Part shown: piece after piece, positions 1 to 64,000 of the stretch
How the letters are laid out: the number at the start of each line of letters is the position of its first letter
Position numbering within the stretch: position 1 is the stretch's first letter
DNA from: Spirulina sp.
Lineage (GTDB): Bacteria > Cyanobacteriota > Cyanobacteriia > Phormidesmidales > Phormidesmidaceae
DNA length: 64,000 nt
NCBI GenBank assembly: GCA_044070495.1
Contig: JBIPSI010000012.1
Location: 1 to 64,000 of the forward strand
Direction: 5' to 3'
Position numbers and translations under genes: made by a program
Notes under the pieces: model-generated
The model's database searches: none
Told to the model about the DNA's origin: nothing
What the model saw: the letters and a program-made list of their open reading frames with translations, nothing else

Positions 1-11833: not shown

Positions 11834-12589
11834 ATGCCAAAAGTGATTGCAATCCACTCCTATCGGGGCGGCACTGGCAAGTCTAATGTGACGGCCAATC
11901 TCGCAACCACCGTGGCCCAACAGGGGTATCGAGTGGGAGTGGTCGATACCGATCTGCCGTCGCCCGGTATTCATAATATCTTTGGCCTAGAGCCAGATCA
12001 GATCACTAAAACGCTCAACAGCTACCTGTGGGGCGAGGCCGAACTGGCGGATGCCGCCTACAGAGTGAGTCCCAATTTGGGGCTAACCCAGGATGGAGAC
12101 CTGTTTTTAGTGCCATCGAGCTGCAACGCCGACGATATTGCCCGTATTCTCAAAGATGGCTACGATGTGCGGCTGCTCAACGATGGTTTTCGGCAGTTCG
12201 TGAAAACGCTAGCGCTCGATTACTTGTTCATCGATACCCACCCAGGGCTATCGAAGGAAACCTTTCTAACGCTTGCCATTGCCCACCGCCTGCTGCTGAT
12301 TGTGCGGCCCGACAAACAGGACTACCAGGGCACCGCCGTGACCCTTGATGTCGCCCGACAGCTTAACGTACGTCATATGCAAATTGTGATTAACAAAGCC
12401 CTTTCCAGTATGGAACCTGGGGTTTTGCGGCAAAAGGTCGAGGAAACCTATGGGGTGCCCGTGGCGGGGCTGTTTCCCCTCTCCGAGGATGTGGTCAAAC
12501 TGGCCAGCGAAGGGGTGTTTTGCCTGCGCTACCCAGAGCATCCGGTGACCCAGGAGTTTCAGGCGGTGGCCCGCCGGATTATGGAGTAG
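11834..12589 (+). CDS. MinD/ParA-family ATPase
   Basis: Deviant Walker A SYRGGTGKS, VVDTDLPSPG, IDTHPG. Confidence 0.9.
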   Translation: MPKVIAIHSYRGGTGKSNVTANLATTVAQQGYRVGVVDTDLPSPGIHNIFGLEPDQITKTLNSYLWGEAELADAAYRVSPNLGLTQDGDLFLVPSSCNADDIARILKDGYDVRLLNDGFRQFVKTLALDYLFIDTHPGLSKETFLTLAIAHRLLLIVRPDKQDYQGTAVTLDVARQLNVRHMQIVINKALSSMEPGVLRQKVEETYGVPVAGLFPLSEDVVKLASEGVFCLRYPEHPVTQEFQAVARRIME

Positions 12590-12595
12590 ACCACG

Positions 12596-13627
12596 ATGGC
12601 CAATACTGGTGACCTTAAAGCCCTTGCGGATTCGATCACGGCGGTAACGTCGCCCTTTCGCAACTACCTGAGCGATCTACACCAGAGGTATCTGCCGTTA
12701 ACCGATGGCACCGTGGCCGACTACATTCCAGAACTGGCGTTGGCCGACCCCAGTTGGTTTGGCATTGCCGTTGCCACCGTGGATGGACAGGTGTTTGAGG
12801 TGGGCAACTGTGACCAGTCCTTTACGATTCAGTCCATCTCTAAGGCGTTTGTCTACGGGTTGGCCCTGGAGGATCACGGGCGCGACTACGTGAATAGCAA
12901 AGTTGGGGTCGAGCCAACGGGGGAAGCCTTCAACGCCATTGTGCTGGATGAGGCCACCAATCGCCCCTACAACCCGATGGTCAATGCCGGGGCCATCGCC
13001 ACCGCCGATCTGATCAAAGGCAAAGATGGCACCGAGCGTCTCAAGCGGGTACTCGAGATGTTTCGCCGCTACACGGGCCGCCCCCACGACATCGACGTGC
13101 CAGTCTTTTTGTCGGAAAAATCCACGGGCAATCGCAACCGGGCAATGGCCTACCTAATGCTCAACTTCGGCATGGTCAGTGATCGCATTGACGAAACCCT
13201 CGACCTCTACTTTCAGCAATGTTCGATTTTGGTGACCGCCCGCGATCTCAGTCTGATGGCGGCAACCCTGGCCAACGGCGGCGTCAATCCGGTGACGGGA
13301 GATCGCGCCCTTGAACAACGCTACGTACAGGATGTGGTTAGCGTGATGCTCACCTGCGGTATGTACGACTCGTCGGGCGACTGGGCCTACCGGGTTGGGA
13401 TGCCTGCCAAAAGTGGCGTCGGCGGGGGCATTACCGCCGTTTCCCCTGGCAAATTGGGCATCGGTACCTTTTCGCCTCCCCTCGATGCCAAGGGCAATAG
13501 CGTGCGCGGCATTCAAGTTTGTCAGACCCTTTCCCAGGAGTTTGGGTTGCATCCCTTTAATGTGGCCGCCCCGCAACACGATCTAGCGACCTGGATCAAA
13601 GGCGGTGACGGTACCGATAATTGGTAG
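12596..13627 (+). CDS. glsA: Glutaminase A
   Basis: [17 protein letters not shown] (catalytic SxxK), [18 protein letters not shown]. Confidence 0.93.
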
Positions 13628-13703
13628 ACCAGGACGCCTGCTCTCTCAGGCTGCTCTAAGGCAGGGCCGCTACCTTGAGAACTGTAGGGTCATTGTTTGT
13701 GCT

Positions 13704-14846
13704 ATGAAAGCCTTAGCCAACAAGCTAAAAACGACGCTCCGGTTGTTTCAATCGCCCCTGTCGCAGCGCATTATTGCCGGGGTGTTTGTCAGCCTAGTGG
13801 TGATTGAGGCGATCTTGTTAGTGCCATCGGTGCAGCGTCGTCGGGGTGAACTGCTCGACCAAATCGAAGAAGTCTCCATCGGCAAGGTGCGTTGGATTGT
13901 CACCACCTACCCCACCGCCGATGGTGCGGAACTGGCGGATCAGCTTCAGCAATTGCAGAGCGATCCAATGCTCCAGGATATTTTGGGGGGCGCGGTGTAC
14001 GATGCCGAGGGCAATCTGGTCGAAACCTTTGGGGAACCACCCCAGTTGACCATGGCCAATGCCCGCCAAGATCGCCGCCAGTTCTTGATCACCACCGCAG
14101 GTCACCGCTACGATATCGCCTGGACAACGATGGGCATTGGTGAAGGGATGCTGCCCGATCTCACCGAGAACCACGGGATTGTGCTGCGCCACGACGCCGA
14201 TGGCACCCAGCGGGCACTGATGTTCTACATCCTCAGAATTGTCGGCCTGGTGTTGCTGATTGCCGCCTTCATTACCCTGGCCATGCTGCTGTTGCTCAGT
14301 CGGCTGTTAATTACCCCCATTCTCACCCTGCGCCAGGATCTCGCCCTAGCGGGGGCAACCGTAGCCGCTGCCGACAAGGCCCCAGCCTTTGCCTCATTGC
14401 GCTATCGGCGGCGGGATGAACTGGGGGAGGTGATCACCACGTTTCATCAAATGTATGGGCAGATTTGTACAGAAATTGGGAATCGCAAGCGGGCCGAAGC
14501 CACCCTGCGCCATCACAACCAGGAAATGCAGCAGTACATTGAACAGGTAGACCAGGTTACCGCCGCCGCCACCGCCGTTGATGCAGGCCGCTTTGTCCCC
14601 GCCAGTCTGGATGCCGTGGCCCAGCGCAACGATGAACTGGGGCAGTTGGCCCGCATGTTTCAGTTGATGGCCGCCAGTATCGAGCAACGCGAAACCCAGT
14701 TGAAGCAACAATTGAAAGAACTGACCATCGAAATTGACCAAGTGAAATTACAAAAGCAGGTGGCCCAAATTACGGAAAGTGACTACTTCCAGGAACTCAA
14801 AGCGGAACTTAAGCATTTGCAAGTAGATGAATTTTGGGAATCTTGA
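13704..14846 (+). CDS. Membrane sensor-like protein with two TM segments, two HAMP domains and a C-terminal coiled coil; no kinase or cyclase domain
   Basis: HAMP motifs RRDELGEVITTFHQM and RNDELGQLARMFQLM; tail ELTIEIDQ...QVAQITESDYFQEL. Confidence 0.8.
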   Translation: MKALANKLKTTLRLFQSPLSQRIIAGVFVSLVVIEAILLVPSVQRRRGELLDQIEEVSIGKVRWIVTTYPTADGAELADQLQQLQSDPMLQDILGGAVYDAEGNLVETFGEPPQLTMANARQDRRQFLITTAGHRYDIAWTTMGIGEGMLPDLTENHGIVLRHDADGTQRALMFYILRIVGLVLLIAAFITLAMLLLLSRLLITPILTLRQDLALAGATVAAADKAPAFASLRYRRRDELGEVITTFHQMYGQICTEIGNRKRAEATLRHHNQEMQQYIEQVDQVTAAATAVDAGRFVPASLDAVAQRNDELGQLARMFQLMAASIEQRETQLKQQLKELTIEIDQVKLQKQVAQITESDYFQELKAELKHLQVDEFWES

Positions 14847-14942
14847 GCGCGGCCCAATCTGCGAGAAATCAAGGTTGTTTGGCATTGTGTTAGACCGCCA
14901 GCCTAACCCCTCTGATGCGGGTTGACTGACCAAACTCGCCAG

Positions 14943-15003
14943 AGGGGCACAAGACCTGCCCCCTACATTATCCCAATCCGGTAGGGGTACGGTTGCTGCG
15001 CTG
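14943..15003. repeat. Back-to-back GTAG-type REP pair; a related copy lies at 61998-62059
   Basis: Both sites share CCCTACATTA(T)CCCAA..CGGTAGGGG flanked by imperfect hairpins. Confidence 0.7.
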
Positions 15004-15202
15004 GGTGCAAAATCTTTTGGCCGTCAACCAACGCTGATAGCATCGATTGCCTAAAGGGAATCGGTTTGGGGATGCCGTGCCCCTTCGGGAGCCGCGATAA
15101 GGGAGTAAATTAGGAATGAGGTGTAGCCCCACTGCGGGTTTCGACGACCTCCAACCGCTGACTTTTGTGTCACTTCTCTACGGTTTAAGACCCCTATTCC
15201 CC

Positions 15203-17824
15203 ATGCTCAACGCCCATCGCATCGCCCAAATCGAACTGTTCCAAGACGACAACAACGGCTACAAATCCTTTGAAATGCCGGGGGCCAAACCCCACTACAA
15301 CCCCGACCGTCCGGGCCAGGTAGAACATATTTTTTTGGATATCAGCTTAGATTTGGACAACAAAATCTGTGCGGGCACCTGCAAACTTCGCATCAATCCA
15401 GTGCGGGATGGGGTGGAAAGTTTAACCCTGGATGCGGTGAATCAACGAATCGAATCTGTCAAAATCGGCAGCGCCAAGCAAGGCTTTGACTACGATGGCG
15501 AACGGTTACACATTCATCTGAAAAAGCCCACGGTGGCGGGGGAAGCCTTTACGCTTACCATTGCCTATCGCCTGGTACAACCGGAGCGCGGCATTTACTT
15601 CGTCGGGCCAGACCAACATTACCCCGACAAGCCCGCCCAGGTGTGGACTCAGGGCGAAGATGAGGATTCCCGCTACTGGTTCCCCTGTTTCGACTATCCG
15701 GGGATGCTGTCTACCTCGGAAATTAAGGTGCGGGTTCCGGCTCAATACCAAGTAGTGTCCAATGGTGAGTTGATTGATACCCAGGAAGAGGAAGATCACA
15801 AGGTCTTCCACTGGCACCAAAAACAAGTCCATCCCACCTATTTGATGGCTTTCGCGGTGGGCGAATTCGACGTGATTCAAGACCAGTGGCAGGATATTCC
15901 GGTTACTTACTACGTGGAAAAGGGCCGCAAAGAACAGGGCCAGATCACCATGGGCAAAACCCCTCGGATGATCGAATTCCTCAGCGAAAAGTACGGCTAC
16001 AAATACGCTTTTCCGAAGTACGCCCAGGTCTGCGCTGCCGACTTTATCTTTGGCGGCATGGAAAATACCTCGGTGACCATCCTCACCGACCGCTGCCTGC
16101 TCGACGAACGCGCCGCCCTGGATAACCGCAATTCCGAGTCCCTGGTCGTCCACGAACTGGCCCACCAGTGGTTTGGCGACCTGCTGGTGATCAACCACTG
16201 GAGCCACGCCTGGGTGAAAGAAGGCATGGCCACCTATTCTGAAGTGATGTGGACGGAGCAGGAGTACGGCGCAGATGAAGCCGCCTACTATCGCCTCGGT
16301 GAAATGCGGAGCTACCTCAACGAAGACAAAACCCGCTACCGTCGCCCCATGGTGACGCACATCTACCGCGAAGCCATCGAACTCTACGACCGCCACATCT
16401 ACGAAAAAGGGTCCTGCGTCTACCACATGATCCACGCCGAGCTGGGGGATACCCTGTTCTGGAAGGCGATTCAGACCTTTGTGAACCGCCACGCCCACAG
16501 CACCGTGGAAACCATCGACCTGCTGCGGGCCATCGACCAAGCCACCGGACGCAACCTGCGGCCCCTGTTCGACCAGTACGTGCTGCGCGGTGGCCACCCC
16601 GACTACAAAGTGGCCTATAGCTGGGACGGCGACAGCAAGCTGGCCAAGCTCACCATCACCCAAACCCAGGCCAAGGATGGCGACACCAGCAGCACCAGCG
16701 GCCTGTTTGACCTGCGGATTCCCATTGGCTTTGGCTTTGTTAGCCAGGGCAAAACGGCCAAGGTCGAGGTCAAACCCTTCACGGTGCGCCTCCACGAACG
16801 GGAGCAGGCCCTCTTCTTCCCGCTGGAGAAAAAGCCCGATTTCATTAGCTTTGATGTGGGCAACCACACCCTCAAAACCGTGGAGCTAGAGTATCCTCTC
16901 CCCGAACTCAAGGCCCAACTGAACTACGACCCCGACCCCCTCTCCCGCATCGAAGCCGCCATCGCCCTGGCCAAAAAGGGCAACCTAGAGGCCGTCACCG
17001 CCCTCGCCACTGCCCTCACCGAGGATCCCTTCTGGGGCGTGCGGGCCGAAGTGGCGGAACAACTCGGCTCCGTCAAGCTCGATCAGGCCGCCGAAGCGCT
17101 GCTCAAGGGTCTCAAAGATCCCGAAGCCCGCGTCCGTCGTGCCGTAGTCCGTGCCCTGGGCGGCATCAAAACCGCTGACAGCTACAAAGCCCTCAAAGCC
17201 ATTGCTGAAAAGGGCGATGCCAGCTACTACGTGGAGGCCACCGCCATCCATGGCCTCGGTGCGGTGGGAGCTGCCGACCTGGAGGGCAAACCCAAGGAGA
17301 AAAAGACCCTCAAACTGCTGGAAAGCATCCTCAAAGAACGCCAGGGCTGGAATGAAACCGTGCGCTCTGGGGCCATCACCGCCCTCAGCCAGTTCAAATC
17401 CTCCGAGGAAGCCCTCGACCTAGTGCTGAAATACACCGAACTCGGCACCCCCCAAGCCCTGCGTCTCTACGCCATCCGCGCCCTCGGCCCCATCTCCAAG
17501 GGCCAAACCAAACCCACCGTCGAACGCATCCTCGACCGCCTAGAACCCATCGCCAGCGAAACCTTTTTCCTCACCCAGGTTTCCGCCGTGGCCGCCCTAG
17601 AAGGGGTGGAAAGCCCACGCGCCATCCGCATCCTGCAAAACCTGGCAGAACATACCCCCGATGGCCGAGTGCGCCGCCGCGCCCAGGAAGCGGTACAAAA
17701 GGTGCAAAAGGCGATTGGTAAAGACAAAGCCGTGGAACAACTGCGCCAGGAGGTGGATGATCTGAAGAAGGCAAATCAGGAAATGAAGAGTCGGCTGGAG
17801 ACGTTGGAGGCCAAGGCAAAGTAG
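15203..17824 (+). CDS. pepN: M1-family aminopeptidase N with C-terminal HEAT repeats
   Basis: GGMEN exopeptidase motif, HELAHQW-x-WVKEG zinc motif, HEAT repeats (FWGVRAE, ARVRRAV) and a coiled-coil tail. Confidence 0.92.
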   Translation: MLNAHRIAQIELFQDDNNGYKSFEMPGAKPHYNPDRPGQVEHIFLDISLDLDNKICAGTCKLRINPVRDGVESLTLDAVNQRIESVKIGSAKQGFDYDGERLHIHLKKPTVAGEAFTLTIAYRLVQPERGIYFVGPDQHYPDKPAQVWTQGEDEDSRYWFPCFDYPGMLSTSEIKVRVPAQYQVVSNGELIDTQEEEDHKVFHWHQKQVHPTYLMAFAVGEFDVIQDQWQDIPVTYYVEKGRKEQGQITMGKTPRMIEFLSEKYGYKYAFPKYAQVCAADFIFGGMENTSVTILTDRCLLDERAALDNRNSESLVVHELAHQWFGDLLVINHWSHAWVKEGMATYSEVMWTEQEYGADEAAYYRLGEMRSYLNEDKTRYRRPMVTHIYREAIELYDRHIYEKGSCVYHMIHAELGDTLFWKAIQTFVNRHAHSTVETIDLLRAIDQATGRNLRPLFDQYVLRGGHPDYKVAYSWDGDSKLAKLTITQTQAKDGDTSSTSGLFDLRIPIGFGFVSQGKTAKVEVKPFTVRLHEREQALFFPLEKKPDFISFDVGNHTLKTVELEYPLPELKAQLNYDPDPLSRIEAAIALAKKGNLEAVTALATALTEDPFWGVRAEVAEQLGSVKLDQAAEALLKGLKDPEARVRRAVVRALGGIKTADSYKALKAIAEKGDASYYVEATAIHGLGAVGAADLEGKPKEKKTLKLLESILKERQGWNETVRSGAITALSQFKSSEEALDLVLKYTELGTPQALRLYAIRALGPISKGQTKPTVERILDRLEPIASETFFLTQVSAVAALEGVESPRAIRILQNLAEHTPDGRVRRRAQEAVQKVQKAIGKDKAVEQLRQEVDDLKKANQEMKSRLETLEAKAK

Positions 17825-18057
17825 GGAAGAGAGTAGGGGAACCCTGATACAAGTCTTGAAAGCCTCGAAAATACGTTGTTTAAGAGACAAAATTCACAGC
17901 ATGTCGTTGAAGGATGGAAGACTTTATTTAATAAGCTTTCGGGCAACCTATCCCACAAGAAATCAGATGTCTCTAGATATGTGTCAGGAAAGAGGGAGTA
18001 CAACGGAACCAGTGCTTAACAAGAACCAATCGTGGGTTCCACAGTCTTCCCCCAAGC

Positions 18058-18179
18058 GGCCCTTCCGGGTTCAGGGTGATAAGCCCAGCTAATATCTAGG
18101 CACAGCAAGGCTTTCAACGAATGCAGGACAAGCAAAGTGTATCAGCTAGTACAGTTTTAACCACGGATCTGGAAGAGCC
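18058..18179. mobile_element. MITE of 122 bp with ISL3-like ends and a 7-bp target duplication
   Basis: Left end GGCCCTTCCGGGTTC; right end reverse complement GGCTCTTCCAGATCC. CCCAAGC is duplicated at 18051-18057 and 18180-18186. Confidence 0.7.
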
Positions 18180-18294
18180 CCCAAGCTTACGTTGGTTCAA
18201 ATTTTCAATAAGCTAACCCTAGCCTTCCCGTGGCACATAGTATAATACTACTAATGTGTAAGTTATCATGCTCATCATAGGTATTAGCAAAGAT

Positions 18295-18660
18295 ATGGCA
18301 CTTAATGATTTCATCTTTCGATCCAAAAAAAATCAGCCAACATCTGATTCAAGAGTACGAGTCATTACTACACCTTCTTTAATCTCTTCACGGAATCAAT
18401 TTGAGGAAGCAGATCATCTCTTCATGCAGAAACCTGATGGTGTTGTTCAAGTCATAGGGATTAAGGATCCGCAAGCTTCCTCAGTGTCAGAAAGGACTGT
18501 ATCGCAGAGAAACCTTTATTCAGAAGCACTAGCAAAATACATTGTTGAACAAGAGCAGAGGGGCAACAAATTTTTTGTTCAAAAATCAGATGGTTCTATT
18601 AAACGTTTTTCTGTTCAAGGAACTGTCTCAAGTAGTGTCATCAATGCAACAAAAAAATGA
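18295..18660 (+). CDS. AT-rich hypothetical protein
   Basis: Open frame, TATAAT at 18241 upstream, weak internal repeat (FMQKPDG / FVQKSDG). Confidence 0.55.
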   Translation: MALNDFIFRSKKNQPTSDSRVRVITTPSLISSRNQFEEADHLFMQKPDGVVQVIGIKDPQASSVSERTVSQRNLYSEALAKYIVEQEQRGNKFFVQKSDGSIKRFSVQGTVSSSVINATKK

Positions 18661-18835
18661 TGCAATAAAAAATAATCGCCAAGCTTAACTATCTCCTTGT
18701 CTAAAAGTAGAAGCCTGATGCCAATACTTTATGAGTGTTATTATGAACTCAGTCCATAAAAGTGTATTGTCCGTATTGGCTTTTAGGTTGATTTCCTGCG
18801 TTCGTCTCCACATTGGATTGACATGAGTTGAAACA

Positions 18836-19207
18836 ATGACAAAAGACAATACATATACTGGTTCACAGATGCCAGAGGATGATGAGAAGCAAATTGAAGA
18901 AGGTATCGTATTCGTCGAGAAAGACTTAACTCCCCAAGAACGAGATAGCCTAAAAGATTTCCTGTTAAAAAGCAGAGAGAAGACTAGATCTATAATTGCT
19001 ATACGCCTGGTTTGGCTCCTTGGCATAACTGTATTCTCGACAATAGTACTCTCAGCAATTATCATTCTTGTACCTTCTGGTAATGCATCAGAAAGAGAAA
19101 GTAAATATAATTTCTCAAAAGATATATTTTCTATTCTTTTGAGTACTCAAACAGGATTAATAGGTGCGGCTTTAGGATTTTACTTTGGAAGTAAAGAAGA
19201 CGGTTAA
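18836..19207 (+). CDS. AT-rich two-TM membrane protein
   Basis: Two hydrophobic helices; C-terminal TGLIGAALGFYFG. Confidence 0.7.
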   Translation: MTKDNTYTGSQMPEDDEKQIEEGIVFVEKDLTPQERDSLKDFLLKSREKTRSIIAIRLVWLLGITVFSTIVLSAIIILVPSGNASERESKYNFSKDIFSILLSTQTGLIGAALGFYFGSKEDG

Positions 19208-19608
19208 AATGTGCCAATCTTCACTGGAAACGACAAGACTTTTTAAAAATCAAGATGTGATACAGTAGTCGTAGGATGGGTTATTATAGCGCAACCCATG
19301 CAGACTAAGTCTTTGATATATTGCCGTGGAGACTAATGAATCCTGCACAGAATTTTGCCGACTTATAGTTGTTTCTCATAAGAATGAGATAATCTAGACG
19401 CTGAAAGCCTAACTCTAGTATACTTTCCAGCTTCTCAAGCTTAATTGGAATGACTATACTTGATTTCTGAAACACGAAGAGGCAAAGCATTATGTCAAGT
19501 TTTGAGTCAATGGAGACTTTAATTATCTTGCTAATAGCCAATTAATGTGTCTAGCCTTAAATCTAGATGACTAACTACTCTGTTAATGTTTTTAATGAAA
19601 AGCTTGAC

Positions 19609-19824
19609 ATGACTGAACTACTTAAGAAGGCAATTGCCCAACTAAAAACACTGACAGACGAAGAACAAGACGTTATCGCCGCTCGTTTATTGGCTGAAAT
19701 GGAAGACGAGCAACAATGGAAAGCCCAGTTTGAAGCCACAACAGACGATCAATGGGATCGCATGGCTGAGATGGTTCGACAAGAAATTGCGGCTGATGAT
19801 ATTACGCCACTAGCTAAAATATAA
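19609..19824 (+). CDS. Small antitoxin-like protein
   Basis: MTELLKKAIAQL...EQDVIA...EDEQQW...F pattern of small cyanobacterial antitoxin-like proteins. Confidence 0.65.
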   Translation: MTELLKKAIAQLKTLTDEEQDVIAARLLAEMEDEQQWKAQFEATTDDQWDRMAEMVRQEIAADDITPLAKI

Positions 19825-19826
19825 CG

Positions 19827-20066
19827 ATGGAAGATGATTTAAGGCCAGAATACGACTTAAAAAGTCTACGAGTCAGAAAACTAGGCTCTGGCAGAAAAAA
19901 TGCTGCTGGGGCAACTGTGAAATCAGAATCCAACCATGCTGAAATGTTTCCTGTCGCTAAGAAGGAAGCGCGGCCTTTAGAAGAGGTTATGGAGGAAATT
20001 AGCCAAAAAGTCCAAGAGAGAGGCTTAACGCCAGAAATTCTTGGGTCTATTTTGAGCGAGCCATAG
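19827..20066 (+). CDS. BrnA-like antitoxin relic or chimera, copy 1
   Basis: EDDLRPEYDL...RVRKLG N-terminus typical of BrnA-type antitoxins; the C-terminus diverges (RGLTPEIL). Confidence 0.55.
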   Translation: MEDDLRPEYDLKSLRVRKLGSGRKNAAGATVKSESNHAEMFPVAKKEARPLEEVMEEISQKVQERGLTPEILGSILSEP

Positions 20067-20114
20067 GTTTTGAACGTTAAAATAGTTAGATGGTTGTAAC
20101 CCAAGGCCAAGCCG

Positions 20115-20390
20115 ATGACTATTCGCCAGCCCCGTTACAGTAAAGAAGAGTTTGCCCAACGTGGCAACGAGTTGTACGAAACTGAAATACGCGCCAAGGT
20201 TGAGGAATGTAACATCGGTAGGATTGTTGCCATCGACATTGAAACAGGATCCTTTGAAGTTGCCGATACCCCAATTTTGGCAACAGATAAGCTTTATGAA
20301 CAACATCCCGATGCTCAACCCTGGGTGATTCGCATTGGGCATCCAGTCGTCTATCGCTTTGGCTCCCGAAGCTTGAAGAAACCCCGATGA
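20115..20390 (+). CDS. Small conserved protein preceding the aspartic protease (DUF5678-like)
   Basis: YSKEEFAQRG..YE..IR...GRIVAIDIETG...IRIG; overlaps the protease start (ATGA). Confidence 0.75.
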   Translation: MTIRQPRYSKEEFAQRGNELYETEIRAKVEECNIGRIVAIDIETGSFEVADTPILATDKLYEQHPDAQPWVIRIGHPVVYRFGSRSLKKPR

Positions 20391-20758
20391 TGCAAGGCTT
20401 CGTTAATCAAAACTGTGAAGCCATCCTTCGCGTTGCAGTTGGCCAAGCCAATGGGCCAAAGCAGATGGTTGAAGCTGTTATTGATACAGGCTTTACAGGT
20501 TTTCTATCGCTTCCGTCATCTGTCATTACTTCCCTCGGTCTGCCCTGGCACTTTCGCGACATGGGCACGTTGGGTGACGGCAGTGAGGTTATTTTTGATA
20601 TGTACAAAGCAACCATAATCTGGGACGGGAAAAATCAAGTTATTGATGTAGCCGCTTCAGAGGCAGATCCGCTTGTTGGAATGAGCTTGCTTTACGGCTT
20701 TAACCTTCAGATGGAAGTCATTGAGAGAGGACTTGTAACAATTGAGTCACTGAAATAA
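20387..20758 (+). CDS. Clan AA (retropepsin-like) aspartic protease
   Basis: AVIDTGFTG catalytic motif, LGDGS, PLVGMSLL. Confidence 0.88.
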   Translation: MMQGFVNQNCEAILRVAVGQANGPKQMVEAVIDTGFTGFLSLPSSVITSLGLPWHFRDMGTLGDGSEVIFDMYKATIIWDGKNQVIDVAASEADPLVGMSLLYGFNLQMEVIERGLVTIESLK

Positions 20759-20926
20759 ATGGAAGACGATCTAAAGCCAGAATACAACTTAAAAAGTCTA
20801 CGAGTTAGAAAACAAGGCTCTGGCAGAAAAGATTTCGCTGGGGTAATTGTAAAGTTAGAATCTGACTTTGCCGAGGTGCTTCCTGTCACGGATAAGGAAG
20901 TTCGGTCTGTAGAAGAGATGCGCTGA
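20759..20926 (+). pseudogene. Second, shorter BrnA-like copy (55 aa; not in the ORF track)
   Basis: MEDDLKPEYNLKSLRVRKQGSGRKDFAG...; clear nucleotide paralog of 19827-19990. Confidence 0.7.
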
Positions 20927-21084
20927 AAAGCCCAGGGGCGAGGCTGAGCGCTTGGAGTAGCCTTGGGCTGGGTTGCGGCCTGCTAGGGCGGGGTTACGTT
21001 ACAGTGGATCAGGCTTGGGCTATCTACGAGGATGGTCTGGGTGGCCGATGTTGAATGTTGGATTGCCAAGGGTTTTGATGCGCC

Positions 21085-22917
21085 ATGGTGGCTACGTCTT
21101 CTCTGTCCGCTGATCGTGAAATGCCCCGTCGTCCAGAAAGCGATTGGCGGTTGTTTTTGCAGATGTGGCCCTACCTCTACAAGCGCCGCCGCATGATGGT
21201 GCTGCCTTTGATTTTGCTGGTGCCGCTGTCCTTGGCCAACGCCCTCCAGCCTGTGCTCATTGGGCAGGCGATTTCCCTGATTCGCCAGGAGCCGGTGATG
21301 GCCTTTTTGCAGGGGCGCACCCTCCAGGGCGGGCTAAACCTGATTGTGGGAGCCTTGGTGGCCACGGTGGCGATTCGGTTGCTGCTAGACGGGGTGCAGA
21401 GCTATCTGGTGCAGGAGGTGGGGCAGCGGATCACCGCCGACATTCGCATGGATTTGTTCTCCCATGTCACCTCCTTGGCTGTGCGATTTTTTGACCGCAC
21501 CCCTGTCGGCAAGCTGATCACCCGCATCACCAGCGACGTGGACGCCCTAGGGGAGGTGTTTTCTACTGGGGCCGTTGGCATTATCACCGATTTGTTTTCC
21601 ATTGGCGTGTTGCTGGTGGTTATGTTTACCATGCAGTGGCAGCTCGCCCTGATGCTGTTGGGCTTGCTGGTGCCTGTGACCTGGCTGATCATTTACTTTC
21701 AGCAGCAGTTTCGTAAGGCCAACTACAAGGCGCGGGAGCATTTGTCGGAACTGAACGCTAACCTGCAAGAAAACATTGCGGGCATCAACGTGGTGCAACT
21801 CTTCCGGCGAGAGCGCTTTAATTCCGAGCTGTTTCGGGCTACCAACCAGCGCTACGTTGCCGCCGTAGACAAAACGATTTTCTACGATTCGGCGGTGTCT
21901 TCCACCCTGGAATGGATTAGTTTGGTGGCCATCGGCGGCGTGCTGTGGCTGGGCGGGCTATTGGTGATGCAGGATGCCCTTACCTTTGGGGTGTTGGCCT
22001 CGTTTATTTTGTTTGCCCAGCGGTTGTTTGATCCCCTGCGCCAGTTTGCCGATAAGTTCACCGCCATCCAAGCGGGGCTGACCGCCGTCGAACGCCTCAC
22101 CGACCTCTTCAGCATCCCCGTCGAAATCCGCGACCCCGCCCACCCATCACCCCATCACCCCATCACCCCATCACCCACCACCACCCACGCCTCGGAGATC
22201 CGCTTCAACCAGGTCACCTTTGGTTATAAAGCCGAAGAACCCGTCCTCAAAGACCTCACCTTCACCATTCGCCCTGGGGAAAAGGTGGCACTGGTGGGGC
22301 CAACGGGGGCGGGCAAAAGCTCCATCATTCGGCTGCTCTGCCGCTTGTACGACATCAACAGCGGGGCGATTTTGCTGGATGGCGTCGATATTCGCGATCT
22401 ACCCCAGGCGGAACTGCGGCGGCGCATGGCCGTGATTTTGCAGGACGGCTTTTTGTTCGCCGGAGACGTGAAAAGCAACATTACCCTAGGGGAGGACTAC
22501 CCCCTGGAGGCCGTCATCGAAGCGGCGAAAAAGACCAACATCCACAACTTGATCGAGCAATTGCCCCAGGGCTACCACACCGAACTGCGGGAACGGGGGG
22601 CCAACCTCTCCGGGGGCCAAAAGCAGCTCCTCGCCTTTGCCCGTGCCGCCATCCGCAATCCCGGCATCCTCGTCCTTGACGAAGCCACCGCCAACCTGGA
22701 TGTGGGCACCGAGGCCATGATCCAAGAGGCCCTCGAACGCCTGCTAGAGGGCCGCACCGCCATCATCATCGCTCACCGCCTCTCAACCATTCGCAACGTA
22801 GACCGCATCCTCGTCCTCAAACATGGTGAACTGGTAGAACAGGGCAGCCACGACGAACTGCTAGCCCTGGATGGCCTCTACTCCAGCCTCTATCGCCTGC
22901 AAATGTTGGGGGTTTAG
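21085..22917 (+). CDS. ABC exporter, fused permease and ATPase (MsbA/MdlB-like)
   Basis: TM domain, GPTGAGKS, LSGGQKQ, LVLDEAT, IIAHRLST. Confidence 0.92.
   Translation: MVATSSLSADREMPRRPESDWRLFLQMWPYLYKRRRMMVLPLILLVPLSLANALQPVLIGQAISLIRQEPVMAFLQGRTLQGGLNLIVGALVATVAIRLLLDGVQSYLVQEVGQRITADIRMDLFSHVTSLAVRFFDRTPVGKLITRITSDVDALGEVFSTGAVGIITDLFSIGVLLVVMFTMQWQLALMLLGLLVPVTWLIIYFQQQFRKANYKAREHLSELNANLQENIAGINVVQLFRRERFNSELFRATNQRYVAAVDKTIFYDSAVSSTLEWISLVAIGGVLWLGGLLVMQDALTFGVLASFILFAQRLFDPLRQFADKFTAIQAGLTAVERLTDLFSIPVEIRDPAHPSPHHPITPSPTTTHASEIRFNQVTFGYKAEEPVLKDLTFTIRPGEKVALVGPTGAGKSSIIRLLCRLYDINSGAILLDGVDIRDLPQAELRRRMAVILQDGFLFAGDVKSNITLGEDYPLEAVIEAAKKTNIHNLIEQLPQGYHTELRERGANLSGGQKQLLAFARAAIRNPGILVLDEATANLDVGTEAMIQEALERLLEGRTAIIIAHRLSTIRNVDRILVLKHGELVEQGSHDELLALDGLYSSLYRLQMLGV
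22140..22180 (+). repeat. CCCCATCA-type short tandem repeat inserted in frame in the ABC linker
   Basis: Encodes HPSPHHPITPSPTT; a related repeat lies on the opposite strand at about 47362-47412. Confidence 0.75.
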
Positions 22918-23001
22918 GGTAAATCCTGTCTAGGGTTGGGGAGAGGGGTATAAGATAAGTCCAATCGTGCTGGGCCTGTTCGAGTAGGTGGGTGAACAAG
23001 G

Positions 23002-24564
23002 ATGCCGCAAGGGATATCGTGGAACAACCTGCCCCGCTGTGTGGTGTTGGGCTTGGCAGTCATGGGGACGGCTGGCTTACCCGCCGCCGCGCAAACCACG
23101 GGGCCAACCCTGGTTAACCGCACAACCAAAACCCTCGTGGGGCTGTATGTGGTTCCGGCTGGTAGCGGCACTTTTGGTCAGAATCGATTGGCTAGCTCAG
23201 GGGTTGGCCCTAATCAGACCGTACCGTTGAACCGCTCGTCTGATCACTGCATCTACGACATTCTGAGCCTGTTTAGCGACGGTGATCGTCTCGCCGATTA
23301 TGGCGTTGACCTCTGTAGTGCCGGATCCGGTTTATATAGCCTGTATAACGCTGGGGAAACCAGCGGCAAGCTATCCGTTTTTAATGGCACCAACCTCCCC
23401 ATTACGGGCATTTTGATCGAGGGTGCAACGGTTGGCGTACAGTCACAGCCTTCTCCTAGCGCTGAGCCAGAGCTTTCTCCAGAAGACTGTGTCAACTTAC
23501 TCCCAGATTTACAAGCTTTACATCAATGTCTGGAAGAACGGGTTACCTTACCTCAGGAGTCCCAGGGTTCCTCGGCTTCTGGCGAGTCTACCGTTAGCAT
23601 TCAATCCACCAACTCCAGCAGTAGTTCTGGTAGTAGTTCTGGCGGCACCTCTAGCGTCAATTTCAACCGCTCCAGTAGTAACGATGGCTCTAGCCGTGTT
23701 TCTGGTACGCTCACCACGGAGACGGGTAGCGCCCAACAAGAGCAGGTTTCCAATACCGAAAGCTGCGTGAACGGGGTCTGTACCAGCACCTTTTCTGGTC
23801 AGGTTTCGCTGTTGGGCAGTGCCAGTATTCAGCCCCAGCAGGAGACCCAAATTCTGGCCAGTGCTGCCGACCTGCGGTGTACCACCATCCAGCGCTACGA
23901 TGTCACGGTGACCTACCGCAATGGCCGCCAGGAAAAGCTTCAGGACGTTAACCTCTGCGATGGACAGGCCCGCATTGTGGTGGGAGAGCCGCCTCAACAG
24001 GCTCCTATTCTCGTCACCGTACAAAACGCGACCGATCAGGCTCTGGTCGGCAAAAACCTAGTGTTGCGAGAGTTTTATGCCGTGCCTGCGGGGGGCCGTT
24101 TTTGGCAGTACAACCTGCTGGCAGGGCGTATTATTCAGCCCGGAGCCGTTGACCAAGTGGCGGTTCCAGCGACGGCTAACGCTTGTTTGTACGACCTGCG
24201 GGCTGTTTTCGTCAACCCTGAGCGCGTGGAGCACCTCGATCCGGTCGATTGGCTGGGGGTTAACCTCTGCGACCCACGGCAGCAAACCCTGGTGTACGGG
24301 CTACCCGCCACCAGTGGAGTCGAGCCTTCCGTTAATCCCGCATCCACAGGCTTACGGCTTTTAGACATGGCTGCCCCCGGAGACCTGGGGGCAGCGGAGG
24401 ATCCCGTTCGAGCCTGGATGAGGACGAAGGGAACCGATCTGAAGCAGTTAGTGGCTAGCAACGTGAATTCCTGCGTATCGCCTCAGAACAGCCGAATGTG
24501 TCAGCCCCCGCGTCAGACGCGGCCTCCATCGCGTCCCTGGTGGCAGGTGTGGCGCAGACCCTAG
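23002..24564 (+). CDS. Secreted protein with three Cys-paired beta-domain repeats and a Ser-rich insert
   Basis: Signal peptide (AAA/Q); three repeats ending C-x-YD...V(D/N)LC. Confidence 0.75.
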   Translation: MPQGISWNNLPRCVVLGLAVMGTAGLPAAAQTTGPTLVNRTTKTLVGLYVVPAGSGTFGQNRLASSGVGPNQTVPLNRSSDHCIYDILSLFSDGDRLADYGVDLCSAGSGLYSLYNAGETSGKLSVFNGTNLPITGILIEGATVGVQSQPSPSAEPELSPEDCVNLLPDLQALHQCLEERVTLPQESQGSSASGESTVSIQSTNSSSSSGSSSGGTSSVNFNRSSSNDGSSRVSGTLTTETGSAQQEQVSNTESCVNGVCTSTFSGQVSLLGSASIQPQQETQILASAADLRCTTIQRYDVTVTYRNGRQEKLQDVNLCDGQARIVVGEPPQQAPILVTVQNATDQALVGKNLVLREFYAVPAGGRFWQYNLLAGRIIQPGAVDQVAVPATANACLYDLRAVFVNPERVEHLDPVDWLGVNLCDPRQQTLVYGLPATSGVEPSVNPASTGLRLLDMAAPGDLGAAEDPVRAWMRTKGTDLKQLVASNVNSCVSPQNSRMCQPPRQTRPPSRPWWQVWRRP

Positions 24565-24574
24565 CCAGGGTTGG

Positions 24575-26767
24575 CTAATCTTGGTAGATCTCGGCGGAAA
24601 CCTCGGTGGGCAAGAAGCGCTCTGGGGCGGTGTTCAGTTGGTGAATTAGGGTTTTGTCGTAGATGCTGAGGGTAAAGAGATCGATGGTGCTGATGGGCGG
24701 TGGGCCGACGTTTGCCCCACAGGCCTGATCCGTGGCTTGGCGCTGTTGGCGTAGGGCATCCATGGGAGGACGGTTATTCCCTTGGCTAGGATCGTAGTAT
24801 TCGAGGGCCTGATTTAAGAATTGCGTTAGGGCTAGGTAGCATCGGGGTTTGCCCAAGTCGAAGATCACTGTCTCGCGCAGGGCCGCTTGCTCAGCTTCGT
24901 CTAGGGATTCGAGAAAGGTTTGCAAAACCTGAAGGCGATCCGCTGGGCCGTAGCCTAGGGCGTTAAAGAGGTCATTGTAATAATCGTAGAGGGGGCGGTT
25001 GGCGTTTGTGGTTTCTTCCCAGATGCGATAGTCACGGCGGGCAAGCTGCTGACCTCGGGGAGACTTCGCTATGGCCGCCGCCGCCATCTCTAGGTCGGTG
25101 GGCTGCATGGCCAAGGCGACCATTTCCGTGAAGTAGGCCCTCTGAAAGTGGGCTTGGGCGCTGTTTAACTGGTCTTGGATGTGATCGATTTGGGCCTGCT
25201 GTTCCGAAGAAAGGGAGGACTGGCTAGAAACCTGAACCAACGTACTGAGATCTATTTCAGCGATTTCTAACAGCCCATAGTGGGTCTTTTGCTCGATGAT
25301 GACATCGATAAACGCGGCCCCCTGTACAGCGGCCTGTTGATTGAGTTGGTCGGCAAGGGCCAGCAAAAACTCCACATCGCGACGGCTGTCCGGGGAGAGG
25401 TTGCCTGTCCAGTCGCTTTCCTGCCACGCCTGGAACAAGGCAATGCGGGCTAAGCCCAGGGCCGAAGCTGGATCGGCAAGGGCGAGACCTTGCTGATAGT
25501 AGGTTTTCGCCTCATCTAAGCGACCCATCTTCTCGGAGATTTGCCCCAGGGAGGAATAGGCCTCGCGTTTGTTAGGGTCGAAATCTAGGGCCTTTTGGAA
25601 GGAGCGCAGGGCGGCGATATTATCCCCCTGTTCCCGCTCTTGTTTTCCCCAGGCATAGTAGCGATTTGCCCACCAGCCCAGGTTTTGATACACAAAGCTG
25701 GAGACCAGCAACAGCACCACTGAAGCTCCAAAGGTTTTAGCGGCCAGACTAGGCCGAGCTGGCCCTAGGAATGACAGCCGTTGCCCTAAACCTCGACCCA
25801 GTTGCCCCAGCAGCGGTACCCGTTGCCCCAGCCCCTGACCCAGCGATCCCAGGAACCTTGCCCCCCGCAGCCTCGGTTTCGCTAGCCAGCGATAGACCCT
25901 TTCAACTCCGGCTTGTCCTTGGGCCGTGAACTGTCCTCCAGCGACAAAGGTCAGACCCGCCCCCTGGGCAAAGGTCATGGTCAGCCCCAGCAGATCTAGA
26001 CCCAAAAATGAGAAGGCGCGAAAGGTACCCACCGCAAAGTTGGCCGTCAAGGCCAGAGACACCACCGTAAGCCCGTTGAAGAACCAATCCACGGAACTGC
26101 CCTGGGGGGTGTTCTCCGGTGGATCGGCATCCTGGGAGGCACCCAAAAACCACCACCAATCTGTGCTGCTGGCCCCCACCGTCTGCCGCGCATTGGCCAA
26201 GTCAAGATCCACAGGTACCCTCGCCATGGCCTGCCGCAACTGTCCATCCAGCCGAATCAGATCATCGTAGTTTTGGGCGGTGGGTTGGCCTGTGCCATGG
26301 GTCTGCCGCAGGTGCCGATCCACAGCATCTCTCGCCAGCAAAGCCGCTAACACGAAGGGCTGAAGTGGGGATGCGGCTAGGTTGTTACCGTGGCTGGTTT
26401 GGGTTGTCGGTGTGCCCGAATTTTCCTGGGCATTCTCCTGGACTGCTGACTCGCGATGGATGGCTAAATCCTCCTGAGCCGCTGGCTCACCTAGGCTTAC
26501 ACAATCATCTGGGGACGCTAGGCCGTCCAAAGCTGTCAGGTCAGGTTGGGCTTCGGGATTCTCTGGAGTAACTGGGCTGTTCTGGCTGTCCTGCCCATCC
26601 GCTGGATTGGCCTCGACTTGAGGACAGGCGGTAGCGGACATCAACGCCTCCAGCGTCACCGCATAGCGATGCAGCAATTCGTCCAAGGTGGGACAAACCT
26701 GGGCAGCAGGAAAATCCATAGTAGGGAAACGCTTGGAGGGCGAGGCAACGCCCTTCATTGTAGCCAA
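24575..26767 (-). CDS. Membrane-anchored TPR protein
   Basis: TM segments followed by TPRs (ALRSFQKALDFDP, AYSSLGQISEKMG). Confidence 0.75.
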   Translation of the reverse strand: MATMKGVASPSKRFPTMDFPAAQVCPTLDELLHRYAVTLEALMSATACPQVEANPADGQDSQNSPVTPENPEAQPDLTALDGLASPDDCVSLGEPAAQEDLAIHRESAVQENAQENSGTPTTQTSHGNNLAASPLQPFVLAALLARDAVDRHLRQTHGTGQPTAQNYDDLIRLDGQLRQAMARVPVDLDLANARQTVGASSTDWWWFLGASQDADPPENTPQGSSVDWFFNGLTVVSLALTANFAVGTFRAFSFLGLDLLGLTMTFAQGAGLTFVAGGQFTAQGQAGVERVYRWLAKPRLRGARFLGSLGQGLGQRVPLLGQLGRGLGQRLSFLGPARPSLAAKTFGASVVLLLVSSFVYQNLGWWANRYYAWGKQEREQGDNIAALRSFQKALDFDPNKREAYSSLGQISEKMGRLDEAKTYYQQGLALADPASALGLARIALFQAWQESDWTGNLSPDSRRDVEFLLALADQLNQQAAVQGAAFIDVIIEQKTHYGLLEIAEIDLSTLVQVSSQSSLSSEQQAQIDHIQDQLNSAQAHFQRAYFTEMVALAMQPTDLEMAAAAIAKSPRGQQLARRDYRIWEETTNANRPLYDYYNDLFNALGYGPADRLQVLQTFLESLDEAEQAALRETVIFDLGKPRCYLALTQFLNQALEYYDPSQGNNRPPMDALRQQRQATDQACGANVGPPPISTIDLFTLSIYDKTLIHQLNTAPERFLPTEVSAEIYQD

Positions 26768-26769
26768 GG

Positions 26770-28377
26770 TTACGGGGCAGGGCTGTCTTTAAAGCGTTCC
26801 TTGGCGGCGTCAAAGGCTTCGGCCATGGCGGTTTGGATGCGTTTGGGGTCGGGCTTTTTGCCCCCCATTAGGTCGCCAAAATAGACACAGGCCCCTTCCC
26901 CCAAGGCCCAGGTGTAGGCCGCTGCCCAGGAGGCCGCCACCACACTGCCAAATCCGGGGATAAACTTAACCAACTCTCGCCCCACCATTTGGGCCAAAAA
27001 GCCTCCGGCAATGGCGCTGGCCAAGCCCCCGGCCTGGGAGGGCTTGAGGGTTTGGCCATAGATTTGGCCCAAAACACCAATCATCGACACTTGCAGGGCC
27101 GTGAGCACGGGCATGGTGGCAAAGGGGATGGGCACCACCGCCAAGGTGGCCGCCATCACCGCAAAGGCCGAAATATAGTGCCGTCCCACGTCCCGATACA
27201 GACTACCCAGTTGGCGGGAGGCCTCCGTTTGTTCGTCTAGCAGTTGGTAGAGGGCCTGGGCCTCGGCGGCGGGCAGCAGGTCGGCCAGGGCATCGCGCAG
27301 GGCTTCTAGGCCGTAGAACACCGGGGTAAAGCCGTCTTCCTCCAGGGTGAAGTCAATCAGCACCGCCCGATCCGCAACGGCCCCAAAGCTCTCCTGGAGG
27401 GCGGCAAAGGGGCGATGTACCGCCTCCAGATCGGGGGGGTAGGGGGGATGGTCGCTCACCTCGGCGGGGTAGACCTCGTGGAGGGAGGTGACCACCAGCA
27501 GGCAGGGAATAGCGGGAAACTTGCGGCGCAACCCCTGGACAATCTGGCGTAGGGCATCAATGGCAAAGTCAGTGATTTTGACGGTCAAAATCAAGATGCG
27601 GGCCTGGCTAGGGTTGGCCTCCAAATCCGCCACCAGTTCCGCCACGATGGCCTCGGTACTTTGGCCCAGGTCGCCCAGGCCCACGGTGTCGGTAAAAATT
27701 AGCAGCGGCAGGTCTTCGGAGGGGTAGGCGTAGCGCTCGGTGTGCTGGGTGTGGGGCTTGAAGCCTTGACCCACAATGTCCGCCGAAACCCCAGTTAGCC
27801 CCCGCACGATGGAGCTTTTACCCGCCTGGGGTTTGCCAATTAGCAGGGCTTCGGTGGTGGGCAGTTGTTCCCGTACCGCCGCCAAAATCTCCGCCACCCG
27901 GTCATCATCCACCGCAAACCAGCGGGTGAGTTGCTGCGAGGGCCGCAGTCGCCCCAGGTTAGATGCCGCCCCCTGCCACACCTTTTCTGGCCAAATCTTG
28001 GTGACATCCTCTGCAAAGGCTTTCAACCGCCGCTTTGGGCTGGCTTTCCTTGTCCCTGAGGTCTCTAGCGCCAGGGATTCCGGGGATTCTGAGGATTCTG
28101 AGGATTCTGAGGATTTTGGAAGATCCGGAGACTCTAGGGATTCTGAAGACTCTACGAACTCCAAGGAATCTAGGGACGCTGGGGATTCTAAAGATTCCAG
28201 GACGGCGAGGGATTCTGGGGCATCCTCCCCAGCGGGATTTTCTATCACAGAATCGTTAATCAAAGCCCCATCCATCGCGGCACCGTCCACCGCAGGATTA
28301 CCCCTGGCGGGGGTGGACGGATGAAGGGCGTCTGGGCTGGGGTTAGGCGGCTCTGGGGGCATCCGATCCCTCGGCAA
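26770..28377 (-). CDS. Era-like GTPase with DUF697/YcjF C-terminus
   Basis: GKPQAGKSS, DTVG, C-terminal VPIPFA...LVKFIPGFGS; 9-bp repeats (SESSES) in the disordered N-terminus. Confidence 0.85.
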   Translation of the reverse strand: MPRDRMPPEPPNPSPDALHPSTPARGNPAVDGAAMDGALINDSVIENPAGEDAPESLAVLESLESPASLDSLEFVESSESLESPDLPKSSESSESSESPESLALETSGTRKASPKRRLKAFAEDVTKIWPEKVWQGAASNLGRLRPSQQLTRWFAVDDDRVAEILAAVREQLPTTEALLIGKPQAGKSSIVRGLTGVSADIVGQGFKPHTQHTERYAYPSEDLPLLIFTDTVGLGDLGQSTEAIVAELVADLEANPSQARILILTVKITDFAIDALRQIVQGLRRKFPAIPCLLVVTSLHEVYPAEVSDHPPYPPDLEAVHRPFAALQESFGAVADRAVLIDFTLEEDGFTPVFYGLEALRDALADLLPAAEAQALYQLLDEQTEASRQLGSLYRDVGRHYISAFAVMAATLAVVPIPFATMPVLTALQVSMIGVLGQIYGQTLKPSQAGGLASAIAGGFLAQMVGRELVKFIPGFGSVVAASWAAAYTWALGEGACVYFGDLMGGKKPDPKRIQTAMAEAFDAAKERFKDSPAP

Positions 28378-28576
28378 TGGCTACGCCCCTATCCTATAGT
28401 CTCCCCCCCATCAACGCTTAGCCCTGTAAACCGAACGGCCTAGGAGCGTTACCGAACTTAAAGCTTTACCCCAAGAAACCCTAGGAAAACCGTTTCGTTC
28501 CCGACCGCAGTGGTGTACATTATGAGAAAATTGTGACAACGATTTAAGCGAACCCAAATTTAGGAGGTCGGGCATT

Positions 28577-28696
28577 ATGGATTGGCGGGTTGTTGTTGTG
28601 TTACTTCCCATCGTGATTGCCGGTAGCTGGGCCGTGTTCAACATTGGTCGGGCCGCCCTAGGCCAACTGCAAGCCTTCCTGAACCGGGAAGCCTAA
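28577..28696 (+). CDS. psbY: Photosystem II protein Y (not in the ORF track)
   Basis: [48 protein letters not shown] at 28562. Confidence 0.95.
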
Positions 28697-28770
28697 ACGG
28701 CACTAAACCACGAGCCCCACTAGGGTGCGTTCGTTTAGGATGCTCAAGTTTTAAGAGAATACCTATCTTC

Positions 28771-28802
28771 ACCACCCCTCAGCCTAGGCTAGGGGTGGTT
28801 TT
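28771..28802 (+). terminator. Rho-independent terminator after psbY
   Basis: ACCACCCCT...AGGGGTGGT stem followed by a T run. Confidence 0.75.
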
Positions 28803-28934
28803 GAGTAAGATTTTCTGGACGGTCTATCGCTAGGGGTAGACGGGGGAAACTCCTGTCTAGATTTGTATCCCGCCGAGCATCTTCATCCCAAATCGGGCAT
28901 TACTAGGGTGTGATGTTCTCATGGTGGTCAAATC

Positions 28935-29894
28935 GTGGTCATACTTCCTGAGGGTGATCTGTTTCCCGACTTTAACGCCGCGTCCCAGGCCGTTTTAAGC
29001 TATCTACAACAGACCTTAGGTTTTGAACTTTGGATGGTTACACGCACGGAGGGCGAAGACTGGATCGTCCTCCATGCCCAGGATCAGGGCTATGGCGTTA
29101 AGCAGGGCGATGTCTTTCGCTGGACGGATTCCTTTTGTTCGCGCATGGTGGAAGGGAATGGCCCTCGCATTGCCCCCAATTCTGTACGGGTTCCGGCCTA
29201 TGCCGAGGCTCCCATTGCCGCCCAGGTAAATATTGGGGCCTATGTGGGGGTGCCCCTCGCCGCCGAGGATGGTCGATTATTCGGCACCCTCTGCGCCATT
29301 GACCCCAGGCCCCAACCGGAAGCAATCACGGATCACCTGCCGTTAATTGAATTATTGGCGAAACTGTTGAGTTCCATTCTGCACGCCGATATGGCCGCCG
29401 CCGAACAGGCTAGACGAGCCGACCGTCTCCAGGTCGAAGCCTTTACCGATGCCCTCACGGGTCTCTACAACCGCCGAGGCTGGGATCAACTACTGGCCGA
29501 GGAGGAAGACATCTGCGCCAACTACGGCGTTCCAGCCTGTGTGGTGGTGGTTGACCTCGATAATCTCAAGGTGGTCAACGATAGTTTTGGCCACGAGGCT
29601 GGGGATGCCCTAATCCAGCAAGCCGGACAGATTTTGCGCCAGGAAACTCGCAAGCACGATGTGGTATCCCGCATTGGCGGCGACGAATTTGTGGTGCTCT
29701 GTACCGAATGTTCTCTGTTGCAGGGGCAATGGCTCTGCAAGCGCCTCCAACAGGCCCTCCTAGACGAGGAGATTCATGCCTCCGTAGGCGTCGCCGCCCG
29801 TCACCCTAGTCGTGGCCTCAAGGCCGCCTGGGCCGAGGCCGACCTCGCCATGTATCAACAAAAGCAAACCCGCAGAACTTGTCCCATCGCTTGA
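28935..29894 (+). CDS. GAF-GGDEF diguanylate cyclase
   Basis: GAF (YVGVPL...FGTLCAID), DALTGLYNRR, intact GGDEF with RxxD I-site (RKHD). Confidence 0.92.
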   Translation: MVILPEGDLFPDFNAASQAVLSYLQQTLGFELWMVTRTEGEDWIVLHAQDQGYGVKQGDVFRWTDSFCSRMVEGNGPRIAPNSVRVPAYAEAPIAAQVNIGAYVGVPLAAEDGRLFGTLCAIDPRPQPEAITDHLPLIELLAKLLSSILHADMAAAEQARRADRLQVEAFTDALTGLYNRRGWDQLLAEEEDICANYGVPACVVVVDLDNLKVVNDSFGHEAGDALIQQAGQILRQETRKHDVVSRIGGDEFVVLCTECSLLQGQWLCKRLQQALLDEEIHASVGVAARHPSRGLKAAWAEADLAMYQQKQTRRTCPIA

Positions 29895-29933
29895 GATCCA
29901 GCTTTCCTCCGAGGATATGGAATTCTGATTGGG

Positions 29934-31679
29934 TCAAGCAGCAAGGGCCTTGCCCAAGACATCTACAAGAGCCGTAGCCAGGTGGGAGGCATCCACCCCT
30001 AGCACCGTATGACGAGCCGCGACTTCTCTGGCGGCATAGCTATGCCACCACACCCCAGCCAGGGCGGCATCTAGGGCTAGGTTCCAGCGGTTGTCCTGGG
30101 AGTTGTCCTGGGCAGCGGGACGGAAGTGGGATGAGTCGTCCTCAGGATGGGGTAACTCGTGGGAGGTCTGAACAACTTTCTGGGCCGCGATTTTCTGAGC
30201 CAAAAGTCCGCCAATTAGCCCCGTTAACACATCGCCACTGCCGCCACGGGCAAGGCCAGGGGTGCTTTCGGTATTAAACCAAAGTTGGCCATCGGGGTGG
30301 GCCAGGGCGGTGCAGGCTCCTTTGAGCACCACGATACTGTGGCTTTGGGCGGCGGCGGTTTGGGCGGCTTGGCCAGGGTCTAGGGATTGGCCTAGGAGAT
30401 GGGGGAATAATCGCTGAAATTCGCCGGGATGGGGGGTAATCAGGGTCGGTGCGGTGCGCTGGGCTAGGGTAGATTCGGGATCCCGAACTGCCAAGTGATT
30501 CAGGGCATCGGCATCCAACAGCAGGGGGCCATTGCTGGCTAGAACCCCATCCACCACAGCCCCCGCCTGCCGCGAAAGACCGGGGCCACAGGCAATGGCA
30601 TCGTAGCGGCTGAGAGAATCAGCGAGATCCTCCGGCAACTGGGCCATGGCTCCGGTTTCGGTTTCAGGACAGCCAATCACCAGGGCCTCCGGCAGTTGGG
30701 CCACCACCATCAACCGCAGGGATTCGGGTATTGCGAGGGTAAGCATTCCCACGCCGCTCGCTCTTGCCCCCAATCCAGCCAAAATAGCCGCCCCCGCATA
30801 CTGCCGCGATCCAGCCACGATCAACAGTTGCCCCACCCGATATTTGTGGGTATTCACAGGGCGCGGCAAGGGTAGACGGGCTAGGGCTTCTGGGGCGCTA
30901 ATCCGACGGACGGGAGGCTCGTTTTTCAACCCCGCATCTAGGGCAAAGGGGGGAATATCGAAATTAATCCGATGGCGGTGGCCGAGGTAGGGCAGGGCGG
31001 CATCCTGGCAAAAGGCCCGTTTCCAAAGCCCCAGGCAGAGGGTATGGGTAGCCTGGATGGCGGTGCCGAGCATCTGACCGGTGTTGGTGTGTAGACCAGA
31101 GGGCAAATCTAGGCTAACCACCGGGGCCGGATGGGCATTCACCGCTGCGATTAGATCGGCAACGACTCCTTCGATGGGACGTTCTAGGCCAAAGCCAAAC
31201 AGCCCGTCAATCCACAGATCCACGGTTTGATGCCCAATCCGCATTGGCAAACCCCAATTTCCAGACCGATCACCCGTAGGGTCGAGGTCTCCTCGACCAC
31301 CACCTAGGGGCCACGTTGACGTGATCGGCAAACCCAGGGCGCGTACATAACGGAGATGATCGGCAGTCAGAGGTTTATGGCGCTCAAAGGGAGAAATAAT
31401 TTGGACACCGTAGCCCCCATGGGCCAACTCCCGCGCCATCACCAGGGCATCGCCGCCATTGTGGCCGGGGCCAACCAATACCCCCACCTGGGCATAGGCA
31501 GTAGGCGGAAACCGAGCCATCACCCAAGCCGCCATGCGCTGGGCTGCCTTTTCCATCAGCGCCGCCACAGGCATCCCCGCCTCAAACATAGCGGCTTCAA
31601 TGGCCTGCATGGTTGCGGCGGTCACCACCCAGTCCAAATCCTTGGCGAAGGCGGATGGTGACAACGGGTTCAGGGACAT
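29934..31679 (-). CDS. nnr: Bifunctional NAD(P)H-hydrate epimerase/dehydratase
   Basis: LMEKAA, GPGHNGGDA, DGLFGFG, DLPSG, LDADALN, ITPHPGEF, LARGGSGDVLTG. Confidence 0.92.
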   Translation of the reverse strand: MSLNPLSPSAFAKDLDWVVTAATMQAIEAAMFEAGMPVAALMEKAAQRMAAWVMARFPPTAYAQVGVLVGPGHNGGDALVMARELAHGGYGVQIISPFERHKPLTADHLRYVRALGLPITSTWPLGGGRGDLDPTGDRSGNWGLPMRIGHQTVDLWIDGLFGFGLERPIEGVVADLIAAVNAHPAPVVSLDLPSGLHTNTGQMLGTAIQATHTLCLGLWKRAFCQDAALPYLGHRHRINFDIPPFALDAGLKNEPPVRRISAPEALARLPLPRPVNTHKYRVGQLLIVAGSRQYAGAAILAGLGARASGVGMLTLAIPESLRLMVVAQLPEALVIGCPETETGAMAQLPEDLADSLSRYDAIACGPGLSRQAGAVVDGVLASNGPLLLDADALNHLAVRDPESTLAQRTAPTLITPHPGEFQRLFPHLLGQSLDPGQAAQTAAAQSHSIVVLKGACTALAHPDGQLWFNTESTPGLARGGSGDVLTGLIGGLLAQKIAAQKVVQTSHELPHPEDDSSHFRPAAQDNSQDNRWNLALDAALAGVWWHSYAAREVAARHTVLGVDASHLATALVDVLGKALAA

Positions 31680-31717
31680 GGCTGGGTATTTATAGCGTCA
31701 TGGCGTGAACCCTGATC

Positions 31718-32686
31718 CTAACGCTGGAAGAAGACTCGGCTGCTAGAGAGACCCGCACCTCGGTAGAAGTCGTTCCACTGGTTGGCCAAGCCCCGGTCGG
31801 CAAAGGGGCCAACGGCCACATGGGGGCCACGGGGGGCGGTGCGCATCTGCACCCGATCCGCTGGCGTGCCGAGCTGAATCACCTGGGCGCTAACCGACTG
31901 AAGGTTGGACGCAGCGGTGGGAATCACCACATAAAAAGGCGCGTTGGGAACCTCTGCGGGGGTAGCCATAGCGGTGCTGCCGCTGGGGGGTGGCATGTTC
32001 ACCGGGTAGCTATTGGCGGGGCTGGCGGGGGCGGTGTAAGACAACTGCTGGCCAAATTCCACATTGCCGGAGGTGGGCTGGCTCATCGGGGGCGGCTGAA
32101 CGCTGGGCATGGGTAGGGTGGATGCACCCCCACCAGGAGGAATCACCGTGACACCAGGCAGCGGCGGCAGGGAACCTGAAGTGGCATAGACATTATTCGG
32201 CATCGTCGGCGTTTGGGCAAAGACGGGCTGGGCCGCCGGAGCTGCGCTCATCTGGGCTGAAACGCCGCGACTGGCTAGGTCGTTGACCCGCATTTGGGCA
32301 TTGGCCGAGTGGTTGAAGCGCCCCGCCTGGATCACGGGTTGCCCTTGGAAGGTCGTCCGAAAAGCGGTGGGTTCCACCATTTGCACCTGGCGCAGGGTGG
32401 CCTCGCTGGTGTCGTTCACAAACACCACAAACTGCTGGCCACTAGCCGGAGTCTGGGGCATGGGGCTGCTGGGCACGGGCACCACCCCAGCGGGGAGCGG
32501 CGGCACAATATCGTAGCCCTGGCCCTGGGCCGATCCCTGACCCATCACCGAGGCCAGCGTTAAGGCCGACAGAATTCCCAACCCAGCTCGATGGGTCTGG
32601 GGGGACATCAATGCTTTCCGGGCTTTCTGGCCAAACCGACTCAACCCTTCACCTAACCGGGAGTAACGCTGCATAGGGATCACCAC
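31718..32686 (-). CDS. Pro-rich exported protein with two SPOR-like domains
   Basis: FVVFVN...IQAGRF...NAQ and YVVIP...RGPHVAVGPF motifs. Confidence 0.7.
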   Translation of the reverse strand: MVIPMQRYSRLGEGLSRFGQKARKALMSPQTHRAGLGILSALTLASVMGQGSAQGQGYDIVPPLPAGVVPVPSSPMPQTPASGQQFVVFVNDTSEATLRQVQMVEPTAFRTTFQGQPVIQAGRFNHSANAQMRVNDLASRGVSAQMSAAPAAQPVFAQTPTMPNNVYATSGSLPPLPGVTVIPPGGGASTLPMPSVQPPPMSQPTSGNVEFGQQLSYTAPASPANSYPVNMPPPSGSTAMATPAEVPNAPFYVVIPTAASNLQSVSAQVIQLGTPADRVQMRTAPRGPHVAVGPFADRGLANQWNDFYRGAGLSSSRVFFQR

Positions 32687-32878
32687 TCCTACCCATCACA
32701 AAAACTGAGCCATCACAAAAACTTGAATCGAGAAATGGTTACCTACCATTTCTGACCTTCGTCAAGTGGATGTTAGCGCAGATTTTTAAAAGCGAATCAT
32801 TAAAAGGTGAGGTGGGCTGGGGGCGCTTACAGGTATGGTTAGAAACGGCATGGGTTGGTTGACTAGCAAAAACGGATG

Positions 32879-32971
32879 GCCCTCACCCCCAACCCCTCTC
32901 CCAAAGGGAGAGGGGAGCCGAGTCCAGCTTTCCAGTTCCCTCTCTCCGTGGGAGAGGGCTAGGGTGAGGGC
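32879..32971. repeat. Palindromic dispersed repeat (CCCTCACCCC..CCCTCTCCC..GGGAGAGGG..GGGTGAGGG)
   Basis: Full second copy at 63270-63361 and half copy at 61809-61848. Confidence 0.85.
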
Positions 32972-33048
32972 TTGCAAGGATCTGGCTAGTAAGTTTTGTC
33001 AGCCAATCAGTTGCATGGGTTAGCAAAAGGGTAAAAGGTAAACAGGCC

Positions 33049-34056
33049 ATGACGGAAGCCACCTGGGAACGGCGACATGTGTTGTCTTTGGCAGATTTTA
33101 CGGCGGCGGAATTGGAAACCGTGACCCAAACCGCTGTTAGCTTTCGGGATGTGCTGTCGCGCCGCACCCGCAAGGTGCCCGCCCTGCAAGGGTTGGTGGT
33201 AACCAATATGTTTTTTGAACCCTCCACCCGCACCCGCAGCAGCTTTGAACTAGCGGCCAAACGGCTGTCGGCGGATGTGCTGAACTTTGCCCCCGGCACC
33301 TCCTCCCTCACCAAGGGCGAAACCATTTTAGATACGGCCAAAACCTACCTGGCCATGGGCACCAACCTAATGGTGATTCGCCACCAGGATGCCGGAGTGC
33401 CCCAGACCATTGCCGACGAAATGGATCGCCTCCAAAGCGGTGTGGGGGTGCTCAACGGCGGCGATGGTCTCCATGCCCATCCCTCCCAGGCGCTCTTAGA
33501 TTTGTTCACCCTGGCCCTGGCCCTCAACCCCGACCAACCCACCAGCCAAGCCCTAGCCGGACTCAAAATTGCCATCGTGGGCGACATTCTGCACTCCAGG
33601 GTGGCCCGGTCTAACCTCTGGGCACTCACCGCCTGCGGGGCTGAAGTCCACCTCGCTGCCCCGCCCACCCTGCTGCCACCGGGCTTTGCCGAAGCCTTCG
33701 TCAAGCAGTCGCCCCTCTCCATCCAGCGCCAGGTGGTGCAGCACAGTCGCCTCGCCCCTGCCCTAGAGAATGCTGATTTTGTCATGACCCTGCGCCTGCA
33801 AAAGGAGCGCATGACCCAACACCGCCTACCCAGCCTGCGCGAATACCACGACGGCTTTGGTCTTACCCGCGACCGTTTACAAGTCTGCAAACCTACCGTC
33901 AAACTGCTGCACCCCGGCCCCACCAATCGCGGCGTCGAAATTAGCTCGGACTTAATGGACGACCCTGCCCTGAGCTTGATTAGCGAACAAGTCACCAACG
34001 GCGTGGCGGTACGCATGGCCCTGCTGTATTTGATGGGCGTCGGGAAAGGGGAGTAG
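33049..34056 (+). CDS. pyrB: Aspartate carbamoyltransferase catalytic subunit
   Basis: [42 protein letters not shown]. Confidence 0.97.
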
Positions 34057-34179
34057 GGAGTGGAGAGTGGGGATAGGCTAGAAAAATTGTATTGCTATGG
34101 CGGTTCTCGATGGGGTGAGATACCTCATTTCTGGGTTCTAGATCCCCCCAGTGCCTAGTAGTCTGAGTGTCCTTCTGTA

Positions 34180-34208
34180 CCCCCCTTGCTAAGGGGGGCA
34201 GGGGGATC
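34180..34208. repeat. CCCCCCTT..AAGGGGGG dispersed repeat; inverted copy at 37853-37881
   Basis: Read directly at both sites. Confidence 0.7.
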
Positions 34209-34257
34209 ATCATAATGCATTTCACCCAAGTGCAATCTGCTATCGTTTGCCCTGACG

Positions 34258-35742
34258 CTAAATCCAAGTGGGAAGCCACCAACGGCGTTGTAGGGCATCG
34301 GGCGAGATAGGCCAGCCGACAAAAAGCGGCAACCAAAACAAGAAGCCCAGGACAATCAACCCCAGCATCGCCCAGGCCATTACCCGATGGGAACGGCGAC
34401 GATGCCCCAGCCAACCCGACATTAACCAGGCCAAGGCCAGGGCACTAAAGGCCACCATCCCTAGGGCGTGGTAAAGGAAGGTGCAGCGGCTCACCAACAA
34501 CCACGGCAACCACTGAGCCAAGTAGTTCAGAACCAGGAAGGACTCGACGGCAAAGGACGACTCACGGGTGGTTCCACCGAACGAAGCATCCCCTGAACTG
34601 GAGTCTCCTGAATCCGCATGGGCCGTCGATTCTAGGGAAGATTCCAGGGACATCTGGGGTTTCGGCTGAGCCATAATCCACCACTGCCGCCGACCGCTGA
34701 ACCAACTCAGCCCAAGTACCAGCATCGCCGCTGTGGACAGCCACCAGAGCATCGGGTTTCCCATGGCTTGAATCGCTACCACCTTTCCAGGAGCATCGGT
34801 CAAAATTTGGTACAAGTAGGCCACAGGACGCAGCATCAGCGGCCAGGTAAACCAAGGCGAACAGTAGGGATGGGAAGCACCACCCGCGCCAATGGTTTGG
34901 TGAACCTGCCAAAGCTGTTGATGAATGCCCCAAAAGGTTTCCCCAGTCATCGCCAGGTGGGTCCACCAGAGTAGGCCGTAGGTCATCAAGGGAATTAACC
35001 CCAAATACAACCACCAACGCCGCTTCCCAACCCACCACCTTGTAGGGGCGCGGTTTCCTCGCCCACCCACCCCAGCGGTCAGCAAGCAAAATTGAGGACG
35101 AACGACCTCCCACAGCAGCAAGCCCAACCAAAACGCCGCTCCATTCCACTTGACATTGATGGCCGCTCCCAGGGCGATCCCAGCCGCAATCCGCCAGCGG
35201 TAGGGATGCGCCCTCAAGGGAGCCATCACCCAAAAAACTTGCCCCAACAGCCCAAACCACAGCCAGTAGAGGTTAATTAAGGCCAGCCGCGATTCCACCA
35301 GAGTCAGCCCTTCCAGAACCATCAACGCAGCGGCCACCAGGCCAAAGCGAATCCGGCGAGGGTGGGCATAACCCCGGCTGAGGCCGTAGGCCAAGGCCGC
35401 AACCAGTGCGGGTAGGGTGGCCCCCACCAGGGCGTTGATCAGCCGACCGCTCAGCAAGCTAATTGTCTGACCCTCCACCATCAGCGGGGGCCAATGGAAC
35501 CAAGCCGCACCCCATTGCCCCAACCAAAGTCCAAGGGCAATCAGGTATTTGCCTAGGGGCGGGTGGGCATCGAATTGGGGCGATTGGTTGAGGTAGCCCA
35601 GGGCAAAGGGGATGTAGTAAACCTCGTCGAAAACAAGCTGGTTAAACCGTCCTAACCCCCACAGCCGAAGCCCTAGGGCCAAGATACTCAGGCCAATCAG
35701 CCCTAGCCAAAGCGAGATTCTGGAAGCAGTCTTGGGGATCAC
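34258..35742 (-). CDS. Protein O-mannosyltransferase-like (PMT/GT39) glycosyltransferase
   Basis: LVFDEVYY, DAHPPLGK, VESR, HPYCSPW..WPLMLRPV, GNP, FLYH. Start at GTG 35742 is inferred. Confidence 0.85.
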   Translation of the reverse strand: MIPKTASRISLWLGLIGLSILALGLRLWGLGRFNQLVFDEVYYIPFALGYLNQSPQFDAHPPLGKYLIALGLWLGQWGAAWFHWPPLMVEGQTISLLSGRLINALVGATLPALVAALAYGLSRGYAHPRRIRFGLVAAALMVLEGLTLVESRLALINLYWLWFGLLGQVFWVMAPLRAHPYRWRIAAGIALGAAINVKWNGAAFWLGLLLWEVVRPQFCLLTAGVGGRGNRAPTRWWVGKRRWWLYLGLIPLMTYGLLWWTHLAMTGETFWGIHQQLWQVHQTIGAGGASHPYCSPWFTWPLMLRPVAYLYQILTDAPGKVVAIQAMGNPMLWWLSTAAMLVLGLSWFSGRRQWWIMAQPKPQMSLESSLESTAHADSGDSSSGDASFGGTTRESSFAVESFLVLNYLAQWLPWLLVSRCTFLYHALGMVAFSALALAWLMSGWLGHRRRSHRVMAWAMLGLIVLGFLFWLPLFVGWPISPDALQRRWWLPTWI

Positions 35743-35822
35743 AAACCTAGGGTGGGTGGCGGAACGGGTATTATTAAGAATTGCGACACATGATCGATGC
35801 GTACGATCAAGGAGAACAGCCT

Positions 35823-36995
35823 GTGAAACGGAGCCACGTTTTTGCCGGGGTGATGGTAAGTTTAGTGGGGAGCATGGGGGCTTCGGGGGCGTTTGCCGCC
35901 GCACCGGATCTCACCACAACTCGGCCCTCCCTAACCGCCTGGGCCGCACAGGAATCGCGCCTAATCGCCCAAAATTCCTCCAGTAACCTTAGCGCAGCCC
36001 AGCAGGAGCAACTCGATGAACTCCTGCGCCAAGGCCAAGCTAGGGTTGCCGCCAACGATCCGGCGGGGGCCATTGCCGCCTACCAGCAGGCCGCCCAGAT
36101 CGATCCCCAAAACGCCCGTATTTTCTCCGGCATAGGCTATCTGCACATTCAGCAGGGCAATTATACCGAGGCCGTCACTGCCTACCGTCGCGCCGTGGCC
36201 CTGGATCGGGGCAATCTGGCCTTCCGCTACGGCCTCGCCCACAGCCTGTTCCACAGCGACCAACCCACGGAAGCCCTCGCCACCTACCGCGAGATCCTCG
36301 CCAGCCACCCCCGCGAGGCCAATGCTTACCTGGGTATCGGCAGCATCCAGCTTCAGCAAGGGGATAACGATGCCGCCCTAGCCACCTACCAAGAACTGGT
36401 GCGCCTCGCCCCCGGCAATGCCCAAGCCTACGAAGCCCTGGGCAACCTCTACATTCAGCAGGAAGACTATGACCAAGCGTTGACCTACCTAAACCGAGGC
36501 GTTCGGGCCAGCAGCAGCAATAAAGATAGCCTTTATGTCAGTATCGCCAGCCTTTACCTGTTGCAGGAGAACTTCCCCGCCGCTCGCTCGGCAGCGACCC
36601 AGGCCCTAGCGCTGAATAGCACCAATGCCCAGGCCCAGAACCAGATGGGCTACATTCTCTACCAAGAGGGCGACCGCGAATCGGCCTTTGAGCACCTGGT
36701 ACGGGCGGTACGGCTTAATCCCGACCTGATCGCCGCCCATGCCCTGCTGGGGGAACTGCTGCTAGAACGCGAGCAATTTTTGCAGGCGGTGTTGTCCTAC
36801 CGCCGTGTAGTGGATGCCCGTCCCGATGATCCGGCGGCCTTCTACAACCTGGGGCTAGCCCTGTGGGGCCAAGGGCTTCAGGCCCAGGCGGTATCTAACG
36901 TGGAACTGGCCCGCTATATGTACGAACGTCAGGGCAACACCGAAGGGGCCGAACGCGCCGTGGCCCTGATAAATTTCTGGGGCATTGAACGCTAA
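35823..36995 (+). CDS. Exported TPR-repeat protein
   Basis: Signal peptide and about nine TPRs; AGGAG upstream of GTG 35823. Confidence 0.85.
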   Translation: MKRSHVFAGVMVSLVGSMGASGAFAAAPDLTTTRPSLTAWAAQESRLIAQNSSSNLSAAQQEQLDELLRQGQARVAANDPAGAIAAYQQAAQIDPQNARIFSGIGYLHIQQGNYTEAVTAYRRAVALDRGNLAFRYGLAHSLFHSDQPTEALATYREILASHPREANAYLGIGSIQLQQGDNDAALATYQELVRLAPGNAQAYEALGNLYIQQEDYDQALTYLNRGVRASSSNKDSLYVSIASLYLLQENFPAARSAATQALALNSTNAQAQNQMGYILYQEGDRESAFEHLVRAVRLNPDLIAAHALLGELLLEREQFLQAVLSYRRVVDARPDDPAAFYNLGLALWGQGLQAQAVSNVELARYMYERQGNTEGAERAVALINFWGIER

Positions 36996-37004
36996 GCCCC
37001 CCAC

Positions 37005-37039
37005 AAAAATAGCCCCCTGGCTGACGGACCTGGGGGCTA
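37005..37039 (-). terminator. Terminator between convergent genes (rpsD orientation)
   Basis: TAGCCCCC...GGGGGCTA stem with a T run on the minus strand. Confidence 0.65.
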
Positions 37040-37125
37040 GAGCAAATTAAGAGTAAGGCGTTATGGGCGGTAAGTGATAGAAACTATCAGCCAGCAGCCA
37101 GAACCATTCCGTAAGCCAGCAGCCA

Positions 37126-37734
37126 TTAGGCTTTACGGGAGTAGTATTCAACCACCAGCAGTTCATTGATGTTGAGGGCGACCCATTCGCGCTCAATCAC
37201 GCCATTGACCTTGGCGGTTAGTTTTGCCTTGTCGAGTTCTAGGTGGTTAGGAACGTTAGCCAAACCAGGAAATTCTAGGTTGGCTTCCACCAGCTTCTTG
37301 GAGGCGTCACGGTCACGCACGGTAATCACATCGCCAGGGCGGCATTGGTAGCTGGGAATGCTGACCACGCGGCCATTGACGCAGATGTGGCCATGGTTGA
37401 CAATTTGCCGAGCCGCCGGAATGGTTGGCCCAAAACCTAGGCGAAAAATGGTGTTATCCAACCGCATTTCCAGCAGTTGCAGGATGACGAGTCCGGTAGA
37501 TCCTCCGGCCCGACGAGCCTTTTTCACGTAGCGAAGCAGTTGCTTTTCGGTCAAACCGTAGTTAAACCGCAGCTTTTGCTTTTCCTCTAGACGAATCCCA
37601 TACTCAGACTTTTTCTTGCGGTCTTGGCCATGTTGCCCAGGGGGGTTAGCCTTGCGGGGAGTTTTGCGGGACAGACCCGGTAACTCACCCAACCGCCGAA
37701 CTACCCGTAGACGGGCACCGCGATATCGCGCCAT
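37126..37734 (-). CDS. rpsD: 30S ribosomal protein S4
   Basis: [33 protein letters not shown]. Confidence 0.98.
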
Positions 37735-38025
37735 AAACGTTTACTCTCCGAAAAATTCAGACTTGGAAGAATTCCAAAGCTATCATTCTAACCCGCTGAA
37801 TCCCCCGAAGCAAGTTTATAGCGAATTTCATTTGGGTGAAGTCCCTTGCGATGATCCCCCCTGCCCCCTTACGAAGGGGGGTATAGCGTGAACCTGAGAC
37901 CGCTGGGTACTGGGGGAATCGCATCCAGCAACGGTGCCTCTCACGCTATTGAGAACCGCATCCCCAAAGGACGGTACCCCTGGTTTCCCGAACGACCTAG
38001 GTCGATTCAAAGGGATGGGGATGGC

Positions 38026-39519
38026 CTATTGCCCGATCAGGGGGCCGAGATCCAGGCATTGCCCCACGGCCTCGGTGAGGGTGTTGAGGACGGCTTCGCG
38101 CTGCTCTCGGTAGTTGGGAATGCCCGTGGGCAGGGCGGCGAGTCCGCGCTGTTGGCGCAGTCGGTTTAGCCATGCGCGTCGCCAGGGGCCATTGTCGAAG
38201 ATGCCGTGCAGGTAGGTGCCCCAGAGGGACTGGGTGCTGTCTACCACCCCTAGGCTGCGGTCTTCAAAAAGAAATTCAAACTCGTAGCCCGTCTGGGTCT
38301 TGGCCTCGGATAGGCTGAGTTGGGTGCGGCCTTGGTGCAGTTCGTAGCCAGAAACGGGCAAGCCTTCCTGGGGAAAGCGGGAGGTGACCGTGCGCTGGCG
38401 GGCAATGGTTTGCGGGGTAATCACCGTGCGCATGGGCACTAGGTTCAGGGCGGGGAAGCGGCCTTCGTGGCCTTCGATGCCCTCTGGATCGGCCATGAAC
38501 TGGCCCATCATTTGAAACCCGCCACAAATGCCCATCACCGTGCCCCCCGCCGCCACATAGTTACGCAGGGCCTCGGCCATGCCTGTGTGCTGTAGCGCCA
38601 GCAAGTCGGCAATGGTGGCCTTGGTGCCGGGGATGATGACAGCATCGGGATAGCCCAGGGCTTCCTTGGGGTTGAGGTAGACCACCCGCACCGAGGGTTC
38701 GGCCTCTAGGGGGTCAAAATCGGTGAAGTTAGCAATGCGGGGCAGACGCACCACGGCAATGGTGAGTTCGGCCTGCTTTTTGCGATTGGGTAACCGCCCC
38801 AACAAACTCAGGGAATCTTCGGCGGGCAGGATGTCGGCCAGCCAGGGCACCACCCCCAGCACCGGAAGTCCCGTGCGTTGGGTTAACCAGGCCAGGGAGG
38901 GTTCGAGGGTTTCTCGCTGGCCGCGAAATTTGTTGAGGACAATCCCCTTCACCAAGGCCCGTTCTTCAGGTTCCATCAGGGCCAGGGTTCCCACAACGTG
39001 GGCAAAGGCTCCCCCCTGATCGATATCCGCCACCAGGATCGTCGGAGCTTTCAGGTGTTTGGCAATCCGCATATTCGCCAAGTCTTGGTGGGCGATGGGC
39101 ACCTCCACCGGGCTTCCCGTTCCCTCGCAGACCAAAAAGTCGTAGTCCTGGCTGAGGACAATTAGGGATTCTTGAATCGCTTGCCAGCCCCGGTCTAGGT
39201 AGTCGTCGTGGTAGCGCTGGAGGGTGGTGCTACCGATGGCCTTACCCTTCAGTACGAGGGTCATCTCCCCATCGCCCTGGGGCTTGAGCAAAATGGGGTT
39301 CATTTCCGCCTGGGGAGGAACTCCCGCCGCCCAGGCCTGCACCGCCTGGGCATAGCCCATCTCTCCCCCGGTGGCAGTCACATAGATATTAAGGGCGGTG
39401 TTCTGCCCCTTGAAGGGAGCCACCCGCCAGCCCCGCCGGTTTAGCAATCGACAGAGCGCCGTTGCAATGAGCGACTTACCTACGTGGGACGCGGTGCCCA
39501 CCACCATAATTGCTCGCAT
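38026..39519 (-). CDS. cobQ: Cobyric acid synthase
   Basis: GTASHVGKS, PFKGQN, MNPILLKP, NFTDFDPL, GICGGFQM, GTYLHG. Confidence 0.95.
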   Translation of the reverse strand: MRAIMVVGTASHVGKSLIATALCRLLNRRGWRVAPFKGQNTALNIYVTATGGEMGYAQAVQAWAAGVPPQAEMNPILLKPQGDGEMTLVLKGKAIGSTTLQRYHDDYLDRGWQAIQESLIVLSQDYDFLVCEGTGSPVEVPIAHQDLANMRIAKHLKAPTILVADIDQGGAFAHVVGTLALMEPEERALVKGIVLNKFRGQRETLEPSLAWLTQRTGLPVLGVVPWLADILPAEDSLSLLGRLPNRKKQAELTIAVVRLPRIANFTDFDPLEAEPSVRVVYLNPKEALGYPDAVIIPGTKATIADLLALQHTGMAEALRNYVAAGGTVMGICGGFQMMGQFMADPEGIEGHEGRFPALNLVPMRTVITPQTIARQRTVTSRFPQEGLPVSGYELHQGRTQLSLSEAKTQTGYEFEFLFEDRSLGVVDSTQSLWGTYLHGIFDNGPWRRAWLNRLRQQRGLAALPTGIPNYREQREAVLNTLTEAVGQCLDLGPLIGQ

Positions 39520-39697
39520 GACGCTCCTCCCAAAGTCCAGACTATCGAATGCAACACTAAGCCACCGCCAGGGGCTATTTAAGCCGATTGACAAGCTATC
39601 AAACCCATCTACCGTCAATACCTTCAGCCCTAGCGGGACGATTTCAGGACAGCCCTAGGGGCCGGTTGCCACGCGGCCACCGGTGTCGGGATGGGCG

Positions 39698-40120
39698 CTA
39701 CCCCTGCCACCAACTCGGTGGACGCAGCCAACGATGCCACGCATTGTAAAGCTGATCGCTCCAAGTGGGCCGCAACCGACTCGCAGGCATTTGCTCCAAA
39801 TGCTGACATAGGTGCCGCCCTAGGGGGGTGAGACGAAAGCTATCGGTTAGCCCCTGCCCATCCACCTCCCGACGCAGCAACCCCACGGCAATCAGCCACA
39901 TCAACTCATTCTCAGTCCGCAATTCCGACAGAGATTGACGCACGTAGCCATGCTTCACCCCCTGGGGATGGCAAATCTGGCGCGTCGATACGCTCTGGTG
40001 GCGGAGGGTGGTCAGCAACTCCAGGCGAAAGGGGGAGCACTTAAAGGCTCGCTCGGCCCGTCGCCAGGAGGCCGCAGGATAGCGCTGGGCAAGGTCGGGG
40101 TCAGTCTCAACAAAGGCCAT
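39698..40120 (-). CDS. Conserved cyanobacterial protein (Npun_F0494-like)
   Basis: RAERAFKCSPF and WLIAVGLLRREVDGQGLTDSFRLTPLG. Confidence 0.8.
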   Translation of the reverse strand: MAFVETDPDLAQRYPAASWRRAERAFKCSPFRLELLTTLRHQSVSTRQICHPQGVKHGYVRQSLSELRTENELMWLIAVGLLRREVDGQGLTDSFRLTPLGRHLCQHLEQMPASRLRPTWSDQLYNAWHRWLRPPSWWQG

Positions 40121-40377
40121 GGGGGTTCTGTTCGATTAGGGGAAAATATAGGGGAAGACATCAGTGGCCTGGAACCATTCCACCGGGAATCATCAGACCT
40201 GGCTTTATTGTATAGGGCCACCGCATAGGGCCACGCTGGGGCAGGTCGCGATATCCATCTCCGGCATGGGATAGTTCTCCGGCGTGGGATAGGGCGTGGG
40301 ATAGTTATCGAGACCCTAGCCAACCCTAGGCCAGGGGCAACGCCGTTGATGAGGGGGTGTTTTGATGGAGAAAACCC

Positions 40378-41262
40378 ATGCGTGGTGAGCTAGCCGCCCT
40401 AGGGGCCGCGTTTCTGTGGGCGGTGGCCACGGTGTTGTTTGGCCAAGTGGGCAAACAGGTGCCCCCCTTGGTGCTGAATTTTACGAAGGGAATCGTAGCC
40501 ATTGCCCTCGTGGTAGCGACCCTGACCGTACTGCAACGGGCACCCACGGGGCTGGATGGTCGGGCCTGGGGGCTGCTGTTGGCTAGCGGTGGCCTGGGCA
40601 TTGGTGTGGGCGACACCCTCTACTTCACTTCCATCAATCGGCTTGGCCCCCGGCGGGCACTGCTGCTCGAAACCCTGGCCCCACCCCTAGCGGCCCTGCT
40701 AGCCCTGGGGCTGTTGGGGGAGACCCTATCACTGCGAGACTGGGCTGGCCTGGGCCTCACCCTGCTGGGCGTGGTCTGGGTGATTTCCGAGCGTGTACCC
40801 ACGGGCGCGGCCATGGTGCGGCCTCGGTGGCAGGATACGGTCTTTGGAGTGCTGGCGGCCCTGGCCTCGGCGGTGGGGGCAGTGCTGTCGCGGGCGGCCC
40901 TTGCGGATACGACCATTGACCCGCTTTGGGGTACCCTGCTGCGACTGGTAGGAGGGCTAGTCATCCTGCTGGTGATTCTCCGCAGCCAAGGCCCGTTGCC
41001 CACCCCACGGCAAATTCTGCCCAACCGTCGGGTGCTGGGCTGGCTGGTTCTTGCCGCCTTCCTCGGCACCTACCTGGGTATCTATCTGCAACAAACCGCC
41101 TTCAAGTTTGCCCCCACGGGCATTGCCCAATCGCTGCTAGCCACCAGCCCCCTGTTTGTGCTACCCCTTGCCGCTGCCATGGGCGACCGAGTGAGCCTGC
41201 GGGCCGTAGGGGGGGCACTGCTGGCCCTGGTGGGGGTGGGGCTGTTGGTAACCGGGGGATAG
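40378..41262 (+). CDS. DMT/EamA-family transporter
   Basis: Ten TM helices in two repeats; GELAALGAAFLWA, GIGVGD. Confidence 0.88.
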   Translation: MRGELAALGAAFLWAVATVLFGQVGKQVPPLVLNFTKGIVAIALVVATLTVLQRAPTGLDGRAWGLLLASGGLGIGVGDTLYFTSINRLGPRRALLLETLAPPLAALLALGLLGETLSLRDWAGLGLTLLGVVWVISERVPTGAAMVRPRWQDTVFGVLAALASAVGAVLSRAALADTTIDPLWGTLLRLVGGLVILLVILRSQGPLPTPRQILPNRRVLGWLVLAAFLGTYLGIYLQQTAFKFAPTGIAQSLLATSPLFVLPLAAAMGDRVSLRAVGGALLALVGVGLLVTGG

Positions 41263-41310
41263 AACCCCTGGACAGCGGGGCACCGGAAACGTAGGCAACT
41301 GGCTGCAACG

Positions 41311-41907
41311 CTAAACCTTCTCGCCGCTGAGGATAAAAATCGGATCCACCGCCGTAAACACCTGGTGATTGCCCTTCACCTCTAGGCGATTCACGGCAGG
41401 TTGAGCCGCCTCAATGTTGCGTACCTGAAGCTGGGCAAAGGTTTCCGACACCACGTAAAGCCCCTCCAGGTTGCCCACCGTGACCACTAAACGCCCCCCG
41501 GAGGGCAAGTACTCCCAGGCCGCATTCAGAAGCGTTTTTAGGGATCGCCCACCCTCCACAAAAATACAGTTTGGGCTGGGGGCCAAACTGGCTAAACAGT
41601 CGGGGGCGCTGCCCTGCACCACTGTCACATTGGTTAACTCAAACCGCTGACAGTTGCGCCGAATTAAATCCGCCACATCCTCGTCGCGCTCTACCGCCAC
41701 CACCTGCCCCTGCCGACACATCAGCGCCGCTTCAATGGCTAGGGTGCCTGTCCCGGCTCCAATATCCCACAACACATCCGTAGGACGCAGCCGCAAATAG
41801 CCCAACAACAATAGGCGCACCTCCCGGCTGCTGAGGGGAATGCCGGGAAGCTGCTCAAACAGCGCGTCAGGGATGCCAGGGGTGGCGTAGGGCCAAAGGG
41901 TAGACAT
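41311..41907 (-). CDS. cbiT: Precorrin-6Y C15-methyltransferase (decarboxylating)
   Basis: TPGIPD..F, REVR, WDIGAGTGT, GSAP. Confidence 0.92.
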   Translation of the reverse strand: MSTLWPYATPGIPDALFEQLPGIPLSSREVRLLLLGYLRLRPTDVLWDIGAGTGTLAIEAALMCRQGQVVAVERDEDVADLIRRNCQRFELTNVTVVQGSAPDCLASLAPSPNCIFVEGGRSLKTLLNAAWEYLPSGGRLVVTVGNLEGLYVVSETFAQLQVRNIEAAQPAVNRLEVKGNHQVFTAVDPIFILSGEKV

Positions 41908-42056
41908 AACAGGGGTCTAAGCGGGGGCTTTCCCATTGTGCCACTGGCGTACCCTAGGCAACGACCCACAACAAACGGCCCGCAACAAAACAGACACCCT
42001 AGATTCGCGTTTGCCCAAGGTGTCTAGTTGGTTAAATAGTCTAAGCTGTCAGTCGT

Positions 42057-42293
42057 TTAACACTTATTCAGGTTCAGACCCACTTCCTTAGCCATGGCGT
42101 CAATGCCCTTGGTTTGTAGGGTCTTGATGGCCTTGGTAGAAATACGCAGCTTCACCCAGCGATTGCCCTGGGGCCACCACACCCGCTTCTCTTGCAGGTT
42201 CGCCTCTTGCGTACGCTTGGTACGACGGTGGGAGTGGGAGATAGCGAAGGCGTTGTTAGCCTTTTTTCCGGTTAGCTGACACTTACGACCCAT
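42057..42293 (-). CDS. rpmB: 50S ribosomal protein L28
   Basis: [27 protein letters not shown]...NLQ. Confidence 0.97.
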
Positions 42294-42495
42294 GGGTATT
42301 CTCCGGCAACGTTCAAACGGCACAATGACACAGTCTCTTATCATAGCAGGCTGAGCGGGGTATCTGGCCAGGAACTTTTAGAGCCGTTGGGGCGGTTGGG
42401 GCGCACGGCGGTGCGCCCGTACGGGGAATCGTGCCAAAGTGGCAGACTGGCTGGGGGCGAGATCCGCAGGGAAAGGGACTCTGCTAGATTAGGGG

Positions 42496-43584
42496 GTGCT
42501 GTTTGAATCGAAGGGTCGAGAGCCTGTGGTTGCCGTTAACGACATCTACCTCCTACGCAATATTTGGTACCACGCCATACCCAGCGCCGACCTCAAGCGC
42601 GGCAAAATGGTGGCCAAGACCCTATTGAACGAGCCGATTTTATTGGGCCGCACCAACCAGGGCAAAGCCTTTGCCATTCGAGACATTTGCCCCCACCGAG
42701 CAGTGCCCCTAAGCTGCGGCTGGTACGATGGCGAGACCGTGCAGTGCTGCTACCACGGCTGGCGCTTTGATGAGCATGGCAAGTGTACCGAAATCCCCTC
42801 CCTGATGCCAGAACAGGAGATGGATTTGAGCCGCTTTGATGTGCGGGGCTACGAGGTCAAAGAGGTGCAGGGCAACGTTTGGGTGTACATCCCCGACCCC
42901 GACCGCAGCAAGGCGCAACCGCCCCGGTTTGATGTGCCCAGGGTGCCCGGTTTTGGCGATGAGGTGGCCCCCAACGTCACCTATACCATGCGTTTTCCCT
43001 GCTACATCGACCATGCCGTGGTGGGGTTGATGGATCCGGCCCACTCGCCCTTTGTCCATCGATCTTGGTGGTGGCGGGGCGGCACCCTGAATGACGAAAT
43101 CAAATGGTTCGACCCCTCGCCCTACGGTTTCACCATGCGCAAGCACCAGATGCCGGAACACATGGGCCGAGGCTATTGGCTGATTGGCGGCGTGCCCGAA
43201 AACGAGATTATCTTTTACCTGCCGGGGGTGCGCACCGAAGAAACCACCACCGCCAAGAACCGAGTAGTGAACCTGACGACCGTAACACCCCTCACCGACG
43301 ACCAAACCGATGTCACCTTTCAGTTGTATTGGGATATCCCCTGGGGCAACCTGCTAAAGCCGATTTTACCGACCCTGATTCGCTCCTTTTTGGGGCAGGA
43401 TCGGGATGTGGTGATCAAGCAGCAGGAGGGCCTAAAGCACGAATCGGTGCTGCGGCTGATTAAGGACTCCGATACCCTGGCCCGTTGGTACTACCAGCTT
43501 AAAAAGGAATACCAGCGCTCCCAGGACGAAGCGCGAGAGTTTGTCACCCCCGTCAAAACGCAACTCCTCAAGTGGCGGGCCTAG
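42496..43584 (+). CDS. Rieske non-heme iron oxygenase alpha subunit
   Basis: CPH-x-CCYH Rieske motif; DPAHSPFVH mononuclear Fe motif. Confidence 0.92.
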   Translation: MLFESKGREPVVAVNDIYLLRNIWYHAIPSADLKRGKMVAKTLLNEPILLGRTNQGKAFAIRDICPHRAVPLSCGWYDGETVQCCYHGWRFDEHGKCTEIPSLMPEQEMDLSRFDVRGYEVKEVQGNVWVYIPDPDRSKAQPPRFDVPRVPGFGDEVAPNVTYTMRFPCYIDHAVVGLMDPAHSPFVHRSWWWRGGTLNDEIKWFDPSPYGFTMRKHQMPEHMGRGYWLIGGVPENEIIFYLPGVRTEETTTAKNRVVNLTTVTPLTDDQTDVTFQLYWDIPWGNLLKPILPTLIRSFLGQDRDVVIKQQEGLKHESVLRLIKDSDTLARWYYQLKKEYQRSQDEAREFVTPVKTQLLKWRA

Positions 43585-43731
43585 CCATGCAACGCAGTAG
43601 GTCGGCAAAATCTTGATGGGATGCTCTATACGATACGGTTAGAGACCGTGTGCGCCGGGAGCCTGGTGCGCTCAACCATAGGAATGTATCCCATGCCCAG
43701 GGCCATTGGCTAGCATAGAACCACCCTACCG

Positions 43732-43851
43732 ATGGCCCGTCCCATGACGACCTCTCCCCTAACTTCCGTTCAATCGGCCAAACCCACGGTGGCCCCACCC
43801 GTGGAAAGCGGCGACCGCCTGACTCGCCCAGAGAGCGATGAAGCGTGGTGA
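43732..43851 (+). pseudogene. N-terminal remnant of a Uma2-family endonuclease
   Basis: PPVESGDRLTRPE matches the Uma2 start (PPLESGDRLTRxEFERRY), then an early stop. Confidence 0.6.
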
Positions 43852-43945
43852 GATCTATTACGCCAATCTGGATCCCACGGTGGGGTCGGCCTTGAAGCAC
43901 TTTCTACACCAGGAGGTTGGCATTCGCAATGGGTCACTGCGTCAA

Positions 43946-46495
43946 TCAATTCTGGGTGAGTAATTTTTTAATCCGCTGCTTCAAAATCGACCAATTGACG
44001 GGTTTGGTAATGTAGTCGGTTGCGCCTGCGGCAAAGGCATTTTCGACGGAGGTTTCATCGTCCAGGGCGGTGATCATCAAGATGGGCGTTTGACAACTCT
44101 GCTGAGTGAGTAGTGAACCCTGAATTTGGCCCTGAATTTGCTCGGCATAGCCTAAGTCCTCGGTGGCTTGCAGCAGACGAATGTGCTGACAGCAGGTGAA
44201 GCCGTTCATTTCGGGCATCATGGCATCGAGGAGAACGAGGTCGGGGGACTCTTGTTGGTAACGTTCTAGGGCTTCTTGGCCGTTGGTGGCTTCGATGGTG
44301 CGGTAGCCCGCTTGTTGAACCGCCATGGTCAGCAAGCGACGGAGAGATCGGTCATCGTCTACAACCAGCACGAGGGGCGCATCGATAGAGGTAGGCATGG
44401 TAGGTGCAGGTAAAGGCTCAAGCAAAAACGAAAAGGGGTTTCTGTGGGCCAGTAGGCGGGTGATGACAGAGGCTGGCTCCGGTTTTGAGAAGCCGTAGCC
44501 CTGGCCGTAGGTCATCCCCATCTCGCGGGTGCGGCGGTGCTGAAAGGCCGTTTCGATGCCCATGGCCACGAGGTCAATGTGTAGATCGTGGGACATGATA
44601 ATTAGGCTTTTCAGCCATTCCGCCAGTTTGGGGTCAATATCCAGACGATTGACGGTTTTGGCATCAACTTTGAGGCTGTTGACCGGGAACCGATGCAAAA
44701 AGCTGAGGGAGGCGTAGCGGGTGCCGATGCCATCAATACAGATTTGAATGCCCCGCGCCTGCAATTGCATCCATACTCCCATGGTGGCTGAGGTATCTGT
44801 AACGATGGTGTGGTCTTTGATCTCCAGTACCAGGTCGTCTCCCCGCAGGTGGTGGGTGGCCAAGGCCCGGTCTAGGTGGGTCATCAGATCGAGATGGAGA
44901 AATTGTTGGGTGGAGAGGTTGACACTGAGGCGAACCCGCTGTTCCGGGAACTGCTGCCGCCAGGTGGCCAACTGCTGGCAGGCCTGATCTAGCACCCACC
45001 AGCCCAGGGGAATCATCAGATGGGTGTCTTTGGCCGCGGAGAGAAAGTCTTCGGGGGGCAGCATTCCTCTCTGGGGATGGTGCCACCGCACCAGGGCTTC
45101 TAGGGTGTCGATGCGTCCATTGCCCAGATTTACGATGGGCTGGTAGTAGAGTTCAAATTCATGCTTTTCCAAGGCCTGGTAGAGGTCAGCATTTTTGACC
45201 ACGGCCCGCTGAATTAGGCGGTAGTACTGGCGGCTGATGGCCTCGACGGTAAAGTTTTCGCGGATAAAGCGGTGCCCCGACAGGCCCAATTGCTGGGTGG
45301 CTTCCCCATCTTTCATCAGGTAGCGGATGTAGCTGGCGAGGCCCTGGCTATCGCCATTGCTGAAGGCGGCTCCGCAGTGCGCCTGGGACACCAGCCCCCG
45401 CAGGTAGGAATGGCCTTCGCAAAGGATCGCCACCGGCCTGCCGGAGGACAGGGCCGAGTAGAACTTACTGGGGGCCACCAGCCCTTCCATATCGGTGTCG
45501 ATGCTGACCAGGTGCAGGTCGCAGGCGGTGAGGGACTGGGGCAGCAGGGCTTTGTCTTGATAGGGCAGGAAACGGCAGTTGGTGAGACCGAGGTCTTCGA
45601 CCTGCCGCTGGGTGATCTCCCGTTTGGGGCCACCGCCAATGAAGAGGAACTGCACCGGATCATCCCGCAGGGCTTGGGCCGCACCGAGGATGGTGTCCAT
45701 GTCGTGGCAGCGGCCCATATTGCCGGAGTAGAGCACGGTGAAGACTTGGTCGGTGCTATGGACTTGGGCGAAGTCATTGTCCGCCTTGGCCAAGGGTTTC
45801 ACCCAGTCCGGGTCTGACCAGTTGTGGATCACGGTGATGTGATCCCCTAGGGTGGGATGTTTGGCCCCAATCCGCGCCTTCATGGTTTCGCAGGGCACAA
45901 TGATGGCCTCCGCCCGCTGCCACACCCGACGATTCACCGCATCCCACAGGCGCACCACCCCGTGATGGGGGGGCAGCATTCCCAGCCCCGTCACCACATC
46001 GGGATAGAGGTCGTAGACCAGGGCCGCGTAGGCCGTACCAAAAAGTAGGCTAAACAGAAACCCCACCACCTGCACGTAGGGCGGCTCGCTGACGAACAGG
46101 ACAATATCCCCCCGGTTGCGCTTGTTCAGCAGGTGCCAGGCCGTATGCAGGCAAAAGGCCAAACTGCTGAGGGTGCGGCCCTTCATACTGCGGGAACGGC
46201 TGCGCAAAAAGTTGGAGCGAGTGATATGAACCGGGCCTTTCTGCTCTTCGGCGGGGGCTTCGGCCACCTCAAAGGCATAGCTGGGCTGGCCCGTAAACAC
46301 CCTTACCTCAAACCCCTGCTGGCCTAGGTGGGTGGCCAACTCGTCCATATACTGCCCGGTAGCGGCAAAGTCAGGCGGGAAAAACTGGGTGACAATGGTG
46401 AGCCGAAGCGGGCGATGGTCATGCTCTGGATGGCTTTCCAGCGGTGGTTGCGATGACGCATTCGGTCGGAAGCACTGATTCAGGAATTTAAACAT
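43946..46495 (-). CDS. GT4 glycosyltransferase fused to a degenerate EAL domain and a receiver domain
   Basis: TQFFPPDFAATGQ, YSGNMGRCH, PSKFY (GT4, WcaI-like); YQPIV...EALVRW; REC VVDDD/LLD/ITA/KP. One uninterrupted frame. Confidence 0.9.
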   Translation of the reverse strand: MFKFLNQCFRPNASSQPPLESHPEHDHRPLRLTIVTQFFPPDFAATGQYMDELATHLGQQGFEVRVFTGQPSYAFEVAEAPAEEQKGPVHITRSNFLRSRSRSMKGRTLSSLAFCLHTAWHLLNKRNRGDIVLFVSEPPYVQVVGFLFSLLFGTAYAALVYDLYPDVVTGLGMLPPHHGVVRLWDAVNRRVWQRAEAIIVPCETMKARIGAKHPTLGDHITVIHNWSDPDWVKPLAKADNDFAQVHSTDQVFTVLYSGNMGRCHDMDTILGAAQALRDDPVQFLFIGGGPKREITQRQVEDLGLTNCRFLPYQDKALLPQSLTACDLHLVSIDTDMEGLVAPSKFYSALSSGRPVAILCEGHSYLRGLVSQAHCGAAFSNGDSQGLASYIRYLMKDGEATQQLGLSGHRFIRENFTVEAISRQYYRLIQRAVVKNADLYQALEKHEFELYYQPIVNLGNGRIDTLEALVRWHHPQRGMLPPEDFLSAAKDTHLMIPLGWWVLDQACQQLATWRQQFPEQRVRLSVNLSTQQFLHLDLMTHLDRALATHHLRGDDLVLEIKDHTIVTDTSATMGVWMQLQARGIQICIDGIGTRYASLSFLHRFPVNSLKVDAKTVNRLDIDPKLAEWLKSLIIMSHDLHIDLVAMGIETAFQHRRTREMGMTYGQGYGFSKPEPASVITRLLAHRNPFSFLLEPLPAPTMPTSIDAPLVLVVDDDRSLRRLLTMAVQQAGYRTIEATNGQEALERYQQESPDLVLLDAMMPEMNGFTCCQHIRLLQATEDLGYAEQIQGQIQGSLLTQQSCQTPILMITALDDETSVENAFAAGATDYITKPVNWSILKQRIKKLLTQN

Positions 46496-46551
46496 GGTGT
46501 TGCCAGGGGAAGAAAATAGGGCGGATGGGGCAATAAGCCCATGGGTCAACG

Positions 46552-47361
46552 CTAAAGGGGGGGCGTCTGCGTTTGGGTTTGCATTGATGGCGTCGTTTTC
46601 CGAGACCGCCCCCAGCCCCATCGCCGCCCGATGACCATCGCCCCAATTACCAAAAGACCAGCGGCACTGTGCATTTCAAAGGGAACGGCCTGGGCCTGGG
46701 CATCCCTTAAGTTAATGCTCGGATCTTGACCCAGGTTGGCCGTGGTAAAAATCGCCCTAAAGTTTTCCACGCCAACATCAATGGCGATGATGCCGTCGTT
46801 AAAGTCGTTGTCACTGCCGCGACCAGCGATATCTTCATAGCCCAGCAAAATGATGGGTCTGGTCGCCTTAGGATCCGCGTAAGCCGTCCAGAAAATCGGA
46901 CTGTTGGGATTGTAAGGATCGGTCGGGTTAAGGGTGTAGTCCGTACTTAAGGGCGCTCTACTGGAACTAACGACACCATTGGGGGTGACCGAAAAGTGAA
47001 GCTGAGTTCCCGCCTGAATTTCCGACATCTGCACCCAGTCGCCCACCCGTAGCGGAGCATTGCTACTGGGCAGAATGCTATTGCTACCCGACAGGTTAGA
47101 AAATACCGTGACTTCGCCCGTGGTAGCGCCCGCCGCCGTCATCGAAACCGGAGACTGATAGCCCGCCCCTTCATTAATAAAGGCAATACGGGGAGCGTAG
47201 TTATAGGGCAGATACAGATCGCTACTGTCGATCAGCCAGAGATTGCTGTCTGTCAGGTTAAGCGAAACCCGCTCCTGGGTGCCTAAGTTGGAATATTTCG
47301 TCAGGTCAAACCAGGTAGAACCGGGTACATAGCTTTGGATAGGGCCAACGGATAGAGACAT
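46552..47361 (-). CDS. PEP-CTERM-type (PFE variant) sorted surface protein
   Basis: C-terminal VPFE + TM + RR; GYED...SDNDFND acidic (DUF4114-like) motif. Confidence 0.8.
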   Translation of the reverse strand: MSLSVGPIQSYVPGSTWFDLTKYSNLGTQERVSLNLTDSNLWLIDSSDLYLPYNYAPRIAFINEGAGYQSPVSMTAAGATTGEVTVFSNLSGSNSILPSSNAPLRVGDWVQMSEIQAGTQLHFSVTPNGVVSSSRAPLSTDYTLNPTDPYNPNSPIFWTAYADPKATRPIILLGYEDIAGRGSDNDFNDGIIAIDVGVENFRAIFTTANLGQDPSINLRDAQAQAVPFEMHSAAGLLVIGAMVIGRRWGWGRSRKTTPSMQTQTQTPPL

Positions 47362-47412
47362 AGGTGGGTGGGGTGGTGGGGTGATGGGTGGTGGGGTGGT
47401 GGGGTGGTGGGG

Positions 47413-47436
47413 CCGTAGGGTGGGCACTGCCCACCA
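47413..47436 (+). repeat. GTAG-REP hairpin GTAGGGTGGGCAntGCCCACC; further copies near 48317, 48347 and 63409
   Basis: Four near-identical copies read directly. Confidence 0.85.
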
Positions 47437-47480
47437 GCTTTAATTCATGGAGACTGAAGCCTCAATTCAACGATCTGGCC

Positions 47481-48221
47481 TTAAGGCTGAGCCACAGGTC
47501 GGCGACGACGCCACCAGCCGCTGCGGCGCACGATGACAATAGCCCCAAGGGTGAGCAGCCCCAGACTGGTGTGAAGTTCAAAGGGAACGGGTTTCACCTC
47601 TCCAGGGATGTCCGGGGTGCCGTCCAATCCGCCCGTGGTTGGCGTACCAGAACCACCGCCATCTCCGGTGCCGACACCATCTCCCCCATCGGTAATCGAC
47701 GGGTCATCCGTGCCGCCCCCCGTGAAGCTGCCGGTGGATCCGGTACCCGATGTTGTGGTGCTGGTTCCAGAGGTACCCCCGAAATTCGTCAGAGTCGTCG
47801 GACTCAAACCGCCGCCGCTATTAGAAATCAGCGTAGCGCTGCTCTGGGTGCCGCCCTGCACCTCCAGGAGAGGCGAACCGTCACTGAGCTGTAGGGCAGA
47901 ACTGTTGGTGTACAAAACACTGTCGGCGGTCGGGGTGCTGCCGTAGATGGTGACGTTGCCCGTGGTTGAGGCCATGGTGGTCGAGGCCATCGGGGCCAGA
48001 TAGCCCTCGGTATCCGTTGTCGGGCTAGCGGAATACAGGGCCAGTAGGCTTAGATCGTCAGTACTGCTCTGCTTTAAGGCCGTGCTGTCCACCAGCCAGA
48101 GATTGCTGTCTGACAGACTGAGGGACTCTCGTTCATCGGTGCCTAGGTTGCCGTACTGGGTTTCATAAAACTCAGTGGAGCCGGGAACGTAGGTTTCAAT
48201 GGTGCCAACGGATAGGGTCAT
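47481..48221 (-). CDS. Second PFE-CTERM protein (paralog with Gly/Thr/Ser-rich linker)
   Basis: N-terminus paralogous to the neighbour (LSVG.I..YVPGST...Y.NLGT.ER.SL.L.DSNLWL.DS); VPFELHTSLGLL...WWRRRR tail. Confidence 0.78.
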   Translation of the reverse strand: MTLSVGTIETYVPGSTEFYETQYGNLGTDERESLSLSDSNLWLVDSTALKQSSTDDLSLLALYSASPTTDTEGYLAPMASTTMASTTGNVTIYGSTPTADSVLYTNSSALQLSDGSPLLEVQGGTQSSATLISNSGGGLSPTTLTNFGGTSGTSTTTSGTGSTGSFTGGGTDDPSITDGGDGVGTGDGGGSGTPTTGGLDGTPDIPGEVKPVPFELHTSLGLLTLGAIVIVRRSGWWRRRRPVAQP

Positions 48222-48227
48222 GGGTGA

Positions 48228-48310
48228 GGTGAAGGGTGAAGGGTGAAGGGTGAAGGGTGAAGGGTGAAGGGTGAAGGGTGAAGGGTGAAGGGTGAAGAGT
48301 GAAGAGTGAA
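48228..48310 (+). repeat. Heptamer tandem repeat (GGGTGAA)n
   Basis: About 11-12 units; degenerate inverted copies near 50070-50105. Confidence 0.9.
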
Positions 48311-48405
48311 GAAGCCGTAGGGTGGGCACTGCCCACCAGAAGAAACCGTAGGGTGGGCAGTGCCCACCAGCCTTAATTCATGGTGATTTGACGTTCCCCC
48401 TGGGG

Positions 48406-49020
48406 CTAAACATCCCTAAAACCTGCGCCTAAACTGGCACCGCTCCAGCCGGTGGTGAGCCAAAGCCAGGAGCGCAGCACATCGCGACAGATGCGGAGGG
48501 GCGATTCGGCGGGCTCCATGGAGGGGGCAACGATGGGGGTAAAGGCGATGCGGTGGCTGCCGAGGATGACGGTGGCAATGGCGCGGGCACGGGGCATGTG
48601 GTAATCGGAGGTGATCAGGTAGAGGTGATGCACATGGTTTTGTTGGAGGGTTTTCACCAGGGTGGTGAAGTTGCTGACCGTATCAACGGCCTGGTAGTCG
48701 AGGGTGACGCGATCCCGGCTCACCCCTAGGGCGTCAAAAATGGGATAGGCCTGATCTGGCCCCAAGCCGGAGGATGACCACACCCGTAAGCTGGGGTGCA
48801 ACCTGGCCCATCGGGCGGCAGTGGCTTCTCGGTGGGGATGCCCACCCAGCACCAGAATGCTGTCGGGTGCGGGCCAGAGCACCTGGGCCAAGGCCAGGTT
48901 GATCGGCCCATACAGGATCAACACCCCCAGGCTGCCCAGCACGACCCGTCGCAGAAATGGCAGCCAGCGACGACTCCGAAGACTTCTCTGATGAGGGGTA
49001 GGGCGGCTGGATACAAACAT
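48406..49020 (-). CDS. YdcF/DUF218 family protein
   Basis: ILVLGG, AVDTVSNF, LITSDYHMPRA. Confidence 0.88.
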   Translation of the reverse strand: MFVSSRPTPHQRSLRSRRWLPFLRRVVLGSLGVLILYGPINLALAQVLWPAPDSILVLGGHPHREATAARWARLHPSLRVWSSSGLGPDQAYPIFDALGVSRDRVTLDYQAVDTVSNFTTLVKTLQQNHVHHLYLITSDYHMPRARAIATVILGSHRIAFTPIVAPSMEPAESPLRICRDVLRSWLWLTTGWSGASLGAGFRDV

Positions 49021-49162
49021 GCCAAATTTCCATAACAACAAACCAAGCCTGTTCCTACTGTGCCGGGGGCATGATTGCGATCCCATTTGCTCTCTTCGCC
49101 AAACAACGCAAACCAGAACGCACACATGCCGTGGTTAGAGTTCTCTTATCGGTTATGAGGGC

Positions 49163-50053
49163 ATGTTTATGGCTTCTTCTTCGAGAGTGAATTCGTTTCG
49201 GGCCGATCCACCGACCTATGAAGATTCCTCCATCCTTAATCCATCGGATACCGTTAGCCAGACCATCACGATGGGACATCTCCTACGGCTGGCTAGGGTG
49301 GTGGGGTATGGCCTGCTGCTGTTGTCGTTTGTCGATTTTCTGTATGTGCTGATTCCTGCCGACTTTATGGATCCGGTTTGGGAATATCAGTTTACCGGTG
49401 ACTTAGTCAAATTGGTTCCAGTGCCCCTATTGGCCTTAGTTCTGGCGTTTTGGGGCGATAACGTCGAACGGCAGGATGTGGAGTGGCCTATCCTCAAGTT
49501 CCTGTCCTGGTTGACGCTGTTCTTCAGCATCACGCTGTTTCTGTTAATTCCCCTCACCGCCGCCAACACCCTGCGGATTCACCGCTTCAACAACGAGCAA
49601 ATCAGCACCCAAGTCAATCAGCAGCGCCAGCAAATTGAAGCCACCCGTGCCCAGCTCGAACAAGCAACGCCTCAGCAGTTGCAAAGCCTAGTGCTAACCC
49701 CCGATGCCCAGGGCCAACTGCCCAACGCCCCGGCCAACCCCGAAGATGCCCGCGCCCAAATTTTAGACAACCTCAACCAGGCAAAAGAACAGGCCGCCGC
49801 CCAGGCTAATCAGGCCCGCGCCAATGTGAAGCAAAACCTGATTAAAAACAGCTTGAAACTGATTGCAGAAAGTGCTTTAGGCAGCTTTTTGTTCCTCTAT
49901 GCTTGGTTGGTTAGCCGCTGGGCAAGACGGGGCAAGGGTACCCTTACGGCCAACACCAGTGAACCCCAGGTCAATCCCGCCACCGCCTTTGGTCGTCGGG
50001 TAGGGCGCATGGTGGGGCGCAAACCCAAACGCATGAAGCACCGCATTCGGTAG
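49163..50053 (+). CDS. hpsJ: HpsJ-family membrane protein associated with cyanoexosortase
   Basis: VGYGLLLL, DPVWE, VPVPLL..VL.FWG, TM-coil-TM layout, directly upstream of the exosortase. Confidence 0.78.
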   Translation: MFMASSSRVNSFRADPPTYEDSSILNPSDTVSQTITMGHLLRLARVVGYGLLLLSFVDFLYVLIPADFMDPVWEYQFTGDLVKLVPVPLLALVLAFWGDNVERQDVEWPILKFLSWLTLFFSITLFLLIPLTAANTLRIHRFNNEQISTQVNQQRQQIEATRAQLEQATPQQLQSLVLTPDAQGQLPNAPANPEDARAQILDNLNQAKEQAAAQANQARANVKQNLIKNSLKLIAESALGSFLFLYAWLVSRWARRGKGTLTANTSEPQVNPATAFGRRVGRMVGRKPKRMKHRIR

Positions 50054-50111
50054 AGCCATCTAGTCCCCCCTTCACCCTTCACGCTTCCTCCTTCACCCTT
50101 CACCCCCTCCA

Positions 50112-50957
50112 ATGACAGATCCCCCCTTCACCTTCATCCCAATCCCTGTGCCACAAAGGATTGCTTTTCTAGGTCTGGGCCTAGTGGGTCTGCATATCGC
50201 TTTAATCGTCAGTGTCACGGGCAATGCCGATCAGGTGGTGTTGAGCCTGCTGTTTTGGGGAGCCATCGCCGACCAAGTCCGTCAGGGTGGCCCACTTCGG
50301 TGGGCGCGATCTCCCCTCGCTCGGATATTGGGCCTTGCACTGCTGGGTCTCCTTGGCCTGAAGTCCTTACCGATCCCCGCAACGGAATCGGCCTTTGTGA
50401 GGCTGTTTCCGTTGTTGGCCTTGGTGGGGTGGTCGCTGCTAGTGCGCCAGGGGAAAAACGGCCACGGCTGGAAGGTTTGGGCCTTAGTCGTGGCGCTCTC
50501 GGTGCCCCCCAGGGCGTTGCCGCTCGTTTTAGAAACGGTTTTGGATAGGCCGATCCGGGGGGCGACGGCGGCAGCAGCGGCCTTTGGCCTGCATTTTCTA
50601 GGATTCGATGTGGCGCAGCAGGGGACTTTCATCCAACTCCCTAGCGGCACCGTGGAGGTAGAGTTTGCCTGCACCGGGGCCGCTCTGCTGGGACTACTCC
50701 TACAGGTTTCGGTGCTGCTCGCCGTGGTGACAGCCTGGGCCAAGATCAGAGGGTTGATCCTGGGGTCGGTGGCCATTGCGGCCCTACTCAGCACCGTGCG
50801 CGTCGCCATTATGGCAGCGGTAGTGGGGAATGAAGCCCTCTTCCAGTTCTGGCATGGGTCTAGCGGGGGGCAACTGTTCACCCTCATCGCCCTAGCCATC
50901 CTCAGCTACAGAACCCTTGGGAAAGACGAACGATGGGCGACCCACAACGGTAGGTAG
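50112..50957 (+). CDS. Cyanoexosortase A-like exosortase
   Basis: Cys (VEFACTG), Arg (TVRVAIM) and His (FWHG) triad; multi-TM. Confidence 0.85.
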   Translation: MTDPPFTFIPIPVPQRIAFLGLGLVGLHIALIVSVTGNADQVVLSLLFWGAIADQVRQGGPLRWARSPLARILGLALLGLLGLKSLPIPATESAFVRLFPLLALVGWSLLVRQGKNGHGWKVWALVVALSVPPRALPLVLETVLDRPIRGATAAAAAFGLHFLGFDVAQQGTFIQLPSGTVEVEFACTGAALLGLLLQVSVLLAVVTAWAKIRGLILGSVAIAALLSTVRVAIMAAVVGNEALFQFWHGSSGGQLFTLIALAILSYRTLGKDERWATHNGR

Positions 50958-51007
50958 AACGCATTAGCCTGGCTGACTGACACAACCCCGAAAAGCATTG
51001 TTCTCTC

Positions 51008-51092
51008 GTAGGCTGGGTGGCGCGATAGCAGAACCCAACAAGCCCGAAATCTTCGGCGGGTATTGGGTTCCGCTTCGCTGCACCCAACCTAC
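51008..51092. repeat. Inverted GTAG-REP pair at the left edge of the island
   Basis: GTAGGCTGGGT...AACCCAAC and TTGGGTT...ACCCAACCTAC. Confidence 0.75.
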
Positions 51093-51167
51093 TGTAGAGA
51101 TGTGTCAGGCAATCAGCAAAAAGGCTATCGTCTAGATAGACCTACTCTTGCCCGGTTCAAAACTTTG

Positions 51168-52472
51168 CTATAAGTCTGTCACCAGCCAGAGTCTTCTGGC
51201 CAGACCCTTCAAAAAGGTCTCCCGTTGGGTGACGATATCGGCTCGACCCAACATCCCGGCTTGCAAGTGACAGGTGTGGTTAGCCGCTGGCAGCGCACTT
51301 GTTTGGGGTGCAATTTCGGCCCAATAGAATGGAAGGGTCTTGGCTGAACTAGGATCTGGGCTTTCCGTTTCCGTATCCGGAGCAATGGCCATTACCTGTC
51401 CATGCAGAACACCGTAGTCTGTGTAAGGGCAACTATCGATTCTCACGTTGACCTGCTGTCCAACCTGGACTCGACCCGCATCGGCCTGACTAACTTGGGC
51501 CTGGATAATCAACGCGACATTCGAGGGCGCAATTTGGGCAATGACATCTCCAGCTTGCAAGACCTGGTTTGGATTGCGCAGGTTAAGGGACTGAATGGTG
51601 CCGGTAACGGGAGCCTGCACGACCAACCGGGCTAATTCCAGGTTCACTTGCTGGAGGGTTTGCTGCTGGGATTGAATCTGCTGCTCTAGTTCGGCCTGCT
51701 GGCGGGTTAGTGCCTGCTGCGTCTGGCGCAGGTTAGCCAGGGTAGACTCCCCTCTGGCCTGGGTTTGCCGCATTTCCTCCTCAGCTTGCTCAATAGCGGC
51801 AGCACTAGGATTGATCCGGCCTCGGGTTCGATCCAATCGAGCCAGAGCCGTTTCTAAGGCCGCTTCTTTTTCTTTAAGCTGTAGGTCAGCCAGTGCCCCG
51901 GTATTGGCTAACTGGCGGTAGCGGTTGAGTTCTTCCTGGGCAAACTGCATGGCAGCATTCGCTTCTCGCAGGTCGGCGGCAGTGGTAGCTTGTTGTTCGC
52001 GGTAGTTGCGCTGGCGGAGGTCAAGCTGGGCCTGGGCGGCTGCAATCGCACCTTCAGCCGCCCTTGTCTCTGCCTGAATCTGGCTGTCGAGGACAACCCG
52101 CTCTTGCTGAATGTGCTGCTGCTGCCGCTGAAGCTGGTCGAGTTCGGCCTGGATCTGCTGCTGGCGCGATCGCACCTCGGCATCATCGAGCACCACCAGC
52201 GGATCTCCCTGCTGGACTTCATCGTTGGCTGTCACCAAAATTTGCCGTACCGGCCCGGTTGCAGTTGACTCCACAATCCGCAGGTCGCCTTCGGGACGGA
52301 CAACGGCGGGGGCTTTGACGGTAACGTTGTATTTGAGCAGGGCGGAGAGTGCGATCGCGCTGCCGAAGATGCCGACCAAGGCCAATCCTCCCAGCCTCGA
52401 CCAATGAGAAACACGCGGCAAAAACTCATCTGCATCAACTAAAGAGAGTCGTATTGATTGAGTCGTCTTCAT
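51168..52472 (-). CDS. hlyD: HlyD-family type I secretion membrane fusion protein
   Basis: N-terminal TM, lipoyl-like halves (GPVRQILV / APVTGTIQ), long coiled coil, PYTDYG. Confidence 0.92.
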   Translation of the reverse strand: MKTTQSIRLSLVDADEFLPRVSHWSRLGGLALVGIFGSAIALSALLKYNVTVKAPAVVRPEGDLRIVESTATGPVRQILVTANDEVQQGDPLVVLDDAEVRSRQQQIQAELDQLQRQQQHIQQERVVLDSQIQAETRAAEGAIAAAQAQLDLRQRNYREQQATTAADLREANAAMQFAQEELNRYRQLANTGALADLQLKEKEAALETALARLDRTRGRINPSAAAIEQAEEEMRQTQARGESTLANLRQTQQALTRQQAELEQQIQSQQQTLQQVNLELARLVVQAPVTGTIQSLNLRNPNQVLQAGDVIAQIAPSNVALIIQAQVSQADAGRVQVGQQVNVRIDSCPYTDYGVLHGQVMAIAPDTETESPDPSSAKTLPFYWAEIAPQTSALPAANHTCHLQAGMLGRADIVTQRETFLKGLARRLWLVTDL

Positions 52473-52582
52473 CCGATTCTCTTCATTAAAATCGGTTTTT
52501 AGAAATCTTCGATTCAGCGTAAAAAGTGAAGTCAAGATTCTTGCAGACTGGTGCAGCAGAGCAAAGTATCAAGACAGCTATT

Positions 52583-52918
52583 CTAAGAGGTTTTACATGG
52601 AGTTCCTGTAGCTCTACAACGCCAAAGCCCAGCTCTTTTATAGCAGTCGTCAGAGGTTTTGTTGATTGCACAAGTCCAATTAGCGAAGTCTTTACCAGCG
52701 GCAATACGGACACGACTACGCCATTTTATGCGTGCAAATAGTCTTGCGGTTGACTTTCTGAAAGCACGACCAGTAGCCCCTGTCACTGGCCATAAACAAG
52801 TGTTGGTACACGCGGAGGGTTGTATACTTGATTCACCCTTTAGAAATATCGATTCACTTAAAGGTGCTGTGTTCAGGTCATCTCGCAGGATAGGACTAGA
52901 TTGTGCGGGTATTTTCAT
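52583..52918 (-). CDS. Cys-containing putative precursor with PatB-like N-terminus
   Basis: MKIPAQSSPILR...IQPS then ACTNTC; five Cys in the putative core. Confidence 0.75.
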   Translation of the reverse strand: MKIPAQSSPILRDDLNTAPLSESIFLKGESSIQPSACTNTCLWPVTGATGRAFRKSTARLFARIKWRSRVRIAAGKDFANWTCAINKTSDDCYKRAGLWRCRATGTPCKTS

Positions 52919-52974
52919 GGACGTCTTCCTCACGGCATTAAAATAAATTTGTTCAGCTCAGCGCACAAAGTAAT

Positions 52975-53038
52975 AGAACCCTTATGAGAGGGTGCAGGAT
53001 GATATCAACCCTTATGTTGCACCCTCTCATAAGGTTCT
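52975..53038. terminator. Long inverted repeat (about 21-bp arms): terminator or mRNA stabiliser
   Basis: AGAACC(C)TTATGAGAGGGTGCA ... TGCACCCTCTCATAAGGTTCT. Confidence 0.75.
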
Positions 53039-53087
53039 TTTTCAGTCAAATTTGTAAGTAAATGGCCTTTTTGACAAATGCCATTCA

Positions 53088-53363
53088 TCATTGATTAGCT
53101 CTCTTTGCGCAATCGTCCCGAGAGCCACCTTCTGGCCCAAACCTGCACCACAAAAATCTGGCGATTCTCCCTCCTCCCGGTTTTACTCTTTGTCCTGCCG
53201 CCGCTTCTTCAATCTCTTCGATTGAGAGCTGTTGCCGAGGCAAAAATTCCTCGATCTCTTCAATTGAAAACTCTTCCTGTGGCAACAGCCCGCGCAAAGT
53301 GTTAATTCTTGACGTAAGCACATCTTTACGAAGGCTTGCCTTGGATTGCATCGGAATTCTCAT
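53088..53363 (-). CDS. Putative precursor with PatB-like N-terminus and duplicated acidic segment
   Basis: MRIPMQSKASLR...GLLPQ; SIEEIEE twice; two Cys. Confidence 0.72.
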   Translation of the reverse strand: MRIPMQSKASLRKDVLTSRINTLRGLLPQEEFSIEEIEEFLPRQQLSIEEIEEAAAGQRVKPGGGRIARFLWCRFGPEGGSRDDCAKRANQ

Positions 53364-53431
53364 TTTTCATCCCCATTCAATAACTATTAGAATTCAAAAT
53401 CTTATTCTCAATCGATGCTTGTTTGACTTAT

Positions 53432-55363
53432 TTACCTCACGAACCACGATCGCACTCTCCCAACATTTACTGGACAAACATCACTCACGTCAACTGTAAA
53501 GCGATAGCATTTTCTGGCTTGTTCAAACACTCGTTGGGGATGAAAAAACGTTAGCTTCACATCCCAACAATCGGCTCCGGGGCGGCAGAGGGGACTTTTC
53601 TCCACATCAATCGATTCCAGATCGATTTCTTCATTCATGGCCGACTCAAAAATGCGTTCAATGTTGAAGGCATTGGTGGCGGCATAGTTGATGGCTCGCT
53701 CTTGGGGCGTAATTCCAAAATTGCGTAGTTCGTAGTAGACCCTGTCCAGAAAATTGGTCACTCCCTGCACCGCCGCCTCATCGGGTTCACTGCCACATAC
53801 CGCTTCGACTAGGGCCGAAGTGGTCCAGCTATACATGCAGCGGAGGGTCGGCAAAATGACCGGAACGACCTGTCCCGACATCAGCATGGCCTGTCCAGAG
53901 ATGATGCCAGGAATGGAAACCCGTTCAACGCCTTCTTCGATCTGTTCCCGCAGGAACTGACGCAACCGCCCAAAGCCCTGTTCCGCATAGGCTCCCTGGG
54001 GCATCACGACATAGATGGGGGTGGCATTCAGGCTCAGGGTCCAGAGGATGTCGGCGGCATCCCAGGGATCGGTATTGAGGTGTTGCAGCAGTTGTTGCGG
54101 GTCATTGGGATTAGCCCCTTCTCCCATGTGTTGCTGAATGGAGTCGCGGCGTGCTTCGGTGGCAAAGTCGTAGCCCAGCGTGCCCAATGCATAGACGAGT
54201 TGGGCAGGAGCACCGCCTCCCCCTTCACAACTACAGGCCGCAGGCTGTACGGCACTGGGGCTAATTTGAGTGGGGGACTGAGGAGACCGGGGCAGATCGG
54301 GCTCTAAGACTGCAACCTCGGCGGGAGCAGGACTGTAGCTGGCGGCCTGGATGGCGGCACGCGGTTGGGGCATGGGAGACGGTGATGCTTGTGCCGTATC
54401 TGGGGCTAGTTGGTTGGTTTGTAGATCTGTGGTTTCACTCATGGAGGTTCCTGGTGAACGAAGAATAGATAGGGCTCCTTGGATGTTGAGACGCCCTGCC
54501 AGCAGGCGATCGCACTCCTCAATGGGTTGGTCATCGCAGGTGATCGCACTCTGTAAAATGGCAGCTTTAATTGCTTTGGGGTCAGGGCGCTGGCCTTGTT
54601 TGACTTGCAGGCTCAAGAGCAGGGCGGCCACCCCAGACACAATGGCTGTGGCATAGCTAGTTCCGGTTTGGGGAGCGGTTTCGCCTCCCGGTACTGCGCC
54701 AACAATGTCCTGGCCAAGGGCTAAAATGCCTTGAGTTCGGTACTTTTCACCCCAGTTGCTAAAATCTAAGGGTTTGCCCTCGCTGTTCATGGCACCCACC
54801 GCCAAAACCGATGGCATCGCACCCGGAATGTGGAGACAATCGCAGCCGTCGTTGCCCACTGCGGACACAATTAAGATGTTTTGGTCGGTGCAATGGCGCA
54901 CGGCATTGGTGAGTAACAGATCGGCTTCGCCACTAGGGGTGAGTTGTCCCCCGCTGATGTTGATGACTTGTGCTCCCTGATTAGCCGCCGTGAGTATGGC
55001 TCTGGCTAAATCCACTTGAGAACAAGGGGTTAGAGAACCATCCTGACCATCGGTGAAGATAGGAATCGACAAGCCTCGACAATGGGGAGCGATTCCCTGT
55101 ATGTCTCCGTGATGCTGCCCTAGGATGATGCTGGCAACGTGAGTGCCGTGATACATAGCAGCCCCAGGGCTGGAACGATTGATTCCGAGGGCATTGGACA
55201 GGGTAATGTCGGCTTTTGCCAGATGGGGATGGGCGCGATCGCACTCCCCATCCAGAATCGCGATCAGAACATCCTCACAGCCCAGGGTAATATCCCAGAG
55301 ATCCTGTAAGCCGGGAATTCTAGAGGCAATAGTTGTGTTGGCAACGGGGGTGGTTGAAGACAC
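53432..55363 (-). CDS. PatA/PatG-family S8 (cyanobactin-type) protease with C-terminal PatG domains
   Basis: IAILDG, HGTHVAS and GTSYAT catalytic triad; INISGG; LVYALGTLGYDF..EARRD; ERAINYAATN; FTVDVSD. Confidence 0.92.
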   Translation of the reverse strand: MSSTTPVANTTIASRIPGLQDLWDITLGCEDVLIAILDGECDRAHPHLAKADITLSNALGINRSSPGAAMYHGTHVASIILGQHHGDIQGIAPHCRGLSIPIFTDGQDGSLTPCSQVDLARAILTAANQGAQVINISGGQLTPSGEADLLLTNAVRHCTDQNILIVSAVGNDGCDCLHIPGAMPSVLAVGAMNSEGKPLDFSNWGEKYRTQGILALGQDIVGAVPGGETAPQTGTSYATAIVSGVAALLLSLQVKQGQRPDPKAIKAAILQSAITCDDQPIEECDRLLAGRLNIQGALSILRSPGTSMSETTDLQTNQLAPDTAQASPSPMPQPRAAIQAASYSPAPAEVAVLEPDLPRSPQSPTQISPSAVQPAACSCEGGGGAPAQLVYALGTLGYDFATEARRDSIQQHMGEGANPNDPQQLLQHLNTDPWDAADILWTLSLNATPIYVVMPQGAYAEQGFGRLRQFLREQIEEGVERVSIPGIISGQAMLMSGQVVPVILPTLRCMYSWTTSALVEAVCGSEPDEAAVQGVTNFLDRVYYELRNFGITPQERAINYAATNAFNIERIFESAMNEEIDLESIDVEKSPLCRPGADCWDVKLTFFHPQRVFEQARKCYRFTVDVSDVCPVNVGRVRSWFVR

Positions 55364-55407
55364 GGGTTGACTCTAAGAGAGGGGGCGATCGCAGCAGCCT
55401 TAGCTTT

Positions 55408-55614
55408 CTAAAAAAGCAAAATAAACGACCACGTAGCAAAAGACTGTGATCCCTTTAAGGCCAAGGAATTTTTCTCGTGAGCCCACGGGATACTGCTATC
55501 TCCACCACCGCTGATATGAGTTGATTCTTGATCAGTCAAATCGCGAATATAACTGCTGGAATGTTTTTGGAGAGCAGTGACATTATTAGATTTAGGCGTT
55601 TGTCGGGGTTGCAT
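55408..55614 (-). CDS. Double-Gly leader peptide P9
   Basis: IRDLTDQESTHISGG / GDSSIPWAHEK...; GGAGG RBS. Confidence 0.8.
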   Translation of the reverse strand: MQPRQTPKSNNVTALQKHSSSYIRDLTDQESTHISGGGDSSIPWAHEKNSLALKGSQSFATWSFILLF

Positions 55615-55645
55615 TATCTATTTCCTCCAGATATTGATTGGAATC

Positions 55646-55924
55646 TCACCAAAGCAACGTGCCTCGAATTACGCCACCTTTGTTGGCTTGTCTTAAGGGA
55701 CTCAATTCGGCTTGAAATTCTTCTCGAAGTCGAACATGTGGTGTTGTTGAATACTCCCTCCCACTATCTACTTGAGTAACAACCTTAGTAAAAGCGTCAA
55801 ACATACCGCCTCGGATGTCACCTTGAGTAGTTTCGGGCATTTCTTCCCAGAGATGGCTATTTTGGCTTTGCGGATGCTTGAAGTTTTGAGGTTTAATTAC
55901 CGAGTTTTTGCAGAAAAATTTCAT
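55646..55924 (-). CDS. Double-Gly leader peptide P8 (core starts like phycocyanin beta)
   Basis: LWEEMPETTQGDIRGG / MFDAFTKVVTQVDSGREY... Confidence 0.85.
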   Translation of the reverse strand: MKFFCKNSVIKPQNFKHPQSQNSHLWEEMPETTQGDIRGGMFDAFTKVVTQVDSGREYSTTPHVRLREEFQAELSPLRQANKGGVIRGTLLW

Positions 55925-56020
55925 CACTAACCATCCTTGACAAACTAGCAAATTCTCAGCCGAACAACTGAACTGCCGAGGAGTCCCTGAAGTCGTTTTT
56001 AAGGTTATGCGATCGCACGG

Positions 56021-56284
56021 CTACTGGATGAGATGGGTTAGCTCATGGGCAAGGAGATTGCGACCAACAGAAACTGTGCCACCTCTTCCAGGACCATCGG
56101 AGGGGAACCTGAAGCCCAGATCACTAACTTCAGGTAAGGTGGAAAACAGTAGGATAGTGCCTCGGATTTCCCCACCTGCGTAGGCTTGCATTTGGTCTTC
56201 TGTCAAGTCTGTGGTTCCAATGGCAGACAGCGGATCTAACGAATTTGGATGTTGTGAAATTGAGTTTCTGGTTTTCTTGAACAT
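56021..56284 (-). CDS. Double-Gly leader peptide P7 (PsaA FX-loop-like and DUF4157-like motifs)
   Basis: DLTEDQMQAYAGG / EIRGT...LGFRFPSDGPGRGGT...GRNLLAHELTHLIQ; AAGGAG RBS. Confidence 0.87.
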   Translation of the reverse strand: MFKKTRNSISQHPNSLDPLSAIGTTDLTEDQMQAYAGGEIRGTILLFSTLPEVSDLGFRFPSDGPGRGGTVSVGRNLLAHELTHLIQ

Positions 56285-56339
56285 GAATGACTCCTTATGT
56301 AATCACTTTTCGGCAAGATAATCCCGGAAAGTGTAGGTA

Positions 56340-56540
56340 TTAGCCTCCTCCGATGCCAAGACCAAGGCCAACAGCACCTTTGTTCTTGGTGGAAGACCGA
56401 TCTAATTCTGCTGTTATAAAAATCAAAGAAAGTGCAATTGTTGCACCTCCTTCAAGAGTTCTTGATTGCTCGTCATTTAATTCTTGAAAGAGAGCAGGAT
56501 TAATCTGGGTACGCTTGGACTTTTGATTGGAAGAATCCAT
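56340..56540 (-). CDS. Double-Gly leader peptide P6
   Basis: LFQELNDEQSRTLEGG / ATIALSL...; AGGAG RBS. Confidence 0.85.
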   Translation of the reverse strand: MDSSNQKSKRTQINPALFQELNDEQSRTLEGGATIALSLIFITAELDRSSTKNKGAVGLGLGIGGG

Positions 56541-56575
56541 TTTCCAATTCTCCTGAGGTTTAGTGATTTTCTGTT

Positions 56576-56854
56576 TTACTGCGGTCTTGGCATTGCAGAA
56601 ACAAAGGGCAGTCGGGTGAAGAAGGTTGGGGCTTCAGCGACAACCGCATCGCCACCAAGATCAAAGATAAGGCAATCAACAATAGAGCCACTAGGTTCGT
56701 CAAAGATAGCAGAGTTCTCTGAAGGTTGATTCAGCGCGAAGATCACAGCTTTGCTAACGCCGCCTGCTAAGGTTCCTGACTGTTCATCGGTCAGAGGTTG
56801 TAGCAAGTTGAGATTGATCTGGTTGAGATTGGGTTGTTGATTAGGAGAAATCAT
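56576..56854 (-). CDS. Double-Gly leader peptide P5 (Walker-B-like and DnaK-like motifs)
   Basis: LLQPLTDEQSGTLAGG / VSKAV...IFDEPSGS...LIFDLGG. Confidence 0.85.
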   Translation of the reverse strand: MISPNQQPNLNQINLNLLQPLTDEQSGTLAGGVSKAVIFALNQPSENSAIFDEPSGSIVDCLIFDLGGDAVVAEAPTFFTRLPFVSAMPRPQ

Positions 56855-56861
56855 TGAAGAA

Positions 56862-57047
56862 TTACCCTCCTATTCCTAATCTGCCAGACAAACTCGATGT
56901 GGCTTGTGCAGGAATATAGGCGAAGGGATTGGCAAAGAGCAGCGGCCCGCCACCCGATATGGACTGCGACTGACTACTATCAAGTGATTCCCATAATTGA
57001 CTGTTTTTGAATTGCGGCTTAGGTGGTTTAGGTGGGTAATATTTCAT
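56862..57047 (-). CDS. Double-Gly leader peptide P4
   Basis: LWESLDSSQSQSISGG / GPLLFANPF...; GGAGG RBS. Confidence 0.85.
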   Translation of the reverse strand: MKYYPPKPPKPQFKNSQLWESLDSSQSQSISGGGPLLFANPFAYIPAQATSSLSGRLGIGG

Positions 57048-57118
57048 GGTTTTACCTCCATTAAACAAGCGTATTTATTTAGATTGGAACATGTCGGAAA
57101 TCGAGATATGGGAATATT

Positions 57119-57274
57119 TTACTCATACCCACCAACGTTTATATGGGGTTTGGTTGTTTCCCATCTAGTCTTTCCTCCAGCCGAAATAGTCTGTGACTGA
57201 TCTGTGTTTAGAGGTTGCCACAGTTGATCGTTTTGAAGTTGTAGCTTAGCTGATTTCGGTGAATGATGTTTCAT
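57119..57274 (-). CDS. Double-Gly-type leader peptide P3 (51 aa, not in the ORF track; EF-Tu-like core)
   Basis: My translation: MKHHSPKSAKLQLQNDQLWQPLNTDQSQTISAG / GKTRWETTKPHINVGGYE*. Confidence 0.85.
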   Translation of the reverse strand: MKHHSPKSAKLQLQNDQLWQPLNTDQSQTISAGGKTRWETTKPHINVGGYE

Positions 57275-57366
57275 GGTTTTGGCTCTATAGAACTATGTGA
57301 GTAGGCAGTGGTTAGTAAATGCTGCGAAGCCAACCATGATATTGGCTTCTTTTCGTTTTATGTAGT

Positions 57367-57564
57367 CTATGCCTGACGTCCTGGCCCATCACAGGGGAAT
57401 GATGAAAAGCCAAAATCTTTTTTGGGCGGTTCAGCACGAGCAAAAGGATTGGCAAATAGCAACACTCCACCTGAGATAGACTGTGACTGCTCTGGGGTGA
57501 GGGGCTGCCAAGGCGCAGCCTTTGAAGACTGAGCGTTAGTCGATTTGCGATGGTGATATTTCAT
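57367..57564 (-). CDS. Double-Gly leader peptide P2 (PsaB FX-loop-like motif)
   Basis: PWQPLTPEQSQSISGG / VLLFANPF...KKDFGFSSFPCDGPGRQA. Confidence 0.87.
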   Translation of the reverse strand: MKYHHRKSTNAQSSKAAPWQPLTPEQSQSISGGVLLFANPFARAEPPKKDFGFSSFPCDGPGRQA

Positions 57565-57597
57565 GATTTTGCCTCAATACAACAAAGACTTAGAGAG

Positions 57598-57679
57598 TAG
57601 ACCTCCTGCATAAATGCTTTTTAGGGGTCATGAGTCGTTGCGCGGCTCCGCCGCGCAACGATATCATGCAGGAAGTCTA
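57598..57679. mobile_element. MITE-like element with TA-flanked inverted ends and an internal hairpin
   Basis: TAGACCTCCTGCAT ... ATGCAGGAAGTCTA; internal TCGTTGCGCGG/CCGCGCAACGA stem. Confidence 0.7.
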
Positions 57680-57967
57680 GTGAGTATCAACCTCTAACTT
57701 GACTAGTTAGAGAGTGTTCAGAACCATGTCCTAGAGCCTCTGAACTCTCGTTTTAGAATTGGAGTCTCGACGAAATTCTTGCTCGGGAGTGTTCATGGTT
57801 TTGTGGGATAGCCGTCTCGGCTGTCCCCTTAGGAACAGGCCAGAGGCCCATCCCACAAGACCTTTAGGAGTTGGGCCTAATTTGTCTGTCAAAATTTACA
57901 CAAAAAACCGATCACTCTCCTTGTTCCCCATTCAGCTAGGTTCTCCCTGTTTCCGAACTACAACCAA

Positions 57968-58147
57968 TTACAATCCAGGGGGCAGCATGTCATAGCTATT
58001 CCAAATGGTGCATCCTTTTTCGGTGCAGACTGTTCTGAGATCAATCTTACGCCCACCATAAATTTTGGTACTTTGTTGATCGCTCAGTGGCGTTAACAGC
58101 ACATTATTGTTGATAGCTTGTGACCGATTAGGGGATATTAAGTTCAT
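57968..58147 (-). CDS. Double-Gly leader peptide P1 (59 aa, not in the ORF track)
   Basis: My translation: MNLISPNRSQAINNNVLLTPLSDQQSTKIYGG / RKIDLRTVCTEKGCTIWNSYDMLPPGL*; AAGGAGG RBS at about 58153-58159. Confidence 0.85.
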   Translation of the reverse strand: MNLISPNRSQAINNNVLLTPLSDQQSTKIYGGRKIDLRTVCTEKGCTIWNSYDMLPPGL

Positions 58148-58471
58148 TTTGACCTCCTTAAACGACTTAATCTATAGCTCAACCCTAAGCAATATCATTG
58201 AGTTTGTCTTGCACAGTTCTGCGATCGCTGCACATTCTTGCCGCGAGTTAACAAAACTTTATCTGAGCTTTGCGGAGAACTGCAGGCAATGGACGCAGGT
58301 ACTTCTAGGAGCAGACTCAAAGCCTGAAGCAATCTTGAGGCTCTGATAATTAGCTTGACCTTTGGCTACCCAAGACTCTATAAGAGCACTAGCTAGGTCG
58401 ATACAGACCGCTTGTAGTAGCGTAGGAACATATAAATCGAATCAGTCGAAAAGGAGAGCGGGAGTTGAGCC

Positions 58472-59371
58472 ATGTCTTTGCAGCAATCGCAGTCCTCTGT
58501 TACTGCGATATCAAATCGACTGACAGATGTCCTTGAACCCAACCCAACCCTACATAGCCATCACACAGGTTGGCGAAGTATTACGCTAGAGACTTTTGAT
58601 CTGGCGGCTGGAGAGACCTCTGAATATTGCTTGAAACATCACGTCGTGAGTATTCATACTGGGCCAGAAGCAGGGGTTCGCTTGAGGCGAATAACTGAAA
58701 ATCAGTGCGAGGAAGCAACATTATCATTAGGATCGGCGGCAATTTGTCCGACTCACCGTCCCCACTTTTTTGAGTTGAATGGTAATTCTAAAGCCCTCTG
58801 CCTGAATCTCAAGCCCGATCTGCTGCACTCCCATGCTACGGAACTGTTTGGTCGCGATCGCGTAGAGTTACTTCCCAAAATGGGCATTCAAGATGGCTTG
58901 ATTTACCAACTTGGCCTAGCCCTGCAGACAGATCTATGTAGGCAAGCTAATTCCGATCGCCTCTATGCTGAGGCCTTAGCAACGACGCTAGCACTCCATC
59001 TCTTAAGGCATTACTCCACCTTTGGCGATCGTTATCCTACCTGCAAAGGAAAACTGTCGCCGAAAAAGCTGAAGCTTGTCACTGACTATATCAACGACAA
59101 TTTAGCCAGGGAACTAAGTTTAAAAGAACTGGCTGTGATCACTCAATTGAGCCAGCATCATTTCTGCCGTACATTTAAGCGTTCTACTGGTCTAAGTCCC
59201 CATCAATATGTGATTCGACAACGGGTAGAACGCGCCAAACGATTGCTTAAGCAGGGTTCAATGCCCCTGGCAGACATTGCCATAAGCTGTGGCTTCAACC
59301 ATCAGAGTCATCTCCATCGCCATTTCAAGCGACTGACCGGGGTCACACCTCTAAACTGGCTAGATTCATGA
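58472..59371 (+). CDS. AraC-family transcriptional regulator
   Basis: C-terminal double HTH (HFCRTFKRSTGLSPHQY...CGFNHQSHL..HFKRLTGVTP); divergent from the peptide array. Confidence 0.93.
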   Translation: MSLQQSQSSVTAISNRLTDVLEPNPTLHSHHTGWRSITLETFDLAAGETSEYCLKHHVVSIHTGPEAGVRLRRITENQCEEATLSLGSAAICPTHRPHFFELNGNSKALCLNLKPDLLHSHATELFGRDRVELLPKMGIQDGLIYQLGLALQTDLCRQANSDRLYAEALATTLALHLLRHYSTFGDRYPTCKGKLSPKKLKLVTDYINDNLARELSLKELAVITQLSQHHFCRTFKRSTGLSPHQYVIRQRVERAKRLLKQGSMPLADIAISCGFNHQSHLHRHFKRLTGVTPLNWLDS

Positions 59372-61515
59372 GGACTTACCCCTGCGTCCAACAACATAGT
59401 GAAGAAGACTGTGGTGCAGCCTGTCTCGCAACGATTGCCAAGCACTACGGGCGCACCCTCTCGATTAGCCGCATTCGTGAAGCCGTAGGCACTGGGCAAC
59501 TCGGCACCACCCTGCTAGGGCTCCGACGCGGGGCCGAAACCCTGGGCTTCGATGCCCGTCCGGTCAAAGCCTCTCCAGAACTGATTGACCAACTGGAATC
59601 AGCCCCACTGCCTGCCATCATCCACTGGAAGGGCTACCACTGGGTGGTGCTATACGGTCAACGGGGGAAACACTATGTCATCGCCGATCCAGGGGTGGGG
59701 GTGCGCTACCTGTCTCGCCGGGAGTTGACCGAAGCCTGGGGTAACGGCGTCATGCTGCTGCTGGTGCCCGATGAGTCACGTTTCTCCGCCCAACCCAACG
59801 ATCAGGTGAAAGGCTTCAGTCGCTTTTTGGGGCGGGTGTGGGCCTATCGTGGAATTCTGTCAGAGGCGCTGCTCCTCAATCTCGTCATCGGCCTGCTGGC
59901 CCTGGCCCTGCCCCTGGTGATTCAGATTCTCACCGATGACGTGTTGGTACGGCGCGATGCCGATTTGCTCACCACAGTGGCCTTAGGAGCCCTGGCGCTG
60001 ATCGGCTTCAGTAGCCTGCTGCAACTGATTCAGGGCAACTTGATCGCCCATTTTGCCCAGCGGCTAGAGCTGGGGTTAGTGCTCGACTTTGGGCGGCAAC
60101 TGCTGCGTCTACCGATGCACTATTACGAATCGCACCGCAGCGGCGAGATCGTCAGTCGTCTGCGCGATATTCGTGAGGTGAATTTCCTGGTGTCGCAGGT
60201 GGTGATTAGCCTACCCAGCGAGTTTTTTATTGCCCTGGTGTCGCTGGGGTTAATGGTGATCTATAGCTGGCAGCTCACCCTGGCGGCGCTGGCGATCGCC
60301 GTGCTGATGACTCTGCCCAGCCTGCTGTTTTTCCCGACGTTGCAGCGTAAAACCCGCGATGTGCTGGTCACCGAAGCCGAAAACCAGGGGATTTTGGTGG
60401 AAAACTTTAAGGGGGCTATGACCCTGAAAACCAGCCATGGTGCTCCCCAAGCCTGGGATGAGTTGCAGGGTCGCTTTGGCCGGTTAGCCAACGTCACCTT
60501 TCGCACCGTGCAGATTGCCATTTGGAACAGCTTCACCTCTAGCTTGGTGTCAGGGATGGGGGCGATCGCCATTCTCTGGTTTGGCGGCTGGTTGGTGATT
60601 CAGCAGCAACTCACCATTGGTCAACTGCTGGCGTTTAACGCTCTTTATCGCTACGTCACCGGTTTTGTGGGCACCGTCATTCGCTTTATCGATGAATTCG
60701 CCCGCGCCAAAACCGCCATGCAGCGCCTAGGCGATATCATCGATGCCCCGCCCGAAACCCCAGCCGATGCGGCTAAACCCTGGGTTGAGATTGCCGACGA
60801 TGGCGATATTACCTGTATTGATGTCACCTTCCACCATGCGGGCAGAGTAGACTTGCTGAAAGACTTTTCCCTGACGATTCCTGGCGGCAAAGTCACCGCT
60901 ATTATCGGCAAGTCAGGCTGTGGCAAAAGTACTCTGGCCAAGCTCATCGCCGGGCTCTACACACCTCATTCTGGCAACATCCGCTTTGATAAATATAACC
61001 AGAGTGACTTGGCTCTCGACTGCCTTCGCCAGCAAATTATTCTTGTCCCCCAAGAGCCTCACTTTTGGAGCCGTTCCATCTTTGAAAACTTTCGCCTCAG
61101 TTACCCCTATGCGAATTTTGAAGACATTATCACGGCCTGCGAAGTCACCGGAGCGGACGAATTCATTGGTCAATTGCCAGATAAGTACCAAACGGTGCTC
61201 GGTGAGTTTGGCGTTAATCTGTCGGGAGGACAGAAACAACGGCTGGCGATTGCCCGCGCTCTAATCACCAATCCTCCGATTCTGATTCTGGATGAATCAA
61301 CGGGCGCTCTCGACCCAGCCAGCGAAGCAGAGGTTCTAGAACAGGTGATTGCTCACCGTTACGGTAAAACCACCCTGATGATTAGCCACCGTCCTCAGGT
61401 AGTTCAAAGAGCAGATTGGATTATTTCTCTGGCATCTGGCCAACTTTTGTCGATGGGTACCTTAGCTGATCTTTGTAAACAGCCTGGAATCCATACTGAA
61501 TTTATCAGCCGCTAG
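59368..61515 (+). CDS. Peptidase-containing ABC transporter (C39 + TMD + ATPase)
   Basis: QHSEEDCGAACL (catalytic Cys), HWVV...IADP, GKSGCGKS, LSGGQKQR; ATGA overlap with araC. Confidence 0.95.
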   Translation: MRTYPCVQQHSEEDCGAACLATIAKHYGRTLSISRIREAVGTGQLGTTLLGLRRGAETLGFDARPVKASPELIDQLESAPLPAIIHWKGYHWVVLYGQRGKHYVIADPGVGVRYLSRRELTEAWGNGVMLLLVPDESRFSAQPNDQVKGFSRFLGRVWAYRGILSEALLLNLVIGLLALALPLVIQILTDDVLVRRDADLLTTVALGALALIGFSSLLQLIQGNLIAHFAQRLELGLVLDFGRQLLRLPMHYYESHRSGEIVSRLRDIREVNFLVSQVVISLPSEFFIALVSLGLMVIYSWQLTLAALAIAVLMTLPSLLFFPTLQRKTRDVLVTEAENQGILVENFKGAMTLKTSHGAPQAWDELQGRFGRLANVTFRTVQIAIWNSFTSSLVSGMGAIAILWFGGWLVIQQQLTIGQLLAFNALYRYVTGFVGTVIRFIDEFARAKTAMQRLGDIIDAPPETPADAAKPWVEIADDGDITCIDVTFHHAGRVDLLKDFSLTIPGGKVTAIIGKSGCGKSTLAKLIAGLYTPHSGNIRFDKYNQSDLALDCLRQQIILVPQEPHFWSRSIFENFRLSYPYANFEDIITACEVTGADEFIGQLPDKYQTVLGEFGVNLSGGQKQRLAIARALITNPPILILDESTGALDPASEAEVLEQVIAHRYGKTTLMISHRPQVVQRADWIISLASGQLLSMGTLADLCKQPGIHTEFISR

Positions 61516-61611
61516 TCACGCTGTTCTGGTTTACTCTCCTAGTCGTTACAAGCTCCAATGCTCACCTAGCTGGTGGAACCATCAGTGATGGTGTGCAACG
61601 GTTTGTCGGTG

Positions 61612-61770
61612 AATCCTGCCAGACCTGTGTGATGGCATTTAGTAACTTGAACCAGGACAATGTTGATGCTGTCACAGGATGTGACTAAAAAGTGGATTAA
61701 TCTACGGCCTACTAGGCTCCTCTGGGGTGGGTAAAACAACGCTACTCAACAGCCTGATCGGCTACGACGG
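61612..61770 (+). pseudogene. Frameshifted remnant of an RsgA-like GTPase
   Basis: MAFSNLNQDNVDAV in one frame, then LKSGLIYGLLGSSGVGKTTLLNSLIG (P-loop) in another; no intact ORF. Confidence 0.6.
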
Positions 61771-62143
61771 TTCAGTAGATCACAAACGTGCTCTTTTGCC
61801 ATGCTCCCGCCCTCACCCCCAACCCCTCTCCCACAAGGAGAGGGGAGCCGGAAAGTCTTGTGCAGAGCGTAACCCATGGGGGGCAAGGCTTTAGCGTTAC
61901 AGCGAGGCCTAACGCATCCTACCGGGATGACACGCCTGGTTGACTAACAAAACTGGCCAGAACCCAGATTGGTTCAAGGGTTAGGAGATCTGGGTTAAGG
62001 GTCAGGAGACCTGACCCCTACATTACCCAAATGCGGTAGGGGCGAGGTCTCCTCGTCCTTCCGGGGGTTGGACGAATTGGGAAACGGGGGCACGGGATGT
62101 GGATTTGGCACCCAACGCCCTCTCAGGGAATCCACAGCAGCCC

Positions 62144-63199
62144 TTAAACCAGGGCCGCTTCAGCCAAGACGGAACCCACCTGCTGTTGGTACAGCCGCTC
62201 ATACTGATCGACAATGGCCTCGGCGGAAAAATGGGCTTCGGCCCGCTGACGGCAGTGGTGGCGCTGGATGGATGGCAGTTGATTGATTGCCGCTACAGCC
62301 TCGTCAACGGAGTTCACCAAAAAGCCATCCACCCCAGGGCGGACAATTTCCGGGAGCGATCCGCGTGGGGTAGAAATCACCGGAGTGCCGCAGGCCAAGG
62401 CTTCTGCAAACACAATGCCGAAGGGTTCATCCCACTCGATGGGGACGATCATGGCAGCGGCTTGGCCCAAAAGGTCGTTTTTCTGGCGATCATCCACCGG
62501 GCCAACGTACTCAATGCCGTCTTGGCCGAGGTGGGGCGCAATCTGGGTTTGCCAGTAGGTCATGCCTTCCAGGGAATCGACCTGGTTACCCGCAATAATC
62601 AGCCGACGGTTTGCCCCTTTGGCGGCGGCAATGGCGTTGTGCGCCCCCTTAATGGGGTCTAACCGACTGAGAAAGACCAGCGGTGCATCGGCCTCAACCT
62701 GGGGTTGAAAGGTGAATTTTTCCAGCGTCACGCAGTTATGGATGGGGTGCCAGATGCCGCCCGCCCCCCGTCCCTGACGACAGATGTGTTCGCTGCATCC
62801 AGTGAAGGTGAGGCTGTCTCCCGCGAGTTTTGCGGCCCAGCGCACGGTACGTTCGGTGGGTTGGCGCTGGTAGGACATCACCTTGGGCAGATCCGTGGCC
62901 AGCAGCGGCAACAAATACTGCAACCGCGAAAAGCTATGCAGCACCTCCGGCTGAAATTGCCGCACCGCCCCCAGCAGCATGGCCGTATTGCGCACCGTAT
63001 CCAAGGCCGACTGAGAGCTCAGCCCTGGCCAGGGGTAAAAGGCATCCACGGCACAGGTGGAGTCGCGATGGGCCACCAAGCCCACCTCGTGGCCCCGTCG
63101 CCGCAAGCCCTCGATGAGCAAATCAATAATGCGTTCAATGCCCCCGTAGAGGGTGGGCGGTACGGGCAGTTCGGGGTCGGCGGTGAGAAGAATTTTCAT
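62144..63199 (-). CDS. GT4 glycosyltransferase
   Basis: PVPPTLYGGIER, LSRLDPIKG, WDEPFGIVFAEALACGTPV. Confidence 0.92.
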   Translation of the reverse strand: MKILLTADPELPVPPTLYGGIERIIDLLIEGLRRRGHEVGLVAHRDSTCAVDAFYPWPGLSSQSALDTVRNTAMLLGAVRQFQPEVLHSFSRLQYLLPLLATDLPKVMSYQRQPTERTVRWAAKLAGDSLTFTGCSEHICRQGRGAGGIWHPIHNCVTLEKFTFQPQVEADAPLVFLSRLDPIKGAHNAIAAAKGANRRLIIAGNQVDSLEGMTYWQTQIAPHLGQDGIEYVGPVDDRQKNDLLGQAAAMIVPIEWDEPFGIVFAEALACGTPVISTPRGSLPEIVRPGVDGFLVNSVDEAVAAINQLPSIQRHHCRQRAEAHFSAEAIVDQYERLYQQQVGSVLAEAALV

Positions 63200-63348
63200 G
63201 GCTGATGGGATAGGAGTAGGGAAAATCGGACTGCAATCTTTAAAAAAACTGCTTTTATCTGGCACGTTAGCCCTCACCCCCAGCCCCTCTCCCTATGGGA
63301 GAGGGGAGGTAGACAGCTTCAAAGTCCCTCTCCCGCTGGGAGAGGGAT

Positions 63349-64000
63349 TTAGGGTGAGGGCTGCCAGGGGCTAAGGCCACTGAACTGAACCCGGACTGAG
63401 GGTGAGTTGTAGGGTGGGCATTGCCCACCATCTGGAACCTCGGACAGGGCTTTTTCGGCGGCGGCTACCAGCGTTTGGCTTTCGAGTTCCCAGCAAAACT
63501 GGGTTTCGGCGGCGTGGCGGGCGGCGGCTTGGGCGGCTCTCAGTTGGGCAGGATGGCAGACCAGGTCTTCGATGGCGGCGGCGAGGGCGGTGACATCCTG
63601 GGCCGCTACCAGATGGCCAATATCGGGGAATTGCTGAAAAACCTCCCGCTGCCCTGCGGTGTCGGTGGCGATGACGGCTAACCCCGCCTGGAGATACTGA
63701 AACAGCTTGTTGGTGATCGTCAGGTTGCGGCTGGGGGGATGGGTTTGCTCTAGGGCGAGGCCGATGTCGTTTTCGGCAATGCGGGCGGGCAGTTCGTCGT
63801 TGGGTACGGTGGGATGAATATGAACCTGATCGGCCCAGCCCAGGGGGATGTGCTGGGCCAGCCAGATCTGGTTTTTGGGAGAACAGTGGCCCCGCAGATG
63901 CACCTCAACGCTCACCGTGAGATGGGAGAGGGCGGCAAACAAAAGTTCCAGTCCTCGGCCTGGGCCAATGGTTTGAGAAAACCAGTGCAGCCGCACCGCT
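63349..64000 (-). CDS. GT4 glycosyltransferase, C-terminal part (runs off the window)
   Basis: GRGLE, DIGLALE, TNKLFQYLQAGLAVIATD. Confidence 0.85.
   Translation of the reverse strand, partial: AVRLHWFSQTIGPGRGLELLFAALSHLTVSVEVHLRGHCSPKNQIWLAQHIPLGWADQVHIHPTVPNDELPARIAENDIGLALEQTHPPSRNLTITNKLFQYLQAGLAVIATDTAGQREVFQQFPDIGHLVAAQDVTALAAAIEDLVCHPAQLRAAQAAARHAAETQFCWELESQTLVAAAEKALSEVPDGGQCPPYNSPSVRVQFSGLSPWQPSP

Follow-up and report, generated by a model that had tools for sequence, protein, structure and literature searches.

A double-glycine leader precursor of Spirulina sp. with a predicted core that begins like the N-terminus of phycocyanin beta

Results

The P8 gene, its leader and the predicted cleavage site

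Peptide P8, encoded on the minus strand at 55646..55924 of a 64,000-nt stretch of Spirulina sp. DNA (hereafter the window), is a precursor with a double-glycine (GG) leader, and the core behind that leader begins with a look-alike of the N-terminus of C-phycocyanin beta (CpcB). The look-alike, module 1 of the core (residues 1-18), occupies 55751..55804 (-), exactly the 18 codons following the GG. It translates to MFDAFTKVVTQVDSGREY directly after ...GDIRGG, and the motif thus begins at +1 after the double Gly, as had been read from the sequence earlier. From its first in-frame ATG the P8 ORF (92 codons plus stop; 92 aa, the same protein as P0001) reads MKFFCKNSVIKPQNFKHPQSQNSHLWEEMPETTQGDIRGG and then MFDAFTKVVTQVDSGREYSTTPHVRLREEFQAELSPLRQANKGGVIRGTLLW. 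An SD-like AAGGA lies at 55934..55938 (-), 9 nt 5' of this ATG, and TCAAGGA is also present 5' of the P8 ortholog in a MAG labelled Elainellales (L034; G115 and G069 are the same genome with the same peptides), which was reached via the neighbouring S8 protease and is called the Elainellales MAG below.

The leader of 40 aa (55805..55924, (-)) ends I(-4)-R-G-G and carries M at -12 and W at -15; residue -7 is Q, and the siblings are likewise polar at this position. It can be aligned with 15 sibling leaders (alignment A1, 16 leaders), in which GG is the sole invariant or near-invariant pair of columns and the first GG of P8 falls on that pair. Against the leader HMM the P8 leader scores 54.7 bits. 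The parts of the LahT study that concern cleavage (PMC6363468) describe a C39 domain that cleaves at GG, recognises its leader by hydrophobic residues at -4/-7/-12 and places no restriction on the P' sequence. Because the GG of P8 coincides with the invariant GG of its siblings, and because a C39 exporter with the Cys/His/Asp pattern is encoded 3.4 kb away, a cut after G40 is the expected processing and would free Met-Phe-Asp-Ala-Phe... as the N-terminus. The sequence-only reading, by which GG cleavage would expose the N-terminus of phycocyanin beta, is thus backed by the leader alignment, the nearby C39 exporter and the junction in homologues. The core has 52 aa, a predicted average mass of 5936.7 Da and 0 Cys. 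A second GG is found at core residues 43-44 and, with this GG and an S8 protease encoded next door, the final N-terminus of P8 could differ.

Likeness to the start of phycocyanin beta

The host genome has 12 phycobilisome-family matches and one C-phycocyanin beta gene, cpcB, at L002 1042..1560 (-) on G000:C10 (TIGR01339, 319 bits; cut-off 279). Host CpcB starts MFDAYTKVVSQADARGDF. Module 1 of P8 shares 10/18 residues and 38/54 nt with it (29/33 nt over the first 33 bases), and 5' of the ATG the two show no visible likeness; this is the DNA comparison with host cpcB that had been proposed as a check. The CpcB consensus given in the sequence-only reading proved right, since the CpcB starts of 10/10 relatives read MFDAFTKVVSQADARG(D/E)(F/Y). 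Identity of the P8 module to the EY-form starts is 13/18. Among CpcB-type starts gathered elsewhere, 23/33 begin MFDAFTKVV, in a set that is biased by 18 loci chosen as best profile matches.

In a six-frame local search of the host genome with the P8 core the top match was CpcB at 26.2 bits, a score equalled by 16/100 shuffled cores and therefore not significant alone. As this score was unusable by itself, an anchored comparison was used instead, with the 18-mer aligned ungapped and end to end against 145,139 candidate N-termini of the host genome. CpcB ranked first at 56, followed by 34 and then 30, the latter an allophycocyanin-beta-like start; 0/1000 shuffles attained 56, the highest reaching 49. 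The match between P8 and CpcB is significant when anchored end to end, and the earlier statement that the core starts like CpcB holds. Additionally, a profile built from three P8-type junctions (A2) matches true CpcB-type starts in a further 153 of the 173 family genomes searched, always from the model M onward.

Neither P8 nor its core belongs to a Pfam or NCBIfam family. P8 as a phycobiliprotein was rejected on the lack of any PF00502/TIGR01339 match and on the 0 Cys in the core; by the missing Cys and PF00502 match the bilin-binding parts are absent from P8, as had been claimed. A related peptide from genome G223 matches TIGR01339 only at model positions 1-17. A complex prediction of host CpcA with the P8 core returned a score of 0.00 and no verdict.

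Homologues and distribution of the junction

Homologues lacking the motif at +1 had been named as a ground for refuting the sequence-only reading, and by this test the reading is not refuted. The junction of GG with M(F/L)DAF is present in six distinct peptides, being kept in the ortholog of the Elainellales MAG (L034/G115), in G223 and in proteins P0003, P0004 and P0009. The Elainellales MAG carries the same array, and its P8 ortholog (L034 9431..9709) is 88% identical to P8, with core residues 1-22 identical. The G223 peptide reads ...DIPETTQSRIQGG, followed across the junction by MFDAFTKVVVQADARGEF and then a stop, so its core is exactly the 18-mer. This genome was among the 21 in which the A1 leader profile found matches when searched over 401 genomes of the class. 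The A2 profile, run against 1.84 billion proteins, gave 21 matches at E <= 0.001, and 11 of the 21 were inspected. P0002 is a G223-type peptide; P0003, P0004 and P0009 continue after GG with MFDAFTKVVSQADAR..., MLDAFTRVVSQSDA... and MLDAFSKVVSQSD..., respectively; P0018 has a P8-type leader and a core like the ATP synthase c loop; and six of the 11 are CpcB starts or fragments without GG. Across alignment A3 GG-M is invariant (7/7), and the M(F/L)DAF... module comes next in 6/7. A contig from sequencing run X4 spans the P8 region, and its module differs by 3 synonymous and 1 nonsynonymous changes (by reading).

A word-indexed protein search with P8 (50-161 aa) gave P8 alone, and P8 was found neither in the genomes of 41 relatives nor in 52 other genomes of the genus (0/52), both of which gave weak matches to CpcB starts alone. 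A metagenome pattern scan for GGNGGN plus MFDAFTKVV had 0 matches. The full junction occurs in 2/173 genomes of family f1 (the window's genome included) and in 1/57 genomes of family f16, that of the Elainellales MAG, so that the P8-type element is rare and patchy.

The surrounding gene cluster

P8 is the eighth gene in an array of nine GG-leader precursor genes at 55408..58147 (-). The other eight, all on the same strand, are P1 (57968..58147), P2 (57367..57564), P3 (57119..57274), P4 (56862..57047), P5 (56576..56854), P6 (56340..56540), P7 (56021..56284) and P9 (55408..55614). Downstream lie an S8 protease of the PatA/PatG cyanobactin-maturation family (53432..55363, (-); PF00082, PatG_D and PatG_C; TIGR03895 736 bits, cut-off 421) and a HlyD-type membrane fusion protein (51168..52535, (-); PF13437). 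An AraC-family regulator (58472..59371, (+); PF12833, PF00165) is divergent from the array, and is followed by a peptidase-C39 ABC exporter (PCAT; 59368..61515, (+); PF03412, PF00664 and PF00005). The N-terminal part of the exporter shows ...DCGAAC..., ...YHWVVL... and ...IADP..., and the Cys/His/Asp pattern is kept. Two small ORFs that separate the protease from HlyD, 52583..52933 and 53088..53363, were considered as genes and set aside; they are probably not genes, since they are not conserved in the Elainellales MAG.

The C39-ABC and AraC genes also adjoin related arrays in G223, G146 and G080, with HlyD in G146 and G080, and the Elainellales MAG has an ORF of 299 aa in the position of the window's AraC, matched to it by size and position alone. 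Next to the G223, G146 and G080 arrays, a scan of ORFs of at least 180 aa in the fetched stretches found no S8 protease. The GG array is absent at 8/10 related protease loci (plus-strand ORFs upstream of the protease screened, L041 left out). No modification enzyme other than the S8 protease was found in the P8 cluster, and no YcaO heterocyclase in the 97%-complete host genome.

Further along the window, 46552..48329 (-) and 50112..50957 (+) hold paralogous ORFs of 291 and 282 aa with a C-terminal hydrophobic stretch followed by basic residues, and a multi-pass membrane ORF lies near them. We take the pair and the membrane ORF to resemble a sorting-signal/sortase-type pair.

Further modules in P8 and in sibling cores

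The CpcB likeness is limited to core residues 1-18, and the remaining core of P8 copies other proteins. Module 2 (55691..55732, (-); core residues 25-38, RLREEFQAELSPLR) is a look-alike of an OprB-family porin linker, 11/14 identical to the segment RLQEEFQAELATLR of host OprB protein L091, identified as PF04966 (Pfam). Module 3 (55652..55675, (-); core residues 44-51, GVIRGTLL) is a look-alike of the loop and helix 2 start of ATP synthase c, 7/8 identical to GKIRGTLL of host AtpH (PF00137). Each score was attained by 0/500 shuffles. The second GG of P8 belongs to the ATP synthase c-like module (host EGKIRGTLL).

Sibling cores are built along similar lines. The P2 core, VLLFANPFA...KKDFGFSSFPCDGPGR, copies the C-terminus of host ATP synthase c (AtpH) and then the PsaB FX-loop region (both modules 0/300 shuffles; 0/100 in a genome-wide test), and its ortholog in the Elainellales MAG ends ...KDFGYSFPCDGPGRGGTC, 19/21 (90.5%) identical to host PsaB. 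The P7 core starts with the ATP synthase c-like EIRGTILLF, continues with a PsaA-type FX loop, FPSDGPGRGGTV (region matched by the PF00223 HMM, E 1.4e-4), and ends GRNLLAHELTHLIQ, which resembles the HExxH motif found in host eCIS-core (PF13699) proteins. Both cluster-binding cysteines of the FX loop are replaced in P7, and P7-type peptides from G115, G146 and G142 show these replacements as well. In P3 and in L034 9061..9276, the core residues right after GG copy EF-Tu 3-16 or 3-17; the N-terminal region of EF-Tu is an immune elicitor in some plants. P4 copies the AtpH C-terminus. The host genome itself has two psaA-psaB pairs on separate contigs (G000:C22:20227-24690 and G000:C30:836-5447), with near-equal HMM scores.

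Related arrays add the S10 N-terminus, porin C-termini and further PsaA/B segments. Short single-module cores occur in arrays L078 (G223:C113), L080/L081 (G146), L082 (G080:C19) and L051 (G142) and include the S10 N-terminus, porin C-termini ending ...RATFRF at the peptide end, the PsaB FX loop (17-aa core) and the eCIS-core motif (17-aa core); the AtpH C-terminus is the entire 10-aa core in G223 and G146. Copies of termini keep their register. CpcB residues 1-18 correspond to core residues 1-18 in 3/3 cases, EF-Tu 3-16/17 to core 1-14/15 in 2/2 and S10 7-17 or 7-24 to core 3-13 or 3-21 in 3/3, while porin C-termini coincide with the core C-terminus in 2/2 and AtpH C-terminal copies stand at the peptide end in 3/6.

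Taken over six genomes, 25/38 cores match one of ten host proteins at <= 1/300 shuffles and 13/38 match none of the ten; the ten sources, identified by Pfam or NCBIfam, were picked after matches were seen, so the 25/38 figure is descriptive and not a test. The count of 38 excludes GG-leader peptides of other class-level matches, e.g. L052, L056, L057, L059, L061, L062, L067 and L068. The cores of P1, P5, P6 and P9 have no match among the ten source proteins. Cores of the P1 type, with two Cys and the ending ...YDMLPPGL, are conserved in G000 (the window's genome), G115 and G080, and those of the P6 type in G000, G115 and G146. A PsaC origin of P1-type cores is unsupported, 47-77% of 1000 shuffles scoring as high.

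Selection and transfer

Comparison of P8 between the window and the Elainellales MAG gives 13 synonymous and 12 nonsynonymous changes (dN/dS 0.22). Of these, the 18 CpcB-like codons account for 2 synonymous and 0 nonsynonymous changes and the 40 leader codons for 6 and 7, respectively (dN/dS 0.22). P8 is a real gene under purifying selection. Five orthologous peptides pooled (363 codons) give a dN/dS of 0.33, and the neighbouring S8 protease 0.15.

Between G000 and G223 the first nine module codons show 4 synonymous changes and no nonsynonymous one (by reading). Set against real CpcB/cpcB, the G223 module has 16/18 aa and 40-41/54 nt in common, so it is the peptide sequence that is kept and not the DNA. 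The P8 copy of the Elainellales MAG shares 33/54 nt with the cpcB of its own genome. Recent DNA capture from host cpcB was rejected as an origin of the P8 module, with 38/54 nt identical and no likeness 5' of the ATG, as was adenine-specific diversity-generating mutagenesis from cpcB to P8, the differences (by reading) not being limited to A.

At its start, each producer's own CpcB departs from the module. Those of the Elainellales MAG and G223 start MLDAFAKVV, and position 5 of host CpcB is Tyr, where 8/8 congeners examined and all 33 starts gathered elsewhere have Phe; P8 retains Phe at this position, unlike its producer's CpcB. The P8 peptide does not track the CpcB of its producer.

The cluster as a whole (53432..61515) is far closer between the window's genome and the Elainellales MAG than are the genomes themselves. 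The protease is 90% identical at the protein level with dS ~0.3, against 73% identity for the hosts' CpcB, and the two genomes come from separate families. Such a discrepancy suggests that the cluster spread by horizontal transfer.

Discussion

We favour, with moderate confidence, a reading of P8 as the precursor of an exported GG-leader peptide that belongs to a modular family of protein-segment copies acting by mimicry. The 40-aa leader would dock in the C39 peptidase domain of the ABC exporter encoded nearby, be cut after Gly40, and the 52-aa core (5936.7 Da) would leave by the ABC/HlyD route. The freed peptide would begin with the copy of C-phycocyanin beta residues 1-18 and then carry the OprB-porin linker and ATP synthase c loop copies. 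Family cores appear to be put together from short copied pieces, taken where abundant cyanobacterial proteins are most conserved, with N-terminus copies placed directly after GG and porin and some AtpH C-terminal copies at the peptide end. Such peptides would be built from copies of conserved protein segments and probably act by mimicry. That the copies are the active principle, directed at other cyanobacteria or at the producer's own population, is put more weakly; the most likely mode would be putative competitive interference with the partners of CpcB, photosystem I, ATP synthase or porins.

More tentatively, and with somewhat less than balanced confidence, the array could represent an undescribed class of exported 'proteome-copy' peptides that keep termini in register, are spread horizontally and serve as decoys against competitors or as counterfeit lysis or stress cues. 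Their source segments would be the most conserved parts of the most abundant machines, from phycocyanin, photosystem I and ATP synthase to EF-Tu, ribosomal protein S10 and the major porins. A CpcB start that differs from the module in 3/3 producers of the CpcB module would fit a weapon aimed at others.

The strongest competitor, though an unlikely one, regards the cores as captured-fragment raw material, i.e. recombined pieces of cpcB, psaA/B, atpH, tuf, rpsJ and porin genes, in which any membrane-active or signalling bacteriocin activity is independent of the resemblance. Genes for CpcB, PsaA/B, AtpH, EF-Tu, S10 and porins are abundantly expressed, and it speaks for random capture that the sources are all among the most abundantly expressed genes. 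Modules are also shuffled, the CpcB module standing alone in G223 and being joined in the window to modules of porin and AtpH, and the portion of Wang et al. 2011 (PMC3140520) dealing with such clusters describes frequent rearrangements, truncations and insertions and little core conservation. However, amino acids are kept while the DNA drifts (16/18 aa against 40-41/54 nt in G223, and in the window-MAG comparison of the module 2 synonymous against 0 nonsynonymous changes), the same modules persist across genomes of four families, and protein termini stay in register, as would not be predicted from random capture.

In a second, quite improbable alternative, the peptides imitate breakdown fragments of abundant cell proteins, as a lysis or envelope-stress cue, and are sensed by producers or neighbours with the AraC regulator in the circuit. 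Free termini in register, N-terminal copies after GG and porin/AtpH C-terminal copies at the peptide end are what such a signal would look like, and the exporter has an AraC regulator beside it in G000, G223, G146 and G080 (in G115 by the size and position of the 299-aa ORF). Internal segments, namely the FX loops and the porin linker, are copied too, which argues against breakdown termini as the thing imitated.

Maturation by a different route is given a similarly low probability. P8 could be cut at the second GG (core residues 43-44), leaving VIRGTLLW, be trimmed by the S8 protease encoded directly downstream, or arise as a cytoplasmic 52-mer from an internal start at Met41, whose ATG has GAGG 4 nt 5' of it. 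The second GG, though, is preceded by N(-4), R(-7) and E(-12) and is part of the AtpH-like module; no S8 protease was found by the G223, G146 and G080 arrays (ORFs of at least 180 aa scanned); the G223 core stops right after the 18-mer; and the leader itself is constrained, with the dN/dS of 0.22 over its 40 codons. Chance resemblance or a non-coding stretch, for which the six-frame score equalled by 16/100 shuffles and the word-indexed search (50-161 aa) that returned P8 alone could be cited, is exceedingly improbable and is refuted, as far as sequence evidence goes, by the anchored test (0/1000 shuffles), the junction in six distinct peptides and the dN/dS of 0.22.

GG-leader clusters are common in cyanobacteria, and their cores have so far been treated as unrelated and unexplained; here they become readable as copies of protein segments. 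If the copies are the active principle, they would represent a new logic of microbial antagonism or signalling via natural interfering peptides, would supply ready tools for probing or inhibiting the assembly of phycobilisomes, photosystem I, ATP synthase and porins, and could offer leads toward selective cyanobacterial control. Even as raw material alone, the array shows new peptide genes arising by the shuffling of existing gene fragments.

Comparison with known systems

The closest known systems are the cyanobacterial 'group VI' bacteriocin clusters, which the relevant section of Wang et al. 2011 (PMC3140520) defines in part by an S8-peptidase protein. The P8 cluster is like them in its GG leaders, precursors in a row, C39-ABC exporter, HlyD and S8-peptidase protein, and unlike that section's account of them in that P8-family cores are mosaics of conserved housekeeping and photosynthesis protein copies; the word 'photosystem' is absent from the main text of that paper. 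P8 as a member of the CTB family of bacteriocins (NF038167, cut-off 32 bits) was rejected, there being no match for P8 and, in the array, a weak one of 13.9 bits for P5 alone.

The LahT/LahA system, as set out in the sections of PMC6363468 on its peptidase and precursors, likewise pairs one exporter with an array of precursors that have related leaders and unrelated cores; its LahT150 C39 domain and nine diverse precursors show GG cleavage with any P' residue tolerated. It differs from P8 in having Nif11-type leaders and lanthipeptide-type cores and in coming from a Firmicute.

With cyanobactin pathways the P8 cluster shares the PatA/PatG-family S8 protease, which scores above the NCBIfam cut-off. 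Unlike these pathways and their PatE-type precursors, its precursors have GG leaders and a C39 exporter, and no YcaO was found; P8 as a PatE-type cyanobactin precursor was rejected, the protease being present and YcaO not found in the 97%-complete genome.

Compared with C-phycocyanin beta itself (TIGR01339 / PF00502), P8 core residues 1-18 run in register from the initiator Met, whereas P8 lacks the globin-like domain and the bilin-binding Cys and differs from its producer's CpcB at 8/18 positions. As a concept, the nearest parallel is that of beta-signal peptides and BAM, for which the part of PMC10945584 on these peptides describes short copies of a terminal segment that engage the assembly machinery of that protein. 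Those are laboratory peptides or protein parts, whereas P8-family peptides are separate, putatively exported gene products; porin C-terminal copies stand at the peptide end in related arrays, and P8 itself is without a porin C-terminal module.

A literature search, with most subscription journals outside its range, returned no description of cores that copy PsaA/B, CpcB, AtpH or EF-Tu. Clusters of this type and the logic of their export are already known; the reading of the cores as copies is new and extends within the family.

Follow-up and report, generated by a model that had tools for sequence, protein, structure and literature searches.

To our knowledge, arrays of double-glycine peptide genes are common in cyanobacteria, a role is known for almost none of them, and the cores are held to be unrelated and hypervariable. 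Clusters of this kind were described as cyanobacterial double-glycine 'bacteriocin' gene clusters by Wang, Fewer and Sivonen (2011; PMC3140520), who used an S8 peptidase to define their group VI. In the EbfG1-4/PteB system of Synechococcus elongatus, small GG-motif proteins are secreted via a C39-peptidase transporter (Parnasa et al. 2016, PMC4997328); going by the description there, EbfG enables biofilm formation, and mimicry of other proteins is not described. We found no further cyanobacterial GG/C39 system with an experimental function besides this one (PMC4997328). RaxX/RaxB of Xanthomonas oryzae pairs a short precursor with a cluster-encoded secretion system, and the mature peptide has sequence and function in common with the plant hormone PSY (PMC6637879). 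Stevens et al. (2024; PMC11161748) described a genome whose second, divergent copy of a conserved epitope competes with the immunogenic one at a receptor.

The window analyzed here, a 64,000-nucleotide stretch of Spirulina sp. DNA, carries a locus that resembles the clusters of PMC3140520 in its C39-peptidase ABC exporter, HlyD protein, S8 protease, and several short GG-leader precursors. It differs from them in that its cores copy conserved protein segments. Six module motifs from the locus had no match in five supplementary files of that article, where the table is probably one without sequences. We propose, with slightly better than even confidence, that one of the precursors, P3, is a real and selected small gene whose exported core mimics the conserved terminus of EF-Tu as one module of a larger repertoire.

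The array and its neighboring genes

Nine peptides with double-glycine leaders, P1 to P9, appear to form an array to which P3 belongs (Table 1). The exporter matched Peptidase_C39 at an E value of 3.9e-36 over model positions 2-132 of 133, and its NCBIfam matches were to bacteriocin and HlyB-type exporters, with E values down to 1e-133 and all under the curated cut-offs. Reading the C39 translation by eye, we found the stretches ...EEDCGAAC... and ...GYHWVVLYG..., which we take to be the location of the catalytic Cys and His. The HlyD-type adaptor matched NCBIfam type_I_hlyD at E 1.2e-53 with 182.6 bits, under the 208.65 cut-off, and the S8 protease matched TIGR03895 with 736 bits (cut-off, 421). 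As regards a relationship to cyanobactin clusters, a PatA/PatG-family protease does adjoin the precursors, the leaders belong to the double-glycine class, and neither a YcaO/PatD-type heterocyclase nor any other Pat gene was found in the 12 larger ORFs scanned at 43.9-64.0 kb, part of the region.

Table 1. Features of the locus by position in the window.
Feature	Position	Strand	Basis
HlyD-type type I secretion adaptor	51168..52535	-	Pfam HlyD_3
PatA/PatG-family subtilisin-type (S8) protease, immediately downstream of the array	53432..55363	-	Pfam S8 + PatG_D + PatG_C
P9, double-glycine peptide, orthologue in L017 (dN/dS 0.56)	55408..55614	-	
P8, core = C-phycocyanin beta residues 1-20 from Met1, porin coiled-coil segment, ATP synthase c loop	55646..55924	-	
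P7, core = ATP synthase c loop (EIRGTILL), PsaA Fx loop, DUF4157 HExxH motif	56021..56284	-	
P6, double-glycine peptide, relatives in G145 and G114	56340..56540	-	
P5, double-glycine peptide	56576..56854	-	
P4, core start GPLLFANPFA = ATP synthase c C-terminus	56862..57047	-	tblastn, regex
In-frame remnant 3' of the P3 stop codon, alignable with the tail of its relative P3', which is longer	57083..57118	-	tblastn
P3 precursor ORF, double-glycine-leader peptide, 51 aa + stop	57119..57274	-	outside called genes; translated
P3 predicted mature core, 18 aa, GKTRWETTKPHINVGGYE, copy of EF-Tu N-terminus	57122..57175	-	in-register, profile, and PDB comparisons
15 residues singled out in the initial annotation, GKTRWETTKPHINVG	57131..57175	-	translation
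P3 double-glycine-type leader, 33 aa, ending in ISAG	57176..57274	-	leader alignment + leader profile
P2, core = ATP synthase c C-terminus (VLLFANPFA), then PsaB Fx loop	57367..57564	-	tblastn, Pfam, regex
P1, double-glycine peptide, core without identified source, weak GlyQ resemblance	57968..58147	-	
AraC-family regulator	58472..59371	+	Pfam
ABC exporter with N-terminal C39 peptidase domain (PCAT), presumed leader-cleaving	59368..61515	+	Pfam Peptidase_C39 + ABC_membrane + ABC_tran

According to Pfam, C39-ABC, HlyD, and AraC genes adjoin the arrays of G000 and G413, and in the relative L017 the corresponding stretch aligns to the window genes with 83-89% nucleotide identity. An AraC-family gene also adjoins arrays or module ORFs of L017, G054, and G413, as judged by Pfam for the window and G413, by eye from likeness to the window's gene for G054, and by DNA alignment only for L017. 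This conserved regulator gene hints that the arrays may be inducible. In L015-L023, nine cyanobacterial loci where the S8 protease has a relative, a GG array was present in L017 only, and L019 has a 181-aa module ORF. A GG-leader regular expression run on the remaining loci returned nothing credible, and tblastn searches with their small ORFs gave no usable signal, since flanking genes were echoed out of frame.

P3 and the N-terminus of EF-Tu

The whole P3 ORF translates as MKHHSPKSAKLQLQNDQLWQPLNTDQSQTISAGGKTRWETTKPHINVGGYE. The initial annotation had flagged this ORF as unannotated, which is consistent with a word-based search of a 5.8-billion-protein collection that returned no candidate for the exact P3 sequence; the neighboring P8 is present in that collection, and the same kind of search retrieved only P8 itself. 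The context upstream of the P3 start codon, GAG-C-CAAAACC-ATG, is similar to that of P2 and P4. The P3 leader aligns with the leaders of P2 (E 0.003) and P4 (E 1.6e-6) and is alignable with 9 other leaders, and against the leader profile P3 scored 59.7 bits (E 3e-15). Double-glycine leaders end in a Gly-Gly-type pair (GG, GA, or AG) and carry hydrophobic residues near positions -4, -12, and -15. The P3 leader reads L(-16)W(-15), L(-12), and I(-4)SAG followed by G, which fits this rule, and ISAG occupies the column held by ISGG, LAGG, or LEGG in sister leaders. From this alignment, the P3 cleavage site is predicted to lie after ISAG.

A cut at this point puts residue 1 of the P3 core on residue 2 of EF-Tu, which is residue 1 of the mature protein if, by the established rule, the initiator Met ahead of Ala is cleaved off. 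The genome's own EF-Tu (at C10:34903, identified by Pfam GTP_EFTU) starts with MAREKFERTKPHVNIGTIG, and 7 of the 18 core residues are identical to it; the first 15 positions hold these 7 identities plus 5 conservative pairs. EF-Tu was the best non-self match of P3 in a six-frame whole-genome tblastn search, at an E value of 0.11 with BLOSUM62 or 0.21 with PAM30, and when the P3 core was shuffled 25 times, one shuffle matched the 24.3 bits of the real core at some place in the genome, so that the similarity by itself is marginal. These two values, the lack of annotation, and the lack of a P3 orthologue among 40 relatives are what speaks for a chance ORF with a chance resemblance, in which case P3 would not be a gene.

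The register of the match, however, excludes chance. The in-register ungapped score of 46 was reached by none of 200,000 shuffles (top shuffle, 43), and the EF-Tu start ranked first among 117,442 candidate start codons in the genome, the runner-up scoring 33. When P3 was compared with 177,635 distinct PDB sequences, the sole match was the EF-Tu chain 5i4r_C (E 1.1; query residues 35-48 on chain residues 3-16). An hhalign comparison of four EF-Tu-like cores with EF-Tu N-termini gave a probability of 95.6 and an E value of 1.1e-8, with core residues 1-18 on EF-Tu residues 2-19. The shuffles, the candidate-start ranking, and hhalign thus bear out what had been claimed for P3 at the outset, namely, that its core is in register with the mature EF-Tu N-terminus. 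Added to these tests are a leader that is clearly paralogous to those of P2 and P4 and an identical architecture in three relatives. Chance is already contradicted by the leader profile, the relatives, hhalign, and the in-register tests, and we find it scarcely credible.

The three relatives are further double-glycine peptides with an EF-Tu-like core immediately behind GG: GKERFARSKPHTNIGSF... in L017/G114, GRDNFVRSKPHVNIGILN in P0012, and AKEQFIRHKPHVNAGSFL in G413. At the column of the P3 ISAG they have GG followed by G or A, and three of the four EF-Tu-like cores, P3 included, are exactly 18 aa long. All share the pattern x-[KR]-x-x-[FW]-x-x-x-K-P-H-x-N-x-G; P3 has K/W/T at core positions 2, 5, and 7, where the relatives have K/F/R, R/F/R, and K/F/R. 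A DNA pattern of GG plus the motif matched in 3 of 401 class genomes, and a reversed control matched in none of the 401. Conservation of the motif in other double-Gly peptides, which the initial annotation had set as a test, is therefore found in these three relatives.

The nearest relative of P3 is P3' of L017, which is 43% identical to it, with saturated dS, and occupies a different position in its array, where it forms an insert of 321 nt flanked by P7' and P8'. One contig of the sequencing run X4 has a 324-nt insert where L017 has P3'. That no P3 orthologue was found in the 40 relatives (best foreign E, 0.046), together with the distance and displacement of P3', counts against our proposal that P3 is a selected gene. 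Of seven matching loci inspected in these relatives, six were one out-of-frame conserved-gene stretch, one was unrelated, and none was a GG peptide. The P3 part of the array had no read cover in the four DNA sequencing runs aligned. With P3' as the query, the tblastn alignment continues across the P3 stop codon (GGYE*NIPISRFPTCSN against GSF--TYP-PRFPTCPN), so P3 appears as a truncated version of a longer gene and could be decaying; two independent relatives with cores of 18 aa speak against decay.

Modules in the sister peptides

Five of the nine cores copy segments of phycocyanin beta, PsaA, PsaB, ATP synthase c, porin, a DUF4157 protein, or EF-Tu, and the source proteins of the modules were verified with Pfam and NCBIfam. 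The real cores gave 10 matches at E<0.01 outside the array, compared with 0 in each of 25 shuffles. P2 matched PsaB by tblastn at E 1.9e-5 and Pfam PsaA_PsaB at E 0.0015. P7 matched the same Pfam family with 24.2 bits, above its cut-off of 23.3, as well as eCIS_core (E 0.003), with a tblastn E value of 1e-6; an extension of the P7 alignment into the leader was judged unreliable. P4 ends in ..GRLGIGG, which is weakly similar to the C-terminus of an M50 protease (E 0.28), and its relative P0013 retains both P4 ends. The sources other than DUF4157/M50 are classed as very abundant proteins on general grounds, not from data on this organism. That description does not cover the DUF4157 module or the weak match to M50, which counts against our proposal.

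The other four cores (P1, P5, P6, and P9) have no identified source, and we count this against our proposal as well. Searches of the genome and the PDB returned none for P5, P6, and P9. For P1, which has an orthologue in L017 (dN/dS 0.33) and a relative in G079, a glycyl-tRNA synthetase alpha origin was set aside, the PDB match having an E value of only 1.7; regex support for P1/GlyQ is circular, as the regex was built from that very pair. Pfam matches to TcaA_3rd_4th for P3 (E 0.034), Transketolase_N for P5 (E 0.061), and DUF4693 for P8 (E 0.15) were far under cut-off and were rejected, and NCBIfam assigned no family to P3 or P8.

The modules of the array recur in G413, G222, G145, and G054 and in the library proteins P0007 and P0013. 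Arrays came from five family labels (f1, f16, f27, f28, and f32), and modules were seen in f1, f16, and f28. In two peptides the entire core is the C-terminal decapeptide of ATP synthase c, GG being followed directly by LVLLFANPFA and the stop codon.

Nucleotide similarity of modules to psaA (P7, 83% over 47 nt by blastn) and cpcB (P8, 88% over 34 nt from the cpcB ATG) indicates descent from gene fragments, and descent alone requires no function. The array could simply capture and shuffle fragments of highly transcribed genes, in which case the resemblance to EF-Tu and the other proteins would only reflect where the fragments came from, and any selection would be unrelated to mimicry, as for a generic secreted or matrix peptide such as EbfG. 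The mosaic cores fit such an origin, as do cassettes that were gained, lost, and moved (the inserts in L017 and the X4 contig) and the P8 tail GGVIRGTLLW, which resembles a leader-core junction. We nevertheless consider a mere by-product quite unlikely on several grounds. The array modules are under purifying selection: dN/dS values against L017 are 0.22-0.56 for P1, P2 (0.27), P7, P8, and P9, and over 34 codons the two P8 modules that resemble phycocyanin and porin differ from those of L017 by four synonymous and no nonsynonymous changes. The residues retained in the four diverged EF-Tu-like cores are those invariant in EF-Tu. Native termini coincide with free ends of the peptides in 4/4 EF-Tu-like cores and 2/2 phycocyanin-like cores, and four ORFs finish with the ATP synthase c C-terminus. 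Finally, the modules that recur across these families are few.

The peptides might instead be interfering bacteriocins. The genes match class II bacteriocin-like systems (Pfam/NCBIfam; PMC3140520), and the peptides might enter competing cyanobacteria or algae and, through copied subunit-contact segments, block assembly or function at the c-ring, the PsaA/PsaB Fx cluster site, the phycocyanin alpha/beta contact, the porin trimer, or EF-Tu folding. The PsaA loop of P7, with both cluster-binding Cys residues replaced, is what a poisoning copy might look like. Several source segments probably also lie at subunit contacts. The EF-Tu N-terminus, however, is not known to be a contact site, and the P3 core, as read from its translation, is without net charge or the amphipathic pattern typical of membrane-active peptides. 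No immunity gene was recognized in the 12 larger ORFs scanned, and a route of uptake to cytoplasmic and thylakoid targets is not evident. Interfering bacteriocins seem to us an unlikely account of the array.

Possible role and comparison with known systems

In our preferred reading, an exported mimic of EF-Tu, the adjacent C39-peptidase ABC exporter and HlyD protein would most likely cut P3 after ISAG and export the core. The freed 18-residue peptide would descend from the free N-terminus of mature EF-Tu and still copy it. Other cores, here and in the arrays of other cyanobacterial families, would likewise be short, nearly faithful copies of segments conserved in very abundant proteins (phycocyanin beta Met1-20, the ATP synthase c C-terminus and loop, the PsaA/PsaB Fx loops, and the porin coiled coil), positioned to leave a native N- or C-terminus as a free end of the peptide. 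The peptides would act outside the producer by mimicking fragments of their source proteins, either as competing ligands (decoys or antagonists) or as signals for binders or sensors of the native segments. Whereas sequence, register, conservation, purifying selection, and gene neighborhood are observed, the cleavage site, export, extracellular action, and mimicry as the selected trait are inferred.

A broader idea, which we offer tentatively and regard as rather doubtful, is that the exported peptides of some cyanobacteria amount to a 'self-pattern' repertoire that works by decoy, by antagonism, or as an alarm-type signal. Near-copies of free termini and conserved loops of their most abundant proteins (EF-Tu, phycocyanin beta, the PSI core, ATP synthase c, and the major porin) would then address receptors that sense fragments from damaged cells, in hosts, in grazers, or in cyanobacteria themselves, and the P3 family would be a natural stand-alone elf18-like ligand.

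The initial annotation suggested that the array imitates epitopes used to detect bacteria and pointed to the plant receptor EFR, which senses this EF-Tu segment as the elf18 pattern. On that reading the P3 core would be an EFR agonist or antagonist. By hhalign, the P3 core is in register with the N-terminal 18-residue stretch that defines elf18 and spans precisely that stretch. Activity of elf18 at EFR requires an N-acetyl group, which a ribosomal peptide freed by GG cleavage would lack. No plant receptor ligand is known to us that would match the PSI, ATP synthase c, phycocyanin, or porin modules of the sister peptides, nor do we know of a receptor that senses segments of the first three. The general idea of imitated conserved segments is supported, with five of the nine cores copying such segments, and the link to EFR does not extend to the other modules. 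Two precedents lend the idea some plausibility: non-immunogenic bacterial copies of an epitope can block perception of the bacterium's own immunogenic ones, as with cold-shock protein and CORE (PMC11161748), and RaxX is a PCAT-processed mimic peptide with a plant receptor target (PMC6637879). EFR, though, is confined to Brassicaceae, and antagonism was not consistent among the divergent natural elf18 variants tested (PMC11161748). An EFR ligand is, in our judgment, very improbable.

In a literature search that covered only a minority of subscription journals, we found no description of GG-peptide cores that copy housekeeping proteins, and EF-Tu-copying and similar cores are a candidate for an unreported kind of export cargo. 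The copied segments make up a small vocabulary that keeps recurring and is drawn from those cell proteins that are best conserved and most abundant. If the cores do mimic these proteins, secreted bacterial peptides would be following a new principle, bearing on damage signaling, competition, and escape from pattern recognition, and the role of cyanobacterial GG peptides would become directly testable. The 18-mer copy of EF-Tu, the 10-mer tail of ATP synthase c, and the 20-mer start of phycocyanin are candidates that could be synthesized.

Fragments of housekeeping proteins serve as extracellular cues in enterococcal sex pheromones, the Escherichia coli extracellular death factor (Zwf), and inceptin (plastid ATP synthase gamma), and enterococcal plasmids carry small genes for inhibitor peptides, look-alikes that compete with the sex pheromones. 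These cases involve other organisms, peptides, and export routes and are analogies only, and sensing of housekeeping-protein fragments is not known in cyanobacteria. RaxX is a single, tyrosine-sulfated peptide of a plant pathogen that copies a host hormone, plant PSY (PMC6637879), whereas the array of P3 copies conserved proteins of the producer itself. The competing epitope copy of Stevens et al. lies inside a full-length paralogue, CspB, and acts at the receptor CORE (PMC11161748), whereas P3 is a stand-alone and putatively exported peptide.

In-register likeness of P3 to the start of EF-Tu

P3, the third of nine small open reading frames that share a double-glycine-type leader, lies in an export-type neighbourhood: upstream of the array, and divergent from it, stand an AraC-family regulator and an ABC exporter whose N-terminal domain is a C39 peptidase, and a PatA/PatG-family subtilisin-type (S8) protease and an HlyD adaptor stand downstream. 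The initial annotation had called P3 unannotated, in agreement with its absence from a collection of 5.8 billion proteins in which the neighbouring P8 is present. Also close to the cluster are genes for a fused glycosyltransferase-EAL-receiver protein and for an EpsH-family exosortase, a hint of surface or exopolysaccharide functions in the vicinity.

Coordinates of the features discussed and contents of the sister cores (window positions unless a locus or contig is named)
Feature	Location	Strand	Content
Segment first noticed	57131-57175	minus	encodes GKTRWETTKPHINVG
P3	57119-57274	minus	51-aa ORF enclosing 57131-57175
Array	55408-58147	minus	nine small ORFs
P2	57367-57564	minus	core VLLFANPFA, then PPKKDFGFSSFPCDGPGR, the PsaB Fx loop
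P4		minus	core starts GPLLFANPFA
P7	56021-56284	minus	core EIRGTILL, then 24 residues of the PsaA Fx loop, both Cys replaced; end GRNLLAHELTHLIQ (DUF4157 motif)
P8		minus	core starts MFDAFTKVVTQVDSGREY (C-phycocyanin beta: MFDAYTKVVSQADARGDF, from Met1); next part RLREEFQAELSPLR, resembling the coiled coil found in two porins of the OprB family (one also with an SLH domain); end GGVIRGTLLW
Metagenome insertion	55998		324 nt
ABC exporter-to-HlyD cluster	51120-61582		aligned to L017 2131-13260
~35-bp repeat	61549-61583		directly past the stop codon of the ABC gene
~35-bp repeat, L017	13339-13373 and 17278-17313		one copy just past the stretch aligned to the window's HlyD gene
Glycosyltransferase-EAL-receiver gene	43946-46621		891 aa
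EpsH-family gene	50112-50957
psaA-psaB pairs, same genome	C22:20053-24711 and C30:815-5624		two pairs of differing sequence
G054 ORF	L009 12030-12575		181 aa, between AraC and S8 genes, without double-glycine leader
G145 ORF	L035 8732-10126		464 aa, Peptidase_S74 (endosialidase chaperone) domain, between double-glycine peptides and HlyD

The EF-Tu of the same genome, whose family assignment was confirmed, begins MAREKFERTKPHVNIGTIG, and a cut after ISAG places residue 1 of the P3 core on EF-Tu residue 2, with 7 identities and 5 conservative pairs over the first 15 positions. A rival explanation is chance resemblance. When all six frames of the genome (5.3 Mb) were searched, EF-Tu was the best non-self match of P3, yet with an E value of 0.11, and 1 of 25 shuffled cores scored equally high somewhere in the genome; as plain similarity, the likeness is marginal. 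It is not marginal once register is considered: the in-register score was reached by none of 200,000 shuffles, the true EF-Tu start ranked first among 117,442 candidate start codons of the genome (46; runner-up, 33), and the single match of P3 in the PDB (177,635 distinct sequences) was an EF-Tu chain. These tests confirm and extend the initial observation of a core in register with the mature EF-Tu N-terminus.

Among 40 relatives we found no P3 orthologue; weak matches there were inspected and rejected. The related array at L017, a locus whose protease is 90% identical to that of the window, includes a peptide (P3') in which SLSGG is followed by GKERFARSKPHTNIGSFTYPP, and genome G114 encodes the same peptide. 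A profile search with P3 and P3' against 1.84 billion representatives returned 11 proteins at E ≤ 0.001; three of the eight that we read are small double-glycine peptides, one with QISGG before GRDNFVRSKPHVNIGILN. This protein, used in turn to search 401 class genomes, led to genome G413, which encodes LLSGG followed by AKEQFIRHKPHVNAGSFL. The resulting four peptides comprise one library protein and sequences of three or more genomes, which span three family labels. The EF-Tu-like segment begins directly after the Gly-Gly pair in all four; the motif whose conservation in other double-glycine peptides had been proposed as a check thus recurs in three further peptides. The core is 18 residues long in three of the four, and the columns K-P-H-x-N-x-G are invariant in these cores and in the EF-Tu N-termini compared. 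Counted position by position, P3 and/or P3' match EF-Tu at 11 of 15 positions, as would be expected if the two had diverged independently from an ancestor resembling EF-Tu. Profile-profile comparison aligned core residues 1-18 with EF-Tu 2-19 (probability 95.6, E 1.1e-8), and a DNA pattern of Gly-Gly plus motif occurred in 3/401 class genomes, its reversed control in 0/401. Given the shared architecture and the profile and pattern tests, the family is real but rare. G413 has two EF-Tu genes (L043 and L044, 81% and 79% identical to the EF-Tu of the window's genome) with differing N-termini (MARAKF and MSRTKF), and its peptide is an exact copy of neither.

Native segments in sister cores and other arrays

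All nine cores were searched against their own genome, and Pfam and NCBIfam bore out the identity of every source gene. ATP synthase subunit c contains both IRGTLLL and a C-terminal LLFANPFS. Pfam assigns P7 to PsaA_PsaB with a score that exceeds the gathering threshold; P2 matches the family at E 0.0015. The P8 core has chains of phycocyanin beta as its eight best PDB matches, in register over residues 1-24 or 1-34, and among 117,442 candidate starts the phycocyanin start ranks first (55; next, 34). Outside the array, the real cores gave 10 matches at E<0.01, compared to 0 in each of 25 shuffles. For P1, P5, P6 and P9, searches of the individual cores identified no source. Both psaA-psaB pairs of the genome were among the best matches of the P2 and P7 cores. 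In the PsaA-like loop of P7 the cluster-binding Cys residues have become S and V; P2 retains the first of them and stops short of the site of the second, whereas its L017 counterpart has both.

A leader profile places such peptides in 7 of the 401 class genomes. The G413 locus comprises a C39-ABC exporter, AraC, six double-glycine peptides and HlyD, without S8; cores there end in EAEGKIRGTLLLL and RALLFANSFS, and another has QRLQEEFGADLATLR. Genome G222 has a peptide with SLLAHELTHVAQQSGI after GGS and one ending in QRLQEEFSAELATLRGRVDA; both it and G145 have peptides with LVLLFANPFA as the entire core, and G145 also has a P7-like peptide. The Peptidase_S74 ORF of G145 takes the place of the window's protease. 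The ORF of G054 contains SVIRGTLILNF and LPRLQEEFSAELATVRG and ends in VLLFANPFG, joining three modules: the ATP synthase c loop, the porin coiled coil and, at the very end, the ATP synthase c C-terminus. None of the ORFs listed over 11 kb of this locus is a C39 exporter, and the 181-aa product may represent a polyprotein that the S8 protease cuts.

Selection, origin and movement of cassettes

Comparison with L017 reveals purifying selection, with dN/dS values of 0.33 (P1), 0.27 (P2), 0.36 (P7), 0.22 (P8) and 0.56 (P9), and 0.15 for the protease. In the 34 codons of the phycocyanin-like and porin-like modules of P8 there are 4 synonymous and 0 nonsynonymous changes. Together these values point to selection at the protein level and argue for the protein, rather than RNA-level resemblance, as its likely target. 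At the nucleotide level, identity is 83% between psaA and the Fx-loop segment of P7 (47 nt) and 88% between cpcB, exactly from its ATG, and the start of the P8 core (34 nt); P3 shares 24 of 45 bases with tuf (counted by eye). From these identities, we take the cores to descend from captured gene fragments, old enough for synonymous sites to be largely randomised. A trace of fragment capture without function is a rival reading of the same identities, to be set beside the purifying selection.

As the arrays evolve, cassettes are gained, lost and relocated. In L017, P3' occupies an insertion of 321 nt that separates P7' from P8', the counterparts of P7 and P8, a position that differs from that of P3. 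A metagenome contig (run X4, record 13) carries the 324-nt insertion at exactly this point, which points to a polymorphism in which a cassette between P7 and P8 is present or absent. The part of the window with P3 is uncovered in the four DNA sequencing runs compared with it. Identity between P3 and P3' is just 43%, and dS is saturated. Because the alignment of P3' to the window runs on beyond the P3 stop codon, P3 looks like a shortened version of a longer form, at the same 18-aa length as two independent relatives.

The cluster shares 83-89% DNA identity with L017, and its flanks are unaligned. Its protease is only 69% identical to that of G054, of the same genus, whereas EF-Tu follows the opposite order (90% to G054, 86% to G114, a member of a different family that encodes the L017 peptides). 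These opposite orders, together with an alignment that excludes the flanks, suggest that the cluster was horizontally transferred. The ~35-bp repeat may mark a border or else belong to a dispersed element.

Proposed action and comparison with known systems

On the most likely reading, the C39 domain would cleave P3 after ISAG, and the ABC exporter and HlyD would export an 18-mer. The trait under selection would be likeness to the native segment, because native protein ends become free peptide ends. P3 would be an exported mimic of the EF-Tu N-terminus, one of a repertoire of "self-segment" mimics that could serve as competing ligands or signals toward a putative receiver. Alternatively, the peptides could act as bacteriocins and interfere by poisoning how conserved complexes assemble.

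The initial annotation had likened the P3 core to elf18, sensed by the plant receptor EFR. No plant receptor is known for the sister modules. One study describes EFR as restricted to Brassicaceae and divergent natural elf18 variants as lacking consistent antagonism (PMC11161748). On these three counts, an EFR reading is possible but unlikely; the initial interpretation is supported in part, as regards imitation of conserved segments by the array, and not in its plant link.

We found no description of such cores in the literature searched, which lay mostly outside subscription journals and included a paper whose supplementary table apparently holds no sequences (PMC3140520). The cluster layout is the same as that of cyanobacterial double-glycine "bacteriocin" clusters, among which group VI has an S8 peptidase as its defining feature (Wang et al. 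2011, PMC3140520). The system is of a known double-glycine kind; what is new is an unexpected cargo principle, copies of conserved protein segments.
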